NCBI GenBank assembly: GCA_035604035.1
Contig: DATNJF010000404.1
Coordinates: 10,853 to 74,852 of the forward strand
Direction of reading: 5' to 3'
Source of the DNA: Stellaceae bacterium
GTDB lineage: Bacteria; Pseudomonadota; Alphaproteobacteria; ATCC43930; CGMCC-115725
DNA length: 64,000 nucleotides
Shown here: one piece after another, positions 1-64,000 of the stretch
How positions within the stretch are numbered: the first letter of the stretch is position 1
Layout: every line of letters starts with the position of its first letter
The notes under the pieces: model-generated
What the model was told of the DNA's origin: nothing
Seen by the model: only the letters and a program-made list of their open reading frames with translations
Databases searched by the model: none
Program-made: the position numbers and the translations under genes

Positions 1-366
1 TCGAAGGACACGACGCTCGCCGGCATCGCCGCCACCGCACAGCACGAGGTCGCGTATCATCTGCGTCATTCCGGCGAATGGCTGGTCCGGCTTGGCGACG
101 GCACCGAGGAGAGCCACCGCCGCGCGCAGGACGCCATCGATTATCTGTGGCCGTATACCGGCGAGATGCTCGAGGGTGACAACGCCTCGCTACGCCGCGA
201 ATGGGACGAGACCGTCGCCGGCGTGCTCGACGAGGCGACCTTGAAACGCCCCAAGGATGGCTGGATGCAGACCGGCGGGCGGCTGGGCCGGCACTCCGAA
301 CACCTCGGCCACATCCTCGCCGCGCTGCAATTCCTCCAGCGCGCCTACCCCGGCGCCAGCTGGTAG
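1..366 (+). CDS. paaC: 1,2-phenylacetyl-CoA epoxidase subunit PaaC, C-terminal fragment (5' end outside window)
   Basis: Frame 1 is open from base 1. The C-terminus GRHSEHLGHILAALQFLQRAYPGASW is typical of PaaC. Stop TAG 364-366 abuts the paaE ATG at 367. Confidence 0.8.
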   Translation, partial: SKDTTLAGIAATAQHEVAYHLRHSGEWLVRLGDGTEESHRRAQDAIDYLWPYTGEMLEGDNASLRREWDETVAGVLDEATLKRPKDGWMQTGGRLGRHSEHLGHILAALQFLQRAYPGASW

Positions 367-1437
367 ATGCCGGCGCCACGCTTCCACAAGTTGACCATCA
401 GCGATGTCCGCCGCGAGACCGACGACGCGGTGTCGCTCGCCTTCGCCGTGCCGGCCCGTCTGAGGCAGGCGTACGGGTTCCTGCCCGGCCAGTACCTGAC
501 CTTGCGCGCGACCATCGGCGGCGAGGACCTCCGCCGCTCCTATTCGATCTGCGCGGGCCTCGATGACGGCGAATTGCGGGTTGCGGTAAAGCGAGTCGCC
601 GGCGGCGCGTTTTCGAACTTCGTCCACGACCGGCTCAAACCTGGCGACGAAATCGAGGTGATGACCCCGGCCGGGCAGTTCACGCTGCCGCCCTCCGACC
701 GACCGCGCGTCATCGTCGCGGTCGCTTGCGGCTCGGACATCACCCCGGTCATGTCGCACCTCACGACCGTGCTGGCGCGCGCGCCGGAAAGCCAACTCGT
801 GCTCCTTTATGGCAACCGCACCGGCCGCGACATCATCTTCGCCGAGGCGTTGGCCGGGTTGAAGGACCGCTATCTCGGCCGCTTCTCGCTCACCCATGTG
901 CTGAGCCGCGAGATGCAGGACCTGCCGGTGCTGCATGGGCGGCTCGACCGCGCCCGGATCGAGCTGCTGCTGCACGGCGTGCCGGCGGTCGACCATGCCC
1001 TCATCTGCGGCCCGGCCGGGATGATGGACGAGGCCGCGATGGCGTTTGCGGCGATGGGCCTGCCGCCCGAGCGTATCCACCGCGAATACTTTACCCCCGG
1101 CGAGGGCGGCCGTGTCGCCCAGGCGTCGCCGCGACCGGCCACGCCGCAAGCCGAGCCCGCCGCGATCGCCGAGGTGATCATCGACGGGCGTCATCACGAA
1201 GTGCCGCTGCCCGAGGGCATGTCGGTCATCGACGCGGCGCTCGCGCAGGGCATCGAGCTGCCGTTTTCATGTAAGGGCGGGATGTGCTGCTCGTGCCGCG
1301 CCAAGCTCGTTTCCGGCAAGGCTAAGATGGCGGTCAACTATTCGTTGCAGCCGTGGGAGATCGCGGCCGGGTTCATCCTCACCTGCCAGCTTCGGCCGCT
1401 CACCCCTCGCCTGGTGCTCGATTACGACGCGGTTTAG
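367..1437 (+). CDS. paaE: phenylacetate-CoA oxygenase reductase subunit PaaE (FNR-like FAD/NAD domain plus C-terminal 2Fe-2S ferredoxin)
   Basis: 356 aa. RRSYSIC flavin-binding motif and a C-terminal CKGGMCCSCRAKLVSG plant-type ferredoxin cysteine cluster. Immediately follows paaC. Confidence 0.85.
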   Translation: MPAPRFHKLTISDVRRETDDAVSLAFAVPARLRQAYGFLPGQYLTLRATIGGEDLRRSYSICAGLDDGELRVAVKRVAGGAFSNFVHDRLKPGDEIEVMTPAGQFTLPPSDRPRVIVAVACGSDITPVMSHLTTVLARAPESQLVLLYGNRTGRDIIFAEALAGLKDRYLGRFSLTHVLSREMQDLPVLHGRLDRARIELLLHGVPAVDHALICGPAGMMDEAAMAFAAMGLPPERIHREYFTPGEGGRVAQASPRPATPQAEPAAIAEVIIDGRHHEVPLPEGMSVIDAALAQGIELPFSCKGGMCCSCRAKLVSGKAKMAVNYSLQPWEIAAGFILTCQLRPLTPRLVLDYDAV

Positions 1438-2213
1438 CGCCGCCCGGTGAAATTCGCCGCACGCTTCTCGATAAAGGCGCGCACGCCCTCGGCGTAGTCC
1501 GGAGTGTGGCCGGCCTCATCCTGGAGATCGCGTTCGAGGTCGAGCTGCGTGCCCAGATCGTTGGTCTCCGCCGCGTCGAAGGCGCGCTTGGTCAGCGCGA
1601 TGCCGATGGTCGCCTGCTTGGCGAGCCGGGCGGCGAGGCTGTGCGCCGTCTCCATGAGCTTGTCGTCGTCAACCGCCTGCCAGATGAGGCCCCATTCGGC
1701 GGCGCGCTCGGCCGGCAACGGCTCGGCGAGGATCGCCAGTGCACGCGCCCGCGCCGCGCCGACCAGCCTCGGCAGGAACCAGGTGCCACCGCAATCGGGG
1801 ATCAGGCCGATCCGGGAGAAGGCCTGGATGAAGCTCGCCGACCTCGCCGCCAGCACGATGTCGCAGGCGAGCGCCAGGTTCGCCCCGGCTCCCGCTGCTA
1901 CGCCGTTTACCGCGCAGACCACCGGCATTTCGAGGCCGCGCAACGTCCGCACCAACGCGTTGTAGCGCTCCAGCACCGCCTTCAAATCGGGCGGGCCGCC
2001 GTCCTTGACCGCGACGTCGGCCAGATCCTGCCCGGCGCAAAACCCGCGCCCGGCGCCGGTCAGGAGGATCGCGCGGCACTCGCGATCGGCTTCGGCCTCG
2101 GCCAGCGCCGCCATCAGCGCGTGAAACATCTCGGTGTTGAGTGCGTTGAGCCGGTCCGGCCGGTTGAGGCTGATCTGGTGATAGCCCGGATGCTTTTCTA
2201 CGAGGACAGTCAT
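1434..2213 (-). CDS. paaG: enoyl-CoA hydratase/isomerase family protein, PaaG-like
   Basis: 259 aa crotonase fold (LNRPDRLNALN, LTGAGRGFCAGQDL). Adjacent to paaCE, with a 4-nt convergent overlap with paaE. Confidence 0.75.
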   Translation of the reverse strand: MTVLVEKHPGYHQISLNRPDRLNALNTEMFHALMAALAEAEADRECRAILLTGAGRGFCAGQDLADVAVKDGGPPDLKAVLERYNALVRTLRGLEMPVVCAVNGVAAGAGANLALACDIVLAARSASFIQAFSRIGLIPDCGGTWFLPRLVGAARARALAILAEPLPAERAAEWGLIWQAVDDDKLMETAHSLAARLAKQATIGIALTKRAFDAAETNDLGTQLDLERDLQDEAGHTPDYAEGVRAFIEKRAANFTGRR

Positions 2214-2240
2214 GTCATAGATTCCCCAAAACTGTTTTTC

Positions 2241-2266
2241 ACGCTTCCCGGCGAAAGCCGGGACCC
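2241..2266. repeat. left 26-bp inverted repeat flanking the GIY-YIG gene (REP-like hairpin)
   Basis: acgcttcccggcgaaagccgggaccc. Its reverse complement matches 2596-2621 with one mismatch. It contains an internal hairpin cccggc-gaaa-gccggg. Confidence 0.8.
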
Positions 2267-2282
2267 ACCTCGGAAATTCGTG

Positions 2283-2567
2283 ATGGCCTTTGTCTACCTG
2301 CTCTCAAGCAAACCACGCGGGACGCTATATGTGGGCAGTACCTCCGACCTCGTGCGCCGTGTATGGGAGCACAAGATCAAGGCTATTCCGGGTTTTACAG
2401 CAAAATACGGCGTCCACCGGCTTGTCTGGTTTGAAATCCACGAGTCGCTGGCGGCCGCCGCGCAACGGGAACGACGCATCAAGGAATGGAAACGGGTCTG
2501 GAAGATTGAATTGATCGAGACGGACAATCCCCATTGGATCGATCTCTACCCCAGTCTGTCACCATAA
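2283..2567 (+). CDS. GIY-YIG nuclease family protein (small, stand-alone)
   Basis: 94 aa, MAFVYLLSSKPRGTLYVGSTSDLVRRVWEHK...RERRIKEWKR, carrying the GIY/YVG and conserved R/E motifs. ATG at 2283 lies inside a longer spurious ORF. Confidence 0.85.
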   Translation: MAFVYLLSSKPRGTLYVGSTSDLVRRVWEHKIKAIPGFTAKYGVHRLVWFEIHESLAAAAQRERRIKEWKRVWKIELIETDNPHWIDLYPSLSP

Positions 2568-2595
2568 TCGGGACCCGCTTGAGACGTTGATGAGT

Positions 2596-2621
2596 GGGTC
2601 CCGGCTTGCGCCGGGAAGCGT
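2596..2621. repeat. right 26-bp inverted repeat flanking the GIY-YIG gene
   Basis: gggtcccggcttgcgccgggaagcgt, the inverted copy of 2241-2266. An extra stem gggaccc(2570-2576)/gggtccc(2596-2602) is also present. Confidence 0.8.
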
Positions 2622-2643
2622 AATTTTGTGAAGCGCCTAACGC

Positions 2644-3714
2644 TCACCCCAACAGCTTCGCAACGCCCAGCTCGCCGGCCATCTTGTCGAGCGCGGCCCT
2701 CAGCGAACCGGGGATCGGGATGCCGCTCTTCGTGCGCTCGGCGATGCGGGCGGCGCGGTCCTCGCCCGGCAGGCGAATGCGATCGAAACCGGGCAGCAAG
2801 GCCGAGCCGTGCAGCTGGCGGATGACGTTATCGACCTGGCGCTTGAACTGGGTGGGCTCGGCAAAGCGCTTGATGTCGAGGACGCAGATCGCCTGGCCGG
2901 TGTTGGTCGGCGTCGTGTCGTCCTTGTTGAAATCGACCACGTCCTCGCCGTTCGCCGCACCGTTCAGCGTGCCGGCCAAGAGCCCGAACATTAGCGACAT
3001 CGCCGCGCCCTTGTAGCCGCCGATCGGCAGCAGGAACCCATCGTCGGCGCGGTTGGGGTCGGTGAGCGGCTGGCCCTTTCGGTCGACCATCCAGCCCTCG
3101 GGCATGGTCTTGCCCTGCTGCGCGGCGACCTTGACCTTGCCGTAGGCGGCGACCGTCGTCGCCATGTCGAGGATGAGCGGCGGCTCCTCCAGCGCCGGCA
3201 CCGCGATCGCCAGCGGGTTGGTCGAGAGCAACATGTCCACGCCGCCCCAGGGCGGCAAATGGTTGGCGTTGCCGACCGCGAAATAGATGCCGATCATGTC
3301 GTGCGGCACCGGCATCGCGGCATAGACCACGGCGGCGCCGGCATGGTTGCCGTGCCGCGTCCCGGCCCAGCCGACCCCCTGCGTGCCGGCGATCTCGATC
3401 GCGGTCTCGACCGCGCGCGACACGACGAGCGCGCCAAGTCCGTTGTCGCCGTCGACCAGCGCCGTCCCCGGAGCGGTGCGGTGGACGACGATGTTTGGCC
3501 GGGTGTTGATCCCGCCGGTCTGGATGCGGCGGACGTATTGCGGCAGGCGGAAGACGCCATGCCCATCGGCGCCGGAGATGTCCGATTGCGCCATCAGCTC
3601 GGCCGCCTTTTGCGCTTCCTCGGCTGCGATCCCGGCGGCGCGATAGGCCGAGGCGATGAAGTCGATCAACGCCGCGTGGGAAACGCGCGGCAAAACGGTG
3701 GCGTCATCGGGCAT
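2644..3714 (-). CDS. Ldh_2 family (malate/L-lactate/ureidoglycolate dehydrogenase type 2) oxidoreductase
   Basis: 356 aa. The N-terminal GADGHGVFRLPQYVRRIQTGGIN and HGNHAGA motifs are typical of the Ldh_2 family. Confidence 0.8.
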   Translation of the reverse strand: MPDDATVLPRVSHAALIDFIASAYRAAGIAAEEAQKAAELMAQSDISGADGHGVFRLPQYVRRIQTGGINTRPNIVVHRTAPGTALVDGDNGLGALVVSRAVETAIEIAGTQGVGWAGTRHGNHAGAAVVYAAMPVPHDMIGIYFAVGNANHLPPWGGVDMLLSTNPLAIAVPALEEPPLILDMATTVAAYGKVKVAAQQGKTMPEGWMVDRKGQPLTDPNRADDGFLLPIGGYKGAAMSLMFGLLAGTLNGAANGEDVVDFNKDDTTPTNTGQAICVLDIKRFAEPTQFKRQVDNVIRQLHGSALLPGFDRIRLPGEDRAARIAERTKSGIPIPGSLRAALDKMAGELGVAKLLG

Positions 3715-3724
3715 GGTTTTCTCC

Positions 3725-4801
3725 TTAATCGAACGCCGCTTTCACCCGCGCCCAGTCGTCGAGCGCGGCTTCCTGGCCGGGGACGATTGGGATCACGATC
3801 TGGCTCCAGCCGGCGCTGCGCAACGCCTCGACCCGCTGGGTCAGCTCCTGCTCGGTGGCGGTGAAGGTGGTGCGGCGGATCAGCTCGGCGCTGACGAACT
3901 TGCGTTCCTCGGGCTTCACGAAGACGAAATGTCCGCGGTGGTTGGTGAGATAGCGCGCGTCGGCCGGTTCGAAATGCCGCGCCATCTCGACATAGCCGCG
4001 CACCTCGTCGGTGATGCCCTCGGGCGCCTCGACCGCCATCGTGTTTTGCCAGCCCTGCTGGTCGAGGTCGGCGTGGCGGTGTAGCAGCACCGCGGCGCGT
4101 GGCCCCGATTGCGCGATGGCGCGCGGGCTGTCGAGCGGCTCTCCCGGTTGGAGCACGCAGCCGCACACCCAGGCAGTGGCGTAGAGGTCGTTCGCCGGGC
4201 GGCCGGCCTCGGCCCAGCTCTGCTTCATCCCGTCGATCGCGGCGAGCCCGCCCGGCACGTCCTGGATAAAGCATTTCCATTTGGCGTCGAGTTTGGCGGT
4301 CAGTTTCTGTGAGCGCGGGCCATAGGCCGAGACGTGCAACGGGATCGGGTCCTTGGTGTTGAAGAGCCCGGCATCGGGGTTGAGGAACTTGATCTTGCGC
4401 TGTTTGCCCTCGATCTCGGTCTCGACGATCTCGCCGGCGAGCAGGCCGTAGACCACGCGGATGTATTCCTCCATCTCGGCGAGTTTCATCGCGCCGAGGC
4501 CCATCGCGCGCCGGGCCGAAAATCCGGTGCCGATGCCGAAATCGATCCGGCCGGGCGCGAGGCCGTTCAACGTCGCGAAGGCGTTGGCCGTCACTGCGGC
4601 GAGTCGGTTGGAGGGCACCAGCACGCCGGTGCCGAGGCGGATCTCCATTGTCTTCACCGCGGCCGCGCCCATCGCGACAAACGGGTCGGCGGTGATCATC
4701 TGCGTGTCGTAGAACCAGGCGTGGGTAAAGCCGAGCTCCTCGGCCTTGAGCGCTGTTTTCCACGCATCGCTCGAGGTGGCGATGCCGATGCCGAAATCCA
4801 T
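3725..4801 (-). CDS. LLM-class (luciferase-like) flavin-dependent oxidoreductase
   Basis: MDFGIGIATSS...LGFTHAWFYDTQ...GRIDFGIGTGFS. The internal ATG at 4801 is preceded by GGAGGA, so the longer ORF start at 4867 was rejected. Confidence 0.8.
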   Translation of the reverse strand: MDFGIGIATSSDAWKTALKAEELGFTHAWFYDTQMITADPFVAMGAAAVKTMEIRLGTGVLVPSNRLAAVTANAFATLNGLAPGRIDFGIGTGFSARRAMGLGAMKLAEMEEYIRVVYGLLAGEIVETEIEGKQRKIKFLNPDAGLFNTKDPIPLHVSAYGPRSQKLTAKLDAKWKCFIQDVPGGLAAIDGMKQSWAEAGRPANDLYATAWVCGCVLQPGEPLDSPRAIAQSGPRAAVLLHRHADLDQQGWQNTMAVEAPEGITDEVRGYVEMARHFEPADARYLTNHRGHFVFVKPEERKFVSAELIRRTTFTATEQELTQRVEALRSAGWSQIVIPIVPGQEAALDDWARVKAAFD

Positions 4802-4847
4802 GAGCGTCCTCCCCGTGCCGGTTCGGACAGCATACAATGCGACCGGT

Positions 4848-5978
4848 ATGACCGTCGCCGACAACATCCTCGTCTACCGCGACCGCATCGTGCCGCGCTC
4901 GGAGGTGCATTTCCTGCGGCGGCTTTACCTGGCGTTCGACCGGCTGCGGCCGGTGTGGATCGGTCGGCATAAAGGCGACGGGCTGGCCGAGTTGGGCTAC
5001 GAGCCGCTATTTCTCGGCCGCGGCGGCCCGCTCGGCGCGGTCGACCGCGCCTTGTTCAAGCATTTCGGCACGCTGCCACCGGTGCCGGATTTGCGCGCGC
5101 TGAAGCCGCGCCTCGTGCACGCGCATTTCGGCCGCGGCGGGGCGCTGGCCCTGCCGATCGCGCGGGCGCTGAAATTGCCGCTGGTCGTACACTTTCACGG
5201 CGGCGACGCCACCAAGGAAAAGCACTACCGCAAACGGCTGCTGCCGACGATCTACCAGCAGCGCCTCAAGGCGCTCAAGGATGAGGCGGCGCTCTTCATC
5301 TGCGTCTCCGACTTCATCCGCCAGCAGCTGCTCGCGCGCGGTTTCCCGCCCGAAAAGCTCGTCGTCCACCGCTATGGGGTCGAGATCGACACGAGCCTGC
5401 CGGCCGATCCGCCCGAGCCGAGCGGCGAGGTGCTGTTCGCCGGACGTTTTGTCGAGAAGAAAGGGATCGGCTACCTACTCGAGGCGATGCGCCGGCTCGA
5501 GGACGAGCCGGGCGAATTGGAGCTGGTGCTGGTCGGCGACGGGCCGATTGCCGACGAGCTAAAGCGCCAGGCGGCGCCCTTGAAACGGGTATCGTTCGCC
5601 GGCTGGCTGCCGAATGCCGAGCTGCGCCGCCGGATGCACGGCGCTCTCGCGGTCTGCGTGCCCAGCGTTCACGCCGAGGACGGCGACGCCGAGGGTCTCC
5701 CCAATGTCGTGATCGAGGCGATGGCGGCCGGTGCGCCGGTGATCGGATCGCGTCATGCCGGCATCGGCGAGGCGGTGGCGCACGAGCGGACCGGGCTCCT
5801 CGTGCCGCCGGGCGACGCGGAAGCGCTCGCCGCGGCGCTGCGCCGGTTGCGCGACGAGCCCAAGTTGCGCGGCTCGCTCGGCGCCGGCGCACGCCAGGTC
5901 GCAATCGCCGAGTTTGACGCGCGCGTGCAATCGCAGCGGCTCCAGCAAAAATTGCTGGAGATCATCGAAAAAACCTAG
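4848..5978 (+). CDS. glycosyltransferase family 4 (GT-B, group 1)
   Basis: C-terminal EGLPNVVIEAMAAGAPVIGSRHAGIGEAV...TGLLVPPGD, the E-x7-E GT4 signature. Start chosen at MTVADNILVY. Confidence 0.8.
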   Translation: MTVADNILVYRDRIVPRSEVHFLRRLYLAFDRLRPVWIGRHKGDGLAELGYEPLFLGRGGPLGAVDRALFKHFGTLPPVPDLRALKPRLVHAHFGRGGALALPIARALKLPLVVHFHGGDATKEKHYRKRLLPTIYQQRLKALKDEAALFICVSDFIRQQLLARGFPPEKLVVHRYGVEIDTSLPADPPEPSGEVLFAGRFVEKKGIGYLLEAMRRLEDEPGELELVLVGDGPIADELKRQAAPLKRVSFAGWLPNAELRRRMHGALAVCVPSVHAEDGDAEGLPNVVIEAMAAGAPVIGSRHAGIGEAVAHERTGLLVPPGDAEALAAALRRLRDEPKLRGSLGAGARQVAIAEFDARVQSQRLQQKLLEIIEKT

Positions 5979-7214
5979 GTGTCCACCCCTCCGCTAGCCA
6001 TCGAGCAAGCGCCGGCGCGCTGGCCGGAATACGGCCTCGACGCCTGTGTCTTTTTGCTGTTGCCGGTGCTGGTGCTGACGCCGCGTGGAGCGGCGCCGCT
6101 GGCGGCGATCGCTGGCTTGCTTGGCTTGGCCCTGGCGCTGCCCGCCGGGCTCACGATCTGGCGCAAGCTGGTGGTGCCGGCGGTGCTGCTGGGCGCGCTG
6201 ATCGCCTGGGGACTGGTCTCCAGCCTGTGGGCGGTCGACCCGGAGCGCACTCTCGAGATGGCGGTGCGGCTTGCCGCGCTGTTCGCCGCGGCGCTGGGAT
6301 TGGCTGCCGCGGCCGAAGCGCTCGCCGCTCCGCGGCGCTTGCTCTGCTGGCTCGCCGCCGGGCTAGCGGTAGCCATCGTGCTCGCCGCCGTGCAGTTCTT
6401 CACCCAGGGCTGGCTGACCAACGGCTTCAGCAAACGGGTCTTCATCGCGCCGGCGCTGAACCAGGTCGAGAATGCGCTCGCTCTGTTGCTGCTGCCGCTG
6501 ACCGCGCTGCTGATCGAGCGGCGGCGGCCCTGGCTGGCCGCGCTTGTCGCCGTGGCGATGGCGCTGACGCTGTTCGATCTCGTCGGCACATCCGCCAAGG
6601 CCGGCATCGCGGCGGGAGTCGCGGTGGCGGCGCTGCTCTATCTCGCGCGCCGGCTGATCGCCCGCTTGGCGGCGATCGTCTCGGTTGTCGCGATCCTCAC
6701 CGCGCCGCTGACCTTCCCGGCGCTGACCGAGGTGCCCGCGGTCCACGATTGGGCCGCGGGCTATTGGAAATTCTCCGCGCGGCACCGGCTGGAGATCTGG
6801 TGGTTCACCGGCAACCGTATCGCTGAGCGGCCGATGCTCGGCTGGGGCCTCGACTCCTCGCGCGCGATCCCGGGCGGCAGCGACCCGACCCCAGAAGGTC
6901 CGCCCTGGCTGCCGCTCCACCCGCATAACGGCGCGCTGCAAATCTGGCTCGAGCTCGGGCTGCCTGGTGCGCTGTTGTTCGCGGGATTTATCGCCCGGCT
7001 GTGGTTGAGCTTGGCGAGAGCGCCGTGGCCCCGTCTCTTTGCCGCCGCCGCCGGCGGCAGCCTCTGCGCGTCGCAGACGATCGGGCTCGCCGCCTACGGC
7101 CTATGGGAGGAATGGTGGATCGGGACGCAGTTTCTGATGCTGTTCCTGATCCTCGTCATGGGTCGCCTGGTGACTCAGCCCATTCCCGAGACGCCGCGCG
7201 GCTCGATCTCGTAG
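5979..7214 (+). CDS. O-antigen ligase/polymerase (Wzy_C) family membrane protein
   Basis: 411 aa polytopic membrane protein with the motif PHNGALQIWLELGLPGALLF. GTG start directly after the GT4 stop. Confidence 0.75.
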   Translation: MSTPPLAIEQAPARWPEYGLDACVFLLLPVLVLTPRGAAPLAAIAGLLGLALALPAGLTIWRKLVVPAVLLGALIAWGLVSSLWAVDPERTLEMAVRLAALFAAALGLAAAAEALAAPRRLLCWLAAGLAVAIVLAAVQFFTQGWLTNGFSKRVFIAPALNQVENALALLLLPLTALLIERRRPWLAALVAVAMALTLFDLVGTSAKAGIAAGVAVAALLYLARRLIARLAAIVSVVAILTAPLTFPALTEVPAVHDWAAGYWKFSARHRLEIWWFTGNRIAERPMLGWGLDSSRAIPGGSDPTPEGPPWLPLHPHNGALQIWLELGLPGALLFAGFIARLWLSLARAPWPRLFAAAAGGSLCASQTIGLAAYGLWEEWWIGTQFLMLFLILVMGRLVTQPIPETPRGSIS

Positions 7215-7573
7215 ATCACCCGCACATCGCCCGGCTGGGCGTAAGGGTATTTGTCCACGCCGAGGTATTTTTTGGCGAGCGAGTCGATGTGGGCGGCACC
7301 GCCCGCCTCGGTGACTTTGCGGACCCGGCCGCGCACCTGCAGATAGCGATAGGGATTGTCGGGGTCGAGGATCGATAGCGCCACCGCGGCGCCTTCCTTC
7401 ATGTTGCGGTCCTTCACGCGGCCCCGCGCCGAATTGACCCGGATCGCGCCGCCGACATAGTCGAACCACACCGGCGTCACCTGCGGCGACCCGTCCGGCA
7501 TCAGCGTCGCGAGATGGGCGAAAGCCTTCTTATCATTCAAGAGGTCGAGATACTGGTCGAGCTTGGCGGGCAT
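7175..7573 (-). CDS. PPOX-class (pyridoxamine 5'-phosphate oxidase-like) probable F420/FMN-dependent protein
   Basis: 132 aa. AHLATLMPDGSPQVTPVWFDY...YLQVRGRV is typical of the split-barrel PPOX class. 40-nt convergent overlap with the ligase gene. Confidence 0.75.
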   Translation of the reverse strand: MPAKLDQYLDLLNDKKAFAHLATLMPDGSPQVTPVWFDYVGGAIRVNSARGRVKDRNMKEGAAVALSILDPDNPYRYLQVRGRVRKVTEAGGAAHIDSLAKKYLGVDKYPYAQPGDVRVIYEIEPRGVSGMG

Positions 7574-7664
7574 CGGGGCTCCTTTGGTCGCGAATATGTT
7601 TAACGTGGCGATGCGAGGCGCTGCCGGAAAGCCCGTTGTAAGAGCTGCTCTGACAGATTACCTC

Positions 7665-7682
7665 TTGGTCAAGTTGGTCAAG
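7665..7682. promoter_or_regulatory. tandem 9-bp direct repeat (ttggtcaag x2) just upstream of the phd/vapC operon; candidate antitoxin operator
   Basis: ttggtcaagttggtcaag ends 16 nt before the antitoxin ATG at 7699. Confidence 0.4.
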
Positions 7683-7698
7683 CAGTGCCGAGGCCACC

Positions 7699-7962
7699 AT
7701 GAGCGACACGATCAATCTCTATGACGCCAAAACGAATTTGTCGAAACTGGTCGATCGCGCCGCCGCCGGGGAGGAGATCGTCATCGCCAAATCCGGCAAG
7801 CCGAAGGCCAAGCTGGTGCCCTATGAAGCTCCGCGCAAGAAACGCGTGTTCGGGCAGAACTTGCTCGGCATCACGTATATGGCGGACGATTGGGATGGCC
7901 CGCTGCCATCGGAAATCCAGCGCTACTTCGAGGGCGAAAGCGATCCTGAGGATCTCGTGTGA
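7699..7962 (+). CDS. type II antitoxin, Phd/YefM family
   Basis: 87 aa, MSDTINLYDAKTNLSKLVDRAAAGEEIVIAKSGKP. 4-nt overlap with the downstream PIN toxin. Confidence 0.85.
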   Translation: MSDTINLYDAKTNLSKLVDRAAAGEEIVIAKSGKPKAKLVPYEAPRKKRVFGQNLLGITYMADDWDGPLPSEIQRYFEGESDPEDLV

Positions 7963-8336
7963 GGCTGCTGGTCGACACACACATCTTCATTTGGTGCGAT
8001 CGACGGCCAAACGTGGTCCCTGCGGCCCTGATGAGAGCCTTGCGTGACCTAGGAAATGAAGTTTTCGTCAGCGCCGCTTCGGTCTGGGAAATCGCGATCA
8101 AACGAGCGACCGGTAAACTGGAGTTTACTGCATCCATCAACGAAACCGTCGAGCGCCTAGGTTTTGAGCTGCTGCCGATTGCAGCGACGCATGCGGAGCA
8201 TGCCGGCGGCTTGCCGCGACATCATAACGATCCGTTCGATCGGCTGATCATCGCGCAGGCGGTTCTTGAGGGGTTGATCCTCGGTACTCGCGACCCCGCT
8301 ATGCGATCCTACGGTGTCGCAACATTGGGGCTCTAG
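7959..8336 (+). CDS. vapC: type II toxin VapC (PIN-domain ribonuclease)
   Basis: 125 aa. LLVDTHIFIW...SAASVWEIAIK...HNDPFDRLIIAQA carries the PIN acidic residues. Confidence 0.85.
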   Translation: MRLLVDTHIFIWCDRRPNVVPAALMRALRDLGNEVFVSAASVWEIAIKRATGKLEFTASINETVERLGFELLPIAATHAEHAGGLPRHHNDPFDRLIIAQAVLEGLILGTRDPAMRSYGVATLGL

Positions 8337-9454
8337 TAAACCGCGCCCCGCGCCACGATCGGCCAGATTGCCTCGACCCGGTCGCCGCGCACCCCGACAT
8401 ACCAGTCGTACAGGTTGACGGTCGGGTCGCAATGGCCCGGCACCAGCTTGATCTTGTCGCCGAGCTTCAGCCGGTTGGTCGCGGCATTGATGGTGAGCTT
8501 GCCGTGCTCATCGGAGGCGCGCTCATAGGTGGCGGCGGGCTCCTCCCAGACGGTGGGCATGCCGGAATCGACGCTGAGCGCCTTCAACCCGGCATCGACG
8601 ATGGCGCGATCCTCGGTTGGCCGGCTCATCACCGTCGCCCAGACGAAGAGGCTCGGCTCAAAGGCGCGGGTCTGGCCGCCGTCGCGGTCGAGGTTCCGGC
8701 CATAATCGGCGTCCATGAAGATGTACGAGCCGCATTGCAGCTCGGTGTAGACGCCGCTCGCGGTCTCGAACTCGAACGTCCCGGTGCCGGCGCCGGTAAC
8801 GTTGGCGCACTGGATGCCGTTCTGCGCGAGCAGGTCGCGGGTGCTTCCGGCCTTCTCGATCGCGCCGGCGATCGCCTTCTGCCGCTCGTCCCAGCCGCGC
8901 AGATGCTGGGCCGAGCCGTGATAGGCCTGCAATCCAGCGAAGGAGAGATACCGCGCGTCCATGATCTTGCGGGCGAGATCGAGCGCCGGGGCGCCGGGTT
9001 CGACCCCGCAGCGGTTGCCGCCCATATTGACCTCGACATGGACGGGGAGGGTGATCCCGGCCTCGCCCGCCGCCGCGTCGAGCGCGACGATTTGGGCCGG
9101 GTCGTCGGCGCAGGTGGCGATGCGCGCGCTGCCGGCCAGCCCCATCAGCCGGCGCAGCTTCTGCTTGCCGACGATCTCGTTGGTGACGAGCACGTCCTTG
9201 ACCCCGCCATAAACCATCGCCTCGGCTTCGCTGACTTTCTGGCAGCACACGCCGACCGCGCCTAGCTCCATCTGCTTCAGGGCGATGACCGCGCATTTAT
9301 GGGTCTTGGCATGCGGGCGCAGCCTGACTTTGCCGCCAGCCCGCTCGGGCAGGCGTTTGAGATTACGCTCGAACGCGTCGAGGTCGATGATGAGGGCCGG
9401 GGTGTCGACCTCGTCGAGCGACATGCCGATCTCGGCGGGCGGGCGGGTGGTCAT
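8333..9454 (-). CDS. DSD1-family PLP-dependent enzyme (D-serine dehydratase / D-threonine aldolase-like)
   Basis: RLRPHAKTHKC PLP-lysine motif, alanine-racemase-like N-domain and a C-terminal HCDPTVNLYD motif. ATG at 9454 has a GGAGG Shine-Dalgarno sequence. The ORF-track start at 9472 is TTG. Confidence 0.8.
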   Translation of the reverse strand: MTTRPPAEIGMSLDEVDTPALIIDLDAFERNLKRLPERAGGKVRLRPHAKTHKCAVIALKQMELGAVGVCCQKVSEAEAMVYGGVKDVLVTNEIVGKQKLRRLMGLAGSARIATCADDPAQIVALDAAAGEAGITLPVHVEVNMGGNRCGVEPGAPALDLARKIMDARYLSFAGLQAYHGSAQHLRGWDERQKAIAGAIEKAGSTRDLLAQNGIQCANVTGAGTGTFEFETASGVYTELQCGSYIFMDADYGRNLDRDGGQTRAFEPSLFVWATVMSRPTEDRAIVDAGLKALSVDSGMPTVWEEPAATYERASDEHGKLTINAATNRLKLGDKIKLVPGHCDPTVNLYDWYVGVRGDRVEAIWPIVARGAVY

Positions 9455-9577
9455 CGGCAAGCCTCCGCGCAATGTGACCCAGCGAGGCTTGCGCAGCGGG
9501 CGGAGAAATGCAACACGGGTAACAGGCGAAGATCGGCGATAGGCCGGCTATCGGGTACCGGGCGACGGGAGGGAACA

Positions 9578-10912
9578 ATGGCGGATACGGCGGTTTCGGC
9601 GGTCGAGACGGCGCTGGAAAACCAACGCATCGGCAGCCTGCAGGTCCGTGTGGCGATCCTGTGCACGCTGATCCAGATCTGCGACGGCTTCGACATCAAT
9701 TCGGTCGCCTGGGCGGTGCCGCGGCTGATCGATGTGTGGCATCTGCCGCCGCCGGCATTCACCAGCGCCTTTCTGTGGTCGAGCATCGGCATTCTCGTGG
9801 GCGCGCTGTCGGCCGGACCGATCGGCGACCGCGTCGGGCGCAAGCCCCTCCTGGTCGTCAGCCTGATCATCTTTGGGCTTGCCTCGATCGCAAGCGCTTA
9901 CTCGCCCTCGCTGCTGATGCTGACGATCACGCGATTTTTCACCGGGCTCGGGATCGGCGGTGCGTTCCCCGGTGCGGCGTCACTGGCGGGCGATTACGCG
10001 CCGCACCGTCGTCGCGCGCTGATGATCATGCTTAGCTTCACCGGCGCGCCGCTCGGCGGTTTCCTCGGCGGCCAGATCGTGGCGCTGTGGTTGCTGCCGC
10101 AATTCGGCTGGCAGTCGATCTTCATCGCCGGCGGCGTGTTCCCGCTGATCCTGGTGCCGGCGCTGCTGATTTGGTTGCCGGAGTCGCCGCGCTTTCTCGC
10201 TCATAAGGCGAATCCGTCGGCCCGCGATACCGCGCTGCTCAGGCGCCTCGACATCGAGCCGGGGCAGGGCCACTACATCGATGTCGCGCAGGGCAATCCA
10301 ATCGGGATGCTGTTCAGCCGCGGATACGCACTGCAAACGGTGCTGATGTGGATCATCTTCTTCTGCAGCCTCTTAAACCTGTTCCTATTCGGATATTGGA
10401 TGCCGACGGTGTTTAAGCTGATCGGCTACACTCCGGCACAGGCGGTGTTCGCCTCGAGCCTGCGGGATTGCGGCGCGATCTTCGCGGTGCTCTATCTCGG
10501 TTGGGCGATCGACCGCGTCGGGCCGGAGCGCTCGCTGGCACTGCATTATGCGGTGGGCTCGGTGTTCATCGCGATGATCGCGCTGGTGGCGTTGCCTTAC
10601 GCCTTGATGCTGGTCTTCACGTTCTTCGCCGGGATGACCATAATCGGCAGCCAGACTGGCGCTAACGCGACCTGCGGCAAGCTCTATCCGGCGCGGATGC
10701 GGACCAGCGGGCTCGGCTGGGCGCTCGGCATCGGCCGGTTGGGCGGCATCGTCGCGCCGCTCTTGGGCGGATATCTGTTGTCGCTTGGCCTGCCGCCGAC
10801 GCAGATCTTTCTCAGCGCCTGCGGCTTTGCGATCGTCGCGGCGGCGGCGACGGCGCTGCTGCATTTCCGCGGCAGCCGTGTCGAGGCCTTACGAGAGAGC
10901 ATCGCGTCATGA
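9578..10912 (+). CDS. MFS transporter (aromatic acid:H+ symporter-like)
   Basis: 12-TM profile with GPIGDRVGRKP (MFS motif A). Start at MADTAVS, preceded by GGGAGGGA. The upstream part of the ORF is antisense to the neighbouring gene. Confidence 0.8.
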   Translation: MADTAVSAVETALENQRIGSLQVRVAILCTLIQICDGFDINSVAWAVPRLIDVWHLPPPAFTSAFLWSSIGILVGALSAGPIGDRVGRKPLLVVSLIIFGLASIASAYSPSLLMLTITRFFTGLGIGGAFPGAASLAGDYAPHRRRALMIMLSFTGAPLGGFLGGQIVALWLLPQFGWQSIFIAGGVFPLILVPALLIWLPESPRFLAHKANPSARDTALLRRLDIEPGQGHYIDVAQGNPIGMLFSRGYALQTVLMWIIFFCSLLNLFLFGYWMPTVFKLIGYTPAQAVFASSLRDCGAIFAVLYLGWAIDRVGPERSLALHYAVGSVFIAMIALVALPYALMLVFTFFAGMTIIGSQTGANATCGKLYPARMRTSGLGWALGIGRLGGIVAPLLGGYLLSLGLPPTQIFLSACGFAIVAAAATALLHFRGSRVEALRESIAS

Positions 10913-12114
10913 AGGTTTTCGTCTTTGACCTTTTGGCCTACGACGCCAATCTCGACCATCTGAAGGGTGCCGAGACCGAGCTGCCCTACCCGCTCGCCGG
11001 CCGCTATTTCGACCGCGACATCGCGATGCGCACCTACGAGGAACATCTCGACGCCTGGGAGCTCCTCGATAAGCTCGGCTATGACGGGGTCGGGTTCAAC
11101 GAGCACCACTGCTCGCCCTATGGGCTGATGAACAGCCCCAATCTGATGGCCGCCGCGGCGGCGCAGCGCACTAAGAATTTGAAGCTGCTGATCTACGGCA
11201 ACCTCCTGCCGCTGCACGAGCCGCTGCGCCTCGCCGAGGAATTGGCCATGATCGACTGCCTGTCGAAGGGGCGGCTCATCTCGGGCTTCGCTCGTGGCAT
11301 CCCCCGCGAGTACCAAGTGCACAACGTCGCGCTGTCGGAATCACGGGCGCGGTTCGAGGAAGCCTACGACATCATCACCCGCGCCTGGACCGAGGAGGTG
11401 TTCTCCTACGAGGGCAAGTTTTGGTCATACAAGGACGTGGCGCTGTGGCCGCGCCCGGTACAGCGCCCGCACCCGCCGATCTGGGTGCCGGTGGTCGGCA
11501 GTCAGGAGTCGATCGAATTCGCCGGCAGGCACAATCTGCCGATCACCCCTGGTCTCCGCCGCGCCCGCGGTCTGCGTGACGACATCATCCGCTTTTATGC
11601 GAAGTGCCTGGCGCAGGCGGGCCATCGCATCACCCCCGACCATCTGTCGCTCGGCATCACCGCCTATGTCGCCGACTCGAAGAAGCAGGCGCTGCAGGAG
11701 TACGGGCCGCACATTCTCTATTTCAACCGCACCCTCTTCAGCCACGGCAATTTCACCGAGACCGCGATGCAGCGGCAGACGGGGTACTCGTCGCAATCCT
11801 CGACCGATTACGTGCGGCCGGAGAACCTGCGCGCCGCCGCCAATCTGCGCTCGGAATTCCGCAACCTGACCATGGAGCAGCTGGAGGAGCAGGCCGAGCA
11901 CATGCCGATGGGCACCGCCGACGAGGTTATCCAGCGCATCATCGACGCCGCCGAGAGCGCAGGCGCCAATCAGGTGCAGCTGGCGCTCAATCGCGGCGCG
12001 CTGCCGCACGACCTCTTTATGGCGCAGATCGCGCGCTTCGCCCGCGAGGTGCTGCCGGCGCTGCAAGCGCACGAGGTCAAGACCGTGCCGGCCGCTGAAG
12101 AGGCAATGGCCTGA
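10909..12114 (+). CDS. LLM-class flavin-dependent oxidoreductase
   Basis: 401 aa. GYDGVGFNEHH...IDCLSKGRLISGFARG. ATGA overlap with the MFS stop. Confidence 0.8.
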   Translation: MKVFVFDLLAYDANLDHLKGAETELPYPLAGRYFDRDIAMRTYEEHLDAWELLDKLGYDGVGFNEHHCSPYGLMNSPNLMAAAAAQRTKNLKLLIYGNLLPLHEPLRLAEELAMIDCLSKGRLISGFARGIPREYQVHNVALSESRARFEEAYDIITRAWTEEVFSYEGKFWSYKDVALWPRPVQRPHPPIWVPVVGSQESIEFAGRHNLPITPGLRRARGLRDDIIRFYAKCLAQAGHRITPDHLSLGITAYVADSKKQALQEYGPHILYFNRTLFSHGNFTETAMQRQTGYSSQSSTDYVRPENLRAAANLRSEFRNLTMEQLEEQAEHMPMGTADEVIQRIIDAAESAGANQVQLALNRGALPHDLFMAQIARFAREVLPALQAHEVKTVPAAEEAMA

Positions 12115-12155
12115 GGTGCGGGCAGCGATGATGGCCTGAGAGCGGACCAACCCAC

Positions 12156-13319
12156 ATGGCCCACGACGTTTTCATCAGTCATTCGCACCAGGACAAGCCT
12201 GCGGCGGACGCCGTCTGCCACCATCTCGAAGCCGCCGGAGTCCGCTGTTGGATCGCGCCGCGCGATGTCGGCTACGGCAAGAACTGGGACGGGGCAATCG
12301 TCGATGCGATAGCCGAGTCGAAGCTTGTGGTCATCATCTTCTCGGCAGCGGCCAACAACTCGGGACACGTCCTCAACGAGGTCGTGACCGCGCTGGGCGC
12401 GGGGAAGACGGTTATCCCGTTCCGCATCGACGCGGTGGCACCGACCGGCGCGCTGCTTTACCACCTCGGCCGCCTGCATTGGCTTGATGCAGAGACGCCG
12501 CCGCTGGAATCGCATATCGAGATGCTGGTCGAGACCGCACGGCGCAACCTGTCGCCAGGGGACGCCGACAGCGACAGCTCTGCTGTTCCCGTCGAGGCAA
12601 AGGGTGAAAGCCCGCGGCCGCGGGCCCCAGCGCCGCCGCCTGCTGCGAGCGTGCCCGCTCCGGCGCGCTCACGCAAGCCCATCCTCGTCGCCATTGTTGT
12701 CGCGGCGATCGTCGTGGTGGCGGTGGCAGTCGTGGTGACGCAGAGCAGGTGGCTCGGTTCATTCGGCAATCGCCAGGTGCCGACGCCGGCGCCGACAGCT
12801 CCACCGCCAGTGCCGGAGCCGTCGCCGGCCCCTGCGCCGGTCACACCGCCGCCGGCAGAGCCGAGCCCGCCGGCGGTGGCGACACCCGCACCCGCGCCGC
12901 AACCGCCGCAGCCGGCGCCAACTCCCGCTCCAGCCGTACCCGCGCCCGTCCTGCCCAAAGCCCCGACCTCGACGGCGCCGCATGACGGCATCTGGCGCGG
13001 CATCCGCTATTGTCCGGAATGGCAGGGGCACCCGGCCTTTCAGCATCCAATCGCGATGACGATCCAGAACAACGAAGCCGAGTCGATGAACCGGATTCAG
13101 GCCGGTACGCCCGGCTATCTGACGTTCGCCGGCAAGGTTGGTCCGGACGGAAAGTTGAGCCTCAACGGTTACGGTATATCGAATGGTCTTGCCGGCGGTC
13201 TCCCGCTCGGTGCGCAGTTTGAATTTGCCTTTACCGGAGTAATCTCCGGCGATGTCTTCAATGCGAAGGTCACCGGCAGTCCGCGCTCGTGCACGCTGCA
13301 GATGACCCGCGAGCACTAG
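12156..13319 (+). CDS. TIR-domain protein with a single TM helix, proline-rich linker and an uncharacterised C-terminal (predicted periplasmic) domain
   Basis: aa 1-135 form a TIR_2-type domain (DVFISHSHQDK...RCWIAPRD...VVIIFSAAANNSGHVLNEVVTA, putative catalytic Glu75). The TM helix ILVAIVVAAIVVVAVAVVVT covers aa 176-195. aa 208-275 are P/A/T-rich. aa 276-387 form a unique domain with Cys286 and Cys379. Confidence 0.85.
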   Translation: MAHDVFISHSHQDKPAADAVCHHLEAAGVRCWIAPRDVGYGKNWDGAIVDAIAESKLVVIIFSAAANNSGHVLNEVVTALGAGKTVIPFRIDAVAPTGALLYHLGRLHWLDAETPPLESHIEMLVETARRNLSPGDADSDSSAVPVEAKGESPRPRAPAPPPAASVPAPARSRKPILVAIVVAAIVVVAVAVVVTQSRWLGSFGNRQVPTPAPTAPPPVPEPSPAPAPVTPPPAEPSPPAVATPAPAPQPPQPAPTPAPAVPAPVLPKAPTSTAPHDGIWRGIRYCPEWQGHPAFQHPIAMTIQNNEAESMNRIQAGTPGYLTFAGKVGPDGKLSLNGYGISNGLAGGLPLGAQFEFAFTGVISGDVFNAKVTGSPRSCTLQMTREH

Positions 13320-13334
13320 CGGCAAATCGATGCC

Positions 13335-14129
13335 ATGAAAGAAGCCGTCGCATCCGATCTCGATCCCGTCGGGCTCACCCGAAGCGCGGAGCCCTTGACC
13401 CGAAAGCTGTCGCGGCTGGTGGCGCTGTCGCCGGCGGAAACCGAAGTGCTGCGCGAGCTGCAGTCACACGGCCGCCGCGTCGCGCGCGGCCGTGAGATGG
13501 TCGTCGAAGGCCGCAAATACGATGAGCTGCTGATCCTTCTCGATGGCGTGGCGCTGCGCTACCGCCTGCTCAACGACGGCCGCCGCCAGGTCCTCAACAT
13601 CGTGCTGCCGGGCGAGTTCATCGGCTTTCCCGGCTGCTTTTTCGAGGGCGCGCTCTATTCGATCTCGGCGCTCAGCGATTGCGTCGTCTCGCCGGTGCCT
13701 TTCACCCGCTTCCTGCGCCTGTCCGAGACCCACCCCCGGCTCGGCGCGGCGGTCTTCTGGTCGCTCAGCTGCGAAACGGCGATGTATGCCGAGCACCTGA
13801 TCGGGATTGGCCGGCGCTCGGCCTTGGAACGGGTCGCGCATTTCCTGCTCGAGATGTTGATCCGGTTGCAGGGGATCGGCCTTGCCGACGAGCGCTCCTA
13901 CCGCCTGCCGCTGACCCAGGAGCTCATCGCCGACGCGCTCGGTCTCAGCGTGCAATACGTCAACCAGACCCTGCGTCAGCTGCGCGAGGAGGGACTCGCT
14001 ACGGTCGAGCGTCAGCAGGTGACGATCCTCAATCTCGACGGCCTCGCCGCGCTCGCCGATTTCGAGCGCAACTACATCAGCCGCTCCCGCTTCGCCGAGC
14101 TCGCCGCGGAGAATTGGCCGAGCACCTAG
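13335..14129 (+). CDS. Crp/Fnr-family transcriptional regulator (cNMP-binding-like domain plus C-terminal HTH)
   Basis: 264 aa. Beta-barrel region GEFIGFPGCFFEGALYSISALSDCVV and HTH LTQELIADALGLSVQYVNQTLRQLREEGL. Starts 15 nt after the TIR gene stop. Confidence 0.85.
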   Translation: MKEAVASDLDPVGLTRSAEPLTRKLSRLVALSPAETEVLRELQSHGRRVARGREMVVEGRKYDELLILLDGVALRYRLLNDGRRQVLNIVLPGEFIGFPGCFFEGALYSISALSDCVVSPVPFTRFLRLSETHPRLGAAVFWSLSCETAMYAEHLIGIGRRSALERVAHFLLEMLIRLQGIGLADERSYRLPLTQELIADALGLSVQYVNQTLRQLREEGLATVERQQVTILNLDGLAALADFERNYISRSRFAELAAENWPST

Positions 14130-14258
14130 AAGCGTCGAGCCGGTTGGATAGATTCAACGGGTAGATTCAAGACGGTTCGCGCAGACAGCGGATAATGCCT
14201 CCCAACGAAGCCGGCCCTTGAAACGAGCAAAATCGCCGGCTCGGACAGGGAGGCTTCC

Positions 14259-14507
14259 GTGCTGGACAGCCGGAAACGCAAGGTTCAGCCCGCAATGCGA
14301 GAGTCCCAGCCATTTCTGCGCCGGCTGGAACGCGTTGCCGAGGAGCTCAACCCGGTTCTGATCGTGATCGTTATCGGGCTGGCGCTCCTCGATTTCAGCG
14401 TTTTCGCCGCGCTCGAATTGCGAAATCTACCGCTGCGCCAGGTATCGGGCGACGGTCAGGTAAGGCCACTCACCCTTGGCGAGGCCATCGGCTTGCCGCA
14501 ACGCTAA
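14259..14507 (+). CDS. small hypothetical membrane protein (one TM)
   Basis: 82 aa. GTG start preceded by GGGAGG at -7. TM segment LNPVLIVIVIGLALLDFSVFAAL. No recognisable family. Confidence 0.4.
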   Translation: MLDSRKRKVQPAMRESQPFLRRLERVAEELNPVLIVIVIGLALLDFSVFAALELRNLPLRQVSGDGQVRPLTLGEAIGLPQR

Positions 14508-14567
14508 AGCGGGCGATGCGGGCAATCAAATAACAAAGATCGATGCGTGAGAAGATCACTATAGCGC

Positions 14568-14587
14568 TTGTCACAATACTGTAACAA
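14568..14587. promoter_or_regulatory. near-palindrome ttgtcacaatactgtaacaa in an AT-rich intergenic region; candidate Crp/Fnr-type box
   Basis: TTGT-N12-ACAA dyad, 16/20 positions symmetric. It lies within the unusually AT-rich stretch 14508-14700, upstream of the kinase gene. Confidence 0.3.
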
Positions 14588-14764
14588 GTTCGAATTTCCC
14601 AATTTTAGTCACGATATTTTGGTAAACTAGAGTAACCCTAATTTAATCCCCATCGATAATACTCGCTGAGACGAGCGACGAGTCTTTGCACGATGACTGT
14701 TTCCACGGAGAGCTAGGCAGAAGACCTTGACAGCGTCTGCATTGCCGCGGCTGCGGTCCCGGTC

Positions 14765-15937
14765 GTGCCGGTCGCTCCTGAAACCCGTTGCGCCGAGGTC
14801 TATGAGCGCTTTCGCGCCGATGCCGGTACGGTGGCGCTGCCGGTGGTGCGGGGAGAAACGCCGATCGGCCTCGTCAACCGGTACGATTTGACGATGAGCC
14901 TGGCGCAGGATTACGGCCGCGCCCTTTACGCGCAAAAGCCGATCACCGTGCGGATGGACCCAAATCCGCTGATCGTCGAGAGCGGCGTCGCGATCGACGC
15001 GCTCGAATGGATGATCGCGGCAAACCGACCGGCGGCGTTGGCCCGCGGATTTATCGTCGTGCGCGATGGCGGCTATATCGGGGTCGGCACGGCGCTGACC
15101 CTGTTGCAGCTCAGCATGGCGCGCAGCGAGCAACGCAATCGCCAGATCGAGGACGCCCGCAGCGCCGCGGAGGCGGCAAACCGCGCAAAATCGCGCTTCC
15201 TCGCGGTGATGAGCCACGAGCTCCGCACTCCGCTCAACGCGATCATCGGGTTTTCCGACCTGATGCGGACCGGCGTCTTCGGACCGATCGGCGTGCCCCG
15301 CTACGCCGAGTATCTGAACGATATTCATGCGAGCGCCGAGAGCCTGCTTGGCCTCATCAACGATATCCTCGACACCGCCAAGATCGACAGTGGCAAGATG
15401 GAACTGTTCGAGGAGGCGGTGGATCTTGAGGATCAGGTGACCGCGGCGCTGCGTATTGTCGCGCCGCGCGCCCTTTCGGTCGGCGTTCAGTTGCAGGCCG
15501 AGATTTGTCCGCTTCTGCGGAGCTTGTTTGCCGATCGCCGGGCCGTCCGGCAGATCCTGCTGAACCTCCTGAGCAATGCCATCAAGTTCTCGCCGAATGG
15601 CAGCGTGACCGCGGCGGTGCGCGAGGAGCCCAACGGCGCGCTCACCCTCGTCGTCAGTGATACCGGGATCGGCATGTCGGCCGGCGAGGTTCAGATCGCG
15701 CTGTCGCCGTTCGGCCAAATCGCCAACGAGCATACGCGGACGCATGACGGCTCCGGGCTCGGACTGCCGCTCGTCAAGAGCATGGCGGCGTTGCACGGAG
15801 CCGAGTTTGCGATCGAAAGCCAACCCGGGATCGGCACCACGGTGACGATCGTGTTCCCCGGCTCGCGAGTCCTGCGCCACCGGAAGCCGGCGGGCGAGCG
15901 CCTTTTGCCGCTGGTGGAATTGAGCCAGGCCGTCTAA
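14765..15937 (+). CDS. soluble sensor histidine kinase (unassigned N-terminal sensor domain, HisKA, HATPase_c)
   Basis: H-box FLAVMSHELRTPLNAIIGFSDLM, N-box LLNLLSNAIKFSP, G-boxes DTGIGM and GSGLGLPLV. GTG start, with an in-frame stop at 14714. No TM segment and no adjacent response regulator. Confidence 0.85.
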   Translation: MPVAPETRCAEVYERFRADAGTVALPVVRGETPIGLVNRYDLTMSLAQDYGRALYAQKPITVRMDPNPLIVESGVAIDALEWMIAANRPAALARGFIVVRDGGYIGVGTALTLLQLSMARSEQRNRQIEDARSAAEAANRAKSRFLAVMSHELRTPLNAIIGFSDLMRTGVFGPIGVPRYAEYLNDIHASAESLLGLINDILDTAKIDSGKMELFEEAVDLEDQVTAALRIVAPRALSVGVQLQAEICPLLRSLFADRRAVRQILLNLLSNAIKFSPNGSVTAAVREEPNGALTLVVSDTGIGMSAGEVQIALSPFGQIANEHTRTHDGSGLGLPLVKSMAALHGAEFAIESQPGIGTTVTIVFPGSRVLRHRKPAGERLLPLVELSQAV

Positions 15938-16048
15938 GGCTCTGCCAAAATCGGGCCGGCGCCGGCTTGACGCGACGCCCTCGTCGCCGTAGAACCCGCG
16001 CTCCCGCGCGCGGATCATCGCCGCGGCAGTGATTTCATAAGGTGCGGC

Positions 16049-16336
16049 ATGGCGCGCAGATGCCCGGTTACCGGCAAGGGTGTCCAAGTCGGCAACAATG
16101 TCAGCCACTCGAACCGCAAGACCAAGCGGCGGTTTCTACCCAATCTGCAGACGATCTCGCTGCTATCGGACAGCGTTGGGGCGATCCGGCTGCGGCTTTC
16201 GACCAACGCGATTCGGACGATCGAGTTCAAGGGCGGCATCGACGCGTTCCTCAAAAACACGCCCGCGCGCAAATTGTCGCCGGAAATCCGCCGCCTCAAG
16301 AAACGCATCGAGGGCGCCGCCGCCAACCGCGTCTAG
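16049..16336 (+). CDS. rpmB: 50S ribosomal protein L28
   Basis: [34 protein letters not shown] is the canonical L28 N-terminus. Confidence 0.95.
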
Positions 16337-16445
16337 GGCCGGTTACCACCAACCATCCGTCGCAATCAACTCCGAGTGAGCGGGGCTTCGTCCCCGCGCG
16401 ACGATCACCTATGGTCGCGCCCGCAAAGAAATAGGGGAGGCGATC

Positions 16446-17333
16446 ATGGATACCTACGCGCCCGAACTTTACGAGGTGCTGCCGCGCGCGAGCTGGTCGC
16501 GCCGCGGTTTTGTGGTGACTTCGCTGGCGACCGGGTTCGCCCTGGCGGCAGGGCCGATCTCGGCGCAGACGATCACCACCGACACCAACGGTCTCGATGT
16601 CGCCGAGGTCAAGGTGCCGACCGCCGACGGCGAGATGCCGGCCTACCGGGCGATGCCGGCGCCCAATGGTCCCTTTGGCGGCGGGCCGTTCGCGACCGTC
16701 CTCGTGGTGCAGGAAATCTTCGGCGTCCACGAGCATATCAAGGACATTTGTCGGCGCCTCGCCAAGGCCGGGTACTTCGCCATCGCGCCCGAGCTCTATG
16801 CGCGCCAGGGCGACCCATCGACTTATAATGACATCCCGAAACTGGTCGCCGATATCGTCTCGAAGGTGCCGGATTACGAGGTGCTGGGCGATCTCGACGC
16901 CACGGTCATCTATTCGAGGGGTACCGGCAAGGCCGACACCAAGCGGCTTGCCATCACCGGGTTTTGCTGGGGCGGCCGTCCGGTCTGGCTCTATGCCGCA
17001 CACAACCCCGGCCTGAAGGCCGCAGCTTCGTGGTATGGCCCGATCGACCGGCCGCGCACCGATCTGCAGCCGAAATACCCGATCGACCTCGCCGGCGAGT
17101 TGAAATGTCCGGTGCTTGGGCTATACGGCGCGCTCGACAAGGGGATACCGGTCGAAAGCGTCGATCGCATGGCGGACGCCTGCAAGGCCGCCGGCAAGAC
17201 CTGTGAGTTCAAGATCTACCCGGATGCAGGCCACGCCTTCAACGCCGACTACCGACCGAGCTACAACGAAGCGGACGCCAAGGACGGCTGGGGGCTGATG
17301 CTCGCCTGGTTCAAGAAATACGGCGTCGCCTAG
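16446..17333 (+). CDS. dienelactone hydrolase family protein with Tat-type signal peptide
   Basis: [24 protein letters not shown] twin-arginine leader and ITGFCWGG nucleophile elbow. Confidence 0.8.
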
Positions 17334-17342
17334 CCGGTCGGC

Positions 17343-18197
17343 CTAGGCTGCCTGAGCGACCGGGATCGGCGCCTCGCCCTTGAGCATCAGGCGGTAGAGG
17401 TAGCGGCGCTCGTTCATGTCGTAATCCGGGTTGGCCTTGTGCAGGACGCTGCGGTTGTCCCAGATCACCATGTCGCCATAGCGCCACTGGTGGCGGTATT
17501 CGTATTTCTGTTGCGTCGCGTGGATCATCAGCTCGGTGACGAGGTCGAGCGCCTCGTCGTCGGGCATGCCGACGATCGATTCGATCCGTACCGGGTTCAT
17601 GAACAACGCCTTGCGGCCGTTCTCGGGATGGACGCGCACCAGCGGATGGATGCCGGGTGGCGGCAGCGCCTTCAGGCTCTCCTCGTTCAAGGGCTTCAGC
17701 GGGCGCGGGCTGTATTTGCTCAGATAGACGTGCACCGCCTTCAGCCCGTCGATCTTCCGCTTCATCGCCTCGGATAGCTCGTCATAGGCGAGGTGCATGT
17801 TGGCGTATTGCGTGTCGCCGCCTTTGCTCGGCAGCGCGACCGGGTAAAGGATCGTCGCCTTGGGCGGCGCCGGATGGTTCGAATGGTCGGTGTGGAAGGT
17901 CTCGCCCGGGATCATCCGCCGCGTGCCGAGAAATTCCTGATTGGTGACGTAGTACATCTCCGGGAAGCCCGGGATGTGGTGGTCCTTCTTGTCGTGCGGC
18001 TGGAGCTCACCGAACACCTGCACCGCCCGCATGAAATCACCCGGCTCATATTTCTGATCGCGGATCACCAGCACGTGGTGCTGGGCCCAGGCCCGGTTGA
18101 TGGCGGCCTTGGTTTCCGGGTCGATCGGCTTCGCGAGATCGAGGCCGGTGACCTCGGCGCCGGTATGCCGGGTCAACGGCGTGATCGTGTAGGCCAT
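17343..18197 (-). CDS. TauD/TfdA-family Fe(II)/2-oxoglutarate dioxygenase
   Basis: 284 aa. FHTDHS (HxD facial triad), GGDTQYANM, and the downstream His in VRVHPENGRKALF. Confidence 0.85.
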   Translation of the reverse strand: MAYTITPLTRHTGAEVTGLDLAKPIDPETKAAINRAWAQHHVLVIRDQKYEPGDFMRAVQVFGELQPHDKKDHHIPGFPEMYYVTNQEFLGTRRMIPGETFHTDHSNHPAPPKATILYPVALPSKGGDTQYANMHLAYDELSEAMKRKIDGLKAVHVYLSKYSPRPLKPLNEESLKALPPPGIHPLVRVHPENGRKALFMNPVRIESIVGMPDDEALDLVTELMIHATQQKYEYRHQWRYGDMVIWDNRSVLHKANPDYDMNERRYLYRLMLKGEAPIPVAQAA

Positions 18198-18301
18198 CGC
18201 GCATCCTCCTCCGGGAAGCCGGTTTCAAAAAAGCCTATGGCGTTTGCCCAAGGGCGTCAAACCGGGTAGAGACCGCGCCTTCTTTCTCAGCCGCCAGACC
18301 C

Positions 18302-19650
18302 ATGATCCCGACCGTCGTTGCCGAGATCCGTGCGACGCTTGCCCTCGCCGTGCCGTTGGCCGCCGCGAACCTGGCGCAAATCGCCATGGGCGTGGTCGAC
18401 ACGGTGATGGTCGGGTCGCTCGGCGCGGTGCCGCTCGCCGCGGTCGGCCTCGGTGGCGGCTTCTATTTTACCAGCGCAGTGATCTGCCAGGGCGTGCTCA
18501 ACGCGGTGGCGCCGCTGGCCGCGTTCTCGATCGGCTCGGGCGACCGCGACGCGGCGGGGCGTGTGGGCGGCAGCGGGTTGGTGCTTGCCGCCGTGCTGAC
18601 CGTGCCGGTGGTGGTGGCGCTGATGTTCGCCGACCGCCTCCTCGACCTGATCGGCTACGAGCCGGCGCTGGCGCGTGAGATCGGCCGATTTCTGCACGCG
18701 ATCGCCTGGGGCGCGCCGGCGTTTCTTGGCTTTGGCGTGCTGCGCAGTCTGTTGGCGGCGCTGGCGCGGGCGCGGGCGGTGATGGTGGTGCTGACGCTCT
18801 GCGTGCCGACCTTGATCGCGCTCAACTGGGTTCTGATCTTCGGTCATCTCGGCGCGCCGGCCTTGGGCCTCCTCGGCTGCGCCTATGCCTCGGCGATCAA
18901 TCAATGGCTGATGTTCTTGGGGCTCGCCCTATGGTTCTGGGCGCTGCGGCGGCGCGGCCGGGCGCCCCGGCTGCGCGGCAAGCCAGCCCAAATCACCCAC
19001 GATATCCGGCGCATCCTCGCGCTTGGCCTGCCGATCGGCGGGCTGGCGGGAATGGAAATCGGCGTCTTCATGACCTCGGCGGCTCTGATGGGCCTCTTCG
19101 GCGCCGCTGCGCTCGGCGCCCACCAGATCGCGATCAACTGCGCCAGCATCTCATTCATGGTGCCCTTGGGGATCGGCCAGGCAGCGACGGTGCGGATCGC
19201 CGCCGAGCGCGGCGCCAAGGCGCCCCATGCGGCCCGCCGTGCGGCCTTCGTCGCGTTGGCGCTGGGCATGGTCTTCATGGCGGGCTCGGCGATCGTGTTG
19301 TGGACGCTGCCGGCGCACATCGTCGGCGCCTACGTCTCGGTCGCGGACCCGGCCAATCGGCTCTTGTCGCCTTTGCGCTAAATTTCATCGCGATCGCCGC
19401 GGTTTTTCAGATCGTCGACGGCATGCAGGTTGTCGCTGCCGGCGCCTTGCGTGGTTTCGAGGACACCACGACACCGATGCTCTTCGCCGGGCTGGGTTAT
19501 TGGGGGATTGGTTTTGCCGGCGGCTGGGCGCTCGCCTTCCCGCTCGGGTTCGGCCCAATCGGCTTGTGGTGGGGCTTCGTCCTCGGCCTCGCCGCGGTCG
19601 CGGTGTTGCTTACCCTGCGTTTATACCGCCAAGCGCATCAGGAGATCTGA
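18302..19650 (+). pseudogene. MATE-family efflux transporter interrupted by a frameshift near 19352-19362 (or an assembly indel)
   Basis: The N-terminal 350 aa are in frame 2 (ends ...VSVADPANRLLSPLR*, stop at 19379-19381). The C-terminal continuation ALVAFALNFIAIAAVFQIVDGMQVVAAGALRGFEDT... is in frame 1 through 19650. Together they make about 449 aa, the normal MATE length. Confidence 0.65.
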
Positions 19651-22600
19651 GCCAGCTCCTGCGCTCGCACCGAATGCGCTGCGGCGACGTGGTCCTTGGC
19701 GAGGACGGTATAGACCGCGGGCAGCACGAACAGCGTGAACAGCGTCCCGATCGACATGCCGCAGACGACGACCATGCCGATCGAGAAGCGGCTCGATGCG
19801 CCGGCGCCGGTCGCCATGACCAGCGGTACCAGACCCACGACCATCGCCGCGGTCGTCATCAGGATCGGGCGCAAGCGGACGCGCGCGGCGCGCTCGATGG
19901 CGCGGCGCCGGTCGAGCCCCTCGTTGACCTGGAGCTGGTTGGCGAACTCGACCATCAGGATGCCGTGCTTGCTGATGAGGCCGATCAGGGTGACGAGACC
20001 GACCTGGGTATAGATGTTGATGGTCGTTCCCGGGATCTCGATCCCCATGAAATTGCCGTTGATCAGAAACAGCGGCAGCAGCGCGCCGAACATCGACATC
20101 GGCACGCTGATGAGGATGACAAACGGGTCGCGCAGGCTTTCGAACTGCGCCGCCAGCACCAGGAAGATGATGATCAGCGCGAAGACGAAGGTGACAACGA
20201 GCTGGTTGCCTTCCTGCACGAATTGACGCGAGTCGGAAAGATAGTCGTAGCCGAAGCTGCGCGGCAGGTCTTTCGCCTGCTTTTCGAGGAAATCGACTGC
20301 CTGGCCGATCGTCACACCGGGCATCGGCACCGCCGAAAAGGTCGCCGAATTCAATTGATTGTAGCGGGTCAGCGCATTGGGCGTGGTGGTCGTCGAAACC
20401 TTGACCAGGTTCGATAGCGGCACCGGCTGGCCGGCGGCGGAGTTGACGTAATAGTGGGTCAGGGTCTCCTGATTGAGCCGGTCGACGCGCGGCACTTGCG
20501 GGATCACCTCGTAGGAACGGCCCTCCAGGTTGAAGCGGTTGACATAATTCTCGCCGACGAGCAGCGCCAAGGTGTTGCCGATCGATTGCATCGTGACGCC
20601 AAGCTCGTTGGCTTTCGAGCGGTCGATATCGACGCGGATGGTCGGCTGGTTGAAGTTGAGATCGCTGTCGGTGACGATGAACATACCGCTCTTGCGCGCC
20701 GCGGCCTTGATCTTGTCCATCGCGTTGTAGAGCGAGACGAAATCGCCGGTCGAGTTGATCACCATCTGTACCGGCAAGCCGCCGATCGAGGCGGGCAGGG
20801 GAGGCAGCGAGAAGGCAAACGCGCTCATCCCCTCGACGCCATTCAGCTTCGCCTGAAGCAGCGGCTTGATCTTCTGCGCGGACCGGGTCCGCTCGTCCCA
20901 CGGTTTGAGGATGACGCCGGCGATGCCCTGGCTCGGCCCAAAGCGGCCGTTGACGACAAAGCGCAAATCGGCCTCGGGGAATGAGGTCATTGCCGCGTCG
21001 AGCCGTGCCCCATAGGCGTCCTGGTAATCGAGGTTGGAGTATTGCGGCGCCTTGGTCAGCGCGAAGAGCACCCCCTGATCCTCCTCGGGCGCCAGTTCCT
21101 TCTTGGTGTTCGTGTACATAAAGCCGAGCGCCAGTAGGATCGCGACGGCGAACATCGCCGTAACCGGGCGATAGTCGAGCGACCGTTCGAGCCGGCGGCC
21201 GTACCAATTGGCCAGGCCATTGAAGCCGCGGTCGAGCACGCGGGCGAAGCCGCGCTCAGCGGCTCCCCGCTTCAGCAGCAGCGAGCACATCATCGGTGAC
21301 AGCGTCACCGCGACGACGCCCGAGATGATGACGGCGCCGGCAAGGGTGAAGGCGAATTCGCGGAACAGGATGCCGGTCACGCCGCCGAGGAACCCGATCG
21401 GTGCGTACACCGCGGCCAAGGTCAGCGTCATCGAGATGACCGGGCCGGCGATCTCGCGCGCGCCGATCAGCGCCGCCTGCGGCGGGCTCTTCCCGGCCTC
21501 GATGTGGCGATAGATGTTCTCGACGACGACGATCGCGTCATCGACGACGAGGCCGATCGCCAGCACCATCGCCAACAGGGTCAACAGGTTAAGGCTGAAG
21601 CCTAAGGCGGACATGATAATCCCGGCGCCGATCATCGATAACGGGATCGTCACCACCGGGATCAGCACCGAGCGTACGTTGCCGAGAAACAGAAAAATCA
21701 CGACGACGACGATGACGACGGCCTGTCCCAGGCTCCATTTGACTTCGTTGATCGAGGCCTGGATGAACTTGGTCGAATCGTAGGCGACCTCCATCTTGAC
21801 CGAGGGCGGCAGGGTCCGCTCGATCTCGGGGAGCAGCTTGCGCACCCCGGCGACGAGCGATAGCGGGTTGCCGTCCGGTGTCGCCTGGACGGCGATGAAG
21901 ACGGCGTGCTGACCGTTCATCGCCACGCTCGAATTCCAACTCTGCGCGGCGAGCTCGACGTCGGCGATGTCCTCCATCCGCACCACCGCGCCGCCTACCG
22001 ATTTGACGACCATGCGCTTGAACTGGTTGACGTCGGTCAGCCCCGTCCGGGCGTCGACATTGGTGACGGTGAAGGCGCCTTTGGCCTGACCCGGCGCCGA
22101 TTGGAAGTTATTGGCCTCGATCGCGGTCGACACGTCATTGGCGGTGATATTGCGCGCCGCCATGCGCGCCGGGTCGAGCCACAGCCGCATCGCGAAGGTC
22201 TGCCCGCCGAGGATGTCGGCCGAGGCGACGCCGTCGACCGTCGCCATCAACGGTTGCACGACCCGCGTCAGGTAGTCGGAGATCGCCGCTGGTTGCAGGG
22301 AGGGGCTGGCGAACCCGATATACATGACCGCCGTTGTTTGGCCGGTCGCCTTGAGGATGATCGGGTCCTGCGCCGCCGTCGGCATCAGGTATTTGACTTG
22401 CTGGACCTTGGCCATGACATCGGTCATTGCCCGGTCGGGATCGTAGTTGAGCTTGATGTAAGCGGTGATTGTGCTGGTGCCTTGGACCGACGTGGAGGTT
22501 AGATAATCGATGCCCTCGGCGGTGGCGACCGCCTGCTCGATCGGCGTGGTGATGAAGCCTTCGATGAGGTCGGGTGAGGCGCCCGGATAGACCGTCGTTA

Positions 22601-22739
22601 CCGTGATCGTGGTGTTCGACAGTTTCGGATACTGCCGGATCTGCAGCCCGTACATCGCCCGCGCCCCGATCAGCAGGATCAGCAGACTGACGACCAGTGA
22701 CAGCACCGGCCGGCGGATAAAGAGATCGGTGAACCGCAT
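19638..22739 (-). CDS. RND efflux permease (HAE1/AcrB family)
   Basis: 1033 aa, 12-TM with two large periplasmic loops. N-terminus MRFTDLFIRRPVLSLVVSLLILLIG. Confidence 0.9.
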   Translation of the reverse strand: MRFTDLFIRRPVLSLVVSLLILLIGARAMYGLQIRQYPKLSNTTITVTTVYPGASPDLIEGFITTPIEQAVATAEGIDYLTSTSVQGTSTITAYIKLNYDPDRAMTDVMAKVQQVKYLMPTAAQDPIILKATGQTTAVMYIGFASPSLQPAAISDYLTRVVQPLMATVDGVASADILGGQTFAMRLWLDPARMAARNITANDVSTAIEANNFQSAPGQAKGAFTVTNVDARTGLTDVNQFKRMVVKSVGGAVVRMEDIADVELAAQSWNSSVAMNGQHAVFIAVQATPDGNPLSLVAGVRKLLPEIERTLPPSVKMEVAYDSTKFIQASINEVKWSLGQAVVIVVVVIFLFLGNVRSVLIPVVTIPLSMIGAGIIMSALGFSLNLLTLLAMVLAIGLVVDDAIVVVENIYRHIEAGKSPPQAALIGAREIAGPVISMTLTLAAVYAPIGFLGGVTGILFREFAFTLAGAVIISGVVAVTLSPMMCSLLLKRGAAERGFARVLDRGFNGLANWYGRRLERSLDYRPVTAMFAVAILLALGFMYTNTKKELAPEEDQGVLFALTKAPQYSNLDYQDAYGARLDAAMTSFPEADLRFVVNGRFGPSQGIAGVILKPWDERTRSAQKIKPLLQAKLNGVEGMSAFAFSLPPLPASIGGLPVQMVINSTGDFVSLYNAMDKIKAAARKSGMFIVTDSDLNFNQPTIRVDIDRSKANELGVTMQSIGNTLALLVGENYVNRFNLEGRSYEVIPQVPRVDRLNQETLTHYYVNSAAGQPVPLSNLVKVSTTTTPNALTRYNQLNSATFSAVPMPGVTIGQAVDFLEKQAKDLPRSFGYDYLSDSRQFVQEGNQLVVTFVFALIIIFLVLAAQFESLRDPFVILISVPMSMFGALLPLFLINGNFMGIEIPGTTINIYTQVGLVTLIGLISKHGILMVEFANQLQVNEGLDRRRAIERAARVRLRPILMTTAAMVVGLVPLVMATGAGASSRFSIGMVVVCGMSIGTLFTLFVLPAVYTVLAKDHVAAAHSVRAQELAQIS

Positions 22740-22752
22740 TGCGTCACCGCGC

Positions 22753-23961
22753 CTATTGCGGCGTCGGCTTTGCCGGAGCTTGCGGCGGCGGGTTCTCGGT
22801 GACCGCGACCTGCATTCCGTCCTGGATGATCTTGATCTGTCCAGCGGCGACGACCTGATCGCCAGGCTTAAGCCCGTCGAGGATCGCCACCTTGTTGTCC
22901 CAGCGCAGCCCGGTCTTGACCGGGGTCCGGAACGCCTTCAGCACCGGCTTGCCGTTGGCGTCGGTGCCGTCGGCGCGGATCACATAGACGCTGTCGCCGT
23001 AGAGCGTGTAGTCGACTGCCGTCTCAGGCAGCACGACCTGCTGAGCGTCGGCGGCCAGCACCACGGAGGCGTTGACGAACATCCCCGGCAGCAAGGCCTC
23101 GTCCGGGTTTGGCATCGTCGCCTGAACGGTGATCGTGCGGGTGCTAGCGGAGATTTGTGGCTCGATCGTGGTGATGGTCGCGGTGAATTTGCGGCCAGGG
23201 AACGCGTCGGCGGCGACGTCGACTTTCTGACCAACCGCGATCTGCGGCGCGAGTTGCGTCGGCAGCGTGAAGTTGACGTAAAGTATCGACAGATCGGTCA
23301 GCGTGACGATCGGCGCGCCGGGGTTCAGATACTGGCCGAGATCGACCTGGCGCACCCCGAGCCGACCGCCGAATGGCGCTTTGATCTGTTTCTGTGCGAT
23401 GATCGCCTGGGTCTTTCCGATTTGTGCCTTCGCCTGGTCGAGCTGGCTTTGCCATTGGTCCACGGTTTCCAGCGGGCCAAATTGGCGCTTCGCCAGCTCT
23501 TGTGCCCGCTGCAGCGACACCTGGGCCCAGCGCATTTGCGCCTGGTAGTTGGCGAGGTCGCCCTGATCGGGGGCGTCGTTGATCTGCACGATCTTGTCGC
23601 CGGCCTTGACCTTGGCGCCGGAGGCGAAATTGATCTCGGTGACCCGTCCGCCGACCTCGGGGGTGACGGTGACCTGGTGCACGGCCGCGAGCGAGCCGAT
23701 CCCGGCGCCAAAGTGCGGCACCTCTTCGCTGGTCGCGGTGACCGCGCTGATCTGCGCCGGCGGCGGTTTCATGGTAGCGAAGACGGTGGCAATCATGTGG
23801 CTGCGAAAGGCGTTGAAGCCGTAGAGGATGCCGAGCACCAGCGCGAGCAGCAGCCCGACGCCGATAAACCACCGCGCTCGCCCGGCGCGGCTAGGCGGCG
23901 GGGTCGCCCTCGTCATGGGGGAAAGCTCGGGCGCCGTAACCGGGGTGACTTCGCCGTCCAT
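22753..23961 (-). CDS. RND efflux periplasmic adaptor (membrane fusion protein)
   Basis: 402 aa with an N-terminal TM anchor plus lipoyl/hairpin/beta-barrel regions. Lies directly upstream of the RND gene. Confidence 0.85.
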   Translation of the reverse strand: MDGEVTPVTAPELSPMTRATPPPSRAGRARWFIGVGLLLALVLGILYGFNAFRSHMIATVFATMKPPPAQISAVTATSEEVPHFGAGIGSLAAVHQVTVTPEVGGRVTEINFASGAKVKAGDKIVQINDAPDQGDLANYQAQMRWAQVSLQRAQELAKRQFGPLETVDQWQSQLDQAKAQIGKTQAIIAQKQIKAPFGGRLGVRQVDLGQYLNPGAPIVTLTDLSILYVNFTLPTQLAPQIAVGQKVDVAADAFPGRKFTATITTIEPQISASTRTITVQATMPNPDEALLPGMFVNASVVLAADAQQVVLPETAVDYTLYGDSVYVIRADGTDANGKPVLKAFRTPVKTGLRWDNKVAILDGLKPGDQVVAAGQIKIIQDGMQVAVTENPPPQAPAKPTPQ

Positions 23962-23976
23962 GATCCGCTTCCGCTT

Positions 23977-24660
23977 CTAGTCAGCTGCCACTTGTAGAGG
24001 GGTCGTGGCATGCGAGGCGGCGATCGCCGCTTCGGTCATGCCGATGCCCCGCAGGATGAAGTCGGAGGCTTCCTCGACAAGCCGGTCGAGCGAGCCTTGG
24101 TAAGGGATGAACCCGTCTTGTGGTAGGAATGCGAAAGCCATCATCGCCGCGACATGATGGGCGAACCAGAACCGGTTGGCGCCGTTCGCCGGGAGCGGCG
24201 CAAGGTCGCCGGCTTCCTCTGCGGCCCTTAGTGAGGCGGTGAACAGCGGCACGACGCGCGGCGCCACCACGGCGAAGAGCTCGCGGGCATAGCCGCCGTC
24301 TTCGAGCACGCTATGCAGCATCAGCCGCATCCGCAGATCGAGCTCTCTCCGGTCGGCCTCCTCGCCGAGCACAAAGCGCCGCACCATGAAGTGCACGATG
24401 CACACCAGGGACTCGGTCGAAGCCGGCAGTATCGCCAGTTTTTCGAGCGCCGGGTCGCCCTCGCAGCCAAGTGTCAGGATCTCCCGGTAAAGCGACTGCT
24501 TGCTCGGGAAATGCCGGAACAGCAGGGCCTCGGAGACACCGGCCGCGGCGGCAAGCTCGCGCGTCGTCGTGCCGGCAAAGCCGTCGCGCGCGAAGAGCGG
24601 CACCGCCGCCTCGACGATCGCCTTGCGGCGCTCGTCGCTATCGAGTCGGCCCATGGCCAT
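23977..24660 (-). CDS. TetR/AcrR-family transcriptional regulator
   Basis: N-terminal HTH FARDGFAGTTTRELAAAAGVSEALLFRHFPSKQSLY. Co-directional with the MFP-RND genes. Confidence 0.85.
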   Translation of the reverse strand: MAMGRLDSDERRKAIVEAAVPLFARDGFAGTTTRELAAAAGVSEALLFRHFPSKQSLYREILTLGCEGDPALEKLAILPASTESLVCIVHFMVRRFVLGEEADRRELDLRMRLMLHSVLEDGGYARELFAVVAPRVVPLFTASLRAAEEAGDLAPLPANGANRFWFAHHVAAMMAFAFLPQDGFIPYQGSLDRLVEEASDFILRGIGMTEAAIAASHATTPLQVAAD

Positions 24661-24669
24661 CGCGGCTAA

Positions 24670-24717
24670 GTAAGCGCTTACTCACATGGCGTCAAGGCCG
24701 ATGTTGCAATGCAACAT
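24670..24717. promoter_or_regulatory. two palindromes upstream of the TetR-MFP-RND operon; candidate TetR operators
   Basis: gtaagcgcttac (24670-24681) is a perfect 12-bp palindrome. atgttgca-a-tgcaacat (24701-24717) has perfect 8-bp arms. Confidence 0.45.
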
Positions 24718-24802
24718 AACCGTTTGAGGCTTATGATTAAGGTCGCGTTACCAGTATGAACTTATGATCCGCATGTCCGCATAGATTGCTGCTCTTCTGG
24801 GA

Positions 24803-25474
24803 TTGGGTGTGTTGGTCGCGATCCGTTTTTTGCTCGTCGTCCTCGTCGTGTCGGCTTGCGTGATCTTTTTCGCTTATCCGCCGCTCTTGGAAGACAGCGA
24901 CGGTGAGTGCAGCGCTTTCGAACAACGGGTCGCCGACCTCGCCTCGCGCGACAGTTCCGGCCTGCTCACGGTCAGCCCGCTCTACGGGTCGACGTCGAGC
25001 CGGCCGAGCGGAGCGATCTTCGCGAAAGACCGCTACCCCTTGTTGCCCACCGCAATTGGCTGCACCGTCGCATTCTGGAAGACCCTGGTTGATCCGCGGG
25101 CTGCGACCCTCGCCGCGGTTACCGACCCCGCGTCGCAATCCGCCGAACCCAAACCCGCGAGCGTCGGGCTGGGCTCGATCATCGCTCGGGACATCACGCC
25201 CAACGGCGATCCGATCTCCCCGGCAACCGTGTTCACCCTACCGATGGAGTCCGTGGCCATCCGCGTCGTCTACCCTGGCGGCAAACCCGGCGGCGCCCGC
25301 TTCCAGGTGCTTCAGGGCAAAGCCGTTCTCTCGTCGTGCACCGCGGAGAGCAGCAGCCCCGGGATCGCCTGGTGCAAGTTTAATTTGAGCCTGCGCAAGG
25401 GCATTTATTCGATCTCGCTCACCGCCAACAATGTGCTGCTTGGCCAATTTCCGTTTACGGTGATCGGCCGCTAG
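24803..25474 (+). CDS. hypothetical membrane-anchored protein
   Basis: 223 aa, TTG start, N-terminal TM helix (LVAIRFLLVVLVVSACVIFFAY). GC3-rich coding signal. No family recognised. Confidence 0.45.
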   Translation: MGVLVAIRFLLVVLVVSACVIFFAYPPLLEDSDGECSAFEQRVADLASRDSSGLLTVSPLYGSTSSRPSGAIFAKDRYPLLPTAIGCTVAFWKTLVDPRAATLAAVTDPASQSAEPKPASVGLGSIIARDITPNGDPISPATVFTLPMESVAIRVVYPGGKPGGARFQVLQGKAVLSSCTAESSSPGIAWCKFNLSLRKGIYSISLTANNVLLGQFPFTVIGR

Positions 25475-25530
25475 CGCCGCCTCCGAAAGAGGCTTGACGG
25501 GGTGGACCCCGGCCCCTAACTCCGGTGGCG

Positions 25531-27213
25531 ATGCCCGCCTACCAGTACATCTATGTGATGAAAGGCCTCGGGAAGAGCTATCCCGGCGGCCGCGAGGTGC
25601 TGCGCGATATCTGGCTGTCGTTCCTGCCCGGCGCGAAGATCGGCGTCTTGGGCCTCAACGGCGCCGGCAAGTCGACCTTGCTGCGGATCATGGCTGGGAG
25701 CGAAAAGGACTTCTCCGGCGAGGCCTGGGCGGCGGATGGCGCGTCGGTCGGCTATCTGGCGCAGGAGCCGGTGCTCGACCCCAAGAAGGACGTGTTCGGC
25801 AATGTCAGCGAGGGTGTTGCCGAAACTAAGGCGCTCGTCGAACGCTTCGAGGCGGTGAGCGCCCGTTTCGCCGAGGAGTTGTCCGACGACGAGATGAACG
25901 ATCTCATCGCCGAGCAAGGCGAGCTGCAGGAAAAGATCGAGCACCTCGACGCGTGGGAGCTCGACCGCACCATCGAGATCGCGCTGGACGCACTGCGCTG
26001 TCCGCCCGGCGACACGCCGGTGACCAATTTGTCGGGCGGCGAGCGCCGCCGCGTGGCGCTGTGCCGGCTGCTGCTGCAGAAGCCCGATTTGCTGCTGCTC
26101 GACGAGCCGACCAACCATCTCGACGCCGAATCGGTCGCTTGGCTACAGCGCTTCCTCAAGGATTATCCCGGCACCGTGGTCACCGTTACCCATGACCGCT
26201 ATTTCCTCGACGAGGTCGCCGGCTGGATCCTCGAATTGGACCGCGGCCACGGCATCCCCTACGAGGGCAATTACTCGGGATGGCTCGAGCAGAAGCAGGC
26301 GCGGTTGGCGCAAGAAGGCCGCCAAGAAGAGGCGCGCCAGCGCTCCCTGGAGCGCGAGCTCGAATGGGTGCGGCAGAGCCCGCGCGCCCGCCAGGCGAAA
26401 AGCAAGGCGCGGCTATTGGCCTATGAGGAGCTGGTCGCGCAGAGCCGCGAGAAGGCGCCCGACAACGCCCAGATCGTCCTGCCGCCGGGACCGCGGCTGG
26501 GCGATCTCGTGGTCGAAGCGAAAGGGGTACGCAAGGGCTTCGGCAACCACCTTTTGATCGAGTCGCTGGACTTTCGACTGCCGCCCGGCGGCATCGTCGG
26601 GATCATCGGGCCCAACGGCGCCGGCAAGACCACCCTGTTCCGCATGATCACCGGCGCCGAAAAGCCCGATGCCGGCAGCTTCCGCATCGGCGACACGGTC
26701 AAGCTCGGCTATGTCGACCAATCGCGCGACACGCTCAAGGCCGACAACACGGTGTGGCAGGAGATTTCCGGCGGGCTGGAGGAGATCGACCTCGGCCGCC
26801 GCAAGCTCGCCAGCCGCGCTTATTGCGCGCTGTTCAATTTCCGTGGCGGCGATCAGCAGAAAAAGGTCGGCCAGCTATCGGGCGGCGAGCGCAACCGCGT
26901 CCACCTCGCCAAGATGCTCAAGGAAGGCGCCAACCTGCTGCTGCTCGACGAGCCGACCAACGACCTCGATGTCGATACGCTGCGCGCGCTCGAGGAAGGG
27001 CTTCTCGACTATCCCGGCTGCGCCGTCATCATCACCCATGACCGCTGGTTCTTGGACCGCGTCGCCACCCACATCCTCGCCTTCGAGGGCGACAGCCAGA
27101 CGGTCTGGTTCGAGGGCAATTACGCCGACTATGAAGCCGACCGTAAACGCCGGCTCGGCGCCGCGGCGGATCAGCCGCACCGCATCAAATACAAACCGCT
27201 AACGCGCAACTGA
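25531..27213 (+). CDS. ettA: energy-dependent translational throttle protein EttA (ABC-F ATPase)
   Basis: Two ABC cassettes ([20 protein letters not shown] and [20 protein letters not shown]). The N-terminus is collinear with E. coli EttA. ATG at 25531 preferred over GTG at 25525. Confidence 0.9.
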
Positions 27214-27238
27214 GCCGGGCGATGAATGGCGAGGGCTG

Positions 27239-27832
27239 CTACCCGCTGACCTTCTGACGGATGCGGTCGAGCAGATACTGGACCTGGCCGCCGCCTTGCT
27301 GGATCACCGAGGCGAACTCGTCGCGCTGGGTGATCTTCATGCTGACGCCGGCGACATAGGCGTCGGTGATCTTCCAACCGCCACTATTGACCACGTGCCA
27401 CTCGACGTGGATTTTGCTCCCGTCGTTGCGGGTGATCTCGCTGAAGACGATCGTCTCGTCGCCCTGCTGCTGCGCGTTCAGCGCGTTGAACTTCTCGCCT
27501 CCGTATTGGGCAAGCCGTCCGGCATAGGCCTGCGCCAGATATTCCTGCAGCAGCCCGAGATATTCCTGCTGCTGCTGCGGCGTGGCGATGCGCCAATAGC
27601 GGCCGAGGGTGAACTGGGCGATGCCCGGCAGGTCGAAATCGGCGGCGAACAGCTGGCGGAAGCGCTGCACGCGCTGCGGCATCGCCACGGCAGGCCCAAG
27701 CACCTGAATTGCCTGGACGCCAAGTTGGTTGATAAACGCTACCGCGTCGGACTGTGCCATGCCGCGCGGCGCGGCAGTGGTTACTCCGACGGCGATGAGC
27801 AGCGAGCAGAAAGCAAACCAGCGACGGGTCAT
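27239..27832 (-). CDS. mlaC: MlaC/Ttg2D-family periplasmic phospholipid-binding protein
   Basis: 197 aa with a signal peptide. FDLPGIAQFTLGRYWR motif. Adjacent to mlaA. Confidence 0.8.
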   Translation of the reverse strand: MTRRWFAFCSLLIAVGVTTAAPRGMAQSDAVAFINQLGVQAIQVLGPAVAMPQRVQRFRQLFAADFDLPGIAQFTLGRYWRIATPQQQQEYLGLLQEYLAQAYAGRLAQYGGEKFNALNAQQQGDETIVFSEITRNDGSKIHVEWHVVNSGGWKITDAYVAGVSMKITQRDEFASVIQQGGGQVQYLLDRIRQKVSG

Positions 27833-27841
27833 TGCGGTAGA

Positions 27842-28753
27842 CTAGCGCCCCATCGACGATTTCTGCAAATCGGCGACCGAATTCGGCTGTGCCGACACGC
27901 TGTAGGTCATCGGCGGCCCGGGCGGTTTGGGCAGAGTGGCGACGTTCGGCGCCGGCACCGGAGCCGGCAGAGCGCCCGCGCCCTGCAGCGGCACGGCATT
28001 GGGCGTGTCGTCCTTCTGATGGCGGATCTGTGCGGCGCGGCGCTGGCGCGCCAGCGAGCGGATCGTCGCGTAGAAGTCGAGCGAGGTGCGCTCGATCTCG
28101 GCCAGGCTCTCGATATTGCGCGAGCGCTCATCGATGCCGGAGGTTGTGTCGCGCAGGAAGGTCGCCCACAGCATGTGATGATTGCTGGCGACGATGTTGC
28201 CCGGGTCGCCGAAGCTGTCGCCAACCTCGCCGATCAGGTCGCGCGGGTTCGACGGGCCAAGCACCGGCAGCATCAAATACGGGCCAGGGGCGATGCCCCA
28301 AGTCGCCAGCGTGATGCCGAGATCGTTGGTGTGATAGGGGACGCCCCATTGGGCGGCGACGTCGTACAACCCGACCAAGCCGATCGTCGTGTTGACCACG
28401 GCTCGGCTCGCAGTCTCCGCCGCCAAGTTCGGCTGCCCTTGTAGTATGTCGTTGGCGAAGATGATCGGCGAGTTCAAGTTCTGCAGAAAATTGTGAATCA
28501 TGTCGCGCGCGAACGGGGGCAGCACGGTGCGATAGGCGTTCGCGACCGGTACCAGTACGGCCTTGTCCACCCCCTCGTTAAAATTAAAGACCGCGCGATT
28601 GCTGTCCTCGAAAGGGTCGTTGGTACCCTCGTCGGCAACCGGAGCGGGAGCTTGCTGCGCGGCGGCCGGGCGCGCGCCGATCAACCCGGTGATTGCCAGG
28701 CTGGCGGCAAGCACGAACCCGGGCAGGGCAAGCTTTGACTGGCGACGGTACAT
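27842..28753 (-). CDS. mlaA: MlaA/VacJ-family outer-membrane lipoprotein
   Basis: DPFEDSNRAVFNFNEGVDKAVLVPVANAY and GPYLMLPVLGPSNPRD motifs. Confidence 0.85.
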   Translation of the reverse strand: MYRRQSKLALPGFVLAASLAITGLIGARPAAAQQAPAPVADEGTNDPFEDSNRAVFNFNEGVDKAVLVPVANAYRTVLPPFARDMIHNFLQNLNSPIIFANDILQGQPNLAAETASRAVVNTTIGLVGLYDVAAQWGVPYHTNDLGITLATWGIAPGPYLMLPVLGPSNPRDLIGEVGDSFGDPGNIVASNHHMLWATFLRDTTSGIDERSRNIESLAEIERTSLDFYATIRSLARQRRAAQIRHQKDDTPNAVPLQGAGALPAPVPAPNVATLPKPPGPPMTYSVSAQPNSVADLQKSSMGR

Positions 28754-28960
28754 CGACGGCCCTCGCGTTAAATGACTAGCGGCGCGGCAGGATAATGACG
28801 AATAACGCGCATGCGCCGCAAGCGATCCGTGCGGCTTCTATTCAATTAGTGCGTATAAACCGTTAACCATGCCGAGCGCTACGGGCATTGTGTGGAGTCT
28901 TCTGAAGTGACTCGCCCGGCACGAGCAGCTGCGACGCACGGTGAGCCTTAGCTCTTGACG

Positions 28961-28980
28961 ATATAAAGATATCTTTATAT
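28961..28980. promoter_or_regulatory. perfect 20-bp palindrome; candidate ArsR/SmtB operator overlapping the promoter
   Basis: atataaagatatctttatat is its own reverse complement. It is preceded by ttgacg (28955-28960) and ends 9 nt before the ATG at 28990. Confidence 0.6.
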
Positions 28981-28989
28981 GTTTGATCG

Positions 28990-30018
28990 ATGGTCGAAGT
29001 CCCCAAAGGCGCCACTGCGGTTGACGTCTCGTTAGACGAGCTTCTGGGCGCGTTGCGTGCCGTCGCCGAGCCGACTCGGCTGCGGCTTTTGGTATTGTGC
29101 TCGCGCGGCGAACTCACTGTCAGCGAGCTGGCGCAAATCCTTGGGCAAAGCCAGCCGCGGGTCTCGCGCCATCTAAAGCTGATGTGCGAAGCGGGGCTGC
29201 TCGACCGGTTCCGCGAAGGCAGTTGGGTGTTCTACCGGCTCGCCGGCAGCGGCGGATCGAGCGGGCTCGCCCGCCATCTGGTCGCCGCCTGCGGCGAGCG
29301 CGACCCCACGATGGTGCTCGACCTGCAGCGCCTGGCGGCGATCAAGCGCCAACGGGCTGAGCGTGCCTCTGCCTATTTCAGCGAGAACGCGCCGCGGTGG
29401 GACAGCATCCGCTCGCTCTATATCGACGAGCGCGAGGTCGAGGCGGCGCTGATCGAGATCATTGGCGCCGCCCAGCCGCGCGATCTGCTCGACATCGGCA
29501 CCGGGACCGGGCGAATCGTCGAAATCTTGGGGCCGCGAGTCGGCCAGGCGCTCGGCATCGACATGTCGCGCGAGATGCTGGCGGTGGCCCGGGTCAATCT
29601 GGAACGCGCCGGCGCGACGAACGGCACGGTGCGCCTCGGCGACATGTACCAGCTGCCGCTGCCCGACGCGTCGTTCGATGCGGTGGTCATTCACCAGGTA
29701 CTGCATTACGCCGACCGGCCGGCCATGGCGATCGCCGAGGCGGCGCGGGTGTTGCGCCCGAACGGCGTGCTGGTGGTGGTCGATTTCGCGCCGCATCTCC
29801 TCGAATTCCTGCGCACCGAGCACGCTCACCGCCGGCTCGGCTTTGCCGATTTGGAGGTCGCCGAGTGGTGCCGGGCGGCCGGGCTTACGCCCGCGGCGCC
29901 GGTGCATCTCCAAGGCGATCCGCTGACCGTGGTGGTTTGGGCCTCCTATCGCGGCGCGCCGCCGCGGGAAGACCGCGCCGCGGCGCTCGCCGCCGCCGAG
30001 CAGGTGTTGCAGCCATGA
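28990..30018 (+). CDS. ArsR/SmtB-family HTH regulator fused to a class I SAM-dependent methyltransferase domain
   Basis: N-terminal LRAVAEPTRLRLLVLCSRGELTVSELAQILGQSQPRVSRHLKLM. C-terminal LLDIGTGTGR (SAM motif I) and VVIHQVLHY. ATGA overlap with metF. Confidence 0.85.
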   Translation: MVEVPKGATAVDVSLDELLGALRAVAEPTRLRLLVLCSRGELTVSELAQILGQSQPRVSRHLKLMCEAGLLDRFREGSWVFYRLAGSGGSSGLARHLVAACGERDPTMVLDLQRLAAIKRQRAERASAYFSENAPRWDSIRSLYIDEREVEAALIEIIGAAQPRDLLDIGTGTGRIVEILGPRVGQALGIDMSREMLAVARVNLERAGATNGTVRLGDMYQLPLPDASFDAVVIHQVLHYADRPAMAIAEAARVLRPNGVLVVVDFAPHLLEFLRTEHAHRRLGFADLEVAEWCRAAGLTPAAPVHLQGDPLTVVVWASYRGAPPREDRAAALAAAEQVLQP

Positions 30019-30953
30019 GCGGAAGTTATCAGTCCTCTGGGCGGGGTCTGCTGGCGGCTGACCCGGCCGGCGATTTCGATGCCGCGCCGCCGCGCATCTC
30101 GTTCGAATTCTTCCCGCCGAAGACGCCCGAAATGGAAGAGCGGCTGTGGGAAGTCGTCAAACGCGTCGAGCCCTTGGGGCCGCGCTTTGTCTCGGTGACT
30201 TACGGCGCCGGCGGCTCGACCCGCGAGCGCACCCACGCGACGGTTCGCCGCATCCGCCAGCAGACGACATTAGAGCCAGCGGCGCATCTGACCTGCGTCG
30301 CCGCGACCCGCGCGGAGATCGATGCGGTCGCCGCCGCTTATTGGGAGGCCGGCATCCGCCACATCGTCGCCTTACGCGGCGACCCGCCCGGCGGGATGGG
30401 AAGCGGCGAGCGTTACGCGCCGCATCCTGGCGGTTATCCTTTCGCCGCCGACCTTGTCGCCGGGCTGAAGCGGGTCGCCGATTTCGAGATCAGCGTCGCC
30501 GCCTATCCCGAGACCCACCCCGAAGCCCGAAGCGACGACCACGACCTCGACAATCTCAAACAGAAACTCGACGCCGGCGCCAATCGGGCGATCACCCAGT
30601 TCTTTTTCGACGTCGACCTGTTCCTGCGCTTCCGCGACCGCGCCGCCGCGGCCGGGATCGTCGTGCCGATCGTGCCCGGCATCCTGCCGGTGACCAATTT
30701 CGCCCAGCTGAAGCGGATGAGCGCGACCTGCGGCGCCTCGATCCCCGATTGGATGGCCGGGCATTTCGACGGGCTCGACGACGACCCCGACACGCGCCGC
30801 CTCGTCGCCACCTCGCTTGCCGCCGAGCAGTGCCGCCGGCTCCAGGCAAACGGGGTCAACGAGTTCCATTTCTACACGCTCAACCGCGCCGATCTCATCG
30901 TGGCGATCTGCCACATGCTCGGCGTTCGCGCGCCGAAGCCGGTCGCCGCCTAG
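30015..30953 (+). CDS. metF: 5,10-methylenetetrahydrofolate reductase
   Basis: ISFEFFPPKT, FVSVTYGAGGSTRERT, ANGVNEFHFYTLN. Confidence 0.9.
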   Translation: MSGSYQSSGRGLLAADPAGDFDAAPPRISFEFFPPKTPEMEERLWEVVKRVEPLGPRFVSVTYGAGGSTRERTHATVRRIRQQTTLEPAAHLTCVAATRAEIDAVAAAYWEAGIRHIVALRGDPPGGMGSGERYAPHPGGYPFAADLVAGLKRVADFEISVAAYPETHPEARSDDHDLDNLKQKLDAGANRAITQFFFDVDLFLRFRDRAAAAGIVVPIVPGILPVTNFAQLKRMSATCGASIPDWMAGHFDGLDDDPDTRRLVATSLAAEQCRRLQANGVNEFHFYTLNRADLIVAICHMLGVRAPKPVAA

Positions 30954-30963
30954 AGACACGGCC

Positions 30964-33900
30964 ATGGCGCATCTCCTCGACTACCTCGCCGACTGCGTGT
31001 TGCTGTGCGACGGCGCGATGGGCACCGAGACCCAGGCGCGCAACCTCGACATCGTCCGCGACTTCCACGATCACGAGAACTGCACCGAGATCCTCACCGA
31101 GAGCCGGCCCGATTTGGTGCGCGAGATTCACCGCGGCTACCTCGCCGCCGGATCGGACGCGATCCAGACCAACAGCTTTGGCGGCTCGCCGATCACGCTC
31201 AACGAGTTCGGCATCGCCGACAAGGCGTTCGCCCTCAACAAGCTGTCGGCCGAGCTGGCGCGCGAGACCATCGCCGAGTTCGCCCATGACGGCCGCACCC
31301 GCTTTGTCTTCGGCTCATTGGGGCCGGGGACGCGGCTGCCGAGCCTCGGTCATGTCGCCTATCAACCGCTGGAAGACGCGCTCACCGTCCAGTGCGACGG
31401 GCTCGTCGCCGGCGGGGTCGACGCGATCCTCATCGAGACCTGCCAGGACCCGCTGCAGATCAAGGCCGCGGTCAACGGCGCCAAGCGCGCGCGCGCGACA
31501 GCAGGCAAGGACACCCCGATCTTTGTCCAGGTCACGGTCGAGACCACCGGCACTTTGCTGGTCGGCGCCGACATCGCCGCGGCGGCGACGATCATCGACG
31601 CGCTCGACGTCAACGGCCTCGGGCTCAACTGCGCCACCGGCCCGCGCGAGATGGCCGAGCATGTCAAATTTCTCGGCGACAACTGGCCGAGGCTCATCTC
31701 GGTGCAGCCCAATGCCGGGCTGCCCGAGCTGGTCAGCGGCCGCACCCAATACCCGCTTTCGCCCGAAGAATTGAGCCAATGGCTCGAGCGCTTCGTGCTC
31801 GAGGACGGCGCCAACATCATCGGCGGCTGCTGCGGCACCGAGCCCCGGCATATCGCCGCGCTCGACGCGATGCTGCGCCGCATTGGCCGCGACCGCCCGC
31901 GTCCCGTACCGAAGCGGCGGCAGCCGGCATGGACGCCGTCGGTCGCCTCGCTCTACAGCCAGGTGAGCCTGCGCCAGGAGAACGCCTATCTGTCGATCGG
32001 CGAGCGCTGCAACGCCAACGGCTCGCGCGCCTTCCGCCGCCTGCAGGAGCAACACGATTGGGACGGCTGCGTCGAGATGGGGCGCGAGCAGGTCAAGGAA
32101 GGCTCGCACACGCTCGACCTCTGCACCGCCTTTGTCGGCCGCGACGAGATCGCCGACATGACCGAGATGGTCACCCGCATGCGCGGGTCGGTCAACGCGC
32201 CTCTAGTCGTCGATTCGACCGAATACCCGGTGCTCGAAGCGGCGATGGCGCTCTACGGTGGCAAGCCGATCATCAACTCGATCAATTTCGAGGACGGCGA
32301 GGACGCGGCCGAGAAGCGGGTAAAGCTGGCGCGCCGGTTTGGCGCCGCCGTCATCGCGCTGACCATCGACGAAACCGGCATGGCCAAGGAGGTCGACCAC
32401 AAGCTCGCGCTGGCGCAGCGGCTTTACGACTTCGCCTGCGTCAAGCACGGGCTGCCGCCGTCGGACCTCCTGTTCGACCCGCTGACCTTCACCATCTGCA
32501 CCGGCAACGCGGACGACCGCAGGCTCGGCCTCAACACGCTCGACGCGATCGAGCGCATCGCCAAGGCGCTACCCGAGTGCCAAATCATTCTAGGATTATC
32601 GAATATATCATTCGGCCTCAACCCGCCGGCGCGGCAGGTGCTGAATTCGGTGTTCCTCGACCACGCGCTCAAGCGCGGCATGACCGGCGCGATCGTGCAT
32701 TTCTCCCGCATCCTACCGCAGCACCGCATCCCCGAAGCCGAATGGCAGGTCGCCGAGGATTTGATCTTCGACCGCCGCCGTGACGGCCCAGGGGACCAAT
32801 ACGACCCGCTGCAGGCGTTCATGGCCCTCTTCGAGGACCGCACGATCGAGAAGGAGGAGAAGCAGGGCCGGCCGGAAAACCTCGAGGAACGTCTCGCCTA
32901 CCGCATCGTCGAGGGCGACCGGCTCGACCTCGAAGCCGATCTAGACCTGGCGATGCAGGCGCACTCGCCGCTCGACATCATCAACGAGCACCTGCTGGGC
33001 GGGATGAAGACGGTCGGCGACCTCTTCGGCGCCGGCAAGATGCAGCTCCCCTTCGTGCTGCAATCGGCCGAAACCATGAAGACAGCGGTCAAGTACCTCG
33101 AACCGCACATGGAGCGGGTCGAGGGCCAGGAGAAGGGCACAATCGTCCTCGCCACGGTGCGCGGCGATGTTCATGACATAGGCAAGAACCTAGTCGACAT
33201 CATCCTCACCAATAACGGCTACCGGGTGGTCAATCTCGGCATCAAGCAGCCGATCGGCGCGATCCTCGATGCCGCCAAGGAGCACCGGGCGCACGCCATC
33301 GGCATGTCGGGCCTTCTGGTCAAATCGACCGTGGTGATGCGCGAGAATTTGGAAGAGATGAGCCGCATGGGGCTCGACGTGCCGGTGATGCTCGGCGGCG
33401 CCGCGCTCACCCGCCGCTATGTCGAGGAGGATTGCGTCAAGGCCTACGAGGCGGGTCGCGTCGCCTACGCCCGCGACGCGTTCGACGGCCTCGCCTTGAT
33501 GGACCGCATCGTCGGCAACGATTTCGACGGCTATCTCGCAGAAGTGCAGGAGAAGAGTGCCGGGCGGCCGAAGAACCCGTCGCGCAAATTGGGGCGCGCC
33601 GCCGACGCGCGGGTGCTGCGGCCGATCGATTTCGAGGAAATCCGCCTGCGCCGGGCCGAGCTGACCAGCGGCGTCGCCGTGCCGAACCCGCCGTTTTGGG
33701 GCGCGCGGGTGCTAGAGCGCGTGCCGGTCAAAACCGTCGCGTCCTACCTCAACGAGCGCATGCTCTATCAATTCCAGTGGGGCTTCCGGAAGGAGGGCCG
33801 CAGCCTCGCCGAATACAAGAAATGGGCGCGCGGCGAGCTGCGCCCGCTGCTGTCGCGGATCATGGACATCGCCATCCGCGAGAACATCCTCCAGCCCCAG

Positions 33901-34485
33901 GCCTCCTACGGCTATTGGCCGTGCGCCGCTCAGGGCAACGCGGTGGTGCTGTTCGATCCCGACGGCGGCCCGGGTGGAAAAGAACGCGAGGTCGCGCGCT
34001 TCGACTTCCCGCGCCAGAACAAGCGGGACGGGCTCTGCATCGCCGATTTCTTCCGCGACATCGAAAGCCCCGAGCGCGACGTCATCGGGCTGCAGGTCGT
34101 GACCATGGGCCGCCGCGCCTCGGAGGCGGCGCGCGAGTGGTTCGCCGCCGACCGCTACCAGGATTATCTCTATCTGCACGGGCTCTCGGTCGAGATGGCC
34201 GAGGCCTTCGCCGAATATGTCCACAAGCGCATCCGCGGCGAACTCGGCTTCGCCGCCGAGGAGGCGCGCGACCACGACGAGATGCTGGCGCAAGGCTATC
34301 GCGGCAGCCGCTATTCGTTCGGCTACCCGGCTTGCCCCAACCTCGCCGACCAGGCCCAGCTGCTGGCGCTGCTCAACGCCGACGCGATCGGCCTCGCCCT
34401 CACCGACGAAGACCAGCTCGACCCCGAGCAATCGACCTCGGCGATCGTCGTCCACCACCCGCAAGCCAAGTACTTTTCGGTGTGA
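30964..34485 (+). CDS. metH: cobalamin-dependent methionine synthase
   Basis: 1173 aa. Hcy-binding domain (LLCDGAMGT), pterin-binding domain, B12-binding motif GDVHDIGKNLV, and the AdoMet activation domain (RYSFGYPACP). Confidence 0.95.
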   Translation: MAHLLDYLADCVLLCDGAMGTETQARNLDIVRDFHDHENCTEILTESRPDLVREIHRGYLAAGSDAIQTNSFGGSPITLNEFGIADKAFALNKLSAELARETIAEFAHDGRTRFVFGSLGPGTRLPSLGHVAYQPLEDALTVQCDGLVAGGVDAILIETCQDPLQIKAAVNGAKRARATAGKDTPIFVQVTVETTGTLLVGADIAAAATIIDALDVNGLGLNCATGPREMAEHVKFLGDNWPRLISVQPNAGLPELVSGRTQYPLSPEELSQWLERFVLEDGANIIGGCCGTEPRHIAALDAMLRRIGRDRPRPVPKRRQPAWTPSVASLYSQVSLRQENAYLSIGERCNANGSRAFRRLQEQHDWDGCVEMGREQVKEGSHTLDLCTAFVGRDEIADMTEMVTRMRGSVNAPLVVDSTEYPVLEAAMALYGGKPIINSINFEDGEDAAEKRVKLARRFGAAVIALTIDETGMAKEVDHKLALAQRLYDFACVKHGLPPSDLLFDPLTFTICTGNADDRRLGLNTLDAIERIAKALPECQIILGLSNISFGLNPPARQVLNSVFLDHALKRGMTGAIVHFSRILPQHRIPEAEWQVAEDLIFDRRRDGPGDQYDPLQAFMALFEDRTIEKEEKQGRPENLEERLAYRIVEGDRLDLEADLDLAMQAHSPLDIINEHLLGGMKTVGDLFGAGKMQLPFVLQSAETMKTAVKYLEPHMERVEGQEKGTIVLATVRGDVHDIGKNLVDIILTNNGYRVVNLGIKQPIGAILDAAKEHRAHAIGMSGLLVKSTVVMRENLEEMSRMGLDVPVMLGGAALTRRYVEEDCVKAYEAGRVAYARDAFDGLALMDRIVGNDFDGYLAEVQEKSAGRPKNPSRKLGRAADARVLRPIDFEEIRLRRAELTSGVAVPNPPFWGARVLERVPVKTVASYLNERMLYQFQWGFRKEGRSLAEYKKWARGELRPLLSRIMDIAIRENILQPQASYGYWPCAAQGNAVVLFDPDGGPGGKEREVARFDFPRQNKRDGLCIADFFRDIESPERDVIGLQVVTMGRRASEAAREWFAADRYQDYLYLHGLSVEMAEAFAEYVHKRIRGELGFAAEEARDHDEMLAQGYRGSRYSFGYPACPNLADQAQLLALLNADAIGLALTDEDQLDPEQSTSAIVVHHPQAKYFSV
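34449..34485 (+). repeat. direct repeat copy 1: the functional 3' terminus of metH (candidate attL-like junction)
   Basis: cgtccaccacccgcaagccaagtacttttcggtgtga encodes VHHPQAKYFSV*. It is repeated at 36317-36353. Confidence 0.85.
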
Positions 34486-34517
34486 TCGCGACACGCCGCC
34501 ATGGGAACGGAGCGGAA

Positions 34518-35657
34518 ATGCGCGTCGAGATAAACCCGAGATTGCTGCGCTGGGCGCGGGAACGCTCAGGATACGATCCCGACGCCCTCGCTCATCGATT
34601 TCCGAGACTTGATGAGTGGGAACGCGGCGACGCACAGCCGACGCTCAAGCAGCTTGAGCAGTTCGCCAGTGCGGTCCACGCGCCGATCGGCTACCTGTTT
34701 CTGCCCGAGCCGCCTGTCGAGCGCGTGCCGATTCCGGATTTCCGGACGGTCGGAAATGCGCATATCGAGCGACCGTCGCCTGACCTGCTAGAAACGATCT
34801 ACATCTGCCAGCAGCGCCAAGAATGGTACCGCGACTTCCTTCGCTCGACGGCTGCTGACCCGCTTCCATTCGTCGGTTCGACGACCGTGAATACGGCAAT
34901 AGAGACGGCGGCGGGCGCTATTCGCGGGGCGCTTCACTTCGACCTCGCAGAGCGGGCACGGATGCCGACATGGACGGAGGCGCTGCGGCGGTTCATTGAA
35001 CAGGCAGACGCGATCGGCGTCCTGGTCATGGTCAGCGGGGTGGTCGGTAGCAACAACCGGAGAAAACTCGATGCGGACGAGTTTCGCGGCTTTGCCCTTT
35101 GCGATGACCGGGCTCCACTGGTCTTCATCAACGGGTCCGACACCAAGTCTGCGCAGATGTTCACACTGGCCCACGAGTTGGCGCACATCTGGCTCGGCCA
35201 GTCCGCGCTCTCCGACATGGAACCGGTGTCCACGCCGGCCCACGCTGTCGAGCAGTGGTGCAACCTTGTCGCGGCCGAACTACTTGTTCCGCTCGCGGCG
35301 GTACGCGCCGAATATCGGCGGGACGCAGGTCTGCGCGCCGAGGTGGATCGGCTGGCAAGGCGGTTCAAGGTAAGCACGCTCGTCGTTTTGCGTCGCATCC
35401 ATGACGCGGGCGGTCTAACGCGAGACCAACTTTGGGCGGCATACCGAGCCGAAGTCGAACGCCTCCTGGCGATCCCTCGGGGAAGCGGCGGAGATTTCTA
35501 CCTGACCCAGGCTGCACGCGTCGGGAAGCGGTTCGCCCGTGCCCTCGTGGCGAACACGCTGGAGGGACAGACCCTCCATCGTGACGCTTTCCACCTGCTC
35601 GGATTTTCGAAGCTTGCAACATTCCGCGAACTTGGCCGCAGTCTGGGTGTCGAGTGA
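34518..35657 (+). CDS. XRE-like HTH plus ImmA/IrrE-family (COG2856, M78) zinc metallopeptidase
   Basis: 379 aa. The N-terminal helix-turn-helix-like segment RLLRWARERSGYDPDALAHRF...PTLKQLEQFASAVHAPIGYLF, and HELAHIWLG (HExxH, aa 219-223, nt 35172-35186). Confidence 0.8.
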   Translation: MRVEINPRLLRWARERSGYDPDALAHRFPRLDEWERGDAQPTLKQLEQFASAVHAPIGYLFLPEPPVERVPIPDFRTVGNAHIERPSPDLLETIYICQQRQEWYRDFLRSTAADPLPFVGSTTVNTAIETAAGAIRGALHFDLAERARMPTWTEALRRFIEQADAIGVLVMVSGVVGSNNRRKLDADEFRGFALCDDRAPLVFINGSDTKSAQMFTLAHELAHIWLGQSALSDMEPVSTPAHAVEQWCNLVAAELLVPLAAVRAEYRRDAGLRAEVDRLARRFKVSTLVVLRRIHDAGGLTRDQLWAAYRAEVERLLAIPRGSGGDFYLTQAARVGKRFARALVANTLEGQTLHRDAFHLLGFSKLATFRELGRSLGVE

Positions 35658-36145
35658 TGGCGTACCTGCTGGACGCCAATGTGTTCATGCAGGCGAAGAA
35701 TCTCCATTACGGCCTCGATTTCTGTCCGGCGTTCTGGGATTGGCTGATCGAGGCCAACGCGGCCGGCCGGGTTTTCAGCATCGAGAAGGTCGGCGATGAA
35801 ATCGACGCCGGTGCAGACGAGCTTTCGACCTGGGCGGTGGCGCAGGGAGAAGGGTTCTTCCTGAGGCCCGACGCCGCCATTCTTCCGGCTCTCGGCGCGG
35901 TCAGTGCGTGGGCTACGGGTCAGGCGTATGAGCCTGCTGCCGTGAACACGTTCTTGCAGGTCGCCGACTATTACCTAGTCGCCCATGCCCTGGCGCATCG
36001 TCACACCGTCGTGACCCACGAGATCGCATCGCCGTCGACCAAAAAGATTAAGATTCCCAACGCTTGCATCGGCGTTTCCGTAAAATGCATGACGCCGTTC
36101 GAGATGCTTCGACATGAAAGAGTGCGCTTCGTGCTTGGCCATTAA
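35657..36145 (+). CDS. DUF4411-family (PIN-like nuclease fold) protein
   Basis: MAYLLDANVFMQAKNLHYGLDFCPAFWDWLIEA...VFSIEKVGDEI is typical of the DUF4411 N-terminus. Its ATG overlaps the peptidase TGA by 1 nt (GTGATG). Confidence 0.75.
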   Translation: MAYLLDANVFMQAKNLHYGLDFCPAFWDWLIEANAAGRVFSIEKVGDEIDAGADELSTWAVAQGEGFFLRPDAAILPALGAVSAWATGQAYEPAAVNTFLQVADYYLVAHALAHRHTVVTHEIASPSTKKIKIPNACIGVSVKCMTPFEMLRHERVRFVLGH

Positions 36146-36316
36146 GAGATGAGCGAAAACGGGTCGTGCTGGGCTATCCCGCCCGCATCCTGCCGAAGGA
36201 CGTGGCGGCCGAGAAAATCCTCGGGGCGCGCACGCTGACCAATCTCGACAGTGAGCGGCCGACCCGGCTCGCCAATGCGCACCGCGATCTCGACGAGAGC
36301 CACTGACCTGATCGGG

Positions 36317-36353
36317 CGTCCACCACCCGCAGGCAAAATACTTTTCGGTGTAG
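36317..36353 (+). repeat. direct repeat copy 2: orphan copy of the metH 3' terminus (candidate attR-like junction)
   Basis: cgtccaccacccgcaggcaaaatacttttcggtgtag also translates to VHHPQAKYFSV*. It differs from copy 1 at 3 synonymous positions and in the stop codon. Confidence 0.85.
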
Positions 36354-36562
36354 TTCTGGCTTCCGCACGCCAAGGCGCATACCACCGTGTACTCTTTTTG
36401 TTCTTAACAAGACAGTAATTGCGTTTATATAGTGTCGCCATCGGGTCCGCGATATGCGGACAGCGTGAACGCGGGCGCCTGTTAATTTCCAGCAGATACA
36501 GGCGGAACGAAACGGGGTCGGATATTTTTGCGAGAAAACACCGATTTCAGCTGCGCCGGTTG

Positions 36563-36635
36563 CTGTTATCTCGCTGTTTTCGCTGCTGTTCCGCCACTGT
36601 TATCCCGCTGTTTTCACCGCAGTTATTTCGCTGTT
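36563..36635. repeat. array of seven C(T/A)GTT(A/T)T cores spaced 11-12 bp apart (helically phased, iteron-like)
   Basis: Cores start at 36563, 36574, 36586, 36597, 36608, 36620 and 36631, within ...tgctgttatctcgctgttttcgctgctgttccgccactgttatcccgctgttttcaccgcagttatttcgctgttttg... Confidence 0.7.
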
Positions 36636-36829
36636 TTGAACAAGAAATATGAATAGATCCAAGGCGTTGGCTTTTTAGCGCGGAGTATCAGGAGTATCAG
36701 CGGGGCGTTTCTTCGTTACTCGAACGCACTGCGGCGGGTCGATGAGACAGTCGCCCAAGGGCACCGGCCTGCGCCGGCATGGGTGAGGGCTGTTGCTCAA
36801 CCTCACCCAGTTTGCTAAGCCGCGCGGTG

Positions 36830-37783
36830 ATGAAGACGCACCAGATCGCGATCCTCGGCGGGTCGGGGTTTATCGGCCGCTATGTCGTCAAGCGCCTGGC
36901 CGGGCGCGGCGAGGCGCTGACCGTCGGCGGGCGTCACGCGAGTCAGGCCACATTCCTCAGGCTGAAGGGCGAGGTCGGCCAGGTCGGGCTGGTCAACATC
37001 GCCATCGACAGCGAGGCGATGCTGCCGGAGTTTCTCGCCGGCAAGGACGCGCTGATCAATTGCGTCGGCATCTTGAGGGAGCACGGCGCGCAGACATTCG
37101 ATCGCGTCCACCATGCGGCGCCGGCGCGGCTGGCGCGGCTGGCGCGCGAGGCCGGGGTCGCGCGGCTGATCCACATCTCGGCGATCGGCGCCGACCCGCG
37201 CTCAACCTCCGCCTATGCGCGCTCCAAGGCGGCGGGCGAGCAGGCGGTCAAGGATGCCTTCCCGACCGCGACGATCCTGCGCCCGTCGATCGTGTTCGGC
37301 CCGGAGGACGAATTCTTCAACCGCTTCGCCGGGATGGCGCGGCTGTCGCCGTTCGTGCCGCTGATCGGCGGCGGCGAGACGCGGTTCCAGCCAGTCTATG
37401 TCGGCGATGTCGCCGACGCGGTGATCCGCGCGCTCGACGATCCCGCCGCTTCCGGCCGCACCTACGAGCTCGGCGGGCCAAAAATCTATACGTTCCGCGT
37501 GCTGATGGAGCTGATGCTCGCCGAGATCAAGCGCAAGCGCTGGTTTATCGACCTGCCCTTCGGCCTCGCCGCGTTGCAGGCGCGGCTGATGGCGATCCTG
37601 CCCAACCCGCCGCTGACAGTCGACCAGGTCGAGATGCTCAAGCGCGACAATGTCGTCTCGTCGGGGGCGCTGACCCTGAGTGCGCTCGGCATCGAACCCA
37701 CCGCGGTCGAGGCGATCATCCCCTCTTATCTCGACCGCTTCCGCCCCGGCGGCTGGTACGACCGGCGCCGCGCCGTCGCCTGA
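36830..37783 (+). CDS. NAD(P)-binding NDUFA9-like / NmrA-type epimerase-dehydratase family protein
   Basis: ILGGSGFIGRYVVKRL Rossmann motif and YARSKAAGE (YxxxK). Start at MKTHQIAILGG. Confidence 0.8.
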   Translation: MKTHQIAILGGSGFIGRYVVKRLAGRGEALTVGGRHASQATFLRLKGEVGQVGLVNIAIDSEAMLPEFLAGKDALINCVGILREHGAQTFDRVHHAAPARLARLAREAGVARLIHISAIGADPRSTSAYARSKAAGEQAVKDAFPTATILRPSIVFGPEDEFFNRFAGMARLSPFVPLIGGGETRFQPVYVGDVADAVIRALDDPAASGRTYELGGPKIYTFRVLMELMLAEIKRKRWFIDLPFGLAALQARLMAILPNPPLTVDQVEMLKRDNVVSSGALTLSALGIEPTAVEAIIPSYLDRFRPGGWYDRRRAVA

Positions 37784-37800
37784 ACGAAAAGGAACCCGAT

Positions 37801-38283
37801 ATGGCTGCCGATAAAGAAGACACGATCTATCTCGACGTCCCCGCCGGCCGCGTGGTGATCGAGATGCGCCCCGATCTGGCGCCCGACCATTGCGCCCACA
37901 TCAAGGGGCTGGTGCGCCGCGGCTTTTACGACGGCATCGTCTTTCACCGCGTGATCGAAGGCTTCATGGCGCAGACCGGCGACCCGACCGGGACCGGCAC
38001 CGGCGGCTCAGGGACCCGGCTCAAGGCGGAGTTCTCCGCCGAGCCGCACGTCCGCGGCGTGCTGTCGATGGCGCGCGCCTCCGACCCCAACAGCGCCGAC
38101 AGTCAGTTTTTCATCTGCTTCGCCGACGCCAATTTTCTCGACCGGCAATACACGGTGTGGGGCAACGTGGTGTCGGGCATGGAGCATGTCGACGCGATCA
38201 AGAAGGGCAGCGGGTCGAGCGGCTCGGTCTCCGACCCCGACAAGATCGTGAAGATGCAAATCGCCGCCGACGCGGCGGATTAG
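37801..38283 (+). CDS. ppiB: cyclophilin-type peptidyl-prolyl cis-trans isomerase (cytoplasmic)
   Basis: FHRVIEGFMAQTGDPTGTGTGGSG and NSADSQFFI motifs. No signal peptide. Confidence 0.9.
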   Translation: MAADKEDTIYLDVPAGRVVIEMRPDLAPDHCAHIKGLVRRGFYDGIVFHRVIEGFMAQTGDPTGTGTGGSGTRLKAEFSAEPHVRGVLSMARASDPNSADSQFFICFADANFLDRQYTVWGNVVSGMEHVDAIKKGSGSSGSVSDPDKIVKMQIAADAAD

Positions 38284-38838
38284 AGGCTGAGCGCCCGATG
38301 AAGCTCTGGAGCCGGTTGGTCCTGATCGTCGTCGCGCTCGCCTGGGGCGCTGGTCCGGCGATGGCGCTCGACCCCGAGAACGCGCTTTACCTGGATCTGG
38401 CCTTTGGCCGCGTCGTCATCGCCTTGCAACCCGACGTGGCGCCAAAGACCTGCGCGCAGATCAAAAAGCTGGTGCGCGCCGGGTTTTATAACGGAATCGT
38501 CTTCCACCGCGTGCTCGACGGCTTCATGGCGCAGACCGGCGACCCGACCGGCACCGGCACCGGCGGCTCGGGGCATCCCTTGAAGGCCGAGTTCTCGTCC
38601 GAGCCGTTCGCCCGCGGTGTCGTCGCCATGGCCCGCACCTCCGACCCCAACAGTGCCGACAGCCAGTTCTTCATCACGTATGCCGTCGCGCCGCAGCTCG
38701 ACGGCAAGTACACGATCTTCGGTCATGTCGAATCGGGGATGGAGTTCGTCGACAAACTGAGAAAGGGCGATCAGGCCCATAACGGCATGGTCGTCAACCC
38801 CGACAAGATCATCAAAATGCAGGTGGTGGCCGACGTCA

Positions 38839-40224
<1,386 letters not shown>

Positions 40225-40981
40225 GCCAAGCGCGCGATTTGTCGACGTCGGGAACCAGGCTCGCGACCAGCCGCCAGAACCGCGGCCCGTGGTTCATCTC
40301 GACCAGATGCGCCACCTCATGAGCGACGACGTAATCGATGACCGCTTCTGGCGCGAAGACGAGCCGCCAGCTGAACGACAGCGCGCCTTTCGACGAGCAG
40401 CTTCCCCAGCGGCTTTTCGGGTCGCGCACCCCGACCCGCGCGACGCTCTTGCCGATGCGCGCGGCGGTGGCGCGGGCGCGGGCGGCGAAATCCCGCTTCG
40501 CCAGCGCGGTCAGATGGTCGCGTACTCGGCGCGGCAGGTGTGTCGGATGGCCGCGCACGCGAATCTCGCCGTCCGCGATCGTTACCGTAGGCGCCCGGGA
40601 GTCCGTCTCGCAGCAAATGCGATGTGGCACCCCGAACACCGGCACGCTGGCGCCTTCGCCGAGGGGACGGGGCGGAGGCATCGCCGCGATCCGGGCGGCG
40701 ATCCAGCCACGGTGCGACGACACGAAACCCAGCGCCGTCTCGGCCGAAAACCGCCGCGGCAGCACCAGCTCGACCCCGCGCTTCGCCGCGTCGACGCGCA
40801 GCGACAGCCGCCGCGCCTTGGGGCTGACGCGGATCGTCACCGGCGCGCCGATTCCCAGCGCGCGAATGCGCTCCTCAAGGCTGTCGTGTCGGAGCATTGT
40901 CACAAAAGCTTCCTGGCTTCGTCACGATTTGGCAAGCTGCACTCGTCAGATAAGCCGGACGGCACAGGGGGGATGGATTTT

Positions 40982-42301
40982 ATGAAAAAACTTGCACTCG
41001 CGCTTGCCCTCGTCATGACGACGTTGGCTGGAGGTCTTGGCACCGCCTGGGCCGACCCGATCGAGCTGCAATGGTGGCATGCGATGACCTCGGTCAACGG
41101 CGATAGGATCAACAAGATCGCCGCCGATTTCAACGCTATGCAGAGCGACTACAAAGTCACCCCGGTGTTCAAGGGCTCGTACGCCGAGACCATGACCGCG
41201 GCGATCGCTGCTTACCGCGCTGGCAACGCACCGAACATCGTCCAGGTCTTCGAGGTCGGCACCGCGACGATGATGGCGGCGAAGGGCGCGGTGAAGCCGG
41301 TATACCAACTCATGGCCGATGCCGGCGAGCCCTTCGACCCCGCGACCTATCTGCCGGCGGTAACTGCCTATTACAGCACCCCCGACGGGAAGATGTTGTC
41401 CTTCCCGTTCAACAGCTCGACCCCAGTCGTCTACTGGAACAAGGACGCGTTCAAGAAGGCCGGGCTCGACCCCGACAAGCCGCCGGCGACCTGGCCCGAC
41501 ACCTTCGCCGCGGCCAAGAAGCTGCGCGGCGCCGGCTTGGCCTGCGGCTTCACGTCGGCCTGGGTCAGCTGGGTGCAAATCGAGAATTTCAGCGCCTGGC
41601 ACAACATCCCGATCGGTACCAAGACAAATGGGCTCGGCGGGTTCGATACCGAGCTCCAGATCAATAACGCGACCGTCGTCCGCCACATCGGCAACCTCGC
41701 GGATGCAGAGAAGGACAAGAGCTTCGACTACGGTGGCCGCACCACCGAGCCTACCGCCAAGTTCATCTCCGGCGATTGCGGGATGCTGCAGGATTCCTCG
41801 GCGAGCTACGGCGCGGTCAAAAAGGGTGTGCAATTCGGCTTCGGCGTGACCCAGCTTCCCTACTACCCGGACGTTCCGGGCGCGCCGCAAAACTCGATTA
41901 TCGGCGGCGCCAGCCTCTGGGTGATGGGTGGTAAGAAACCCGAGGAATACAAGGGCATCGCCAAGTTCTTCACCTATCTGTCGTCGACCGCAGTGCAGCA
42001 GACCTGGCACCAGGACACCGGCTACCTGCCGATCACCAAGGCGGCCTATGACGCGACCAAGGCGTCGGGCTTCTATGATAAGAACCCTGGCACCGAAATC
42101 GCCATCCTGCAGATGACTGGCAAGCCGCCGACCGAGAATTCGCGCGGGCTCAGGTTCGGTAACATGGTGCAGATCCGCGACGTCATCGCCGAGGACCTTG
42201 AGGCCGCATTCTCGGGCAAGATGGACGCCAAGGCGGCAATGGACGACGCGGTCAGCCGCGGCAACGCGATCCTGCGCCAGTTCCAGAAAAACGTGCAGTA
42301 G
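40982..42301 (+). CDS. ugpB: sn-glycerol-3-phosphate ABC transporter substrate-binding protein
   Basis: Signal peptide MKKLALALALVMTTLAGGLGTAWA and family-1 SBP fold. Followed by ugpAE and ugpC. Confidence 0.85.
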   Translation: MKKLALALALVMTTLAGGLGTAWADPIELQWWHAMTSVNGDRINKIAADFNAMQSDYKVTPVFKGSYAETMTAAIAAYRAGNAPNIVQVFEVGTATMMAAKGAVKPVYQLMADAGEPFDPATYLPAVTAYYSTPDGKMLSFPFNSSTPVVYWNKDAFKKAGLDPDKPPATWPDTFAAAKKLRGAGLACGFTSAWVSWVQIENFSAWHNIPIGTKTNGLGGFDTELQINNATVVRHIGNLADAEKDKSFDYGGRTTEPTAKFISGDCGMLQDSSASYGAVKKGVQFGFGVTQLPYYPDVPGAPQNSIIGGASLWVMGGKKPEEYKGIAKFFTYLSSTAVQQTWHQDTGYLPITKAAYDATKASGFYDKNPGTEIAILQMTGKPPTENSRGLRFGNMVQIRDVIAEDLEAAFSGKMDAKAAMDDAVSRGNAILRQFQKNVQ

Positions 42302-42349
42302 CGGCATCGAGCAATTCTGTGAGGTCGAAGCAGCCTAAAATTTGCCCTT

Positions 42350-42430
42350 GGCCGGGCTTGACCCGGCCATCCACGTCTTGTGGCGCGGTCGCCTGCGATG
42401 CAGACGTGGATCCCCGGGTCGAGCCCGGGG
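42350..42430. repeat. three consecutive GC-rich hairpins (REP-like intergenic palindromes)
   Basis: ggccgggcttgacccggcc (42350-42368); atccacgtct...agacgtggat (42369-42411, 10-bp arms); ccccgggtcgagcccgggg (42412-42430). Confidence 0.6.
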
Positions 42431-42461
42431 GAGGGGATGATTTCTAGAGCTTCTCACGTAG

Positions 42462-43346
42462 ATGGACCGCCGCGTCGTTTTTTCCGGTTGGCTGCTTCCG
42501 GTGGTGCTGCTGCTGCCGCAACTGGCGGTGACGGTGATTTTCTTCTTCTGGCCGGCGGCTCAGGCGATCGTCCAGTCGGTGCGGGGCGGCGACGCATTCG
42601 GCCTTAGTACCCGCTTCGTTGGCTGGGACAACTTCGCCACCGTCTTCGCCGATCCCAACTACGTCTTCGCCTTCGCGGTGACCGCGTTCTTCAGCGTCGC
42701 GGTGGCGATCCTGGCGCTGGCGCCGGGGCTGCTGCTCGCGGTCATGGCCGATCGGGTAGTGAAGGGCGCCACCTTCTACAAGACCGTGCTCCTCTTGCCC
42801 TACGCGATCGCACCGGCGATCGCCGGCGTGTTGTGGATGTTCATTTTCAACCCCAGCATCGGCGTTGTCGCCGCCGGCCTCCACCGCGCCGGGATCGACT
42901 GGAACTACCTGCTCAACGGCAAGCAGGCGATGCTGCTGGTTATTGCCGCCGCGGCGTGGAAGCAGATCAGTTACAATTTCCTCTTCTTCCTCGCGGGGCT
43001 GCAGGCGATCCCCGCCTCGCTGCTCGAAGCCTCGGCGATCGACGGCGCGACGCCGCGCCGCCGGTTCTGGACGATCGTCTTCCCGCTGCTGGCGCCGACC
43101 AGCTTTTTCCTGATCGTCGTCAACATTGTCTACGCCTTCTTCGACACGTTTGGGGTCATCCATAACGTCACCCAAGGCGGGCCGGACAAGGCCACCGAAA
43201 TCCTCGTCTACAAGGTCTGGTACGACGGTATTGTCGGGCTCGATCTCGGCGGCTCGGCGGCGCAGTCGGTGGTGCTGATGGCGATTGTCATCACGCTCAC
43301 CGCGATCCAGTTCCGCTTTATCGAGCGGCGAGTGCATTACGCATGA
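42462..43346 (+). CDS. ugpA: sn-glycerol-3-phosphate ABC transporter permease
   Basis: 294 aa, 6-TM, with the EAA-like loop [24 protein letters not shown]. Confidence 0.85.
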
Positions 43347-44191
43347 TGATCACGGCCCGCTCCCGTGCCTGGATCCCGCACGCGATCCTCATAGCGGGGC
43401 TGCTCATCGTCCTGTTCCCGATCTACGTCGCCTTTGTCGCGTCGAGCCTGGATCTGTCGTCAATCCTCCAGGCGCCGATGCCGCTCATCCCGGGCCGGCG
43501 GCTGATCCAGAATTACACCGAGGCGATTTCCGCCGGCACGGCTAAGACCAGCGGCGTCTCGGTCGCGCGGATGATGTTCAACAGCCTTGTCATGGCGCTG
43601 GTTATCGCCGCCGGCAAGATCGCGATCTCGCTGCCCTCGGCTTATGCCGTGGTGTTCTTCCGCTTCCCCTTAAGGAAGCTCGCCTTCTGGGCGATCTTCG
43701 TGACCCTGATGCTGCCGGTCGAGGTGCGCATCATCCCGACCTATCAAATCGTCAGCGATATGGGGCTCATCGACCGCTATGCCGGGCTGAGCCTGCCGCT
43801 GATCGCCTCGGCGACCGCGACGCTCTTGTTCCGCCAGTTCTTTCTCACCATCCCGGACGAGCTGGTCGAGGCCGCGAAGATCGACGGCGCCGGCCCGCTG
43901 CGCTTCTTCATTGATACCGTGATCCCGCTCTCGGCGACCAACATCGCCGCGCTCTTCGTGATCCTGTTTATCTTCGGGTGGAACCAATATCTGTGGCCGC
44001 TGCTTGTCACCAACACGCCGTCGATGACGACGATCGTCATCGGCATCCGACAGATGATCGGCAATGGCGACACCCAGACCGAATGGCAGATCGTCATGGC
44101 GACCGCCCTCTTGGCGATCGTCCCGCCGGTTCTGGTGGTGCTGCTGATGCAGCGCTGGTTCGTCAAAGGCCTGGTCGAGAGCGAGAAATGA
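43343..44191 (+). CDS. ugpE: sn-glycerol-3-phosphate ABC transporter permease
   Basis: 282 aa. [27 protein letters not shown] overlap with ugpA. Confidence 0.85.
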
Positions 44192-44625
44192 GCGCGCCGA
44201 CCTATCGTCCGGCGGTGATCGGCGACGCGGCCGACATCCATGCGCTGCTGCTCAAGATCGCCGGCGACATCCCGCTCGCGGTCGAGACCCTGGAGCAGGA
44301 GGAATTGCTTTATGCCGCGGTGCGCAAGATGCTCGCTTTTGGTCAATCATGGGTTGCGGTGGACGGCAAAACCGTCGTCGGGTTTGTCCTGGTCGACAGC
44401 GCCGAGGTCGGGCGGCATTGGGGCGAAAACGAGCTCCTCAACCTCCGCTACGCCGGCGGCGAGATGCTCGACGGGCTTATCGGCAAGGTGCTAGAGCGGA
44501 AGGTGCCGGTCACCGCCAGCGTCCGCGACACAAACCGCGCCGGTCTCGCCGAGCGGCTCAAGAAGTTCGGCTTTCGCGAAGCGGAAGTCCGCGTCGGCGA
44601 GCAGCATTTCCGCCGGGAACCCTAA
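44188..44625 (+). CDS. small GNAT-like/hypothetical protein inserted between ugpE and ugpC
   Basis: 145 aa. ATGA overlap with the ugpE stop. Acetyltransferase-like layout (IGDAADIHALL..., WVAVDGKTVVGFVLVD, LKKFGFRE), but the acetyl-CoA motif is not clear. Confidence 0.5.
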   Translation: MSAPTYRPAVIGDAADIHALLLKIAGDIPLAVETLEQEELLYAAVRKMLAFGQSWVAVDGKTVVGFVLVDSAEVGRHWGENELLNLRYAGGEMLDGLIGKVLERKVPVTASVRDTNRAGLAERLKKFGFREAEVRVGEQHFRREP

Positions 44626-44637
44626 GGGCAGGCATAA

Positions 44638-45686
<1,049 letters not shown>

Positions 45687-45690
<4 letters not shown>

Positions 45691-47012
45691 TCTTCGCTGT
45701 CGATCAAATGGATGAAAGAGCCGGCGACCGAACCGCGCCGTAACCCCACACTGCCGAGATCGTTGCCAGTGGCGTCGGCGATGGCGAAGAGCCGGTCGGC
45801 GGTGCCCTCCTCGACGATGCTGGCATAGTGGAATTCGTGACCGCGAAATCGCGCGCCAGCGTTGCCGAGCGGTGCTGAGCCTAGCAAGGTCGCGACGCGA
45901 TAGCCGAGATGCCGCTTTGGCGCGGTGAAGCTCGTGATAACGGGCAATAGCCCGGCCATGCGATGCGCCATGCCGTTTGCATTGGTCAGCGCGTCGCCGA
46001 GCACCATGTAGCCGCCGCATTCGCCATATACGGGACTGTTTGCGGCGGCGGCATCGCACAGCCCGCCGAGGAACCGTGTCGCTGAAGCCAGCCTGCCCGC
46101 ATGCAACTCGGGATAGCCGCCGGGCAGGTAGATCGCATCGGCCGCGGGGTCCGGCGCTTCGTCGGCGAGCGGCGAGAAGAATGAGATTTCGGCGCCTTGG
46201 CGCCGCCAGCCTGACAGCACGGCCTGGTAGGCGAAGAGGAAGGCATCGTCCCGGGCGACGGCGATGCGCTGGCCTAGGGCCGGCAGCGCCGTCGCGCCGA
46301 TCGCCGCGCCGCAGCGCGAGGGTTTCGCCAGCGCGATCAGCTGGCCGACATCGAAATCGGCGGCGATCAGCTTCGCGGCGTCGGCGATCAAGGTCTCGAT
46401 CGCGACCAAATTTTCCTCGGCCGGCACGAGGCCGAGATGGCGCGATGTGATCGTCAATGTCTTGTCCTGCCTTATCGCGCCGAGCACCGGCAGGTCGGGC
46501 AAGTGCCGCGCGATCACCTCGGTCAGCAGTGCGCGGTGCCGCGCGCTGGCGACGCGATTGAGGATCACTCCGGCGAGCGGTACTTCCGGGTCATGACGGG
46601 CGAAACCGGCGACGAGGGCAGCGATCGACGCGCCCTGTCCGCTGCAGTCGACCACTAGCACGACCGGCCAGGCGGTGAAGCGGGCGAGCGCCGCGGTCGA
46701 GCCCGCCTCGTCGTCGGGTCCGGCGCCGTCGAAGAGGCCCATCACCCCTTCGCACAGCACGATCTCGGCGTCTGCCTCGAGTTCGGCGACCAGGGTGGCC
46801 AACGTCGCCCGGCGCATCGCCCAGGGGTCGAGGTTGAAGCCTGTGGCGTTGCTCGCCAGCGCGTGAAAGGTCGGGTCGATATAATCCGGGCCCGCCTTGG
46901 CGCTGGCGATCTTGATGCCCCGGTTCTGCAGATGGCGCAGCAGCCCTGCGGTGATCAGCGTTTTGCCGCTGCCCGATTTCGGCGCGGCAAGAATTAACCC
47001 GCGGCCCCTCAC
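45687..47012 (-). CDS. cobB: cobyrinate a,c-diamide synthase
   Basis: [17 protein letters not shown]...[13 protein letters not shown] and a C-terminal GATase domain ([10 protein letters not shown]). GTG at 47012 gives a GTGA overlap with the cobA stop. An alternative TTG lies at 47024. Confidence 0.85.
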
Positions 47013-47797
47013 CCCTTGTACCAATTAAGCGTCTCATGCAGCCGCGCAACCTCGCCGATGGCGATGATCGCCGGGCTCTCGACTTGCGCGGCGGCACTGG
47101 CAGCTTCGGCGAGGGACGTGATGACCACGCTCTGCGCCGCCGTCGTCGCCTTGCTAACGATCGCCACGGCCTCGCCCGGCGGCCGCCCCGCCGCGATTAG
47201 GCGGCGGGCAATGTCACCGAGATGGGTCAAGGCCATGTAGAGCACGATGACCGGCGAGCCCTTGGCGATCGCCTCCCAGTCGGGGGCGCTGCCTTCCTCG
47301 CCCGGCACAGCGCCGTCGCTGTTGTGGCCGGTGATCAGGGTCACGGCCGAGTTGATGCCGCGATGCGTAAGGGGGATGCCGGCATAGGCGAGGCCGCCGA
47401 TCGCCGCGGTGATGCCGGGCACGATGCGAAACGGGATGCCCGCCTGGGCCAACGCCAGCGCTTCTTCGCCGCCGCGACCGAACACGCAAGGGTCGCCGCC
47501 CTTGAGGCGCAGTACCCGCTTGCCGTCACGGGCGAGCGCGATCAGCCGGGCCGAGATGTCGGGCTGGCGCGGCGATGGCCGGCCGCCGCGCTTGCCGGCG
47601 TCTTCCAAAGCCGCCTCTGGCCGCGCCAAGGTGAGAATGCGCGGGTCGACGAGCGCGTCGTAGACGATGGCGTCGGCCTGTTCCAAGGCGTGCAGCGCCA
47701 GCACCGACAGCAGGCCCGGGTCGCCCGGCCCGGCGCCGACCAGCCAGACGCTGCCTTGCGCCATCTCAGGGAGGTACAGCCGTTTGGCGTCGATCAT
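47009..47797 (-). CDS. cobA: uroporphyrinogen-III C-methyltransferase (SUMT)
   Basis: VWLVGAGPGDPGLLSV, LKGGDPCVFGRGGEE. The start is uncertain; an alternative is Met12. Confidence 0.85.
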   Translation of the reverse strand: MIDAKRLYLPEMAQGSVWLVGAGPGDPGLLSVLALHALEQADAIVYDALVDPRILTLARPEAALEDAGKRGGRPSPRQPDISARLIALARDGKRVLRLKGGDPCVFGRGGEEALALAQAGIPFRIVPGITAAIGGLAYAGIPLTHRGINSAVTLITGHNSDGAVPGEEGSAPDWEAIAKGSPVIVLYMALTHLGDIARRLIAAGRPPGEAVAIVSKATTAAQSVVITSLAEAASAAAQVESPAIIAIGEVARLHETLNWYKG

Positions 47798-47841
47798 TGC
47801 CGGAAGGTAGCCAGCCGCACGGGTTTTGCTAAGATCATTCT

Positions 47842-48930
47842 ATGGCACGGCAGGAAGGTAGTCCGCTGCGCCGCGGATGGACCACCGGCGCTTGCGCCGC
47901 GGCCGCGGCGCGGGCCGCGTTTGCCGCGCTGTTGACCGGCGAGTTCCCTGACCCGGTGACGATCCGCCTACCGCGCGGCCAGAGGCCCAGCTTCCCGCTG
48001 GCGCTCGCCGAACTGAACGGCGGGAGCGCGCGCGCCGGCATCGTCAAGGATGCGGGCGACGATCCCGACGTCACCCACGGCGCGACGATCGTCGCCGAAA
48101 TCGCCTGGGCGACGCCCGGCTCCGGCATCGCCTTCGCCGCCGGCGAGGGGGTTGGCACGGTGACCCGGCCGGGGCTTCAGCTCGGCGTTGGTGAACCGGC
48201 GATCAACCCGGCGCCGCGGGCGATGATCCGCGAGATGCTGGCGGACCTAGCCGAAGCCAACGGCGCGCCGCCGCCCGATGTGACCGTCACCGTCGCGATC
48301 CCCGGCGGCGAGCGCCTCGCTGAGAAGACGATGAACGCGCGCCTCGGCATTGTCGGTGGCTTGTCGATCTTGGGAACGACCGGGATCGTGGTGCCCTATT
48401 CCTGCGCTTCCTGGATCCACTCGATCCAGCGCGGCATCGATGTCGCCCGCGCCGCCGGGCTCGACCATATCGCCGCAGCCACGGGCACCACCTCGGAGCG
48501 CGCGGTGCAGCGCCTCTATGCGTTGCCCGACCATGCGCTGATCGATATGGGCGATTTCGTCGGCGGCACGCTGAAATATCTGCGCCGCCATCCGGTCGCT
48601 CGGCTGACCTTGGCGGGCGGCTTCGCGAAGATGGCCAAACTCGCCGCGGGCCATCTCGACCTGCATTCGAGCAAGAGCCAGGTCGAGCCGGCACTGCTGC
48701 GCGAAATCCTGGCCTCGGTCGGCGCCGATGACAGCACACTCGCTGCGGTAAGCGGCACCGAGACCGGCGGCGCGCTGCTCGAGGCGGCAGGGGAATGGCG
48801 CGCGGCGTTGGCAGCCGGCGTCGCACGGCGAGCGCGCGAAGTCGCTCTGGCGACGCTGTCGGGCGCTACCGCGGTCGAGGTCGCGATCGTCGATCGGACT
48901 GGCGAGTTCCTCGCGATGGTAGGTGCATGA
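47842..48930 (+). CDS. cbiD: cobalt-precorrin-5B (C1)-methyltransferase
   Basis: LRRGWTTGACAAAAARAA...GIVKDAGDDPDVTHG...SILGTTGIVVPYSCASW. Confidence 0.9.
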   Translation: MARQEGSPLRRGWTTGACAAAAARAAFAALLTGEFPDPVTIRLPRGQRPSFPLALAELNGGSARAGIVKDAGDDPDVTHGATIVAEIAWATPGSGIAFAAGEGVGTVTRPGLQLGVGEPAINPAPRAMIREMLADLAEANGAPPPDVTVTVAIPGGERLAEKTMNARLGIVGGLSILGTTGIVVPYSCASWIHSIQRGIDVARAAGLDHIAAATGTTSERAVQRLYALPDHALIDMGDFVGGTLKYLRRHPVARLTLAGGFAKMAKLAAGHLDLHSSKSQVEPALLREILASVGADDSTLAAVSGTETGGALLEAAGEWRAALAAGVARRAREVALATLSGATAVEVAIVDRTGEFLAMVGA

Positions 48931-49706
48931 GCGGGACGCGACTCCTCATCCTCGGGGGGACCGGAGAGGCGGTGGCGTTGGCTCGCGCTGTGCTCGCCCG
49001 CTTCGGGGACCGCATCGAAGTGACAACGGCGCTCGCTGGCCGGACCGCTCGCCCGGGGCCGATCCCCGGCCAAGTCCGGATCGGCGGGTTCGGCGGCGCC
49101 GCCGGCCTTGCCCAATATCTCGCCGAGCACGAAATCGACCGGCTGATCGACGCGACCCACCCCTTCGCCGCCGATATCTCGCGCGCGGCGCGGCTCGCCG
49201 GTGACCAAACGCAGGTGCCTCGACTATTGCTGCTGCGGCAGGCCTGGCGGCGCCATCCGCTGGACCGCTGGATCGAGGTCGACAGCATCGAGGCGGCGGC
49301 GCAGATCGTCGGCCGCGTCGGCAGGCGAGCCTTCCTGACCGTCGGCGCCGGCGAGATCGATGCCTTCGCCCCGGCGACCGGCGTGCGCTTTATCGTGCGG
49401 ATGATCGACCGGCCGCGCAATCCATTGCCGTTACGCTTCCATGAGGTCGTGCTCGGACGCGGTCCGTTCGCCCTGGTCGAGGAGCGCCAACTGCTGCAGA
49501 TGAAGGCGATCGACGTGCTGGTCTGCAAGGCGAGCGGTGGCGCGGCGACCGAGGCGAAGCTCGTAGCGGCGCGCGAATTGAGCCTGCCGGTCATCATGGT
49601 TCGTCGCCCGCCGGTCGAGCGCGGCTTGTCGGTCGATACGGTCGAGGGCGCGATCGACTGGCTAGCTGGTCTCGACGAACGGCCCGAAGCGAGGAGAACG
49701 TTATGA
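48927..49706 (+). CDS. cobK: precorrin-6A / cobalt-precorrin-6A reductase
   Basis: LLILGGTGEAVALA...LIDATHPFAADIS...LVCKASGG. ATGA overlap with cbiD. Confidence 0.85.
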   Translation: MSGTRLLILGGTGEAVALARAVLARFGDRIEVTTALAGRTARPGPIPGQVRIGGFGGAAGLAQYLAEHEIDRLIDATHPFAADISRAARLAGDQTQVPRLLLLRQAWRRHPLDRWIEVDSIEAAAQIVGRVGRRAFLTVGAGEIDAFAPATGVRFIVRMIDRPRNPLPLRFHEVVLGRGPFALVEERQLLQMKAIDVLVCKASGGAATEAKLVAARELSLPVIMVRRPPVERGLSVDTVEGAIDWLAGLDERPEARRTL

Positions 49707-50296
49707 CGGCGCGGCTCGGTGTGGCCTTCGGCTTGGCGTTGCTGGCGTTGGCCGCGTGGGCGCCTTGCGCACGCGCCGATATAAGCACGGCGCTCAACCC
49801 GTTCAGCGGCTACTACAACAACATTGCTCGGGCCGCCGAGGCCAACGACGTCGCCAAGGTCCGGGCACTATTGTCGAGCGGCAACAGCGCCAACGAGACC
49901 GAAGCGGACAGCCAGCGCACCGGCCTCCATACCGCGGCGATAAACGGCAATCTCCAGATCGCCGCGATCCTCATCAAAGCCGGAGCGCGGATCGACGCGC
50001 GGGACAATCTCGGCAACACGCCATTGCAATACGCTGCGGATCACGACCATCTCGAGATGGCCAAGCTTCTGATGGATGTCGGCGCACAGGTCGATGCCGA
50101 GAACAAGAATGGGATGACTGCGCTAATGATCTCGGCCAAGGATGGCAACGTCGAAATGGTCCGCACCCTGCTGGCTCGCGGTGCCAACCCGAACAAGTCG
50201 GATTACACCGGGCGCGATTCGCTGGGCTGGGCGCTTGACAGCCATCGCCCCGCGGTCATCGCGATCCTCAAGGACGCCCAAGCGCGCAAGCACTAG
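49703..50296 (+). CDS. secreted ankyrin-repeat protein
   Basis: Signal peptide MTARLGVAFGLALLALAAWAPCARA, then 3-4 ANK repeats (TGLHTAAINGNLQIAAILIKAGARIDARDNLGNTPLQYAA..., NGMTALMISAKDGNVEMVRTLLARGANPN). ATGA overlap with the cobK stop. Confidence 0.85.
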   Translation: MTARLGVAFGLALLALAAWAPCARADISTALNPFSGYYNNIARAAEANDVAKVRALLSSGNSANETEADSQRTGLHTAAINGNLQIAAILIKAGARIDARDNLGNTPLQYAADHDHLEMAKLLMDVGAQVDAENKNGMTALMISAKDGNVEMVRTLLARGANPNKSDYTGRDSLGWALDSHRPAVIAILKDAQARKH

Positions 50297-50305
50297 GGCC
50301 GGGTG

Positions 50306-51064
50306 CTACCCGCGCCGGGGGCGCAGCACATGATGGTGGTCGGTGGCGTAGAGCCGGCTGTCGTTGCCGCCGCCGGCGAGCGCCGGGCCGACCAGGATCA
50401 GCGCGGTGCGGGTGATGCCGGCGGCCTTGGCTCCGTCGCGGATCGTCGCTAGCGTGCCGCGGATCAACAATTCGTCCGGCCAGCTAACCCGGTAGGCGAC
50501 GATTGCGGGGCAATCGGCGCCGTAATGCGGAACGAGCATGCGCACCACCCGCGCCAGATTGGCGATCGACAGATGGATGGCCAGAGTCGCGCCGCTCACG
50601 GCGAGGCGGTCGAGCTCTTCGCCCGCCGGCATCGCCGAGGCGCGCGTCGCGGTGCGGGTGAGGATGATCGTCTGGGCGATGCCGGGCAGCGTCAGCTCGC
50701 GGCGCAGCGCCGCCGCCGCCGCGGCGAAGGCCGGCACGCCGGGGGTCACGTCGTAGGGAATGCCGAGGGGGTCTAGCCGGCGCATCTGCTCGGCGATCGC
50801 GCCGTAGAGCGAGGGATCGCCCGAATGCACCCGGGCGACGTCATGTCCTGCACGATGCGCCGTTTCGATCTCGGCCACGATCTCGTCGAGGGTGAGCGGC
50901 GCGGTATCGACCACCCGCGCGCCCGGCGGCGCGGCAGCGACGATCTCCGGCGGCACCAGCGATCCGGCGTAGAGACAGACCGCGCAGGTCTCGATGAGGC
51001 GCAGGCCGCGTACGGTGATGAGGTCGGCGGCGCCGGGTCCGGCACCGATGAAATGTACCGTCAC
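50306..51064 (-). CDS. cobM: precorrin-4 C11-methyltransferase
   Basis: [18 protein letters not shown]...[18 protein letters not shown] overlap with the upstream gene. Confidence 0.9.
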
Positions 51065-52866
51065 TTCTTGCTGTAGCCGCGCGGCGTGTAGAAGCGCGGC
51101 GGGTCGCCGGGAATGACGCGGCTCTCGCTATTGCCGACGATGACGATGGTCAGCATGTCGATATCCGCCTCGACGAGATTGTCCAGCATCGTGACCCGCC
51201 AGCTCTCGCCGGTGCGCCCGAGATTGCGCGCGATCAGAACCGGAGTGTCCGGCCGGTGATGGGCGAGAAGGATCGCCGCCGTCTCAGCAAGCTGGGAGGA
51301 TCGTCGCATCGAGCGCGGGTTGTAGAGGGCCACGACAAAGTCGCCAGCCGCGGCGGCTTCGAGCCGGGCGCGGATGGCCGGCCACGGGGTCATCAAATCG
51401 GACAGCGAGATCGCGCAGAAATCATGGCCGAGCGGCGCCCCGGCGCGGGCGGCGGCGGCCTGCATCGCGCTCACCCCCGGCGACACCAGGATTTCGACCG
51501 CCCCCCAATCGCGCCGCTCTTCGCGATCCAAAAGCTCGAACACCAACGTCGCCAAGCCATAGATCCCCGCGTCGCCCGACGATATGAGGGCGACGTTCCT
51601 GCCCTCGGCGGCAAGGTTGAGAGCAAGCCGCGCCCGCTCTTCCTCGTCGCCGATGACGCTGGGGTGCAGGGTCTTCTCGGTCGTCGCGCGCCCGAGCAGG
51701 TCGAGATAGAGGCCGTAGCCGACGATGTCGCTGGCCTGGGCGATGAGCGCGCTTGCCTCCGGCGTGCGCCATGAGGCATCGCCCGGTCCGATACCGACGA
51801 TCGCCAGACGACCGCGCGGCCGTCCGATCGCCGCGGCGTTGATCGGTGCCGCGGCGCGGGCGATGGCGCAGGTTGCGTGCCGCGACTTGCGCTTGGGCGC
51901 GACCAGTACGCCGCCCGGACCCGCCGCCGCCAACGCCGCGCCCTCGGCGACGCCCCAGCAGCCGGTGGCGCGGAACACCGCCTCGGACTTCTCGGTGAGG
52001 CGCGGGGTCTCGTCGAGCAGGCGCTCGCTGGGAAAGAAACGCGCCGCCACGCCGAGCCGCTCGGCGAGCGCGTGGATGCCGGGCTCGGCGAGCTTCAACT
52101 CGACCGAAACCACCGCGGCCACCGCGTCCGCGGCAAGCCCCGCTTCGGCCAGGCATCTGTCGGCGAGCGACACGATCTCGTCGGAATCGCAGTTGCGCTC
52201 GCAACCGATGCCCAAAGCCAGCATCGGCGGGTGGAAGACAAGCGCGGTTTCGTCGGCCGTCACTGGGTGATCGCTAACCCGCACCGAGAGCTCGGCGTTC
52301 TTGGCCCAGGCGATGCCGGTGTCGCGCAACCATTCGGCGCAGCCGAGCTCGTCATGAAGCCTGACCGGCTGGCCGGCGATCAGCGCGGCGGCAACAGGTT
52401 TTATCCGCTCCGGATTAGCAATACGCCAACCACGAGGTGGCTCGTCGAGCGCGAGGCCGAGCCGGAGGTCGCCGGCGGTGGTGATTGCCGCGACACCGCC
52501 GAGGGCCTTGGCAAGAACGCGGGCGATTTGGTTGGCGCCGTGATGTCCGCCCAACAGCGGCACCGCGACCGAGCCATCCTCGGCAAGGGCGACGACCGGC
52601 GGCTCGGCGCGCTTGTCATCCAGATGAGCCGCGAGCGCGCGAATCAGGATGCCGCTGGCGCAAATGCCCACGATCGGCCGTCCCGCCGCGAACAGATCGG
52701 CGAGATGCGGGACGACGCCGTCATACGTTTCGTCCCAATCGCCGGCCAAGGCGCGAGGCCCGTGCAGACGCGCCTCCGGCAGGAGGTCGCAGATTCTCCG
52801 TCCGAGCACCGTCGCGCTTGGCCCAAGCACGACGACCGCGGCACCGTTGGGCAGAGGCCGCTTCAT
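51061..52866 (-). CDS. cobJ: fusion protein: CbiG-like (cobalt-precorrin-5A hydrolase N, mid and C/CobE domains) plus precorrin-3B C17-methyltransferase (CobJ/CbiH)
   Basis: 601 aa from MKRPLPNG. CbiG_N ([49 protein letters not shown]), CbiG_C/CobE ([16 protein letters not shown]), then the methylase ([18 protein letters not shown]...SSGDAGIYG). ATGA overlap with the cobI stop. The 5' part of the 736-aa ORF is antisense to cobI and was rejected. Confidence 0.85.
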
Positions 52867-53558
52867 CGCTTGCCACCGCGCACCAGCGCCATCGCAAAGT
52901 AGGGCACCCCATCGGGCTCGACGTCGGCGAATGTGGCGACGCGCTGCCGCGTCTGCGTCGCGCGCTCGATGTAGATCGTATCGTCGAGACGGCCGAGCCC
53001 CGCCAGCACCCGACGCAGCTTGCCGGCATGGCGACCCAATTTGATCACCGCCGCGGTCTCGGCGTCGGCGAGGCGGCGGATAAGCTCGTCTTCGGCGAGG
53101 GTCGCGGGAATCACCATGACCGTTTCGTCGCGCTGGGCGAGCGGCGTCCCGGCGGCGGCGGCGCAGGCGGTCAGTGACGAGACGCCGGGCACGACCTCCA
53201 CGCGGTAGCGCGGCGCGAGGCGAGTGAAAATCGCCGCGAAGGTGCCGTAGAAAAACGGGTCGCCCTGACAAAGAAAGGCCACGTCCCGGCCGCTGTCGAG
53301 CTCGGTGGCGAGGGTCGCGGCGGCGGCATCGTAGATGGCGTGAGGCGGCGGCCCGGGACGCATCGGGAAGGCGATGCGCACCTGGCGCTGCGCCGGGCTG
53401 AGGAATTCCGCGACGATGCTGCGGGCAAAACTGTCGCCGGTCTCGGGCGCCGGATAAGCGATGACCGGCACGCCGCGCAAGAGACGTAGCGCCTTCAGCG
53501 TCACCAGCTCGGGATCGCCCGGCCCCAGCCCCAGCCCGTAAAGCACACCGAGCGCCAT
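52863..53558 (-). CDS. cobI: precorrin-2 C20-methyltransferase
   Basis: LYGLGLGPGDPELVTLKALRLL...CQGDPFFYGTF. Confidence 0.9.
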   Translation of the reverse strand: MALGVLYGLGLGPGDPELVTLKALRLLRGVPVIAYPAPETGDSFARSIVAEFLSPAQRQVRIAFPMRPGPPPHAIYDAAAATLATELDSGRDVAFLCQGDPFFYGTFAAIFTRLAPRYRVEVVPGVSSLTACAAAAGTPLAQRDETVMVIPATLAEDELIRRLADAETAAVIKLGRHAGKLRRVLAGLGRLDDTIYIERATQTRQRVATFADVEPDGVPYFAMALVRGGKR

Positions 53559-53559
53559 C

Positions 53560-55239
53560 TCACTTAGGCCTTACCCGGTAGAGGGTCAGCACCATGCGCT
53601 GTCCGTTTGAGTAATCGGTGCCGCGGATGCTACCGATTGGCGTCGCTTCGAGACCGTGCGCCGTCAGCCCTTGCAGGAACTGCGCATCCTCGCGGCCGCC
53701 GACCAACGCCTCGCCGCCACCCGCCAATTCGGTCACCGCATTGGTCACCATGGTCATCCGCAGCTTGCCGCCCAGCAAAAAGACCAGGCTCGGTTCGGCG
53801 TAGCCGAGTGTGACAAGCGGCGTGCCCGGCGGCGGTGGGTCGCCAGCGATCAGCAGCGCGGCGCCGCGGCTCAGCCATAGCCGGTCGAGGCTCGGAAGAA
53901 CCCAGATGCCCACGGAAATGGTCAGGGTGAGGGATAGCGCGGCGATCGTCGCGGCGCTTGCTACCGGAGCCGGCCGCCGCCACAGCAATATCGTCATCAG
54001 GATGACCAGGACGGCGGCCGTAACCGGTCCGGCGATGTCGACTCCGGGTCCGAAGCGGATCGGCAACACGATCAGCGCACCGCCGATGATGACAACGGTT
54101 ACAACGACCCACAGCGCCTCGACGGCACGCCTCGTCCAGCGTGCCCAAACCCGCTCGGCCTGATCGATTCCTTCGGCGATCGTGCCGGCAGCAAGCAGCG
54201 CCAGCGCCGGATAGAGCGGCAGGACGTAATGCGGCAGCTTGGTCGGGATCAGCTCCATCACCACCCAGGCCGGGACGATCCAGGCCAGCAGGAACCGCAC
54301 CAGCGGCTGCTCATGGCGTTGCCAGCCGCGGATCAACGCCGGCGCCAGATAGAGCGATCCGGGCCAGAACGTGATCATCATTAGCGTCAGATAGTAGAAC
54401 GGCGGCGCGCCATGTGATTCCTGTCCGCCCAGCAGTTTCGTCAGAAAATCATGGCCTAGCGAATCTGCGAGAAAGCGACCTTCGGTCGCCTGCTCGATCG
54501 CGTAGAGCCACGGCGCGATTGCCAACCCAGTCGCGATCAATCCGGCCAGCGGCCGCAGCGTGCGCAGCCAAGCCGTATCGCGATCGGCGATGGACAGCGT
54601 CGCTGCGGTCGCCAGCGCCAGCGCCGGCCCGACCGGTCCCTTGAGTAGGATCGCCGCGATTTCGGCGAGCCAGAACGCAATTGCGACGTCGATGCCCACC
54701 GGCTTGCCACGGCGCGCCCGCACATAGGCGAGACCAAGCGCTCCTTGCCCGGCGACGATCGCGGCGAGGAGCGCCGCATCGGTCTTGGCGATGTGCGCCT
54801 CGGCCATCGTGCCGAGTGAAGTGGCGAGCAGAACCGCCGCGACCAGCGCGATTCGCGGCGCAGCGGCATTACCTTCCGGCGCCTCGCTCAGGAGAGCCCG
54901 GCCGAGACCGAAGGTCAGCAGCACGGCAAGGCTCGCGCCGATCAGCGACGGCAGGCGATACGGCCAGATTGCGGTCGATCTCGGATCGCTGAACGCGCTG
55001 ACGGAGGCGGCCTGCAGCCAATAGATGCCACCCGGCTTCTGGTTGCGCGCCTCGTTCTGGAACCGGATATGCAGGAAGTCGTCGGTCTCCAGCATCTGCC
55101 GCGTCGCTTGCGCGAAGCGGGCTTCGTCGCGGTCGAGCACCGGGATTGAGCTCATTCCGGGCAGATACAGCGCCAGGCAGAGCACGCCGAGCAGCGCGTA
55201 GGGCCGCCAGCCGACGAGAAGGGGCGCGATCCGCGCCAT
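53560..55239 (-). CDS. glycosyltransferase family 39 (ArnT/PMT-like) polytopic membrane protein
   Basis: 559 aa from MARIAPLLVG. VLDRDEARFAQATRQM (GT-C DE motif) and more than 10 TM helices. Its stop lies 1 nt before the cobI ATG. Confidence 0.8.
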   Translation of the reverse strand: MARIAPLLVGWRPYALLGVLCLALYLPGMSSIPVLDRDEARFAQATRQMLETDDFLHIRFQNEARNQKPGGIYWLQAASVSAFSDPRSTAIWPYRLPSLIGASLAVLLTFGLGRALLSEAPEGNAAAPRIALVAAVLLATSLGTMAEAHIAKTDAALLAAIVAGQGALGLAYVRARRGKPVGIDVAIAFWLAEIAAILLKGPVGPALALATAATLSIADRDTAWLRTLRPLAGLIATGLAIAPWLYAIEQATEGRFLADSLGHDFLTKLLGGQESHGAPPFYYLTLMMITFWPGSLYLAPALIRGWQRHEQPLVRFLLAWIVPAWVVMELIPTKLPHYVLPLYPALALLAAGTIAEGIDQAERVWARWTRRAVEALWVVVTVVIIGGALIVLPIRFGPGVDIAGPVTAAVLVILMTILLWRRPAPVASAATIAALSLTLTISVGIWVLPSLDRLWLSRGAALLIAGDPPPPGTPLVTLGYAEPSLVFLLGGKLRMTMVTNAVTELAGGGEALVGGREDAQFLQGLTAHGLEATPIGSIRGTDYSNGQRMVLTLYRVRPK

Positions 55240-55415
55240 CAGCCGCCGACCGACGAGGAACGGTAGAGTTTCAAGATCGAACTGAACCTTCTCGTGATTT
55301 GGCGCACGGCTGGCGCAACGTTCTTGGCGCAAGCGGGGGGCGCTCCTCCCGCGTTCACGATCGCGCGATGACGAATAGTCGATTGAAAACGGGCCGTCCA
55401 TCCCGCGCAACCCGT

Positions 55416-56624
55416 TCAGCCCGGCTTGACCGCCGCCCATTGCGTCACCGCGATCAGCCGCCGCCAGGCATGACGGCCGCCCAGCGGCTCGGCTCGGCTG
55501 ACGGCGAGCCGAGTAAGGCTGCCGCCGTGACGCGCCTGGCATTCGAGCACCGCGCGCTCGCCCTCAACGCTGATGACATTGGCGACAAGGCGCCCGCCAG
55601 GCCGCAGCGCCTGCCATAGCGCCGGCAGCAGGTCTGGCTCGCCCATGCCGCCGCCAACGAAAATCGCATCAGGGGTGGGGAGGCCGGCAAGCGCCTGCGG
55701 TGCGGCGCCGTTGACGATGCGCAAATCCGGCACGCCGAGCACAGCGGCGTTGCGCGCGATCATCGCCACGCGCGCCGGATCGCGCTCGATCGCCACCGCC
55801 GACAGGTTGTCGCCGCCGCGCAGCCATTCGATCGCCACCGAGCCGCAACCGGCGCCAACATCCCACAGAGTTTCGCCGCTGAGCGGCGCCAGCGCCGCCA
55901 AGGTCGCGGCGCGGATTTCGCGTTTGGTGAGCTGCCCATCATGCTCGAACGCGCCGTCCGGCAGTCCGGCGAGGCGCGGCAACCCGCGCACCCCCGGCGT
56001 TGCCTGGCATTCGAGAGCGATGGTGTTGAGGTCGGCGGCCTTGCGGCTTCCCCAATCCTGCGCCGTGGCTTCGACTGTGCGTTCCGCTGGGCCGCCGAGA
56101 TGTTCGAGCACGGCCAACCGGCTCGGCCCCCAGCCGCTTCCGGTCAGGAGTTGCGCCACCGCGCGCGGGGTGTCGCCGTCCTCTGAGAGGATCAAGACGC
56201 GGTGGCCTTCGGCGAGGTGAAGGCGCAGCGTGTCGAGCGGACGGGCGTGCAGGCTCAGCGTCGTGCAATCGGCAATCGGCCAGCCTAGCCGCGCGGCGGC
56301 GAAGCTGAACGCGCCCGGATGTGGCAGCACGGTCATCGCCTCGCGGGAGAAGCGGCGGGCGAGGATCGCGCCGGCGCCAAACCACATGGGGTCGCCGCTG
56401 GCGAGCACGACGACCCGCCGGCCGCGATGCGCGGCGATGGCGGCAATCGAGTCGGAGAACGGCTGCCGCCAGGGGAGGCGGTCCGCAGCGCTGTCCGGAA
56501 CCATCGCCAGATGCCGCGCGCCGCCGACGATCACCTCTGCGGTCTCGACCAGCGCGCGCGCCGCGGGCGCGAGGCCGGCGAGCCCATCGTCGCCGATGCC
56601 GATAATGGTGAGCCAGGCGGTCAT
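55416..56624 (-). CDS. cobL: precorrin-6Y C5,15-methyltransferase (decarboxylating), CbiE plus CbiT domains
   Basis: 402 aa. WLTIIGIGDDG...LASGDPMWFG, then the SAM motif LWDVGAGCGSVAIEW. Confidence 0.9.
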   Translation of the reverse strand: MTAWLTIIGIGDDGLAGLAPAARALVETAEVIVGGARHLAMVPDSAADRLPWRQPFSDSIAAIAAHRGRRVVVLASGDPMWFGAGAILARRFSREAMTVLPHPGAFSFAAARLGWPIADCTTLSLHARPLDTLRLHLAEGHRVLILSEDGDTPRAVAQLLTGSGWGPSRLAVLEHLGGPAERTVEATAQDWGSRKAADLNTIALECQATPGVRGLPRLAGLPDGAFEHDGQLTKREIRAATLAALAPLSGETLWDVGAGCGSVAIEWLRGGDNLSAVAIERDPARVAMIARNAAVLGVPDLRIVNGAAPQALAGLPTPDAIFVGGGMGEPDLLPALWQALRPGGRLVANVISVEGERAVLECQARHGGSLTRLAVSRAEPLGGRHAWRRLIAVTQWAAVKPG

Positions 56625-57250
56625 GGCTCCGGTCTCGCCAGCGCATTCACTGCGGCGGCGGCGAGCGCGCTGCCGCCCCGTCGCCCTCTAAGCGCTATAA
56701 AGTCGGTGCCGTCGAATTCCGCCAGTGCCGCCTTGGCCTCGACGGCACCGACAAAGCCGACCGGAAAACCGAGCACCAGTGCGGGTTTAGGCGCTCCGTC
56801 CGCAATCATCTCGAGCAAATGAAATAGCGCCGTGGGAGCATTGCCGATCGCGACTATGGCGCCTGCGAGATACGGCCGCCACAACTCGACCGCGGCGGCC
56901 GAGCGCGTGGTCTTCAGGGTCTCGGCAAGCTCGATGGTCTTGGGGTCGTTGAGGGTGCAGATGATGTCGCTTTTCCCCGGCAGGCGCCCCCCCGTGATCC
57001 CGGCAGCCACCATGCGGCTATCGACGAGGATCGGCGCGCCCGATGCCAGCGCGCGTTTGCCTTCAGGAGCCGCATTCTCCGACCATAGGAGGTCGTCAAG
57101 GATCGAAATGTCGCCTGCGGCATGGGCGAGCCGCACCGCCAGCGGCCTCAGTTCGGGTGGAAAGCGGGTCAAGTCGGCCGCTTGCTCGATCAGGGCAAAG
57201 GATCGCTCATAGATAGCCGCGGGATCGCGCAGGTAGGCGTAACGCCTCAT
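56621..57250 (-). CDS. cobH: precorrin-8X methylmutase
   Basis: 209 aa. AIYERSFALIE...VAIGNAPTALFHLLE. ATGA overlaps on both sides. Confidence 0.9.
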   Translation of the reverse strand: MRRYAYLRDPAAIYERSFALIEQAADLTRFPPELRPLAVRLAHAAGDISILDDLLWSENAAPEGKRALASGAPILVDSRMVAAGITGGRLPGKSDIICTLNDPKTIELAETLKTTRSAAAVELWRPYLAGAIVAIGNAPTALFHLLEMIADGAPKPALVLGFPVGFVGAVEAKAALAEFDGTDFIALRGRRGGSALAAAAVNALARPEP

Positions 57251-58203
57251 GCTAACAGCGAACTTTCCCTCGCCCCGCGAGCGGGGAGAGGGTCGGGGTG
57301 AGGGGCCGGTGGCTGTTTTGACGCTCGCACTCGCGGCGTCATCACCCCCAGCGTCCAGGCCTCTTCAGCCAACACTTGCTTTACGGCGGCGTCCGAGATC
57401 GGCGGGATGAACCATGACGCAAGCTCACCGGCACGATCGCGCGCGGCAAAGAGGCGGGCGACGGTGCGCACTTGCGCTTTGTCGTTGGGCGGACCCAGCT
57501 TGGGGCAGACCTTCCACCATGACGGCCAGACCTCGGCGAAGACGATGCGAGCGTCATCGGGCAGGCCGAGCCCGGTCTCAAAAGGCCAGACGCGGGCGAC
57601 ATCCACCCAGCGCGGGTCGTCGCGCAGGGCACGCACCATCGGGATCCCGGTCAGTACCTGACTCCCGACCGACCCCGTATAGGCCAGTTTCCAGCAAGGC
57701 TGCGCGCCGACCATCCAGTCGTCGATCAGGCGGCGTTCCTCCAAGGGTTCGTCGGTTGTGTGACCTCGGTGATGGCGCGGACCCAGAAAGTCCCCGGCCG
57801 CACTTGCCGGGCATCCCCAAAACGGAAATGCGGCGCCCGATACCCGGCGATTGAGCTCGGCGCCAACCTCGAACCGGTTGTTGTGGTTGTCCGCGTGGTC
57901 GTCGATGAGGCGGGCGATCTCGTCCCAGGTCGAGCGCCACGGTGTACCGTTAAGGCCGAGCCGCTTGGCGAAGCCGGCGGGATAGCCGAACGGGAAGTCG
58001 AACCCGGCGACGACCCGCTCGCCCTTGTCCACCGCATCCGCGAGCATACCGGCAAGCAGCTCACGCGCCGCATGCCGGGTCGGCAGATTGGCGACGGTCT
58101 CACCGTCGGGACAGAGGCGGCAAATCCAGATGCTGTCGCGCCCAGTCTTGGGCGTCGCCGCGGCGCTCCAATCGACGATGATGTAGGTGTCGAACAGCCT
58201 CAA
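57247..58203 (-). CDS. uncharacterised 318-aa protein embedded in the cob operon (position usually held by cobG)
   Basis: TTG start 9 nt after the cbiX stop. Its TGA overlaps the cobH ATG. The N-terminus is MRLFDTYIIVDWSAAATPKTGRDSIWIC. No cob family was recognised. The last roughly 20 codons run through a GC-rich palindromic element (57267-57310). Confidence 0.6.
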   Translation of the reverse strand: MRLFDTYIIVDWSAAATPKTGRDSIWICRLCPDGETVANLPTRHAARELLAGMLADAVDKGERVVAGFDFPFGYPAGFAKRLGLNGTPWRSTWDEIARLIDDHADNHNNRFEVGAELNRRVSGAAFPFWGCPASAAGDFLGPRHHRGHTTDEPLEERRLIDDWMVGAQPCWKLAYTGSVGSQVLTGIPMVRALRDDPRWVDVARVWPFETGLGLPDDARIVFAEVWPSWWKVCPKLGPPNDKAQVRTVARLFAARDRAGELASWFIPPISDAAVKQVLAEEAWTLGVMTPRVRASKQPPAPHPDPLPARGARESSLLA

Positions 58204-58212
58204 GGCCGCGCC

Positions 58213-59127
58213 TCAGCGATGCGGATGCGGGTGGTCGTGGTCATGATCGTGATGATGGTGATGATGCTCGCCATCGGCGCCGCGAACGTGATGGTGGTGC
58301 GCCTGCTGCTGCGCGCCGGCCTCCTTCTCGTAACCGACGATCTGAGCGCGGTATTTGCACAGCTGACAGTTCATCGCCGGGCTGCCTTCGGCGATTTCGC
58401 CGACGCGTTCCACAAAGGCGTCGAGCAGCAGCGGGTGGTCGCGCAGATAGGCGGCCTTGGCGAATTCGATCCCGGGATGCCGCCCGGCGGCTTCGTCGGT
58501 CTGGGCGTAGATGCGTTTCACCAGGATTCCGGTGAAGAGGAAATACGGGAACACGACGATGCGGCGGAAGCCCAGCCGCGCCGCGCGGTCGAGCGCGGCA
58601 TCGACGCGCGGATGCGCGACCCCGCTATAGGCCACCTCGGCCCAGCCGAAGCCCAAGCCTTCCCACAGCATGCGGGCGATCTTGGAGATGTTCGAGTTGG
58701 CGTCGGGGTCATTGGTGCCGCGGCCGACAACGACGAGCAGCGAGTCCGAGCGGTCGCCCGGTGCCGCCGCGGCGATGCGCTCGGCGGCGGCGTTGATCAG
58801 CTTGACCTCGATCCCCAGATCGCGGCCGAGGCGCACATCGATGTCCGGATTCTCGGCGATGAAGCTGTTCATCTCCCACGGCAAATCGTTCTTGACGTGG
58901 CTGGCGGCGAACAGCATCCCCGGCACCGCGTAAATGCGCCTGGCGCCGCGAGCGGTTAGCGCAGCGAGCCCGTCGCGGATCGTCGGGGTGGCGAATTCGA
59001 GATAGCCGGTGGCGAAATCGTAATCGGGGAAGCGCGGCCGCAGCGCCCTGGCGAGCAGTTCGAACTCGCGAACCGCCTCCGCGTCGCGGCTGCCATGGCC
59101 GCAGATCAGCACCCCCGTTTCGGTCAT
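58213..59127 (-). CDS. cbiX: sirohydrochlorin cobaltochelatase, long-form CbiX with Cys motif and His-rich tail
   Basis: VLICGHGSRD and VVVGRGTNDPDAN duplicated chelatase halves. MNCQLCKYR Cys motif. The tail is HHHHVRGADGEHHHHHHDHDHDHPHPHR. Confidence 0.85.
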   Translation of the reverse strand: MTETGVLICGHGSRDAEAVREFELLARALRPRFPDYDFATGYLEFATPTIRDGLAALTARGARRIYAVPGMLFAASHVKNDLPWEMNSFIAENPDIDVRLGRDLGIEVKLINAAAERIAAAAPGDRSDSLLVVVGRGTNDPDANSNISKIARMLWEGLGFGWAEVAYSGVAHPRVDAALDRAARLGFRRIVVFPYFLFTGILVKRIYAQTDEAAGRHPGIEFAKAAYLRDHPLLLDAFVERVGEIAEGSPAMNCQLCKYRAQIVGYEKEAGAQQQAHHHHVRGADGEHHHHHHDHDHDHPHPHR

Positions 59128-59156
59128 TCCCCATCCTTCCAGTATGGTGCCGGGCG

Positions 59157-60152
59157 ATGAACTGGGCCCGCCTGCACGACCCGCTGCTCTTGCTCTATGT
59201 CGGCCTCGCCATCGACGCGATGTGCGGCGAGATGGGGCCGGTGTTTCGCCGCATTCCGCACCCGGTCGTTTTGGCCGGCCGCGCGATCACCTTTTTTGAG
59301 GCGCGGCTCAACCGGCCGATCCGCAGCGATAGCGCGCGCCGGGTGCGCGGCGTCCTGACCGTCATCGTGCTGGTGGGCGCTGCGGCGGCGCTGGGTTGGC
59401 TGATCCAATGGGAATGTCGCACCAGCGTCGCGGGCGCCGTGGTCGAGGCCGCGATCATCGGCGTCCTGCTGGCGCAGCGCAGCCTCTACAACCATGTCGC
59501 GGCGGTCAGCACGGCGCTGATCCATGGCGGGCTTATTTCGGGCAGGCTCGCGGTCAGCCAGATCGTCGGCCGCGATCCCGAAAGCCTGGACGGGGCAGGG
59601 ATCGCGCGTGCTGCGATCGAAAGCCTCGCCGAAAATTTCAGTGACGGTGTCGTGGCGCCGGTTTTCTGTTACCTGCTTCTCGGTCTGCCGGGCCTCTTGG
59701 CCTATAAGATGGCGAACACGCTCGACAGCATGATCGGCCACCGGAGCGAGCGGTACCGCGCTTATGGCTGGGCGGCGGCGCGGCTCGACGACCTGTTGAA
59801 CTTGATACCGGCGCTGATAACCGGGCTGCTGCTCGTTTTTGCCTCGATATTCGATCATGAGAATTCGGCCGTGAATGCGTTGCGGATCATGCTGCGCGAC
59901 GGGCGCAAGCACCGCTCGCCCAATGCCGGCTGGCCCGAGGCGGCGATGGCTGGCGCGCTCGGCATCGCGCTGGCCGGGCCGCGGCACTACGACGAGGGCA
60001 CCGTCGACGACCCGTATCTCGGCGACGGCTCGCCGATCGCCACGCCGCAAGACATCAACCGCGCGCTGAACCTGTATTTCCGCGCCTGCGTGATCCTCGG
60101 GATGCTGGTGATGGGCGCTTGGCTGACACACCATCTCATGCAGCCCGGATGA
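59157..60152 (+). CDS. cobD: adenosylcobinamide-phosphate synthase
   Basis: 331 aa membrane protein. [10 protein letters not shown]...[11 protein letters not shown]...[16 protein letters not shown]. Confidence 0.9.
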
Positions 60153-61629
60153 GACGCGGCGTTCGCGCGGCGGCGAGGATGGCGTCGAGATCGAGGCTTG
60201 CCTCCAGATGGCCGGCGAGGCGGTCGAGAATCGCGTCGATCGAGGCTTCGTAGGCGAGCGCGCTCACGGGCGCGCCGAGCCGGGCAAGAAACGCGCGGCG
60301 AAATGCGTCGCTGGCGAAGAGACCGTGCAGGTAGCAACCGGCGACTTTTCCATCGGCGCTGACCGCGCCGTCGGGCCGCCCACCCAAACGCAGCAGGGGC
60401 CGGGCAAGTCCGATGCCGATGGTCGTGCCGAGATGCATCTCGTATCCGCTGACCGGCGCGCCACTGGCGACGTCGATGCCGTTCACGAGGTCGAGATGCT
60501 TCCGGCCGCTCAGAACCGTCTCGATGTCGAGCAGCCCGAGCCCTACGGCGCTGCCGGGCGGACCCTCGTGGCCTTCGGGGTCGGCGATAGCGTGCCCCAG
60601 CATCTGATAACCGCCGCAAATGCCGAGCACCTGCCCACCACGCCGGTCGTGAGCGGCGATGTCGATATCCCACCCCTCGCGGCGGAGCGCGGCGAGGTCG
60701 GCGAGCGTCGCCTTCGACCCCGGCAGGATGACGAGCGCCGCGTCGCCGGGCAGCGCCCCTCCCGGCCGGACGAAGACGAGCTCGACTCCCGGCTCGGCGC
60801 GCAGCGGGTCGAGATCGTCGAAATTGGCGATATGGGGCAGGAGCGGGACGGCGATCTTTATGCCTTGCAGCGCCGTCTTGGCAGGCGGGTGGCGCAGCGC
60901 CATGCTGTCCTCGGCTGGCAGCAGATGCGCGTCGGGAAACCATGGAACCACGCCGAAGCAGGGGAGTCCGGTGCGCTCGCCGATCGCGGCGAGACCGCCA
61001 TCGAAGAGACGCGGGTCGCCGCGAAACTTGTTGACGATGATGCCGGTAAGGCGCGCCCGTTCGGCGGCGGAGAGCAGGGCGTGGGTGCCGACGAGCTGGG
61101 CGATGACCCCGCCGCGGTCGATGTCGCCGACCAACGCCACCGGCACATCGGCGGCCTCGGCAAAGCCCATATTGGCGATGTCGCCGCGGCGCAGATTGAT
61201 CTCGGCCGGGCTGCCCGCGCCCTCGACAAGGACGAGATCGGCGCCTGCCGCGATCCGCTCGAACGCAGCCAGCACCGCCGGCAGCAGCGAGGGCGCGAGC
61301 GCCCGGTATTCGCGCGCTGAAGCAGAGCGCAGCACCTTGCCGCAGACGACAATTTGCGCGGAGTTTCCGGCCTGCGGTTTGAGCAGCACCGGGTTCATGT
61401 CGACGCTCGGCGGCACGCCGCAGGCGCGCGCCTGCAACGCTTGGGCTCGGCCGATCTCGCCGCCATCAGGCGTCACGGCGGCGTTGTTCGACATGTTCTG
61501 CGGTTTGAACGGCCGCACCTTGAGCCCGCGCCGGGCGAAGGCGCGGCCCAGCCCGGCGGCGATCAGCGACTTGCCGACATCGGAGCCGGTGCCCTGGATC
61601 ATCAAGGCGCGAGGGGGATTGGCGCTCAA
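60136..61629 (-). CDS. cobQ: cobyric acid synthase
   Basis: [20 protein letters not shown]...[10 protein letters not shown] and a C-terminal GATase domain ([10 protein letters not shown]). TTG at 61629 has an AAGGGGA Shine-Dalgarno sequence and a TTGA overlap with cobO. An alternative ATG lies at 61602. Confidence 0.85.
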
Positions 61630-62234
61630 AACTCGATCCCCTTCTGCGCCTTGACCCCACTGCGGAACGGATGCTTGACCAGTGTCATCTCGGTGACGAG
61701 GTCGGCGAGTTCGATCAGCTCCGGCTTGGCGTTGCGACCGGTGACGACGACATGCAGGTCGCGCGGCTTGGTGCGCAGCACCCCCAGCACCTCGTCCAAT
61801 GGCAGGTAATCGTAGCGCAGCACGATATTCAATTCGTCGAGCAGCACCATGCTGTAGCTGGGGTCGGCGATCATCGCCTTGGCCATATCCCAGGCGGCGC
61901 GGGCGGCGGCGATGTCGCGCTCGCGGTCCTGGGTGTCCCAGGTGAAGCCTTCGCCCATCGCCCGGCAAGTGACCAGCTCGGGAAATTTCGCCAGAACGTC
62001 GCGCTCGCCGGTGCCCCAGGCGCCCTTGACGAACTGCACGATCCCCACCCGCATGCCATGGCCGATGCAGCGCAACACCATGCCGAACGCGGCGGTCGTT
62101 TTGCCCTTGCCGGCGCCGGTATGGACGATGAGGAGCCCGCGCTCCTTGGTCTTGGTTGCCAGCACGCGGTCGCGAGCCGCCTTGCGGCGGGCCATCTTCT
62201 CGCGATGCAGGGCATTGATCTCCGCGTCGCTCAC
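61626..62234 (-). CDS. cobO: cob(I)yrinic acid a,c-diamide adenosyltransferase
   Basis: [20 protein letters not shown]...VQFVKG...LDELN. GTG at 62234 gives a GTGA overlap with the cobN stop. Confidence 0.9.
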
Positions 62235-64000
62235 TTGGCGGCATCCTGGAGAACCGTGTTGCGCCGGGGCCGCCACAGCCCGCGCTCGACCGCCTCGGCA
62301 AAACGGCGCTGGATTTCATGGAGCGCCGCCGGATTGGCGCCGGCGATGAAATCACGCACCGCCTCGTCGCCGAGATAGGCGTCGTAAAGCGCCTCGAAAT
62401 GCGCGTCGTCGACCGCCCGCGCGGTCGCGGCGAAGGCAAACAGGTAATCGACCGTCGCGGCGATCTCGGCGGCGCCCTTATAGCCGTGGCGCATGACCCC
62501 GGCGATCCAGCGCGGGTTGGCGGCACGCCCGCGCACCACCCGGCCCAATTCCTCGCGCAAGGTGCGAATGCGCGGGCGGTCGGGCACCGAATGGTCGTTG
62601 TGGTAGACCGCCGGTGCACGGCCCGAAAGATGCCGCACTACCAGCGCCAGCCCGCCCTCGAACTGGTAGTAGTCGTCGCTGTCAAGCAGGTCGTGCTCGC
62701 GGTTGTCCTGGTTGTGCAGCACCGCGTCCGTGCTGCCTAACCGCGCTTCGAGCAGGCCCCGTTCGGCCGTGCCCTCGCCGCCGGCGGCATAGGCGTACTG
62801 ACCCCAGCCGAGCCACGCCTCGGCGAGGTCATTTTCGTCCTTCCAGAAGCCTTCATCGATCGGCGTCTGCAAGCCAGCGCCATAGGCCCCCGGTTTCGAC
62901 CCGAAGATACGGTAGCCGGCTCGCTTGGCCGCGTCTTCCGGGTTGGAGCCATCAGCTTCGAGCGCCGCTCGGTCGGCGGCGTAGCGCGCAGCAAGCGGGT
63001 TGACCGCCTCCGGCTCGTCGAGCGCGGCGACCGCGCGGGTGGCGCTGTCGAAGAGGTCGATGAGGCCGGGGAAGGCGTCGCGGAAAAACCCGGAAATACG
63101 CAGCGTCACATCGACGCGCGGGCGGTTGAGCACGCTTGCGGGGAGGATCTCGAACCCGGTGACCCGGCCGCTCGCCGGCTCCCACACCGGACGCGCGCCG
63201 ATCAACGCCAGCGCCTGGGCGATGTCGTCGCCGCCGGTGCGCATGTTGGCGGTGCCCCAGGCGGAGAGCGCGACCCGCGCCGGGTAATTGCCGTGCTCCT
63301 GCGCGTGACGCTCGACCAGGAGGCCAGCCGAATGCCAGCCGAGTTGCCACGCCGCCGGCGTTGGCACCGCGCGGGTGTCGAGCGAGAAGAAATTGCGCCC
63401 GGTCGGCAATACCTCAGGCCGGCCGCGGCTCGGCGCGCCGGACGGCCCGGGTTCGACGAAGCGGCCATCGAGCCCGGCGAGGATGCCGGCGATCTCCTTG
63501 TCACCACAGGCGGCAACCGCCGGGCGCAGCATCCGCTCGACCCAATCGAGCACGGCCAGGGTCTTCACCCACCTCACATCGGGCGCCGCGCCCGAGATCA
63601 GCCGCAGCGCCAATGCTTCCAGCCGCTCGACCGTGTCGCCGGCGGTGCGCCAGGGCGCAACCTCCGTGAGCACTTTCGGTCGCTTACCTGTCCAAGGCTC
63701 GGCGAAGTCGACAGTCAGCGGATCGACGCCCAATCCGAGATCGCCGGCAAGGGCGCGCAGCAACGATTCATCCTGCGGTTCGCTGCCGCGGCGGGCGCGG
63801 GCGATTGCCAGCAGCAGCGAATTGAGCAGCTTGCCGTCGGGGCTGGTACCGAAGACATGCAGCCCGTCGCGGATTTGCAGCTCCTTCAGCTCGCAGAGAA
63901 ACCCGTCGAGTTTCTTCAAAGCCTCGATGCGGTCGTCGTCCGGCTTGATGCCGCAATCGCGGTCAATCCCGGCGGCGCGGACGCGCTCCAGTATCTCGGC
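62231..64000 (-). CDS. cobN: cobaltochelatase subunit CobN, C-terminal part (5' end outside window)
   Basis: C-terminus ...[50 protein letters not shown]...RGLWRPRRN. The ORF track begins this frame at Met 63919; continuation to base 64000 is assumed from the expected CobN length and was not checked codon by codon. Confidence 0.9.

Follow-up and report, generated by a model that had tools for sequence, protein, structure and literature searches.

The gene described here belongs to a large class of TIR proteins that have the layout of a receptor, extend over bacteria and archaea and have apparently not been described before. It lies in a 64-kb stretch of DNA, analysed as a whole and referred to below as the window, and its product combines a TIR domain, one transmembrane (TM) helix, a Pro-rich stalk and a predicted β-barrel.

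The open reading frame starts with ATG, ends with TAG and encodes 387 aa, as given by the ORF list and the translation; its limits and each of the sub-coordinates proposed in the earlier note were recovered on recomputation (Table 1). The start codon is backed by the family consensus MAHDVFIS, in which M1 is found in 82%, A2 in 90% and H3 in 90% of 120 relatives. Since the score of the TIR_2 profile is beyond chance, since the identical protein occurs on 11 independent metagenome contigs and in one NCBI MAG (Stellaceae bacterium), and since all four segments are kept in orthologues of about 45% identity (P0002, P0003, P0004 and P0123 being full-length), this frame is a genuine gene under selection and not a chance frame in DNA of 66% G+C. 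A scan of this high-G+C region for promoters and terminators was uninformative.

Table 1. Features of the TIR gene and its product, in positions of the window
Feature	Position (nt)	Strand	Basis
Whole gene: TIR, linker, TM helix, Pro-rich stalk, β-barrel	12156..13319	+	ORF list, translation, orthologues
TIR domain, predicted cytoplasmic, aa 1-135; subfamily hallmark RCWIAPRD at aa 30-37	12156..12560	+	Pfam, AF2, Foldseek
Codon of Glu75, predicted catalytic Glu; motif S69-x5-E75, 'NEVVTAL'	12378..12380	+	Conservation, ROQ1 alignment
Low-complexity linker, predicted cytoplasmic, aa 136-175; 25% Pro, 23% Ala, 15% Ser; RSRKP at its end	12561..12680	+	Composition
Single TM helix, aa 176-195 (ILVAIVVAAIVVVAVAVVVT)	12681..12740	+	Kyte-Doolittle 19-residue mean 3.59
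Stalk, predicted extracytoplasmic, aa 196-275; Pro-rich core from nt 12777	12741..12980	+	Composition
Modelled eight-stranded lipocalin-like β-barrel, predicted extracytoplasmic, aa 276-387; unnamed family	12981..13316	+	AF2, Foldseek, profile search
Invariant Cys286 (Cys pair with Cys379), at the end of strand 1	13011..13013	+	Column C13, 56-sequence alignment A3
Invariant Cys379 (Cys pair with Cys286), at the start of strand 8	13290..13292	+	Column C106, alignment A3

The TIR domain and its predicted catalytic glutamate

The N-terminal part of the protein had been assigned from the sequence to a bacterial TIR_2-type domain, and this assignment is upheld at the levels of both profile and fold. 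The Pfam TIR_2 profile (PF13676) matches aa 5-113 with an E-value of 4.7e-22 and 79.2 bits, compared to a gathering cut-off of 28. The AF2 model of the domain (pLDDT 93.3) displays alternating strands and helices, in the flavodoxin-like α/β pattern of TIR domains. A Foldseek comparison with the PDB gave 173 matches at E ≤ 1e-3, and the best 50 of these 173 are all TIR domains or TIR-containing proteins. The closest are enzymatic TIRs, with TMq values of 0.75-0.86 to those of SPARTA, RUN1, SARM1 and AbTir, and RPP1 is also among the best matches.

Glu75, which the earlier note had equated with the catalytic residue of TIR enzymes, indeed falls at the catalytic position. It is invariant in all 120 protein relatives and in all 77 genomic relatives, and it aligns with the second Glu of the ROQ1 'CLEEL' motif (residue 86 in alignment numbering), the catalytic Glu of that protein. 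A search of the PDB with a 40-aa fragment, meant to confirm this alignment, returned no match. The window protein carries all motifs of its subfamily, namely RCWIAPRD, S-x5-E and HWLDA. Furthermore, TIR cores from different phyla, archaeal ones included, share 50-71% identity, and this conservation argues for a constrained surface, either catalytic or engaged in interactions. From its sequence features, we predict that the domain is an NAD-cleaving enzyme.

The Ser-x5-Glu region and the aligned Glu are shared with SPARTA TIR-APAZ, SARM1, AbTir and the plant proteins RUN1, RPP1 and ROQ1, which also provide the best structural matches. On the other hand, the identity of these TIRs to that of the window protein is about 20%, and they are coupled to other regulatory modules (Argonaute, ARM-SAM, NB-LRR), none of them being membrane receptors. 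SPARTA, SARM1, AbTir and the plant TIRs are all activated by oligomerisation.

A TIR domain could also operate as a non-enzymatic scaffold, that is, as a homotypic interaction module similar to those of TLR adaptors, which, on engagement of the outer domain, would recruit other proteins of the cytoplasm. The TIRs of TLRs and MyD88 are also present among the structural and sequence matches, and two TIR genes of the RCWIAPRD subfamily are found together at 5 of 80 loci. We nevertheless consider this role unlikely, since about 200 relatives all have Glu at the catalytic position, since NADase TIRs are the best structural neighbours, and since the genes recurring next to the TIR gene encode SLATT and RyR proteins, implicated in nucleotide signalling in other systems, and not TIR adaptors.

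Membrane topology and the outer barrel

The hydrophobic helix reported previously corresponds to a single TM helix, which is located at the same place in 112 of 120 protein relatives and 70 of 78 genomic relatives. The linker preceding it has a family-wide median length of 48 aa, of which 64% are P/A/S/G/T/E/Q. The stalk following it, noticed before as a P/A/T-rich spacer, is Pro- and Ala-rich by composition (39% Pro and 19% Ala over aa 197-275) and differs in length between orthologues; NCBIfam gave for this region a weak match to the Pro-rich part of GltJ only.

Prediction and comparison across the family support a type II single-pass membrane protein, with the TIR inside and the barrel outside, and the separate lines of evidence agree with this orientation, as had been suggested from the window alone. 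The protein is devoid of an N-terminal signal peptide, and throughout the family K+R residues are more frequent before than after the helix (2.88 vs 1.63; bias in 73 vs 16 proteins). The C-terminal domain carries a Cys pair and has Sec-exported homologues. Finally, in some archaeal relatives the outer domain comes first and the TIR last, in the order signal peptide, TPR, TM and then TIR. The inverse arrangement, with the TIR outside and the barrel inside, as for instance in a secreted or surface NADase, would fit the weak charge bias of the window protein taken alone (3 vs 2 K/R across the helix), but it is extremely improbable: Sec cannot export a folded N-terminal domain of 175 aa that has no signal peptide, the family charge bias puts the TIR inside, the barrel, with its invariant Cys pair, also follows signal peptides, and the archaeal relatives also end up with their TIR inside.

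The resemblance to a Toll-like receptor proposed in the earlier note holds for the predicted placement of the TIR inside and the sensor outside but not for the order of domains, which is inverted, the TIR being N-terminal. Similarly to Toll-like and IL-1 receptors, the window protein is predicted to be single-pass, with a ligand-binding domain outside and the TIR inside, and ligand-induced association is the expected mode in its case too. However, the inverted order (some archaeal relatives excepted) and the lack of any LRR or Ig domain distinguish it from these receptors, and their TIR is a scaffold whereas that of the window protein is predicted to be catalytic. We regard this likeness as an architectural analogy and not as orthology, given an identity of about 20% and a correspondence at the level of the fold.

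The C-terminal domain of 112 aa is ordered and not disordered: its AF2 model has a pLDDT of 96.4 and contains eight strands according to DSSP, the strand order and the closure of the barrel resting on Foldseek matches to barrels. The best of these matches is GrlR (4kt5; TM 0.61, E 7e-4), and others include a Slam-dependent surface lipoprotein barrel, the C-domain of NHBA, Cap15 and FABP. The modelled domain would share with all of them an eight-stranded antiparallel barrel of about 110 aa, but the TM is only about 0.6 and the identity about 10%, the Pfam and PDB profile searches showed no relation at the sequence level, and the invariant Trp and Cys pair set the new family apart. Several of these barrels, among them those of GrlR and FABP, bind lipids or small ligands. 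The modelled barrel resembles such lipid- or ligand-binding barrels and is plausibly sensor-like.

The earlier description of this region as a β-rich domain with two Cys is confirmed, whereas its status as unassignable is not, since it proves to be part of an unnamed family with a predicted lipocalin-like barrel fold. An exhaustive profile search with the domain collected 89 cluster representatives at E ≤ 1e-3, and a word-indexed protein search gave only 1-3 matches. The 56-sequence alignment A3 reveals an invariant Trp and an invariant Cys pair. Cys286 and Cys379 are the only two Cys of the domain and are situated on strands 1 and 8, the first and last strands of the barrel model; they probably form a disulfide. 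Pfam yielded no match to the domain even at E 10, NCBIfam no match, its profile against the PDB noise only (E 0.16) and the BFVD viral folds no match at E ≤ 1e-3. With neither a Pfam nor an NCBIfam model for this domain, and with literature searches that found no description of a TIR-TM-outer-domain architecture, the protein does not fall into a well-annotated family. The barrel itself is used in several contexts. Of 28 small homologues, about 22 have it directly preceded by a Sec signal peptide of the classical type, and it is found beyond the TM helix of class III cyclases and of a Ser/Thr kinase (P0128, P0131, P0136, P0154, P0161, P0169; P0190), this kinase also having PG_binding_1. Fusions of the barrel to caspases occur as well.

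Distribution of the class and gene neighbourhoods

We define the class by a TIR domain with the motifs RCWIAPRD, S-x5-E and HWLDA, to which one TM helix and an outer domain are attached on the C-terminal side or, in some archaea, on the N-terminal side; these motifs are all present in the product of the window gene, together with the TM helix at aa 176-195 and an outer domain. Reference genomes contain the RCWIAPRD-type TIR subfamily in at least 572 copies, its range stretching from Alphaproteobacteria to Methanoregula, and about 90% of its members (112/120 proteins, 70/78 genomic relatives) possess the TM helix and a variable outer domain. The outer domains of relatives include WD40, Sel1, TPR, FGE-sulfatase, SH3, DUF4189, YARHG, CHASE2, TonB_C and others. 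Such variable outer domains on one TIR make up a pattern of constant output with exchangeable sensors. The same design is seen in receptor-type class III adenylate cyclases and Hanks-type Ser/Thr kinases, some carrying the same barrel beyond the TM helix; compared to these, the output of the window protein is a TIR, and a cytoplasmic HAMP or coiled-coil transmitter is absent.

Cultivable carriers include Rhizobium sp. BK251 (L063), Variovorax sp. GT1P44 (L049) and Thermoclostridium caenicola DSM 19027 (L038). Essentially no members of the subfamily occur on plasmids or in cultured phages. Among PLSDB plasmids, the full protein found no match and the TIR alone retrieved TIRs of only 27-31% identity. 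GenBank phages gave two weak matches, and IMG/VR only a 180-aa soluble TIR + SEC-C-like variant of 44% identity.

In the window, the TIR gene is flanked by a luciferase-like monooxygenase and a Crp/Fnr regulator, and its wider surroundings comprise genes for transport, metabolism and regulators, and rpmB. A PhdYeFM/PIN toxin-antitoxin pair is located 4 kb upstream of the TIR gene, which does not amount to a defence island. The Crp/Fnr-type gene (13335-14129), which encodes cNMP_binding and HTH_Crp_2 domains, starts 15 nt after the TIR stop. This gap and the shared strand suggest co-transcription in this genome, and a cyclic nucleotide made by the TIR could in principle be read by the cNMP-binding domain, leading to a change in transcription. 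A functional link of this kind is very unlikely and was rejected, as a homologue of the regulator adjoins the TIR gene at 0 of 105 other loci, including those of orthologues, which are wholly different. Alphaproteobacteria are rich in Crp/Fnr regulators, so that the two genes are likely to be neighbours by chance.

The sole recurrent neighbours in 84 loci of relatives are membrane proteins with a SLATT or an RyR domain, one or the other adjoining the TIR gene at 28 of them, mostly at less than 100 nt. SLATT proteins are present at 20 loci (SLATT_1 60.4 bits, cut-off 41) and RyR proteins at 10 (Pfam RyR, E 1e-13 to 1e-27); examples are L065 and L093 for a SLATT neighbour and L048 and L061 for a TrkA_N-RyR neighbour. 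The SLATT neighbours are about 600 aa long and have an additional N-terminal Rossmann-like domain. Pfam, NCBIfam and PDB profile searches for SLOG in this domain gave no match; on the motifs 'GVTGHR' and 'GGTG' alone, it is an unconfirmed SLOG candidate. The window gene and all barrel-carrying orthologues are solitary, and no SLATT or RyR homologue was found in the 64-kb window or at loci L007-L011 and L112. In type VII Thoeris, TIR and SLATT pairs signal via cADPR (preprint 10.64898/2025.12.03.692087), and RyR-domain proteins of phages are able to bind 2'cADPR and 3'cADPR or to cleave them (PMC13232231).

With Thoeris ThsB, especially that of type VII (TIR plus the SLATT effector ThsH, cADPR), the window protein has in common the Glu at the catalytic position, and the two-gene logic of this type is matched at those 20 of 84 loci of relatives where a SLATT protein lies directly beside the TIR. 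However, ThsB proteins are described as soluble cytoplasmic phage sensors, whereas a TIR of the window type is joined to a TM helix that bears an outer domain, and the PADLOC ThsB models match the window protein only weakly and partially. A neighbouring effector as in Thoeris (SIR2-SLOG, Macro-TM, SLATT, caspase-like and others) is absent at the window gene, though present at 28 of 84 loci of relatives. The survey of type VII Thoeris explicitly discarded stand-alone TIR genes (preprint 10.64898/2025.12.03.692087). TIR effectors of CBASS and Pycsar are fused to a SAVED, STING or cNMP-binding sensor, none of which occurs in the window protein; the PADLOC SAVED_TIR match covers its TIR part only, and the neighbours of the gene include no cyclase or CD-NTase. 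The contrast drawn initially with the soluble TIRs of Thoeris and CBASS is supported by the TM helix and the predicted outer domain.

The window gene does not share the defence-island or mobile setting of Thoeris, and a defence-island or mobile origin found no support, given its ordinary neighbours and the near-absence from plasmids and phages. The same metabolic and regulatory neighbourhoods and rarity on plasmids and cultured phages, together with the unusually conserved TIR core, would suit an envelope-anchored housekeeping enzyme that processes NAD(P)+ or nucleotides constitutively, the stalk and barrel being an anchor without a signal. This seems quite unlikely. To our knowledge, constitutive cytoplasmic NADase activity is toxic for every characterised TIR enzyme; moreover, broad exchange of outer domains is typical of sensors and not of anchors, and the barrel is also found on cyclases and a kinase. 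The toxicity of an unrestrained TIR NADase is illustrated by Dictyostelium TirC (PMC13142454).

Proposed mechanism and significance

We lean towards a one-protein transmembrane transducer, to which we grant slightly better than an even chance: a cue from outside would cluster the protein and thereby switch on NAD+ cleavage or signal production by the TIR. The TIR would stay in the cytoplasm, tied by a flexible linker of about 40 aa to one helix in the inner membrane, and a Pro-rich stalk of about 80 aa would hold the disulfide-stapled barrel in the periplasm. Since both linkers are of low complexity, a rigid conformational relay is unlikely, and the most likely switch would be proximity. The barrel could bind a ligand, plausibly small and hydrophobic or envelope-derived, or attach to an envelope structure, and the resulting clustering would allow the TIR domains to self-associate, which is a requirement for TIR catalysis. 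Once assembled, the TIRs would cleave NAD+ via Glu75, either lowering the NAD+ level or generating a signal of the ADP-ribose type, namely ADPR or a cADPR isomer. We infer the clustering mechanism, the class of ligand, the reaction product and the physiological role, the clustering switch being reasoned from the composition of the linkers and from general TIR enzymology.

Long, protease-accessible linkers of low complexity on both sides of the helix could also serve a release of the TIR: after sensing of damage by the barrel, proteolysis of the stalk or TM helix would free the TIR, which would oligomerise and deplete NAD+, in a manner resembling anti-sigma factors. There is a precedent in TirC, a TIR NADase that a single TM helix keeps in check; it becomes toxic once this helix is removed, and proteolytic release has been proposed for it (PMC13142454). 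TirC differs, however, by its N-terminal TM helix, the absence of an outer domain, its eukaryotic host and its derivation from TIR-STING-like bacterial TIRs. Furthermore, no conserved protease gene lies beside the TIR gene in the 84 loci, and neither a site-1 nor a site-2 protease motif emerged; we judge such a release to be improbable, and switching by clustering remains the preferred reading.

A wider scheme, tentative and in our view rather doubtful, would make the class an ancient and widespread group of receptor-type TIR enzymes, present in more than 10 bacterial phyla and in methanogenic archaea, that convert outside cues into cADPR-type messengers, read by SLATT pores or by RyR-domain/TrkA_N channel-like proteins. 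Such a group would be a prokaryotic counterpart both of the TLR topology and of cADPR-to-RyR signalling. The window gene would then be a member with the new barrel as its sensor, its reader being encoded elsewhere in the genome.

We know of no characterised bacterial TIR system (Thoeris, CBASS/Pycsar effectors, SPARTA, retron-TIR, AbTir-type) that senses anything other than intracellular events. If the class works as predicted, TIR enzymology would also report on the cell exterior, with NAD cleavage as the constant output and dozens of outer sensor domains that can replace one another, a design comparable to those of histidine kinases, Ser/Thr kinases and class III cyclases. The barrel family represents an unannotated module, predicted to be periplasmic, common to TIR, cyclase, kinase and caspase proteins. 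With such a class, it would become directly testable whether ADPR-type messengers act beyond phage defence, its genes being chromosomal, highly conserved and outside defence islands, and whether TIR products are physiologically sensed by the RyR domains of bacteria, as recent work on phage RyR proteins hints. It would likewise become testable whether the receptor-like layout of TLRs has a functional prokaryotic counterpart.

Layout and predicted orientation

The open reading frame proposed in the earlier note proved to be real and starts, from its ATG, with MAHDVFIS, the consensus N-terminus of the family. Its G+C content matches that of the window (67% vs 66%). The identical protein is encoded on 11 metagenome contigs (for the most part from JGI or from Logan assemblies of sequencing runs) and also in an NCBI MAG named Stellaceae bacterium, with 'toll/interleukin-1 receptor domain-containing protein' as sole annotation. 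The position of Glu75, the strongly hydrophobic helix (ILVAIVVAAIVVVAVAVVVT, Kyte-Doolittle 19-residue mean 3.59), the P/A-rich spacer (39% Pro and 19% Ala) and the C-terminal 112 aa with two Cys were all found as the earlier note had described them.

Features of the window and, by locus of the relative, neighbours of related TIR genes (SLATT-type rows are examples)
Feature	Locus	Position (nt)	Strand	Remark
PhdYeFM-type antitoxin	window	7699-7962	+	
PIN-domain toxin	window	7959-8336	+	
TIR gene	window	12156-13319	+	387 aa
Glu75 codon	window	12378-12380		
TM helix	window	12681-12740		aa 176-195
P/A-rich spacer	window	ends at 12980		aa 197-275
Crp/Fnr-family regulator	window	13335-14129	+	cNMP_binding + HTH_Crp_2; starts 15 nt past TIR stop codon
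SLATT-type	L012	4308-7943		
SLATT-type	L016	5028-6905	-	
SLATT-type	L025	4354-5982		
SLATT-type	L028	4381-5976		
SLATT-type	L040	1860-5501		
SLATT-type	L041	7732-8490		
SLATT-type	L045	2224-5943		
SLATT-type	L047	43-2841		
SLATT-type	L065	3886-5976		
SLATT-type	L074	8060-9553		
SLATT-type	L084	7969-9462		
SLATT-type	L093	3972-5981		
SLATT-type	L096	4134-5938		
RyR-type	L029	2262-3641		
RyR-type	L041	8879-10768		
RyR-type	L048	4139-5926	-	
RyR-type	L061	7258-9093	-	
RyR-type	L077	1323-5868		
RyR-type	L085	3301-5964		
RyR-type	L097	3301-5961		
RyR-type	L076			
RyR-type	L080			
RyR-type	L089			

In line with the proposed TIR_2-type domain, aa 5-113 score 79.2 bits for Pfam TIR_2 (cut-off 28, E 4.7e-22), and, judged by sequence, the query TIR is a member of this superfamily. 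NCBIfam and PADLOC models of retron-TIR, SAVED-TIR, ThsB and Argonaute-associated TIR matched through their TIR portions only. The AlphaFold2 model of aa 1-137 (pLDDT 93.3) displays the alternating strand/helix pattern expected for a TIR. Its top PDB neighbours are catalytic TIRs, among them SPARTA TIR-APAZ (TMq 0.83-0.86), RUN1, RPP1, SARM1 and the active filament form of AbTir (0.79); since identity to them is about 20%, the domain has no close solved relative. All 120 protein relatives keep Glu75; Ser69, Cys31-Trp32, Pro35-Arg36-Asp37, Trp109 and Pro116 are conserved along with it. Glu75 is also invariant in 77 full-length genomic relatives. In a profile-to-PDB alignment, it is matched to the second Glu in ROQ1 '...SSTWCLEELVKI' (residue 86, alignment numbering), the catalytic glutamate of ROQ1 and the equivalent of RUN1 E100 and SARM1 E642. 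Because of this pairing, and with such conservation, the assignment of Glu75 to the NADase catalytic position is supported at the alignment level.

The N-terminal 175 aa carry no signal peptide and, to our knowledge, N-tail export is not possible for a folded domain this large. RSRKP directly precedes the TM helix. Among 113 relatives, the 15 residues ahead of the helix contain on average 2.88 K+R vs 1.63 behind it, with the higher value before the helix in 73 proteins and after it in 16. Furthermore, among 28 small stand-alone homologues, about 22 open with a classical Sec signal peptide (AxA-type end), continue with the conserved motif 'DPFQSAPGP' and a Pro-rich stretch, and carry this C-terminal domain behind them. 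Several Methanoregula and Methanomicrobiales relatives have the reversed order of signal peptide, TPR region, TM helix and C-terminal TIR, which again places the variable domain outside and the TIR inside. Since the missing signal peptide, the charge bias, an invariant Cys pair in the C-domain, the signal-peptide homologues and the reversed archaeal order agree, we conclude that the predicted orientation is N-in/C-out, as previously proposed, rather than inverted.

The predicted C-terminal barrel and its carriers

For the C-domain, Pfam and NCBIfam gave no match, and the earlier note had likewise been unable to assign it to a family. Its AlphaFold2 model (pLDDT 96.4, pTM 0.86) contains eight β-strands, which bears out a beta-rich folded domain. 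Foldseek against the PDB retrieved small 8-stranded barrels, namely GrlR (E 7e-4, TM 0.61), a Slam-dependent surface lipoprotein barrel, the NHBA C-domain, the Cap15 barrel and fatty-acid-binding proteins; among viral predicted structures, there was no significant match. Because of the eight-strand model and these matches, the domain is predicted to be a lipocalin-like barrel without close solved relative.

An exhaustive profile search seeded with the orthologues (1.84 billion screened) yielded 89 cluster representatives carrying the C-domain at E<=1e-3. Only Trp280, Cys286 and Cys379 (query numbering) are invariant in a 56-sequence alignment, where several Gly are near-invariant. In the model, Cys286 lies at the end of strand 1 and Cys379 at the start of strand 8, that is, on the first and last strands, so that a disulfide stapling the barrel shut is plausible.

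Barrel carriers comprise many secreted proteins of ~175 aa, class III adenylate or guanylate cyclases (cyclase, TM, coiled coil, two barrels), a Ser/Thr protein kinase with PG_binding_1, several caspase (Peptidase_C14) proteins and TIR proteins. Thus, the barrel is a mobile extracytoplasmic module, repeatedly joined to cytoplasmic signalling enzymes, and its distribution among sequences would be that of a sensor or envelope-binding domain. The secreted proteins (P0125, P0126, P0134, P0138-P0140, P0143, P0147-P0150, P0153, P0160 and others) have a fixed layout of Sec signal peptide, 'DPFQSAPGP', Pro-rich stretch and barrel. The barrel profile also matches P0214, an NCBI hypothetical protein of Paraburkholderia unamae. 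Ahead of the barrel, P0132, P0184, P0159 and P0155, which include a caspase, carry a ~35-aa repeated motif 'E.LFWESVR.S.N.AELEAYLAKYPDGTFAPLARARIDAL', whose weak Pfam match to Phage_TAC_6 is probably not meaningful.

A wider TIR-TM class and its SLATT- and RyR-type neighbours

The full protein's best 120 relatives have the N-terminal TIR in common (35-73% identity) and differ in their C-terminal parts, among which are WD40 propellers, Sel1, TPR, FGE-sulfatase, SH3, rhodanese, DUF4189, YARHG, TonB_C, Bmp and CHASE2. In 112 of them, a single hydrophobic helix falls within aa 130-320. A GTDB scan (one genome per species) with the motifs RCWIAPRD and AHDVFIS[HY] confirmed at least 572 relatives. 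Of these, the best 80, whose TIRs are 50-71% identical to the query profile, are spread over Alphaproteobacteria (Rhizobium, Methylocapsa, Caulobacteraceae, Stellaceae, Xanthobacteraceae), Variovorax, Planctomycetota, Verrucomicrobiota, Acidobacteriota, Gemmatimonadota, Chloroflexota, Actinomycetota (including a Mycobacterium MAG), Firmicutes (Thermoclostridium caenicola DSM 19027), Armatimonadota, Thermodesulfobacteriota, Dadabacteria and, within Archaea, Methanoregula, Methanomicrobiales and Methanobacteriota. The TM helix is present in 70 of 78 of the best genomic relatives, whose outer parts mostly lack a Pfam match, the commonest being TPR (9), Sel1 (6), DUF4189 (4) and WD40 (3). Across the class, the cytoplasmic linker is of low complexity (median 48 aa, 64% P/A/S/G/T/E/Q).

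Five archaeal loci (L056, L076, L080, L089 and L046, from Methanoregula, Methanomicrobiales and Methanoregulaceae MAGs; TIR identity 50-54%) encode a signal-peptide-like N-terminus, a TPR-like region, a TM helix and a C-terminal TIR, the Toll-like receptor order. Two subfamily TIR genes lie within a few kb in 5 of 80 genomic loci (L030, L057, L068, L077, L083). Several MAGs hold copies at more than one locus (e.g. L028/L059, L050/L053, L046/L057), so that paralogues differing in their outer domain are found together in the same genome. Fourteen IMG/VR viral contigs (L098-L111, ~nt 2992-3535 of each) encode a 180-aa soluble relative (44% identity) made of a TIR and a SEC-C-like CPCGSGRKYKDCHG motif, without TM helix; at least two contigs (3300045988, 7000000659) are presumably from human-associated samples.

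Clustering covered every ORF of 120 aa or more in 84 subfamily loci; antisense ORFs overlapping the TIR genes were treated as artefacts. Only two neighbour families recur, and one or both occur in 28 loci. SLATT-type proteins of ~600 aa are found in 20 loci, within 100 nt of the TIR gene in 17, mostly upstream on the same strand and in some cases as a tandem pair. Each begins with a Rossmann-like domain, marked by the motifs GVTGHR, SPLAEGAD and GGTG, and has a SLATT/DUF4231 membrane region at its C-terminus; one copy scores 60.4 bits for NCBIfam SLATT_1 (cut-off 41), with Pfam DUF4231 above threshold. By its motifs, the N-terminal domain looks SLOG-like; Pfam, NCBIfam and PDB searches did not confirm SLOG. 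In 10 loci, a protein next to the TIR gene ends in an RyR domain (Pfam PF02026, E 1e-13 to 1e-27), ahead of which lie either TM segments and TrkA_N or an NTPase of AAA/STAND type. Both families are absent from the 64-kb window.

TIR+SLATT pairs have been described as type VII Thoeris, with canonical cADPR as signal (preprint 10.64898/2025.12.03.692087), and RyR-domain proteins of phages were recently shown to bind 2'cADPR and 3'cADPR or to cleave them (PMC13232231). Together with the RyR neighbours, the phage work suggests, by analogy, that TIR products and RyR domains are linked in bacteria and archaea.

The class is a distinctive, highly conserved TIR_2 subfamily. Its architecture is not a well-annotated family, no description of the class having been found in the literature searched. 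A 2020 survey calls 'group 14', the largest bacterial TIR group (box 1 PDVFISY), 'not well studied' (PMC7075850), and an E. coli survey mentions, without detail, one defensive TIR system also containing a TM domain (PMC11350192). The Thoeris survey (preprint 10.64898/2025.12.03.692087) removed stand-alone TIR genes before analysis, which may explain why the class went unnoticed.

Predicted mode of action and relation to known systems

In the window, the TIR gene follows an MFS transporter and a luciferase-like monooxygenase (41-nt gap) and is followed in turn by a Crp/Fnr-type regulator (15-nt gap), an 82-aa ORF, a histidine kinase and rpmB. The regulator is probably co-transcribed with the TIR gene. 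This order is not conserved in the barrel-carrying orthologue loci (L007-L011 and L112), which hold unrelated small ORFs; with no homologue of the regulator near the 105 other loci, its adjacency is unique among the 106 examined. About 4 kb upstream of the TIR gene, the antitoxin and toxin genes, with overlapping stop and start, form a VapBC-like pair.

TIR catalysis generally needs self-association (SARM1, plant TNLs, AbTir, TIR-STING, SPARTA). Relatives freely swap their outer domain; that of the query is predicted to be a folded barrel of ligand-binding type, probably with a disulfide, and flexible linkers lie on either side of the helix. A rigid conformational change would probably not be transmitted by either flexible linker. 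Given these linkers and the need for self-association, lateral clustering driven by the outer domain is the likely switch: clustered TIRs would come together and cleave NAD+, the output being an ADPR-type messenger or NAD+ depletion. The SLATT/RyR neighbours favour the messenger for the class, and depletion is possible for the solitary window gene. The modelled barrel fold points to a small ligand, hydrophobic or derived from the envelope, as the likely cue, and the Pro-rich stalk, at 80 residues, may be long enough to extend to the zone of the peptidoglycan or outer membrane, by analogy only with the TonB Pro-rich spacer. A proteolytic tether-and-release, a scaffolding TIR, a constitutive envelope-anchored enzyme, a pairing of the TIR with the adjacent Crp regulator and an inverted topology are rival readings, which together take up a sizeable minority of the probability.

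Under the clustering reading, the query resembles receptor-type signalling enzymes in its predicted way of working and Thoeris ThsB in its predicted chemistry. However, it is not a member of Thoeris, having neither effector neighbour nor defence-island context at the window locus, nor of the CBASS/Pycsar effectors, having neither sensor domain nor cyclase neighbour. The proposed resemblance to Toll-like receptors holds for the predicted placement of the outer domain outside and the TIR inside, but the query falls outside the TLR/IL-1R family, its domain order being inverted and both LRR and Ig domains being absent. Within the reach of sequence and structure prediction, the earlier interpretation is supported: the query is a predicted TIR enzyme built like a membrane receptor, and its putative sensor module is new and, by prediction, lipocalin-like. 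It is of value above all as a pointer to a large cross-domain class and to the SLATT and RyR partners of relatives, through which the idea becomes accessible to experiment.

Follow-up and report, generated by a model that had tools for sequence, protein, structure and literature searches.

A Second, Displaced Copy of the metH 3′ End Beside a Small Toxin–Antitoxin Insert Looks Like a Scar of Ordinary Recombination

Results

A Foreign Insert Lies between Two Copies of the metH 3′ End

In the DNA examined here (hereafter "the window," the whole 64,000-nucleotide stretch from a Stellaceae bacterium), the gene for B12-dependent methionine synthase is followed by a 1.8-kb islet and then by a second copy of its own 3′ end (Table 1). 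The islet is foreign DNA, because its GC3 (0.72–0.73) is below that of the flanking genes (0.89–0.91). On identical contigs, public gene calls also give the complete metH product. The region is 100% identical across at least 14 independently assembled contigs from different samples of this population, and no Rfam match to a structured RNA was found in 34300–37000 at E ≤ 1. The epimerase gene on the right is syntenic in the related loci L019, L102, L105, L106, L108, and L109 (L numbers denote loci used for comparison).

Table 1. Features of the metH–epimerase interval (window coordinates)
Feature	Coordinates	Strand	Basis
metH, B12-dependent methionine synthase, 1173 aa	30964..34485	+	Pfam S-methyl_trans, Pterin_bind, B12-binding_2, B12-binding, Met_synt_B12
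Proximal repeat, last 11 codons of functional metH plus TGA	34449..34485	+	Direct reading
Spacer from metH stop to ImmA start, 32 nt	34486..34517		Sequence comparison
HTH-ImmA/IrrE (M78) zinc peptidase, HELAH motif	34518..35657	+	Pfam Peptidase_M78, E = 5.8e-17
DUF4411 PIN-like protein, predicted toxin	35657..36145	+	Pfam DUF4411, E = 5.2e-54
MmeI-like type IIG restriction-modification gene, remnant of C-terminal region	36162..36295	+	Nucleotide homology
Junction filler, 21 nt	36296..36316		Sequence comparison
Distal repeat, displaced non-coding metH tail	36317..36353	+	Direct reading, pattern search
Orphaned 5′ region of a DUF5681-family gene	36385..36680	+	Alignment with DUF5681 upstream regions
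NAD-dependent epimerase/dehydratase, conserved right flank of the hotspot in the clade	36830..37783	+	Pfam, synteny

An earlier note on this DNA had reported that the last 11 codons and stop of metH are duplicated downstream with an identical peptide, and that the ImmA and DUF4411 genes lie between the copies. Direct reading and Pfam bear out both statements, except that the repeat begins one base earlier than reported (34449 and 36317). The end of metH reads CGTCCACCACCCGCAAGCCAAGTACTTTTCGGTGTGA, and the distal copy reads CGTCCACCACCCGCAGGCAAAATACTTTTCGGTGTAG. The copies match at 32 of 37 nucleotides, and each encodes VHHPQAKYFSV and a stop. Their differences (caa/cag, gcc/gca, aag/aaa, and tga/tag at the stop) are all synonymous or stop-for-stop. 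This pair is the sole meaningful repeat within the interval, and a search of the insert for terminal inverted repeats and for transposon-like ends found none.

Could the distal copy be a chance match, as the earlier note had allowed, or an assembly artifact? Only its short length (37 nt) speaks for this idea. A degenerate pattern for the peptide and stop finds just the two tails in the 64-kb window and has no match in 100 dinucleotide-preserving shuffles. Together with the identical contigs described above and analogous scars at seven other loci (see below), this effectively refutes both chance and artifact.

The Two Tails Diverged as Coding Sequences

Of the 99 single-base changes that the 11 sense codons allow, 21 are synonymous, so that three synonymous differences out of three would be expected with p ~0.01 under neutral decay. 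Because every difference is synonymous, both copies were evidently coding while they diverged, and one tail must derive from a different metH allele. The third-position difference (3/11) is within the interspecies 4-fold divergence of the clade (0.18–0.34). Thus, sequences that differ only at synonymous sites and at the stop, and at the rate typical of the clade, point to two alleles that were coding until recently. The distal tail is now non-coding, with an in-frame TGA three codons upstream. Codon states in relatives are only suggestive as to which tail is native: those of the proximal tail resemble the cassette-bearing loci L106 and L105, and those of the distal tail resemble L019, L002, and L123.

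The Insert Encodes a Predicted Toxin–Antitoxin Pair

The HTH-ImmA/IrrE peptidase is a predicted antitoxin or regulator of the RmrA type, matching PADLOC RmrA (E = 1.7e-17) and chain A of PDB 9vzy (E = 8.6e-23). The DUF4411 protein matches chain D of the same entry ("DUF4411 family protein," E = 8.8e-07), and no RmrT model in PADLOC matched it. The stop of the first gene and the start of the second share one base (TGATG). DUF4411 is a described PIN-like family (Matelska 2017, PMC5499597), and RosmerTA and the three-component HTH–DUF955 (ImmA)–PIN-like toxin–antitoxin systems are known from the same work and from Ernits 2023 (PMC10440598). The comparison concerns only the cargo, which, as in those systems, has an HTH-M78 peptidase gene with HEXXH followed in an operon by an overlapping PIN-like DUF4411 gene, and a homologous pair has been solved as a complex (PDB 9vzy). 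We therefore predict a Rosmer-like toxin–antitoxin or defense pair, which differs from RosmerTA in the missing RmrT match and whose toxicity and phage defense are predictions. In other phyla, a type I restriction operon encloses the same pair at L192 and another PIN toxin–antitoxin pair adjoins it at L191, with no mobility genes in either context.

A Broken Gene and an Orphaned 5′ Region Flank the Distal Copy

The insert is composite. Besides the toxin–antitoxin pair it contains an MmeI-like remnant overlooked in the earlier note, which gene callers report as a 46-aa ORF (36166–36306). This stretch has 72–82% nucleotide identity to genes, some intact and some partial, that lie downstream of metH in L003, L022, L027, and L115, and gives a weak PADLOC REase_MTase_IIG match. 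Its homology stops at 36295 (...AHRDLD), while intact genes run ~70 codons further. The order at the right junction is a broken MmeI-like frame, the 21-nt filler, and then the metH tail, and we read this junction as an illegitimate break rather than the terminus of an element. The filler has a marginal collinear resemblance to positions −60 to −38 of metH (p = 0.0075–0.03), and there is a possible CTCGAC microhomology at the junction. We considered extending the distal copy upstream to ~36290 and rejected this, as the CTCGAC part belongs to the MmeI remnant and the remainder is marginal.

The sequence after the distal copy was likewise overlooked in the earlier note. It is a 5′ region orphaned from its DUF5681 gene, with a promoter-like site (36404–36433), a leader, and an 11-bp-periodic GCTGTT array (36562–36635), and a search of the window found no DUF5681 coding remnant. 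The segment aligns with regions upstream of DUF5681 genes in L117, L123, L187, L190, and L110. Because a homologue comes directly after metH in L110, L117, and L123, the distal copy with the DNA that follows it looks like an older arrangement downstream of metH. The link of 36354–36830 to DUF5681 upstream regions comes from metagenome loci only; blastn against 80 species genomes found no homologue downstream of metH. A prophage or island ending in DUF5681 was also considered. This candidate was rejected, since the homologues stand alone in unrelated chromosomal contexts with no integrase, there is no PHROG match, and a coding remnant is lacking.

Related Loci Include Empty Sites, Older Cassettes, and Other Scars

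Across the clade, metH retains 80–92% nucleotide identity, and divergence begins at the first base past the stop. Downstream of metH, 130 loci yielded 276 ORF clusters. The earlier note had anticipated empty sites in relatives, and these exist in the same clade at L019 and L109, where the metH stop is followed by ~65–95 nt and then the same epimerase, with a single copy of the tail. None has the exact distal version continuing into 36354 onward, and this parental allele was not recovered in any relative. At the strain level, exact-protein look-ups (ImmA, DUF4411, the epimerase, a PPIase) retrieved no contigs other than those identical to the window.

The three closest homologues of the cassette are found at the same position in related species (L102/L103, L105, and L106), none of which has the distal copy. 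All four cassette-bearing lineages share a homologous 32-nt spacer; the sequence at this place is unrelated in every other lineage. The window and L102 are collinear, with 88.4% identity over 30783–36289 and 88.6% over the epimerase. In 4-fold divergence (0.33–0.51), the cassette equals or exceeds its flanks, and the cassette and flank trees roughly agree. A non-coding tail of the same age would have kept all 23 constrained positions unchanged with p ~0.01 or less. Given that the cassette has diverged no less than its flanks, and that L102, L105, and L106 have it with no distal copy, the cassette appears to be older than the pristine scar.

Displaced pieces of metH are present in seven other related loci, with lengths of ~37, 56, 109, 151, and ~500 nt in addition to internal fragments, and the cargo at these loci comprises VapC-Phd, HicB, a small ORF, and DUF4279. 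At L115, a scar of ~37–45 nt, accompanied by a small ORF, precedes an intact MmeI gene; at L133, 56 nt, accompanied by HicB, precede a type IIG-like gene; and at L174, 109 nt accompany VapC-Phd. L008 has a 151-nt piece and, further out, a more decayed piece of ~500 nt, while L151 and L157 have internal metH fragments only, the terminus being absent. An orphaned, 5′-truncated metH 3′ end is kept downstream in the window, L115, L133, and L174. The breakpoints (~−37, −37 to −45, −56, −110, −151, and ~−530) share no common core. The scars in the window and L115 are independent and start at nearly the same place (~−37 to −45), which could hint at a preferred site.

Weighing a Site-Specific Element

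The earlier note interpreted the two tails as the footprint of an element that had integrated into the metH 3′ end and supplied a replacement terminus, now decayed or mobilized in trans. Part of this stands: foreign DNA is bracketed by metH tails, one of them from another allele, and no integrase or recombinase gene lies between or beside the repeats, an absence that public gene calls and Pfam extend to ±10 kb. What lacks support is the attL/attR footprint. The model for such an event is familiar from Escherichia coli, in which e14 and phage 21 integrate in the icd 3′ end and leave an icdC pseudogene. The target there keeps its function through a newly supplied 3′ end that differs mostly at synonymous sites, and the old end persists as a downstream fragment, as at metH. 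However, the metH locus differs in having no integrase, fixed core, or element termini, and its junction runs through a broken gene.

A remnant of an element inserted by a tyrosine integrase, with the tails as attL and attR, would account for direct repeats of the target 3′ end around foreign DNA with metH intact, and for synonymous differences like those of the icd replacement ends. The identity blocks of 15 and 13 nt within the repeat could hold a crossover core, the similar starts in the window and L115 would fit such a core, and the tandem copies of L008 resemble accretion at one att site. Nevertheless, the independent insertions share no crossover core: their repeats and breakpoints range from ~37 to ~500 nt, and the terminus is missing from L151 and L157. 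On the element side, the putative attR arm is a truncated coding sequence, the MmeI-like frame that ends at 36295, rather than a terminus, and the sister species carry the cassette without a distal copy. The eight inserts examined are all small (0.3–2 kb), and none contains a recombinase.

The earlier note also proposed a search for the repeat core next to integrase-bearing elements. No integrase recurs downstream of metH in the ~130 related loci, among the families with two or more members listed (212 ORF representatives from 130 loci). This survey is indirect, as it combines Pfam family counts, of which the top 25 are listed and which give an upper bound only because the listing of single-member families is incomplete, with a motif scan that was negative, the motif being crude and run without a positive control. 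On balance, we consider a site-specific or trans-mobilized element unlikely.

A further idea is that the last 40–150 nt of metH serve as a dedicated capture site at which a recombinase encoded elsewhere serially inserts integrase-less toxin–antitoxin and restriction cassettes with replacement tails, making the locus an integron-like platform with a housekeeping gene as its anchor. We give this idea only a slim chance.

Weighing a Duplication of the Target

Restriction-modification units are known to insert with long target duplication (Nobusato 2000; Furuta, Abe, Kobayashi 2010, PMC2853133). The duplications are long and variable, and some of the repeats overlap gene 3′ ends (PMC2853133). The metH locus shares with these cases a small selfish module between direct repeats (>30 bp) whose counterpart in an empty genome is single copy, an absence of mobility genes, an overlap with a gene 3′ end, and, in its remnant, a type IIG component. 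It differs in that the repeats are diverged alleles (86% identical, with synonymous differences) instead of a fresh duplicate and the main cargo is a toxin–antitoxin pair.

A true target duplication would mean that the MmeI-like gene, or the whole insert, duplicated 37 or more nt of the recipient's metH tail, that the proximal copy changed later through synonymous substitutions or replacement by another allele, and that most of the MmeI gene was subsequently replaced by the toxin–antitoxin pair. Such insertions are documented for all types of restriction system, with repeats of 30–400 bp and no mobility genes (PMC2853133). In the window, the type IIG remnant abuts the distal copy in an insert without mobility genes, intact MmeI-like genes directly follow metH in L003, L022, and L115, and the 37-nt repeat is single copy in the insert-free L019 and L109. 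However, 5 of its 37 positions differ, all synonymously, which indicates two alleles, whereas published repeats are near-identical. There is also no duplicated tail at the intact MmeI loci L003 and L022; at L115 and L133, the restriction gene comes after the displaced tail instead of being enclosed by it; and, compared with the cassette and remnant that L102 also has, the distal copy looks younger. Taken jointly, this series of steps seems to us improbable.

Discussion

The explanation that we favor, with moderate confidence, is a recombination hotspot downstream of metH, where homology anchors the incoming DNA at one end, an illegitimate join connects it at the other, and the older metH tail is displaced as a result. 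In other words, the scar looks like the product of ordinary recombination rather than of a dedicated mobile element. As the conserved left gene of the hotspot, metH is a candidate recombination anchor.

The anatomy of the locus, the break in the gene at the junction, the coding-type divergence of the tails, the lack of an integrase, and the recurrence of the pattern with variable breakpoints are all observations. We infer the recombination mechanism, the recipient allele, and the stabilizing role of the cargo along the following lines. The metH–epimerase interval would be a hotspot where small addictive or defensive modules build up, and the present locus would be a recombinant of two alternative versions of it. 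One version would have carried metH, the HTH-ImmA/DUF4411 pair, and the MmeI-gene remnant; the other would have carried metH, the DUF5681 promoter region, and the epimerase. One crossover, within metH, within the epimerase, or past the epimerase, would have been homologous, and the other illegitimate, joining the MmeI remnant (36295) to a point 37 to ~59 nt before the stop of the other metH. The product would be a complete metH, the insert, the orphaned tail of the other allele, and then the downstream DNA of that allele. No dedicated recombinase would be needed, and the toxin–antitoxin cargo would help rare recombinants to persist. Sliding-window identity to L102, L106, and L019, a sample of few close relatives, gave no recombination step in metH or the epimerase, so the homologous crossover is not located.

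[quoted passage not shown] It has likewise been proposed for C-terminal displacement in Rhs loci (Jackson 2009, cited in PMC5361080). A second precedent is the insertion of restriction systems with long, variable target duplications and without mobility genes (PMC2853133). In common with these systems, the metH locus has a conserved upstream anchor, its old 3′ part has been pushed downstream as an orphan instead of being deleted, successive events add up to arrays in which the age of the pieces increases outward (here in L008), and no integrase is present. The differences are that the anchor is a housekeeping enzyme gene, that the displaced piece is a few dozen nucleotides long and functionless, and that the cargo comprises toxin–antitoxin and restriction modules in place of toxin tips and their immunity genes.

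The displaced-tail scar recurs in related soil bacteria, and the metH locus reveals no new mechanism. It is a clean natural example showing that small defense and addiction modules can enter a chromosomal hotspot and be reshuffled there without a mobility gene, with a highly conserved housekeeping gene able to provide the anchoring homology. The gene tails orphaned in the process are scars that can be dated and from which the succession of events can be read, and systematic searches for them could map integrase-free hotspots in uncultured soil bacteria.

The metH terminus is repeated on either side of the islet

By direct reading of the sequence, the end of metH and a second site located 1868 nt downstream are identical at 32 of 37 bases. 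The differences fall at three third-codon positions and in the stop codon, such that VHHPQAKYFSV* is encoded at both sites, as an earlier note had reported. In the window, a degenerate pattern for this peptide matches just this pair of sites, and 100 shuffled sequences gave no match, which argues against a chance match for the distal copy. An in-frame TGA three codons upstream excludes this copy from any longer reading frame.

Only 21% of the possible single-base changes in the tail codons are synonymous, and thus three synonymous differences out of three would arise with p ~ 0.01 if one copy were drifting freely. This indicates that both tails diverged inside working genes and were joined later. 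A plain target duplication would leave a similar anatomy (PMC2853133) but predicts near-identical copies, and we consider a genuine target duplication with later allelic change unlikely here.

Gene content and junctions of the insert

The insert begins 32 nt past the metH stop codon and carries an ImmA-DUF4411 gene pair (the cassette) followed by a fragment of an MmeI-like type IIG restriction gene (Table). The pairing corresponds to a predicted three-component toxin-antitoxin architecture (Matelska 2017, PMC5499597) and falls in the ImmA/Rosmer zone of toxin-antitoxin and defence systems (PMC10440598). RmrA models of PADLOC match the peptidase, no RmrT model in PADLOC is matched by the DUF4411 protein, and a complex of a homologous peptidase-DUF4411 pair has been deposited (PDB 9vzy).

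The HTH-ImmA protein has >7,900 homologues at E <= 1e-30, many of them 72-77% identical and labelled Acidobacteria, Planctomycetes, Thermoanaerobaculia or Rhodospirillaceae. Such cross-phylum conservation is unusually high for a toxin-antitoxin or defence component and suggests that the protein either was transferred very widely in recent times or is strongly constrained.

Table. Features of the metH-to-epimerase interval, its surroundings and related loci (L-numbers)
Feature	Locus	Position or length	Remarks
metH	window	ends 34485	complete five-domain B12-dependent methionine synthase
HTH-ImmA/IrrE M78 peptidase gene	window	34518-35657	HELAH motif
DUF4411 PIN-like gene	window	35657-36145	overlaps ImmA gene
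MmeI-like fragment	window	36162-36295	homologous to C-terminal region
metH tails	window	34449-34485; 36317-36353	proximal; distal
Promoter-like site	window	36404-36433
GCTGTT array	window	36562-36635	11-bp period
DUF5681 upstream module	window	36385-36680
DUF5681 upstream module	L117	1578-1860
DUF5681 upstream module	L123	2318-2575
DUF5681 upstream module	L187	7738-7985
DUF5681 upstream module	L190	9783-10004
DUF5681 upstream module	L110	1455-1650
Tandem cyclophilin-type PPIase genes	window	37801-38283; 38298-38900	~75% identical over 300 nt (direct repeat); pair conserved among relatives
34-nt inverted repeat	window	42345-42435	82% complementary, 23-nt loop; resembles a REP or terminator hairpin
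Region around ImmA-DUF4411 pair, 74% identical	L192 (Acidobacteriia MAG)	2960-11484	between hsdS and hsdR in type I restriction operon
metH piece	L115	~37-45 nt	decayed, HHPQTEHFSV*; 300-nt insert, small coiled-coil ORF, then intact MmeI gene
metH piece	L133	56 nt	1.3-kb insert, HicB-like gene, then type IIG-like gene
metH piece	L174	109 nt	94% identical, one frameshift, one stop; 738-nt insert with VapC, Phd/YefM
First metH piece	L008	151 nt	after ~420-nt non-coding insert
Second metH piece	L008	~500 nt	further out; stops, frameshifts; ~1.8 kb including DUF4279 gene
Internal metH fragments	L151, L157		old; terminus missing

The MmeI-like fragment ends ~70 codons before the natural end of the gene, and 21 nt of unassignable filler separate it from the distal tail. 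Intact MmeI-like genes lie directly 3′ of metH in three other loci (L003, L022, L115).

The duplication had been read as the attL/attR footprint of a decayed or trans-mobilised integrative element. The accompanying statement that no integrase or recombinase lies between or beside the repeats is correct: none is present within 10 kb on either side of the islet, and no recombinase occurs in or near any examined insert. Likewise, Phage_integrase is absent among the families recurring 3′ of metH (an indirect test), and a crude scan for integrase catalytic motifs gave nothing credible. The breakpoints of displaced metH pieces vary between loci, and in the window the distal junction adjoins, on its insert side, a gene interrupted mid-frame. 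The att-site reading fails on these several points, and a decayed or trans-mobilised integrative element is unlikely. An integron-like capture site at metH, served by a recombinase encoded elsewhere, is very improbable.

The cassette probably predates the distal tail

The DNA derives from an uncultured alphaproteobacterium; among the genomes in the database, MAGs with the labels Stellaceae or Alphaproteobacteria are its nearest relatives. Every contig returned by exact-protein look-ups is 100% identical over 34000-37000, which means that the population is fixed for the islet. The three closest peptidase homologues (93, 90 and 89% identity; L102/L103, L105 and L106, from related species) share its position, with metH, ImmA and DUF4411 followed by the NAD-dependent epimerase/dehydratase gene. 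Collinearity between the window and L102 extends from metH across the MmeI remnant as far as 36289 (88.4%) and resumes at 36813 to cover the epimerase gene (88.6%); only the window lineage has the intervening stretch. In L102 the MmeI remnant is fuller and is followed by a Rieske-like gene, L105 and L106 have neither an MmeI remnant nor a metH tail, and the distal metH copy is found in none of the three cassette-bearing relatives.

In a comparison of L102 at ~5520-5535 with the window at 36286-36295, the L102 remnant carries an in-frame 33-nt internal deletion (LDAAVAAAYGW) and keeps its natural stop; that of the window retains the first codons of this stretch and lacks the end. One shared remnant has decayed in different ways in the two lineages.

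Fourfold synonymous divergence between the window and L102 is 0.18-0.19 for metH and the epimerase gene and 0.33-0.41 for the cassette genes. L105 and L106 show much the same picture, and trees of the cassette and of the flanks roughly agree. Because cassette GC3 is much lower than that of neighbouring genes (0.72-0.73 versus 0.89-0.91), the cassette sites are probably closer to the neutral rate than the flank sites. Together, these observations indicate that the cassette has occupied the locus at least since the window/L102 split. Its GC3 is low despite this apparent residence; either amelioration is slow or selection opposes it.

A non-coding tail displaced as early as that should by now differ at several of its 23 constrained positions. 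None has changed, for which p is ~0.01 at most once substitutions reach 0.2 per site. Thus, the distal copy is younger than the arrival of the cassette. Alternatively, a relative supplied the window lineage with the cassette along with the 3′ part of metH. In neither case does the repeat mark the original ImmA/DUF4411 integration.

A DUF5681 upstream module follows the distal tail

The 300 nt past the distal tail are more than mere spacer and comprise a promoter-like site, a leader and a GCTGTT array. They align with the upstream regions of stand-alone DUF5681 genes (~160 aa; L117, L123, L187 and L190, with a remnant in L110), and no DUF5681 coding part is left in the window. In L110, L117 and L123 the module sits just 3′ of metH. 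The family is small (109 proteins found) and occupies unrelated chromosomal contexts.

The module consists of a GTTCTTGACAA-type promoter box, a ~100-nt leader and four to six copies of GCTGTT(A/T)TC at 11-bp spacing, immediately 5′ of the ribosome-binding site. The array is a candidate for a phased site of protein binding. Two further features, at 36682-36700 and 36760-36800, are an exact tandem GGAGTATCA x2 and a GC-rich hairpin GGGTGAGG...CCTCACCC just 5′ of the epimerase gene; the hairpin may have served the lost DUF5681 gene as terminator.

Displaced metH pieces and proposed recombination between interval versions

In a survey of ~166 related loci (80 species genomes, 80 metagenome contigs and context look-ups), metH 3′ pieces downstream of intact metH were found in seven cases besides the window (Table). 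In nearly every lineage, divergence starts at the first base past the metH stop, and the ORFs 3′ of metH in 130 loci form 276 clusters. In L123 a VapC-Phd pair separates metH from the DUF5681 module without duplication, L006 has a different ImmA-DUF4411 pair (28% identical), and L027 a PstI-type restriction system, an IS1595 transposase and another MmeI fragment. The ~420-nt insert of L008 (9189-9609) is AT-rich, lacks an ORF and abounds in CCGGGAAT / GGAACCGGG-type repeats, and could represent either a miniature element or regulatory DNA.

The account that we favour, with some reservation, is that two alternative versions of the metH-to-epimerase interval recombined through a single homologous crossover and a single illegitimate join. 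It follows the scheme of homology-facilitated illegitimate recombination, which has already been invoked for sequential displacement at T6SS and Rhs loci (PMC5361080). The scheme would explain the two coding-type tails, the broken gene and filler at the junction, the varying lengths of displaced pieces, and the outward position and stronger decay of older copies, as in L008.

The homologous crossover was not located by sliding-window identity. Empty sites, which the earlier note had proposed to seek, do exist in L019 and L109 of the same clade, where the metH stop is followed by ~65-95 nt and the epimerase gene (L108, also of this clade, has a different 1-kb insert). Neither parental allele was recovered, and either version may have been the recipient.

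Both the cargo and the type of scar are already known. What is new is the hotspot itself, the metH 3′ flank in Stellaceae-like soil alphaproteobacteria, and the repeated displacement of a housekeeping gene tail by toxin-antitoxin and restriction islets that carry no mobility genes.

Follow-up and report, generated by a model that had tools for sequence, protein, structure and literature searches.

A probable VapBC52-type toxin–antitoxin cassette in an islet at the 3' end of metH

A small islet at the 3' end of metH carries a genuine two-gene toxin–antitoxin (TA) or phage-defence pair. It is a member of the VapBC52 type and not a new system, since both of its proteins are homologous to VapB52 and VapC52. 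The reading we favour, to which we give a probability of about 0.7, is that the islet encodes a three-function, two-gene TA module of this type. The pair has the gene structure of VapBC52, keeps its catalytic and cleavage-site residues, and belongs to a subfamily in which the pairing of the two genes is obligate and an association with restriction–modification (R-M) and other defence genes is found. Its role is probably defensive, as judged from VapBC52 homology and genomic context. The original prediction for this DNA had described a candidate peptidase-controlled PIN-like toxin or defence module following the logic of COG2856-linked TA systems, selfish or defensive in role, whose DUF4411 partner was uncharacterised. 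The core of that description is upheld by genomic context and by homology to a system that has been dissected experimentally; the last part is not.

The association between DUF4411 and peptidase genes was predicted in 2009 (PMC2701414) and again in 2017 (PMC5499597). Mycobacterium tuberculosis VapC52 (Rv2514c) was reported in 2019 to be toxic and to be rescued by Rv2515c (TASmania; PMC6504116), and the structure of the VapB52:VapC52 complex was published in 2026 (PDB 9VZY and 9VZZ; Singh et al., NAR, PMC13273310). In the mechanism described there, dated June 2026, ssDNA triggers self-cleavage of VapB52, freeing the tRNase VapC52 (PMC13273310). Residues D6, E48, D99 and E117 of VapC52 are each essential for tRNA cleavage. 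The XRE-like domain of VapB52 binds the toxin, while Cys229 caps the zinc and forms a ‘cysteine switch’ central to activation; CapP, IrrE and PrpR are named as neighbours of the middle domain (PMC13273310). Protection from phage was seen when the toxin was overexpressed alone and was absent when VapB52 was co-expressed (PMC13273310), so that a native defence role is only putative even for the reference system.

By analogy with VapBC52, the DUF4411 protein of the islet would be a PIN endoribonuclease dependent on Mg2+/Mn2+, in all likelihood a tRNase cutting anticodon or variable loops, and translational coupling would mean that it is made along with its large antitoxin. One antitoxin probably binds one PIN dimer (1:2), with its N-terminal XRE-like domain gripping the exterior of the dimer and its C-terminal helices covering the active site. 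The activating signal, which is ssDNA in VapBC52, may come from phage replication or DNA damage. Once activated, the M78/IrrE zinc peptidase would cut off the antitoxin's own N-terminal domain at the conserved D-F-R linker; the complex would then fall apart and the freed nuclease would degrade tRNAs, stopping translation and leading to growth arrest or abortive infection. Toxicity, stoichiometry, trigger, tRNA targets and phage phenotype are in this scheme those of VapBC52, and may be expected to apply to the present pair to the extent that the analogy holds.

The cassette and its insertion at metH

All features described here lie on the forward strand, and positions are those of the 64-kb stretch of DNA analysed (the window). 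Gene 1, encoding the VapB52-like antitoxin (379 aa), occupies positions 34518–35657, with an ATG start at 34518 and a TGA stop at 35655–35657. Gene 2, encoding the VapC52-like DUF4411 PIN toxin (162 aa), occupies 35657–36145, from an ATG at 35657 to a TAA at 36143–36145. Stop and start share one base inside the GTGATG at 35654–35659, where gene 1 ends in TGA and gene 2 begins with ATG; this 1-nt overlap (35655–35659) agrees with the translational coupling originally proposed for the two genes.

The cassette sits in a 1.87-kb islet bracketed by a 35-nt direct repeat (repeat search, family D4). Copy 1 (34449–34483) is the functional 3' terminus of metH, contiguous with the ORF of the 1222-aa MetH, whose stop lies at 34483–34485. 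Copy 2 (36317–36351), at the right edge of the insertion, is the orphaned old terminus of the gene. The copies are 91% identical and both encode VHHPQAKYFSV followed by a stop (36318–36353 for copy 2 with its stop), the differences between them being only synonymous. Empty sites, located through homologues of the downstream epimerase gene, are present in relatives at about 89–90% nucleotide identity (L088/L089 and L090), where metH is followed directly by the epimerase gene, and L088 and L090 carry the metH terminus once. The earlier description of a tiny islet at a gene terminus is therefore accurate, as both the bracketing repeat and the empty metH–epimerase sites attest.

Between the metH stop and the antitoxin start is a 32-nt spacer (34486–34517) that contains a GGAG ribosome-binding site and is conserved in a relative (L081). 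A scan of the interval from metH to the cassette recognised neither a sigma-70-like promoter nor a terminator. The cassette therefore seems to have no promoter of its own here and is probably transcribed by read-through from metH. Besides the two genes, the only ORF in the islet is a degenerate remnant of 47 codons (36163–36306), the C-terminus of a gene for an MmeI-like class I SAM-dependent DNA methyltransferase. It is 73% identical to an ORF in three relatives (L081–L083), and the copy in L081, longer at 71 aa, has matches among plasmid genes annotated as DNA methyltransferase and type IIL MmeI. A separate HTH gene and mobile-element genes are both absent from the islet. Neither in nor beside it is there a tRNA, integrase, transposase or Rfam family, which leaves an origin as a classical integrative element or an insertion sequence unsupported. 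The 64-kb window contains no other defence gene and no hsdM, hsdS or hsdR; judged by the window only, the module is no more than an ordinary accessory islet.

Domains and conserved residues of the two proteins

The antitoxin matches chain A of the VapB52 structure (9vzy_A) at E 8.6e-23 from the single sequence and 1.4e-26 from a profile, residues 6–345 aligning with 2–356, and the PIN protein matches 9vzy_D at 8.8e-7 and 9vzz_A at about 1e-6. Identity to VapBC52 is 31% over 330 aa for the antitoxin and 28% over 119 aa for the toxin, with residues 1–22 of the PIN protein and 345–379 of the antitoxin lying outside the sequence alignment.

The gene 2 product matches DUF4411 (PF14367) in Pfam over its full length (5.2e-54). 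Its catalytic tetrad consists of D6 (nt 35672–35674), E48 (35798–35800), D104 (35966–35968) and E122 (36020–36022), all four of which are invariant in alignment A2. These correspond to VapC52 D6, E48, D99 and E117, although D6 falls outside the HMMER-aligned block and is equated with VapC52 D6 by position and motif only. That motif, LLDANVF, had been read as a PIN-like N-terminus from the outset, and it does hold the catalytic D6 of a tetrad that matches VapC52. An AlphaFold2 (AF2) model of the protein built with 26 close homologues reached a pLDDT of 45 and was unusable for a fold search.

In the AF2 model of the antitoxin (pLDDT 82), an XRE-type HTH N-terminal domain (aa 1–62) is followed by a disordered linker, then by the M78 core and, at the C-terminus, by a short helical domain (aa 337–379). 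Pfam matched Peptidase_M78 (PF06114; 5.8e-17) over residues 182–294 and detected no HTH at E<0.1. The first 62 residues form five helices in the model, which match the XRE DNA-binding domains of ImmR and DdrO in Foldseek, and this region also gives weak profile matches to C.Csp231I and BswR. The fusion of an XRE-like HTH to an M78 peptidase with an intact HELAH motif, as first proposed, is thus recovered from Pfam for the peptidase and from the model and weak profile matches for the HTH. The best Foldseek neighbours of the M78 core are CapP, ssDNA-bound PprI, IrrE and PrpR; the PDB library used reached April 2026 and lacked 9VZY, so that the neighbours listed exclude VapB52 itself. The three predicted helices of the C-terminus are conserved and are not alignable to the longer C-terminal domain of VapB52.

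The zinc site of the peptidase is formed by H219-E220-x-x-H223 (HELAH; nt 35172–35186) and the downstream Glu, E245 (35250–35252), and all four residues are invariant in three antitoxin alignments. The predicted self-cleavage site, D74-F75-R76 (34737–34745), lies in the flexible linker, a low-confidence region of the model, where the sequence P-I-P-D74-F75-R76 aligns with the DFR of VapB52. Across diverse members the motif varies only at position 75 (F, L or M), with D74 and R76 invariant. At the position of the VapB52 switch cysteine stands S232 (35211–35213). This column is Ser in 32 of 32 sequences of alignment A1, in at least 90% of the 36 sequences of alignment A3, and in all nine diverse DUF4411-linked peptidases, comprising plasmid and window homologues. 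Because the zinc-capping Cys229 is replaced by Ser232, the switch, and perhaps the trigger, may differ from those of VapB52.

Related cassettes and rival explanations

In 78 of 80 related loci from many phyla, the gene immediately preceding the DUF4411 gene is a full-length homologue of gene 1, a pairing far beyond chance and one that bears out the co-occurrence on which the original prediction had staked itself. One of the two exceptions (L004) ends at a contig edge and the other (L080) is a solo PIN gene without a peptidase gene; in two further loci (L012 and L022) a disrupted peptidase gene stands beside an intact PIN gene. If they are not assembly errors, L080, L012 and L022 argue that the PIN protein is not always lethal alone. 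Nearly all of 72 loci examined have a stop/start overlap of 1 or 4 nt (TGATG, TAATG or ATGA). The family is large, with at least 8000 clusters at 90% identity from each of two protein searches, and DUF4411 overall comprises 3453 clusters at 50% identity.

Members of the subfamily from many bacterial phyla, together with one archaeal bin, are still 72–86% identical in amino-acid sequence. Amino-acid identity for the pair was 0.74 and 0.67, with four-fold sites saturated at 0.31–0.33, indicating strong purifying selection, and the GC content of the module follows that of the host from 39 to 68%. With four-fold sites saturated and GC content tracking the host, the high identity is not attributed to recent horizontal transfer. 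In the flanks of the 72 loci no conserved element ends were found, only coding similarity in hsdS and hsdR and lineage-specific synteny.

Two of the rival explanations turn on where these cassettes reside. The pair might be a purely selfish addiction module that stabilises only itself and the DNA carrying it (plasmids, islands or R-M operons) by post-segregational killing, with a peptidase that tunes antitoxin turnover and with no part in phage defence. In keeping with this, the conjugative plasmid pCADAB1 carries the cassette in its maintenance region within a cluster of other TA pairs, related cassettes occur on other plasmids, many chromosomal neighbours are housekeeping genes, the present copy stands alone beside metH, and the phage data for VapBC52 are weak. 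We nevertheless consider it unlikely, since placement in type I R-M operons is frequent and stereotyped, while other loci adjoin type IIG enzymes, AbiE, HNH and PADLOC candidate systems. Moreover, the conserved, apparently regulated peptidase and the invariant self-cleavage motif exceed what simple addiction needs, and purifying selection this strong across phyla hints that the host benefits. The same R-M operons invite the idea of a PrrC-like second line of defence. The cassette, usually housed between hsdS and hsdR, would keep watch over the restriction complex or the DNA it produces and release a tRNase once restriction is overrun or inhibited, and the window copy would be a stray that no longer has its partner system. 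The pair lies between hsdS and hsdR in 25 of the 80 loci (16 of 41 when only loci with flanks of 3 kb or more on each side are counted), in the order hsdM-hsdS-(x)-peptidase-PIN-(Abi)-hsdR, with the PIN stop overlapping the hsdR start. An annotated Acetobacter vaccinii plasmid has it inside such an operon. In these settings gaps are 6–16 nt and the cassette has no promoter of its own, and the subfamily as a whole often appears to lack one; the methyltransferase remnant in the islet, and the ssDNA and DNA fragments that restriction yields, which are a known class of trigger for CapP, PprI and VapB52, point the same way. On the other hand, 55 of the 80 loci, and the window, have no type I R-M system nearby. 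Conservation of the module also exceeds that of the adjacent HsdR and HsdM, with which it correlates only weakly (r 0.35–0.5), which suggests an independent cassette and not co-evolving partners. Coupling to restriction as the general explanation is thus quite doubtful.

A transcriptional switch of the ImmR/ImmA or DdrO/IrrE kind, in which the HTH-peptidase would be the repressor-protease of a regulon or mobile element and the DUF4411 protein an accessory nuclease, is highly improbable. It is suggested by the structural neighbours, as the M78 core is nearest to CapP, PprI/IrrE and PrpR and the N-terminal domain to ImmR and DdrO. The islet, however, offers neither a separate repressor gene nor mobile-element genes, nor any promoter or operator region to regulate, and in the homologous system the XRE-like domain binds the toxin, with the PIN protein being toxic and neutralised by its partner. 

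The VapBC52-type reading accounts for the pair itself; a broader, joint reading of the survey, which we put forward as speculation with little confidence, is that of a promoter-less plug-in cassette of highly expressed operons, a restriction-linked tRNase that is Ser-gated and spreads without an integrase. If this were true, the cassette would parasitise or serve above all type I R-M operons, translationally coupled to hsdR, as a backup tRNase linked to restriction; the invariant Ser in place of the cysteine switch would mean a different activation chemistry or trigger, and each insertion would leave a second copy of the target gene's 3' end, as seen at metH. For annotation, pairs of DUF4411 with an ‘ImmA/IrrE family metallo-endopeptidase’ or ‘XRE family regulator’ can now be named as VapBC52-type TA/defence modules. 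Throughout the survey every member has the D-[FLM]-R site and the zinc ligands, the residue named the ‘cysteine switch’ in 2026 is Ser in almost all other members of the family that were examined, and one third of the subfamily is wired into type I R-M operons. The survey refines how far the M. tuberculosis model generalises, and suggests better models than a slow-growing pathogen.

Comparison with known systems

RosmerTA, reportedly the RmrT/RmrA pair of Millman et al. 2022, likewise has an HTH-M78 antitoxin adjoining a toxin. The best PADLOC match of the antitoxin is to RmrA (PDLC03949; 1.7e-17) over residues 185–302 only; another RmrA model spans residues 8–304 at 1.4e-7, and the antitoxin also matches capP. 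The RmrA matches are modest in score and fall mainly on the peptidase core. No PADLOC model, RmrT or other, matched the DUF4411 protein at E<0.1, PADLOC 2.0 having no DUF4411 model. Membership of RosmerTA is accordingly rejected: of the RosmerTA-like arrangement noted originally, the RmrA match at the M78 domain stands but the RmrT toxin does not, leaving an architectural analogy only.

The M78/IrrE peptidase fold is shared with CapH/CapP, ImmR/ImmA and DdrO/IrrE (PprI). CapP and PprI bind ssDNA, and in such pairs the protease cleaves an XRE-type domain upon DNA damage or phage infection. There the protease acts on a separate repressor, with transcription as the output, whereas in the window the XRE domain is fused to the protease, would be cut in cis, and its cleavage would release a nuclease. 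Since the islet lacks both a separate XRE repressor gene and a regulated element, the pair does not belong among these systems.

Canonical VapBC modules resemble the cassette in having a PIN toxin that cleaves tRNA or rRNA and an upstream, translationally coupled antitoxin. Canonical VapB, however, is a small DNA-binding protein (8–13 kDa; RHH, AbrB or PhD-type) removed by host Lon or Clp, while the window antitoxin is a 42-kDa enzyme of 379 aa with an enzymatic core, proposed to remove itself; the pair is not a canonical VapBC. PrrC, the anticodon nuclease of the EcoprrI type Ic R-M operon, is similar in being a tRNA nuclease between type I R-M genes, a setting found in about one third of related loci and not in the window. 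Its nuclease fold is unrelated (an ABC-ATPase/HEPN-like protein), and it is masked by the R-M complex itself and not by a dedicated protease-antitoxin. The 64-kb window, with no hsd genes, offers no such embedding.

VapBC52 remains the closest relative. The differences from it are an identity of only about 30%, Ser232 in place of Cys229, and a C-terminal domain of about 35–43 residues compared to 59 in VapB52. The window subfamily also shows exceptional conservation between phyla and is frequently part of type I R-M operons, and the window copy forms an islet without an integrase where metH ends. Against these stand the antitoxin-first order with overlapping genes, a DUF4411 PIN protein with four equivalent catalytic residues, and an antitoxin with an XRE-like N-terminus, D-F-R linker, M78 HExxH+E site and predicted helical C-terminus, whose homology to VapB52 is significant across nearly its whole length.

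A coupled gene pair in an islet at metH

The methionine synthase gene metH (a 1222-aa ORF on the + strand) has its stop at 34485, and 32 nt separate it from the first gene of the cassette. This gene (+ strand; ATG 34518, TGA 35655–35657) encodes a protein of 379 aa which matches Peptidase_M78 (Pfam PF06114, 5.8e-17, residues 182–294) and contains an intact HELAH motif (H219-E220-L-A-H223). The second gene (+ strand; ATG 35657 to 36145) encodes a protein of 162 aa matching DUF4411 over its full length (Pfam PF14367, 5.2e-54); its PIN-like N-terminus, MAYLLDANVF, holds D6. The genes are translationally coupled, the ATG of the second overlapping the TGA of the first by one base (35657). The HTH of the peptidase has no Pfam match. 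It was recognised in an AlphaFold2 model (mean pLDDT 82, pTM 0.76), whose five N-terminal helices (residues 7–61) can be superposed on the DNA-binding domains of ImmR and DdrO, which are of XRE type; profile searches gave weak matches to C.Csp231I and BswR. The original prediction thus described the two genes correctly in all details.

The pair had also been placed in a tiny islet at a gene terminus, which is borne out: a 35-nt direct repeat (34449–34483 and 36317–36351; 91% identity) brackets both genes, and the site is empty in close relatives. Since both copies encode VHHPQAKYFSV-stop and every difference between them is synonymous, the downstream copy is the orphaned old metH end. In L088/L089 and L090, relatives from the same lineage (~89–90% nucleotide identity), metH is directly followed by an NDUFA9-like epimerase gene. 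L081, whose peptidase is 93% identical, has the same insertion plus a Rieske gene between metH and the epimerase gene, and L091 carries a different island at this site, with an MmeI-like methyltransferase. Across the window and these relatives the metH–epimerase gap (34486–36810 in the window) is a variable hotspot.

The stretch from the PIN stop to repeat copy 2 includes a 47-codon remnant (36163–36306) of an MmeI-like class I SAM-dependent DNA methyltransferase, corresponding to its C-terminus. L081 retains a longer version (71 aa). The remnant suggests that the cassette formerly lay beside a restriction–modification (R-M) gene or at the end of one. Searches at the islet found no integrase or transposase and no tRNA or Rfam element. 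Promoter and terminator scanning found neither element between metH and the cassette, so transcription by read-through from metH is likely. Module GC (about 0.62–0.63) lies slightly under that of the flanks (0.66–0.69).

Downstream of the orphaned metH end is an AT-richer spacer (36353–36810; GC about 0.53–0.57) with a promoter-like site (36404–36433, TTAACA-18-TATAGT), adjacent 34-nt direct repeats (36563–36596 and 36597–36630; 74% identical) and no Rfam match. In its place L088 and L091 share about 250 nt of conserved non-coding sequence ahead of the epimerase gene.

Pairing, conservation and insertion sites across genomes

Scanning one genome per species gave 80 loci with a DUF4411 relative 72–86% identical to the window protein. 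These span Acidobacteriota, Verrucomicrobiota, Chloroflexota, Actinomycetota, Planctomycetota, Desulfobacterota, Firmicutes, Omnitrophota and one Methanobacteriota bin. A full-length peptidase homologue (60–77% identity) stands directly upstream of the PIN gene in 78 of the 80, and nearly all loci keep the stop/start overlap, which is either 1 nt (TGATG or TAATG) or 4 nt (ATGA). The two genes do, then, co-occur elsewhere, and their pairing is not due to chance. One of the two unpaired loci ends at a contig edge; the other, L080, has a solo PIN gene (6001–6495), the upstream peptidase gene being absent. In L012 and L022 the peptidase gene is interrupted (near 4855–6000) and the PIN gene intact. 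Either these three loci reflect assembly errors or the PIN protein is tolerable without an antitoxin in cis.

Averaged over 71 pairs, the PIN proteins have an amino-acid identity of 0.74 and the peptidases one of 0.67, while four-fold degenerate sites are saturated (identity 0.31–0.33) and module GC tracks that of the host, from 39 to 68%. Together these observations indicate old divergence under strong purifying selection and speak against recent spread as the cause of the high identity. DUF4411 overall comprises 3453 clusters at 50% identity (E<1e-3). Either window protein, used as query, has at least 8000 clusters of relatives at 90% identity, and the best 120 of these at least 8000 matches are 80–96% identical for the PIN protein and 72–93% for the peptidase.

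Duplicated flanks recur. At many unrelated loci (L016, L027, L029, L036, L053, L058, L070, L073, L078) the cassette lies between imperfect direct repeats of 45–765 nt and 77–95% identity. In L027, L036 and L053 the repeats come from a Gfo/Idh/MocA oxidoreductase gene whose 3' end is duplicated, such host-gene duplications measuring 35–205 nt when the window is included; in the other six they are apparently non-coding and up to about 765 nt long. No integrase was seen near the repeat-flanked cassettes at the loci checked. Campbell-type and homology-facilitated illegitimate recombination are both possibilities for these recurrent insertions, which specialists might take up.

Homology to VapB52:VapC52 and putative role

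A PDB sequence search matched the peptidase to 9vzy_A ("HTH cro/C1-type domain-containing protein"; E 8.6e-23, profile 1.4e-26; residues 6–345, 31% over 330 aa) and the PIN protein to 9vzy_D and 9vzz_A ("DUF4411 family protein"; E about 1e-6; residues 23–146, 28% over 119 aa). Entries 9VZY and 9VZZ are the M. tuberculosis VapB52:VapC52 complex (Rv2515c/Rv2514c), described in an NAR paper of June 2026 (PMC13273310). The association of COG2856-Xre with PIN proteins was predicted in 2009, citing Rv2515c (PMC2701414); DUF4411.1 was classed in 2017 as the toxin in HTH + DUF955 three-component toxin–antitoxin systems (PMC5499597); and in 2019 Rv2514c was found to be toxic and Rv2515c to rescue (PMC6504116). 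Given the 2019 and 2026 work, the earlier statement that the DUF4411 partner was experimentally uncharacterised is out of date, and the window pair is a distant new case of an already characterised system.

VapC52 is a PIN tRNase which cleaves anticodon or variable loops and requires D6, E48, D99 and E117 (PMC13273310). [quoted passage not shown] Once switched on by single-stranded DNA, the peptidase cleaves near a conserved "FR" motif and so removes its own N-terminal domain; this self-cleavage is proposed to free the toxin (PMC13273310). Carried over to the window, this mechanism would make the pair a toxin–antitoxin system in which a PIN nuclease is held by a self-cleaving antitoxin, a model to which we give a probability of about 70%. 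The proposal of a peptidase-controlled toxin or defence module was right in substance, both proteins being homologous to those of 9VZY.

The natural role could equally be phage defence or something else, such as addiction or stress response. VapC52 overexpression protected M. smegmatis against phage D29 (PMC13273310). Phage genomes themselves nearly lack the pair (2 weak matches among 50,697 records). A pure addiction module is one rival explanation; the pair is one of a row of toxin–antitoxin modules carried by the conjugative plasmid pCADAB1. Another is a repressor–protease switch, to be set against the homology of the second gene to a PIN toxin.

A third rival, a PrrC-like guard of R-M systems, is to be weighed with the gene neighbourhoods. 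The cassette lies within a type I R-M operon at 25 of the 80 loci (16 of 41 if only those with 3 kb or more of flank on each side are counted), always in the order hsdM-hsdS-(x)-peptidase-PIN-hsdR. The gap from hsdS is often 6–16 nt. At the other end the stop codon of the PIN gene and the start codon of hsdR share bases (ATGA at about 6492–6495 in L008, L010, L019, L025 and others), so that toxin and restriction subunit are translationally coupled in these copies. An Acetobacter vaccinii plasmid (PGAP annotation) encodes N-6 DNA methylase, S subunit, ImmA/IrrE, DUF4411, Abi and R subunit. In these operons the module is more conserved (76% and 68%) than HsdR and HsdM (63% and 61%), with which its conservation correlates weakly. 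Further neighbours are type IIG enzymes, HNH, AbiEi, type III methyltransferases and PADLOC candidate systems, and many housekeeping genes too. That the cassette sits in type I R-M operons in so stereotyped a way is a second point which specialists might take up.

Comparison with known systems

By alignment offset D6, E48, D104 and E122 of the window PIN protein correspond to VapC52 D6, E48, D99 and E117, and its subfamily shows no variation at any of the four; whether its substrates are likewise tRNAs is an even call. The antitoxin has H219, E220, H223 and E245 (the VapB52 Zn ligands are H216, H220 and E245), and its D74-F75-R76, in a low-confidence stretch of the AlphaFold2 model and presumably a flexible linker, aligns with VapB52 DFR. 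A defining feature of VapB52 is absent: its Zn-capping "cysteine switch", Cys229, aligns with Ser232 (window 35211–35213). This serine is invariant or nearly so in subfamily alignments and is found in all nine diverse DUF4411-linked peptidases aligned (28–59% identical; from Arthrobacter, Gordonia, Enterobacter, Sinorhizobium, Pseudoalteromonas, Leptospira, Sphingomonas and Acetobacter plasmids). Cys229 therefore looks like a mycobacterial peculiarity, and the published switch may not be general to the family, a further point for specialists. In the nine proteins C248, part of an E-x-x-C-N motif, is invariant instead. Given the missing switch Cys, we rate ssDNA as the trigger slightly less likely than not. 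The C-terminal domain of VapB52 is longer than that of the window antitoxin and the two cannot be aligned, so an equivalent role for the latter is inferred.

The likeness to RosmerTA suggested in the original prediction stands in part. Among PADLOC models the peptidase is nearest to RmrA of RosmerTA and to CapP, whereas the DUF4411 protein is matched by none; membership of RosmerTA is accordingly rejected and the resemblance kept as an analogy.
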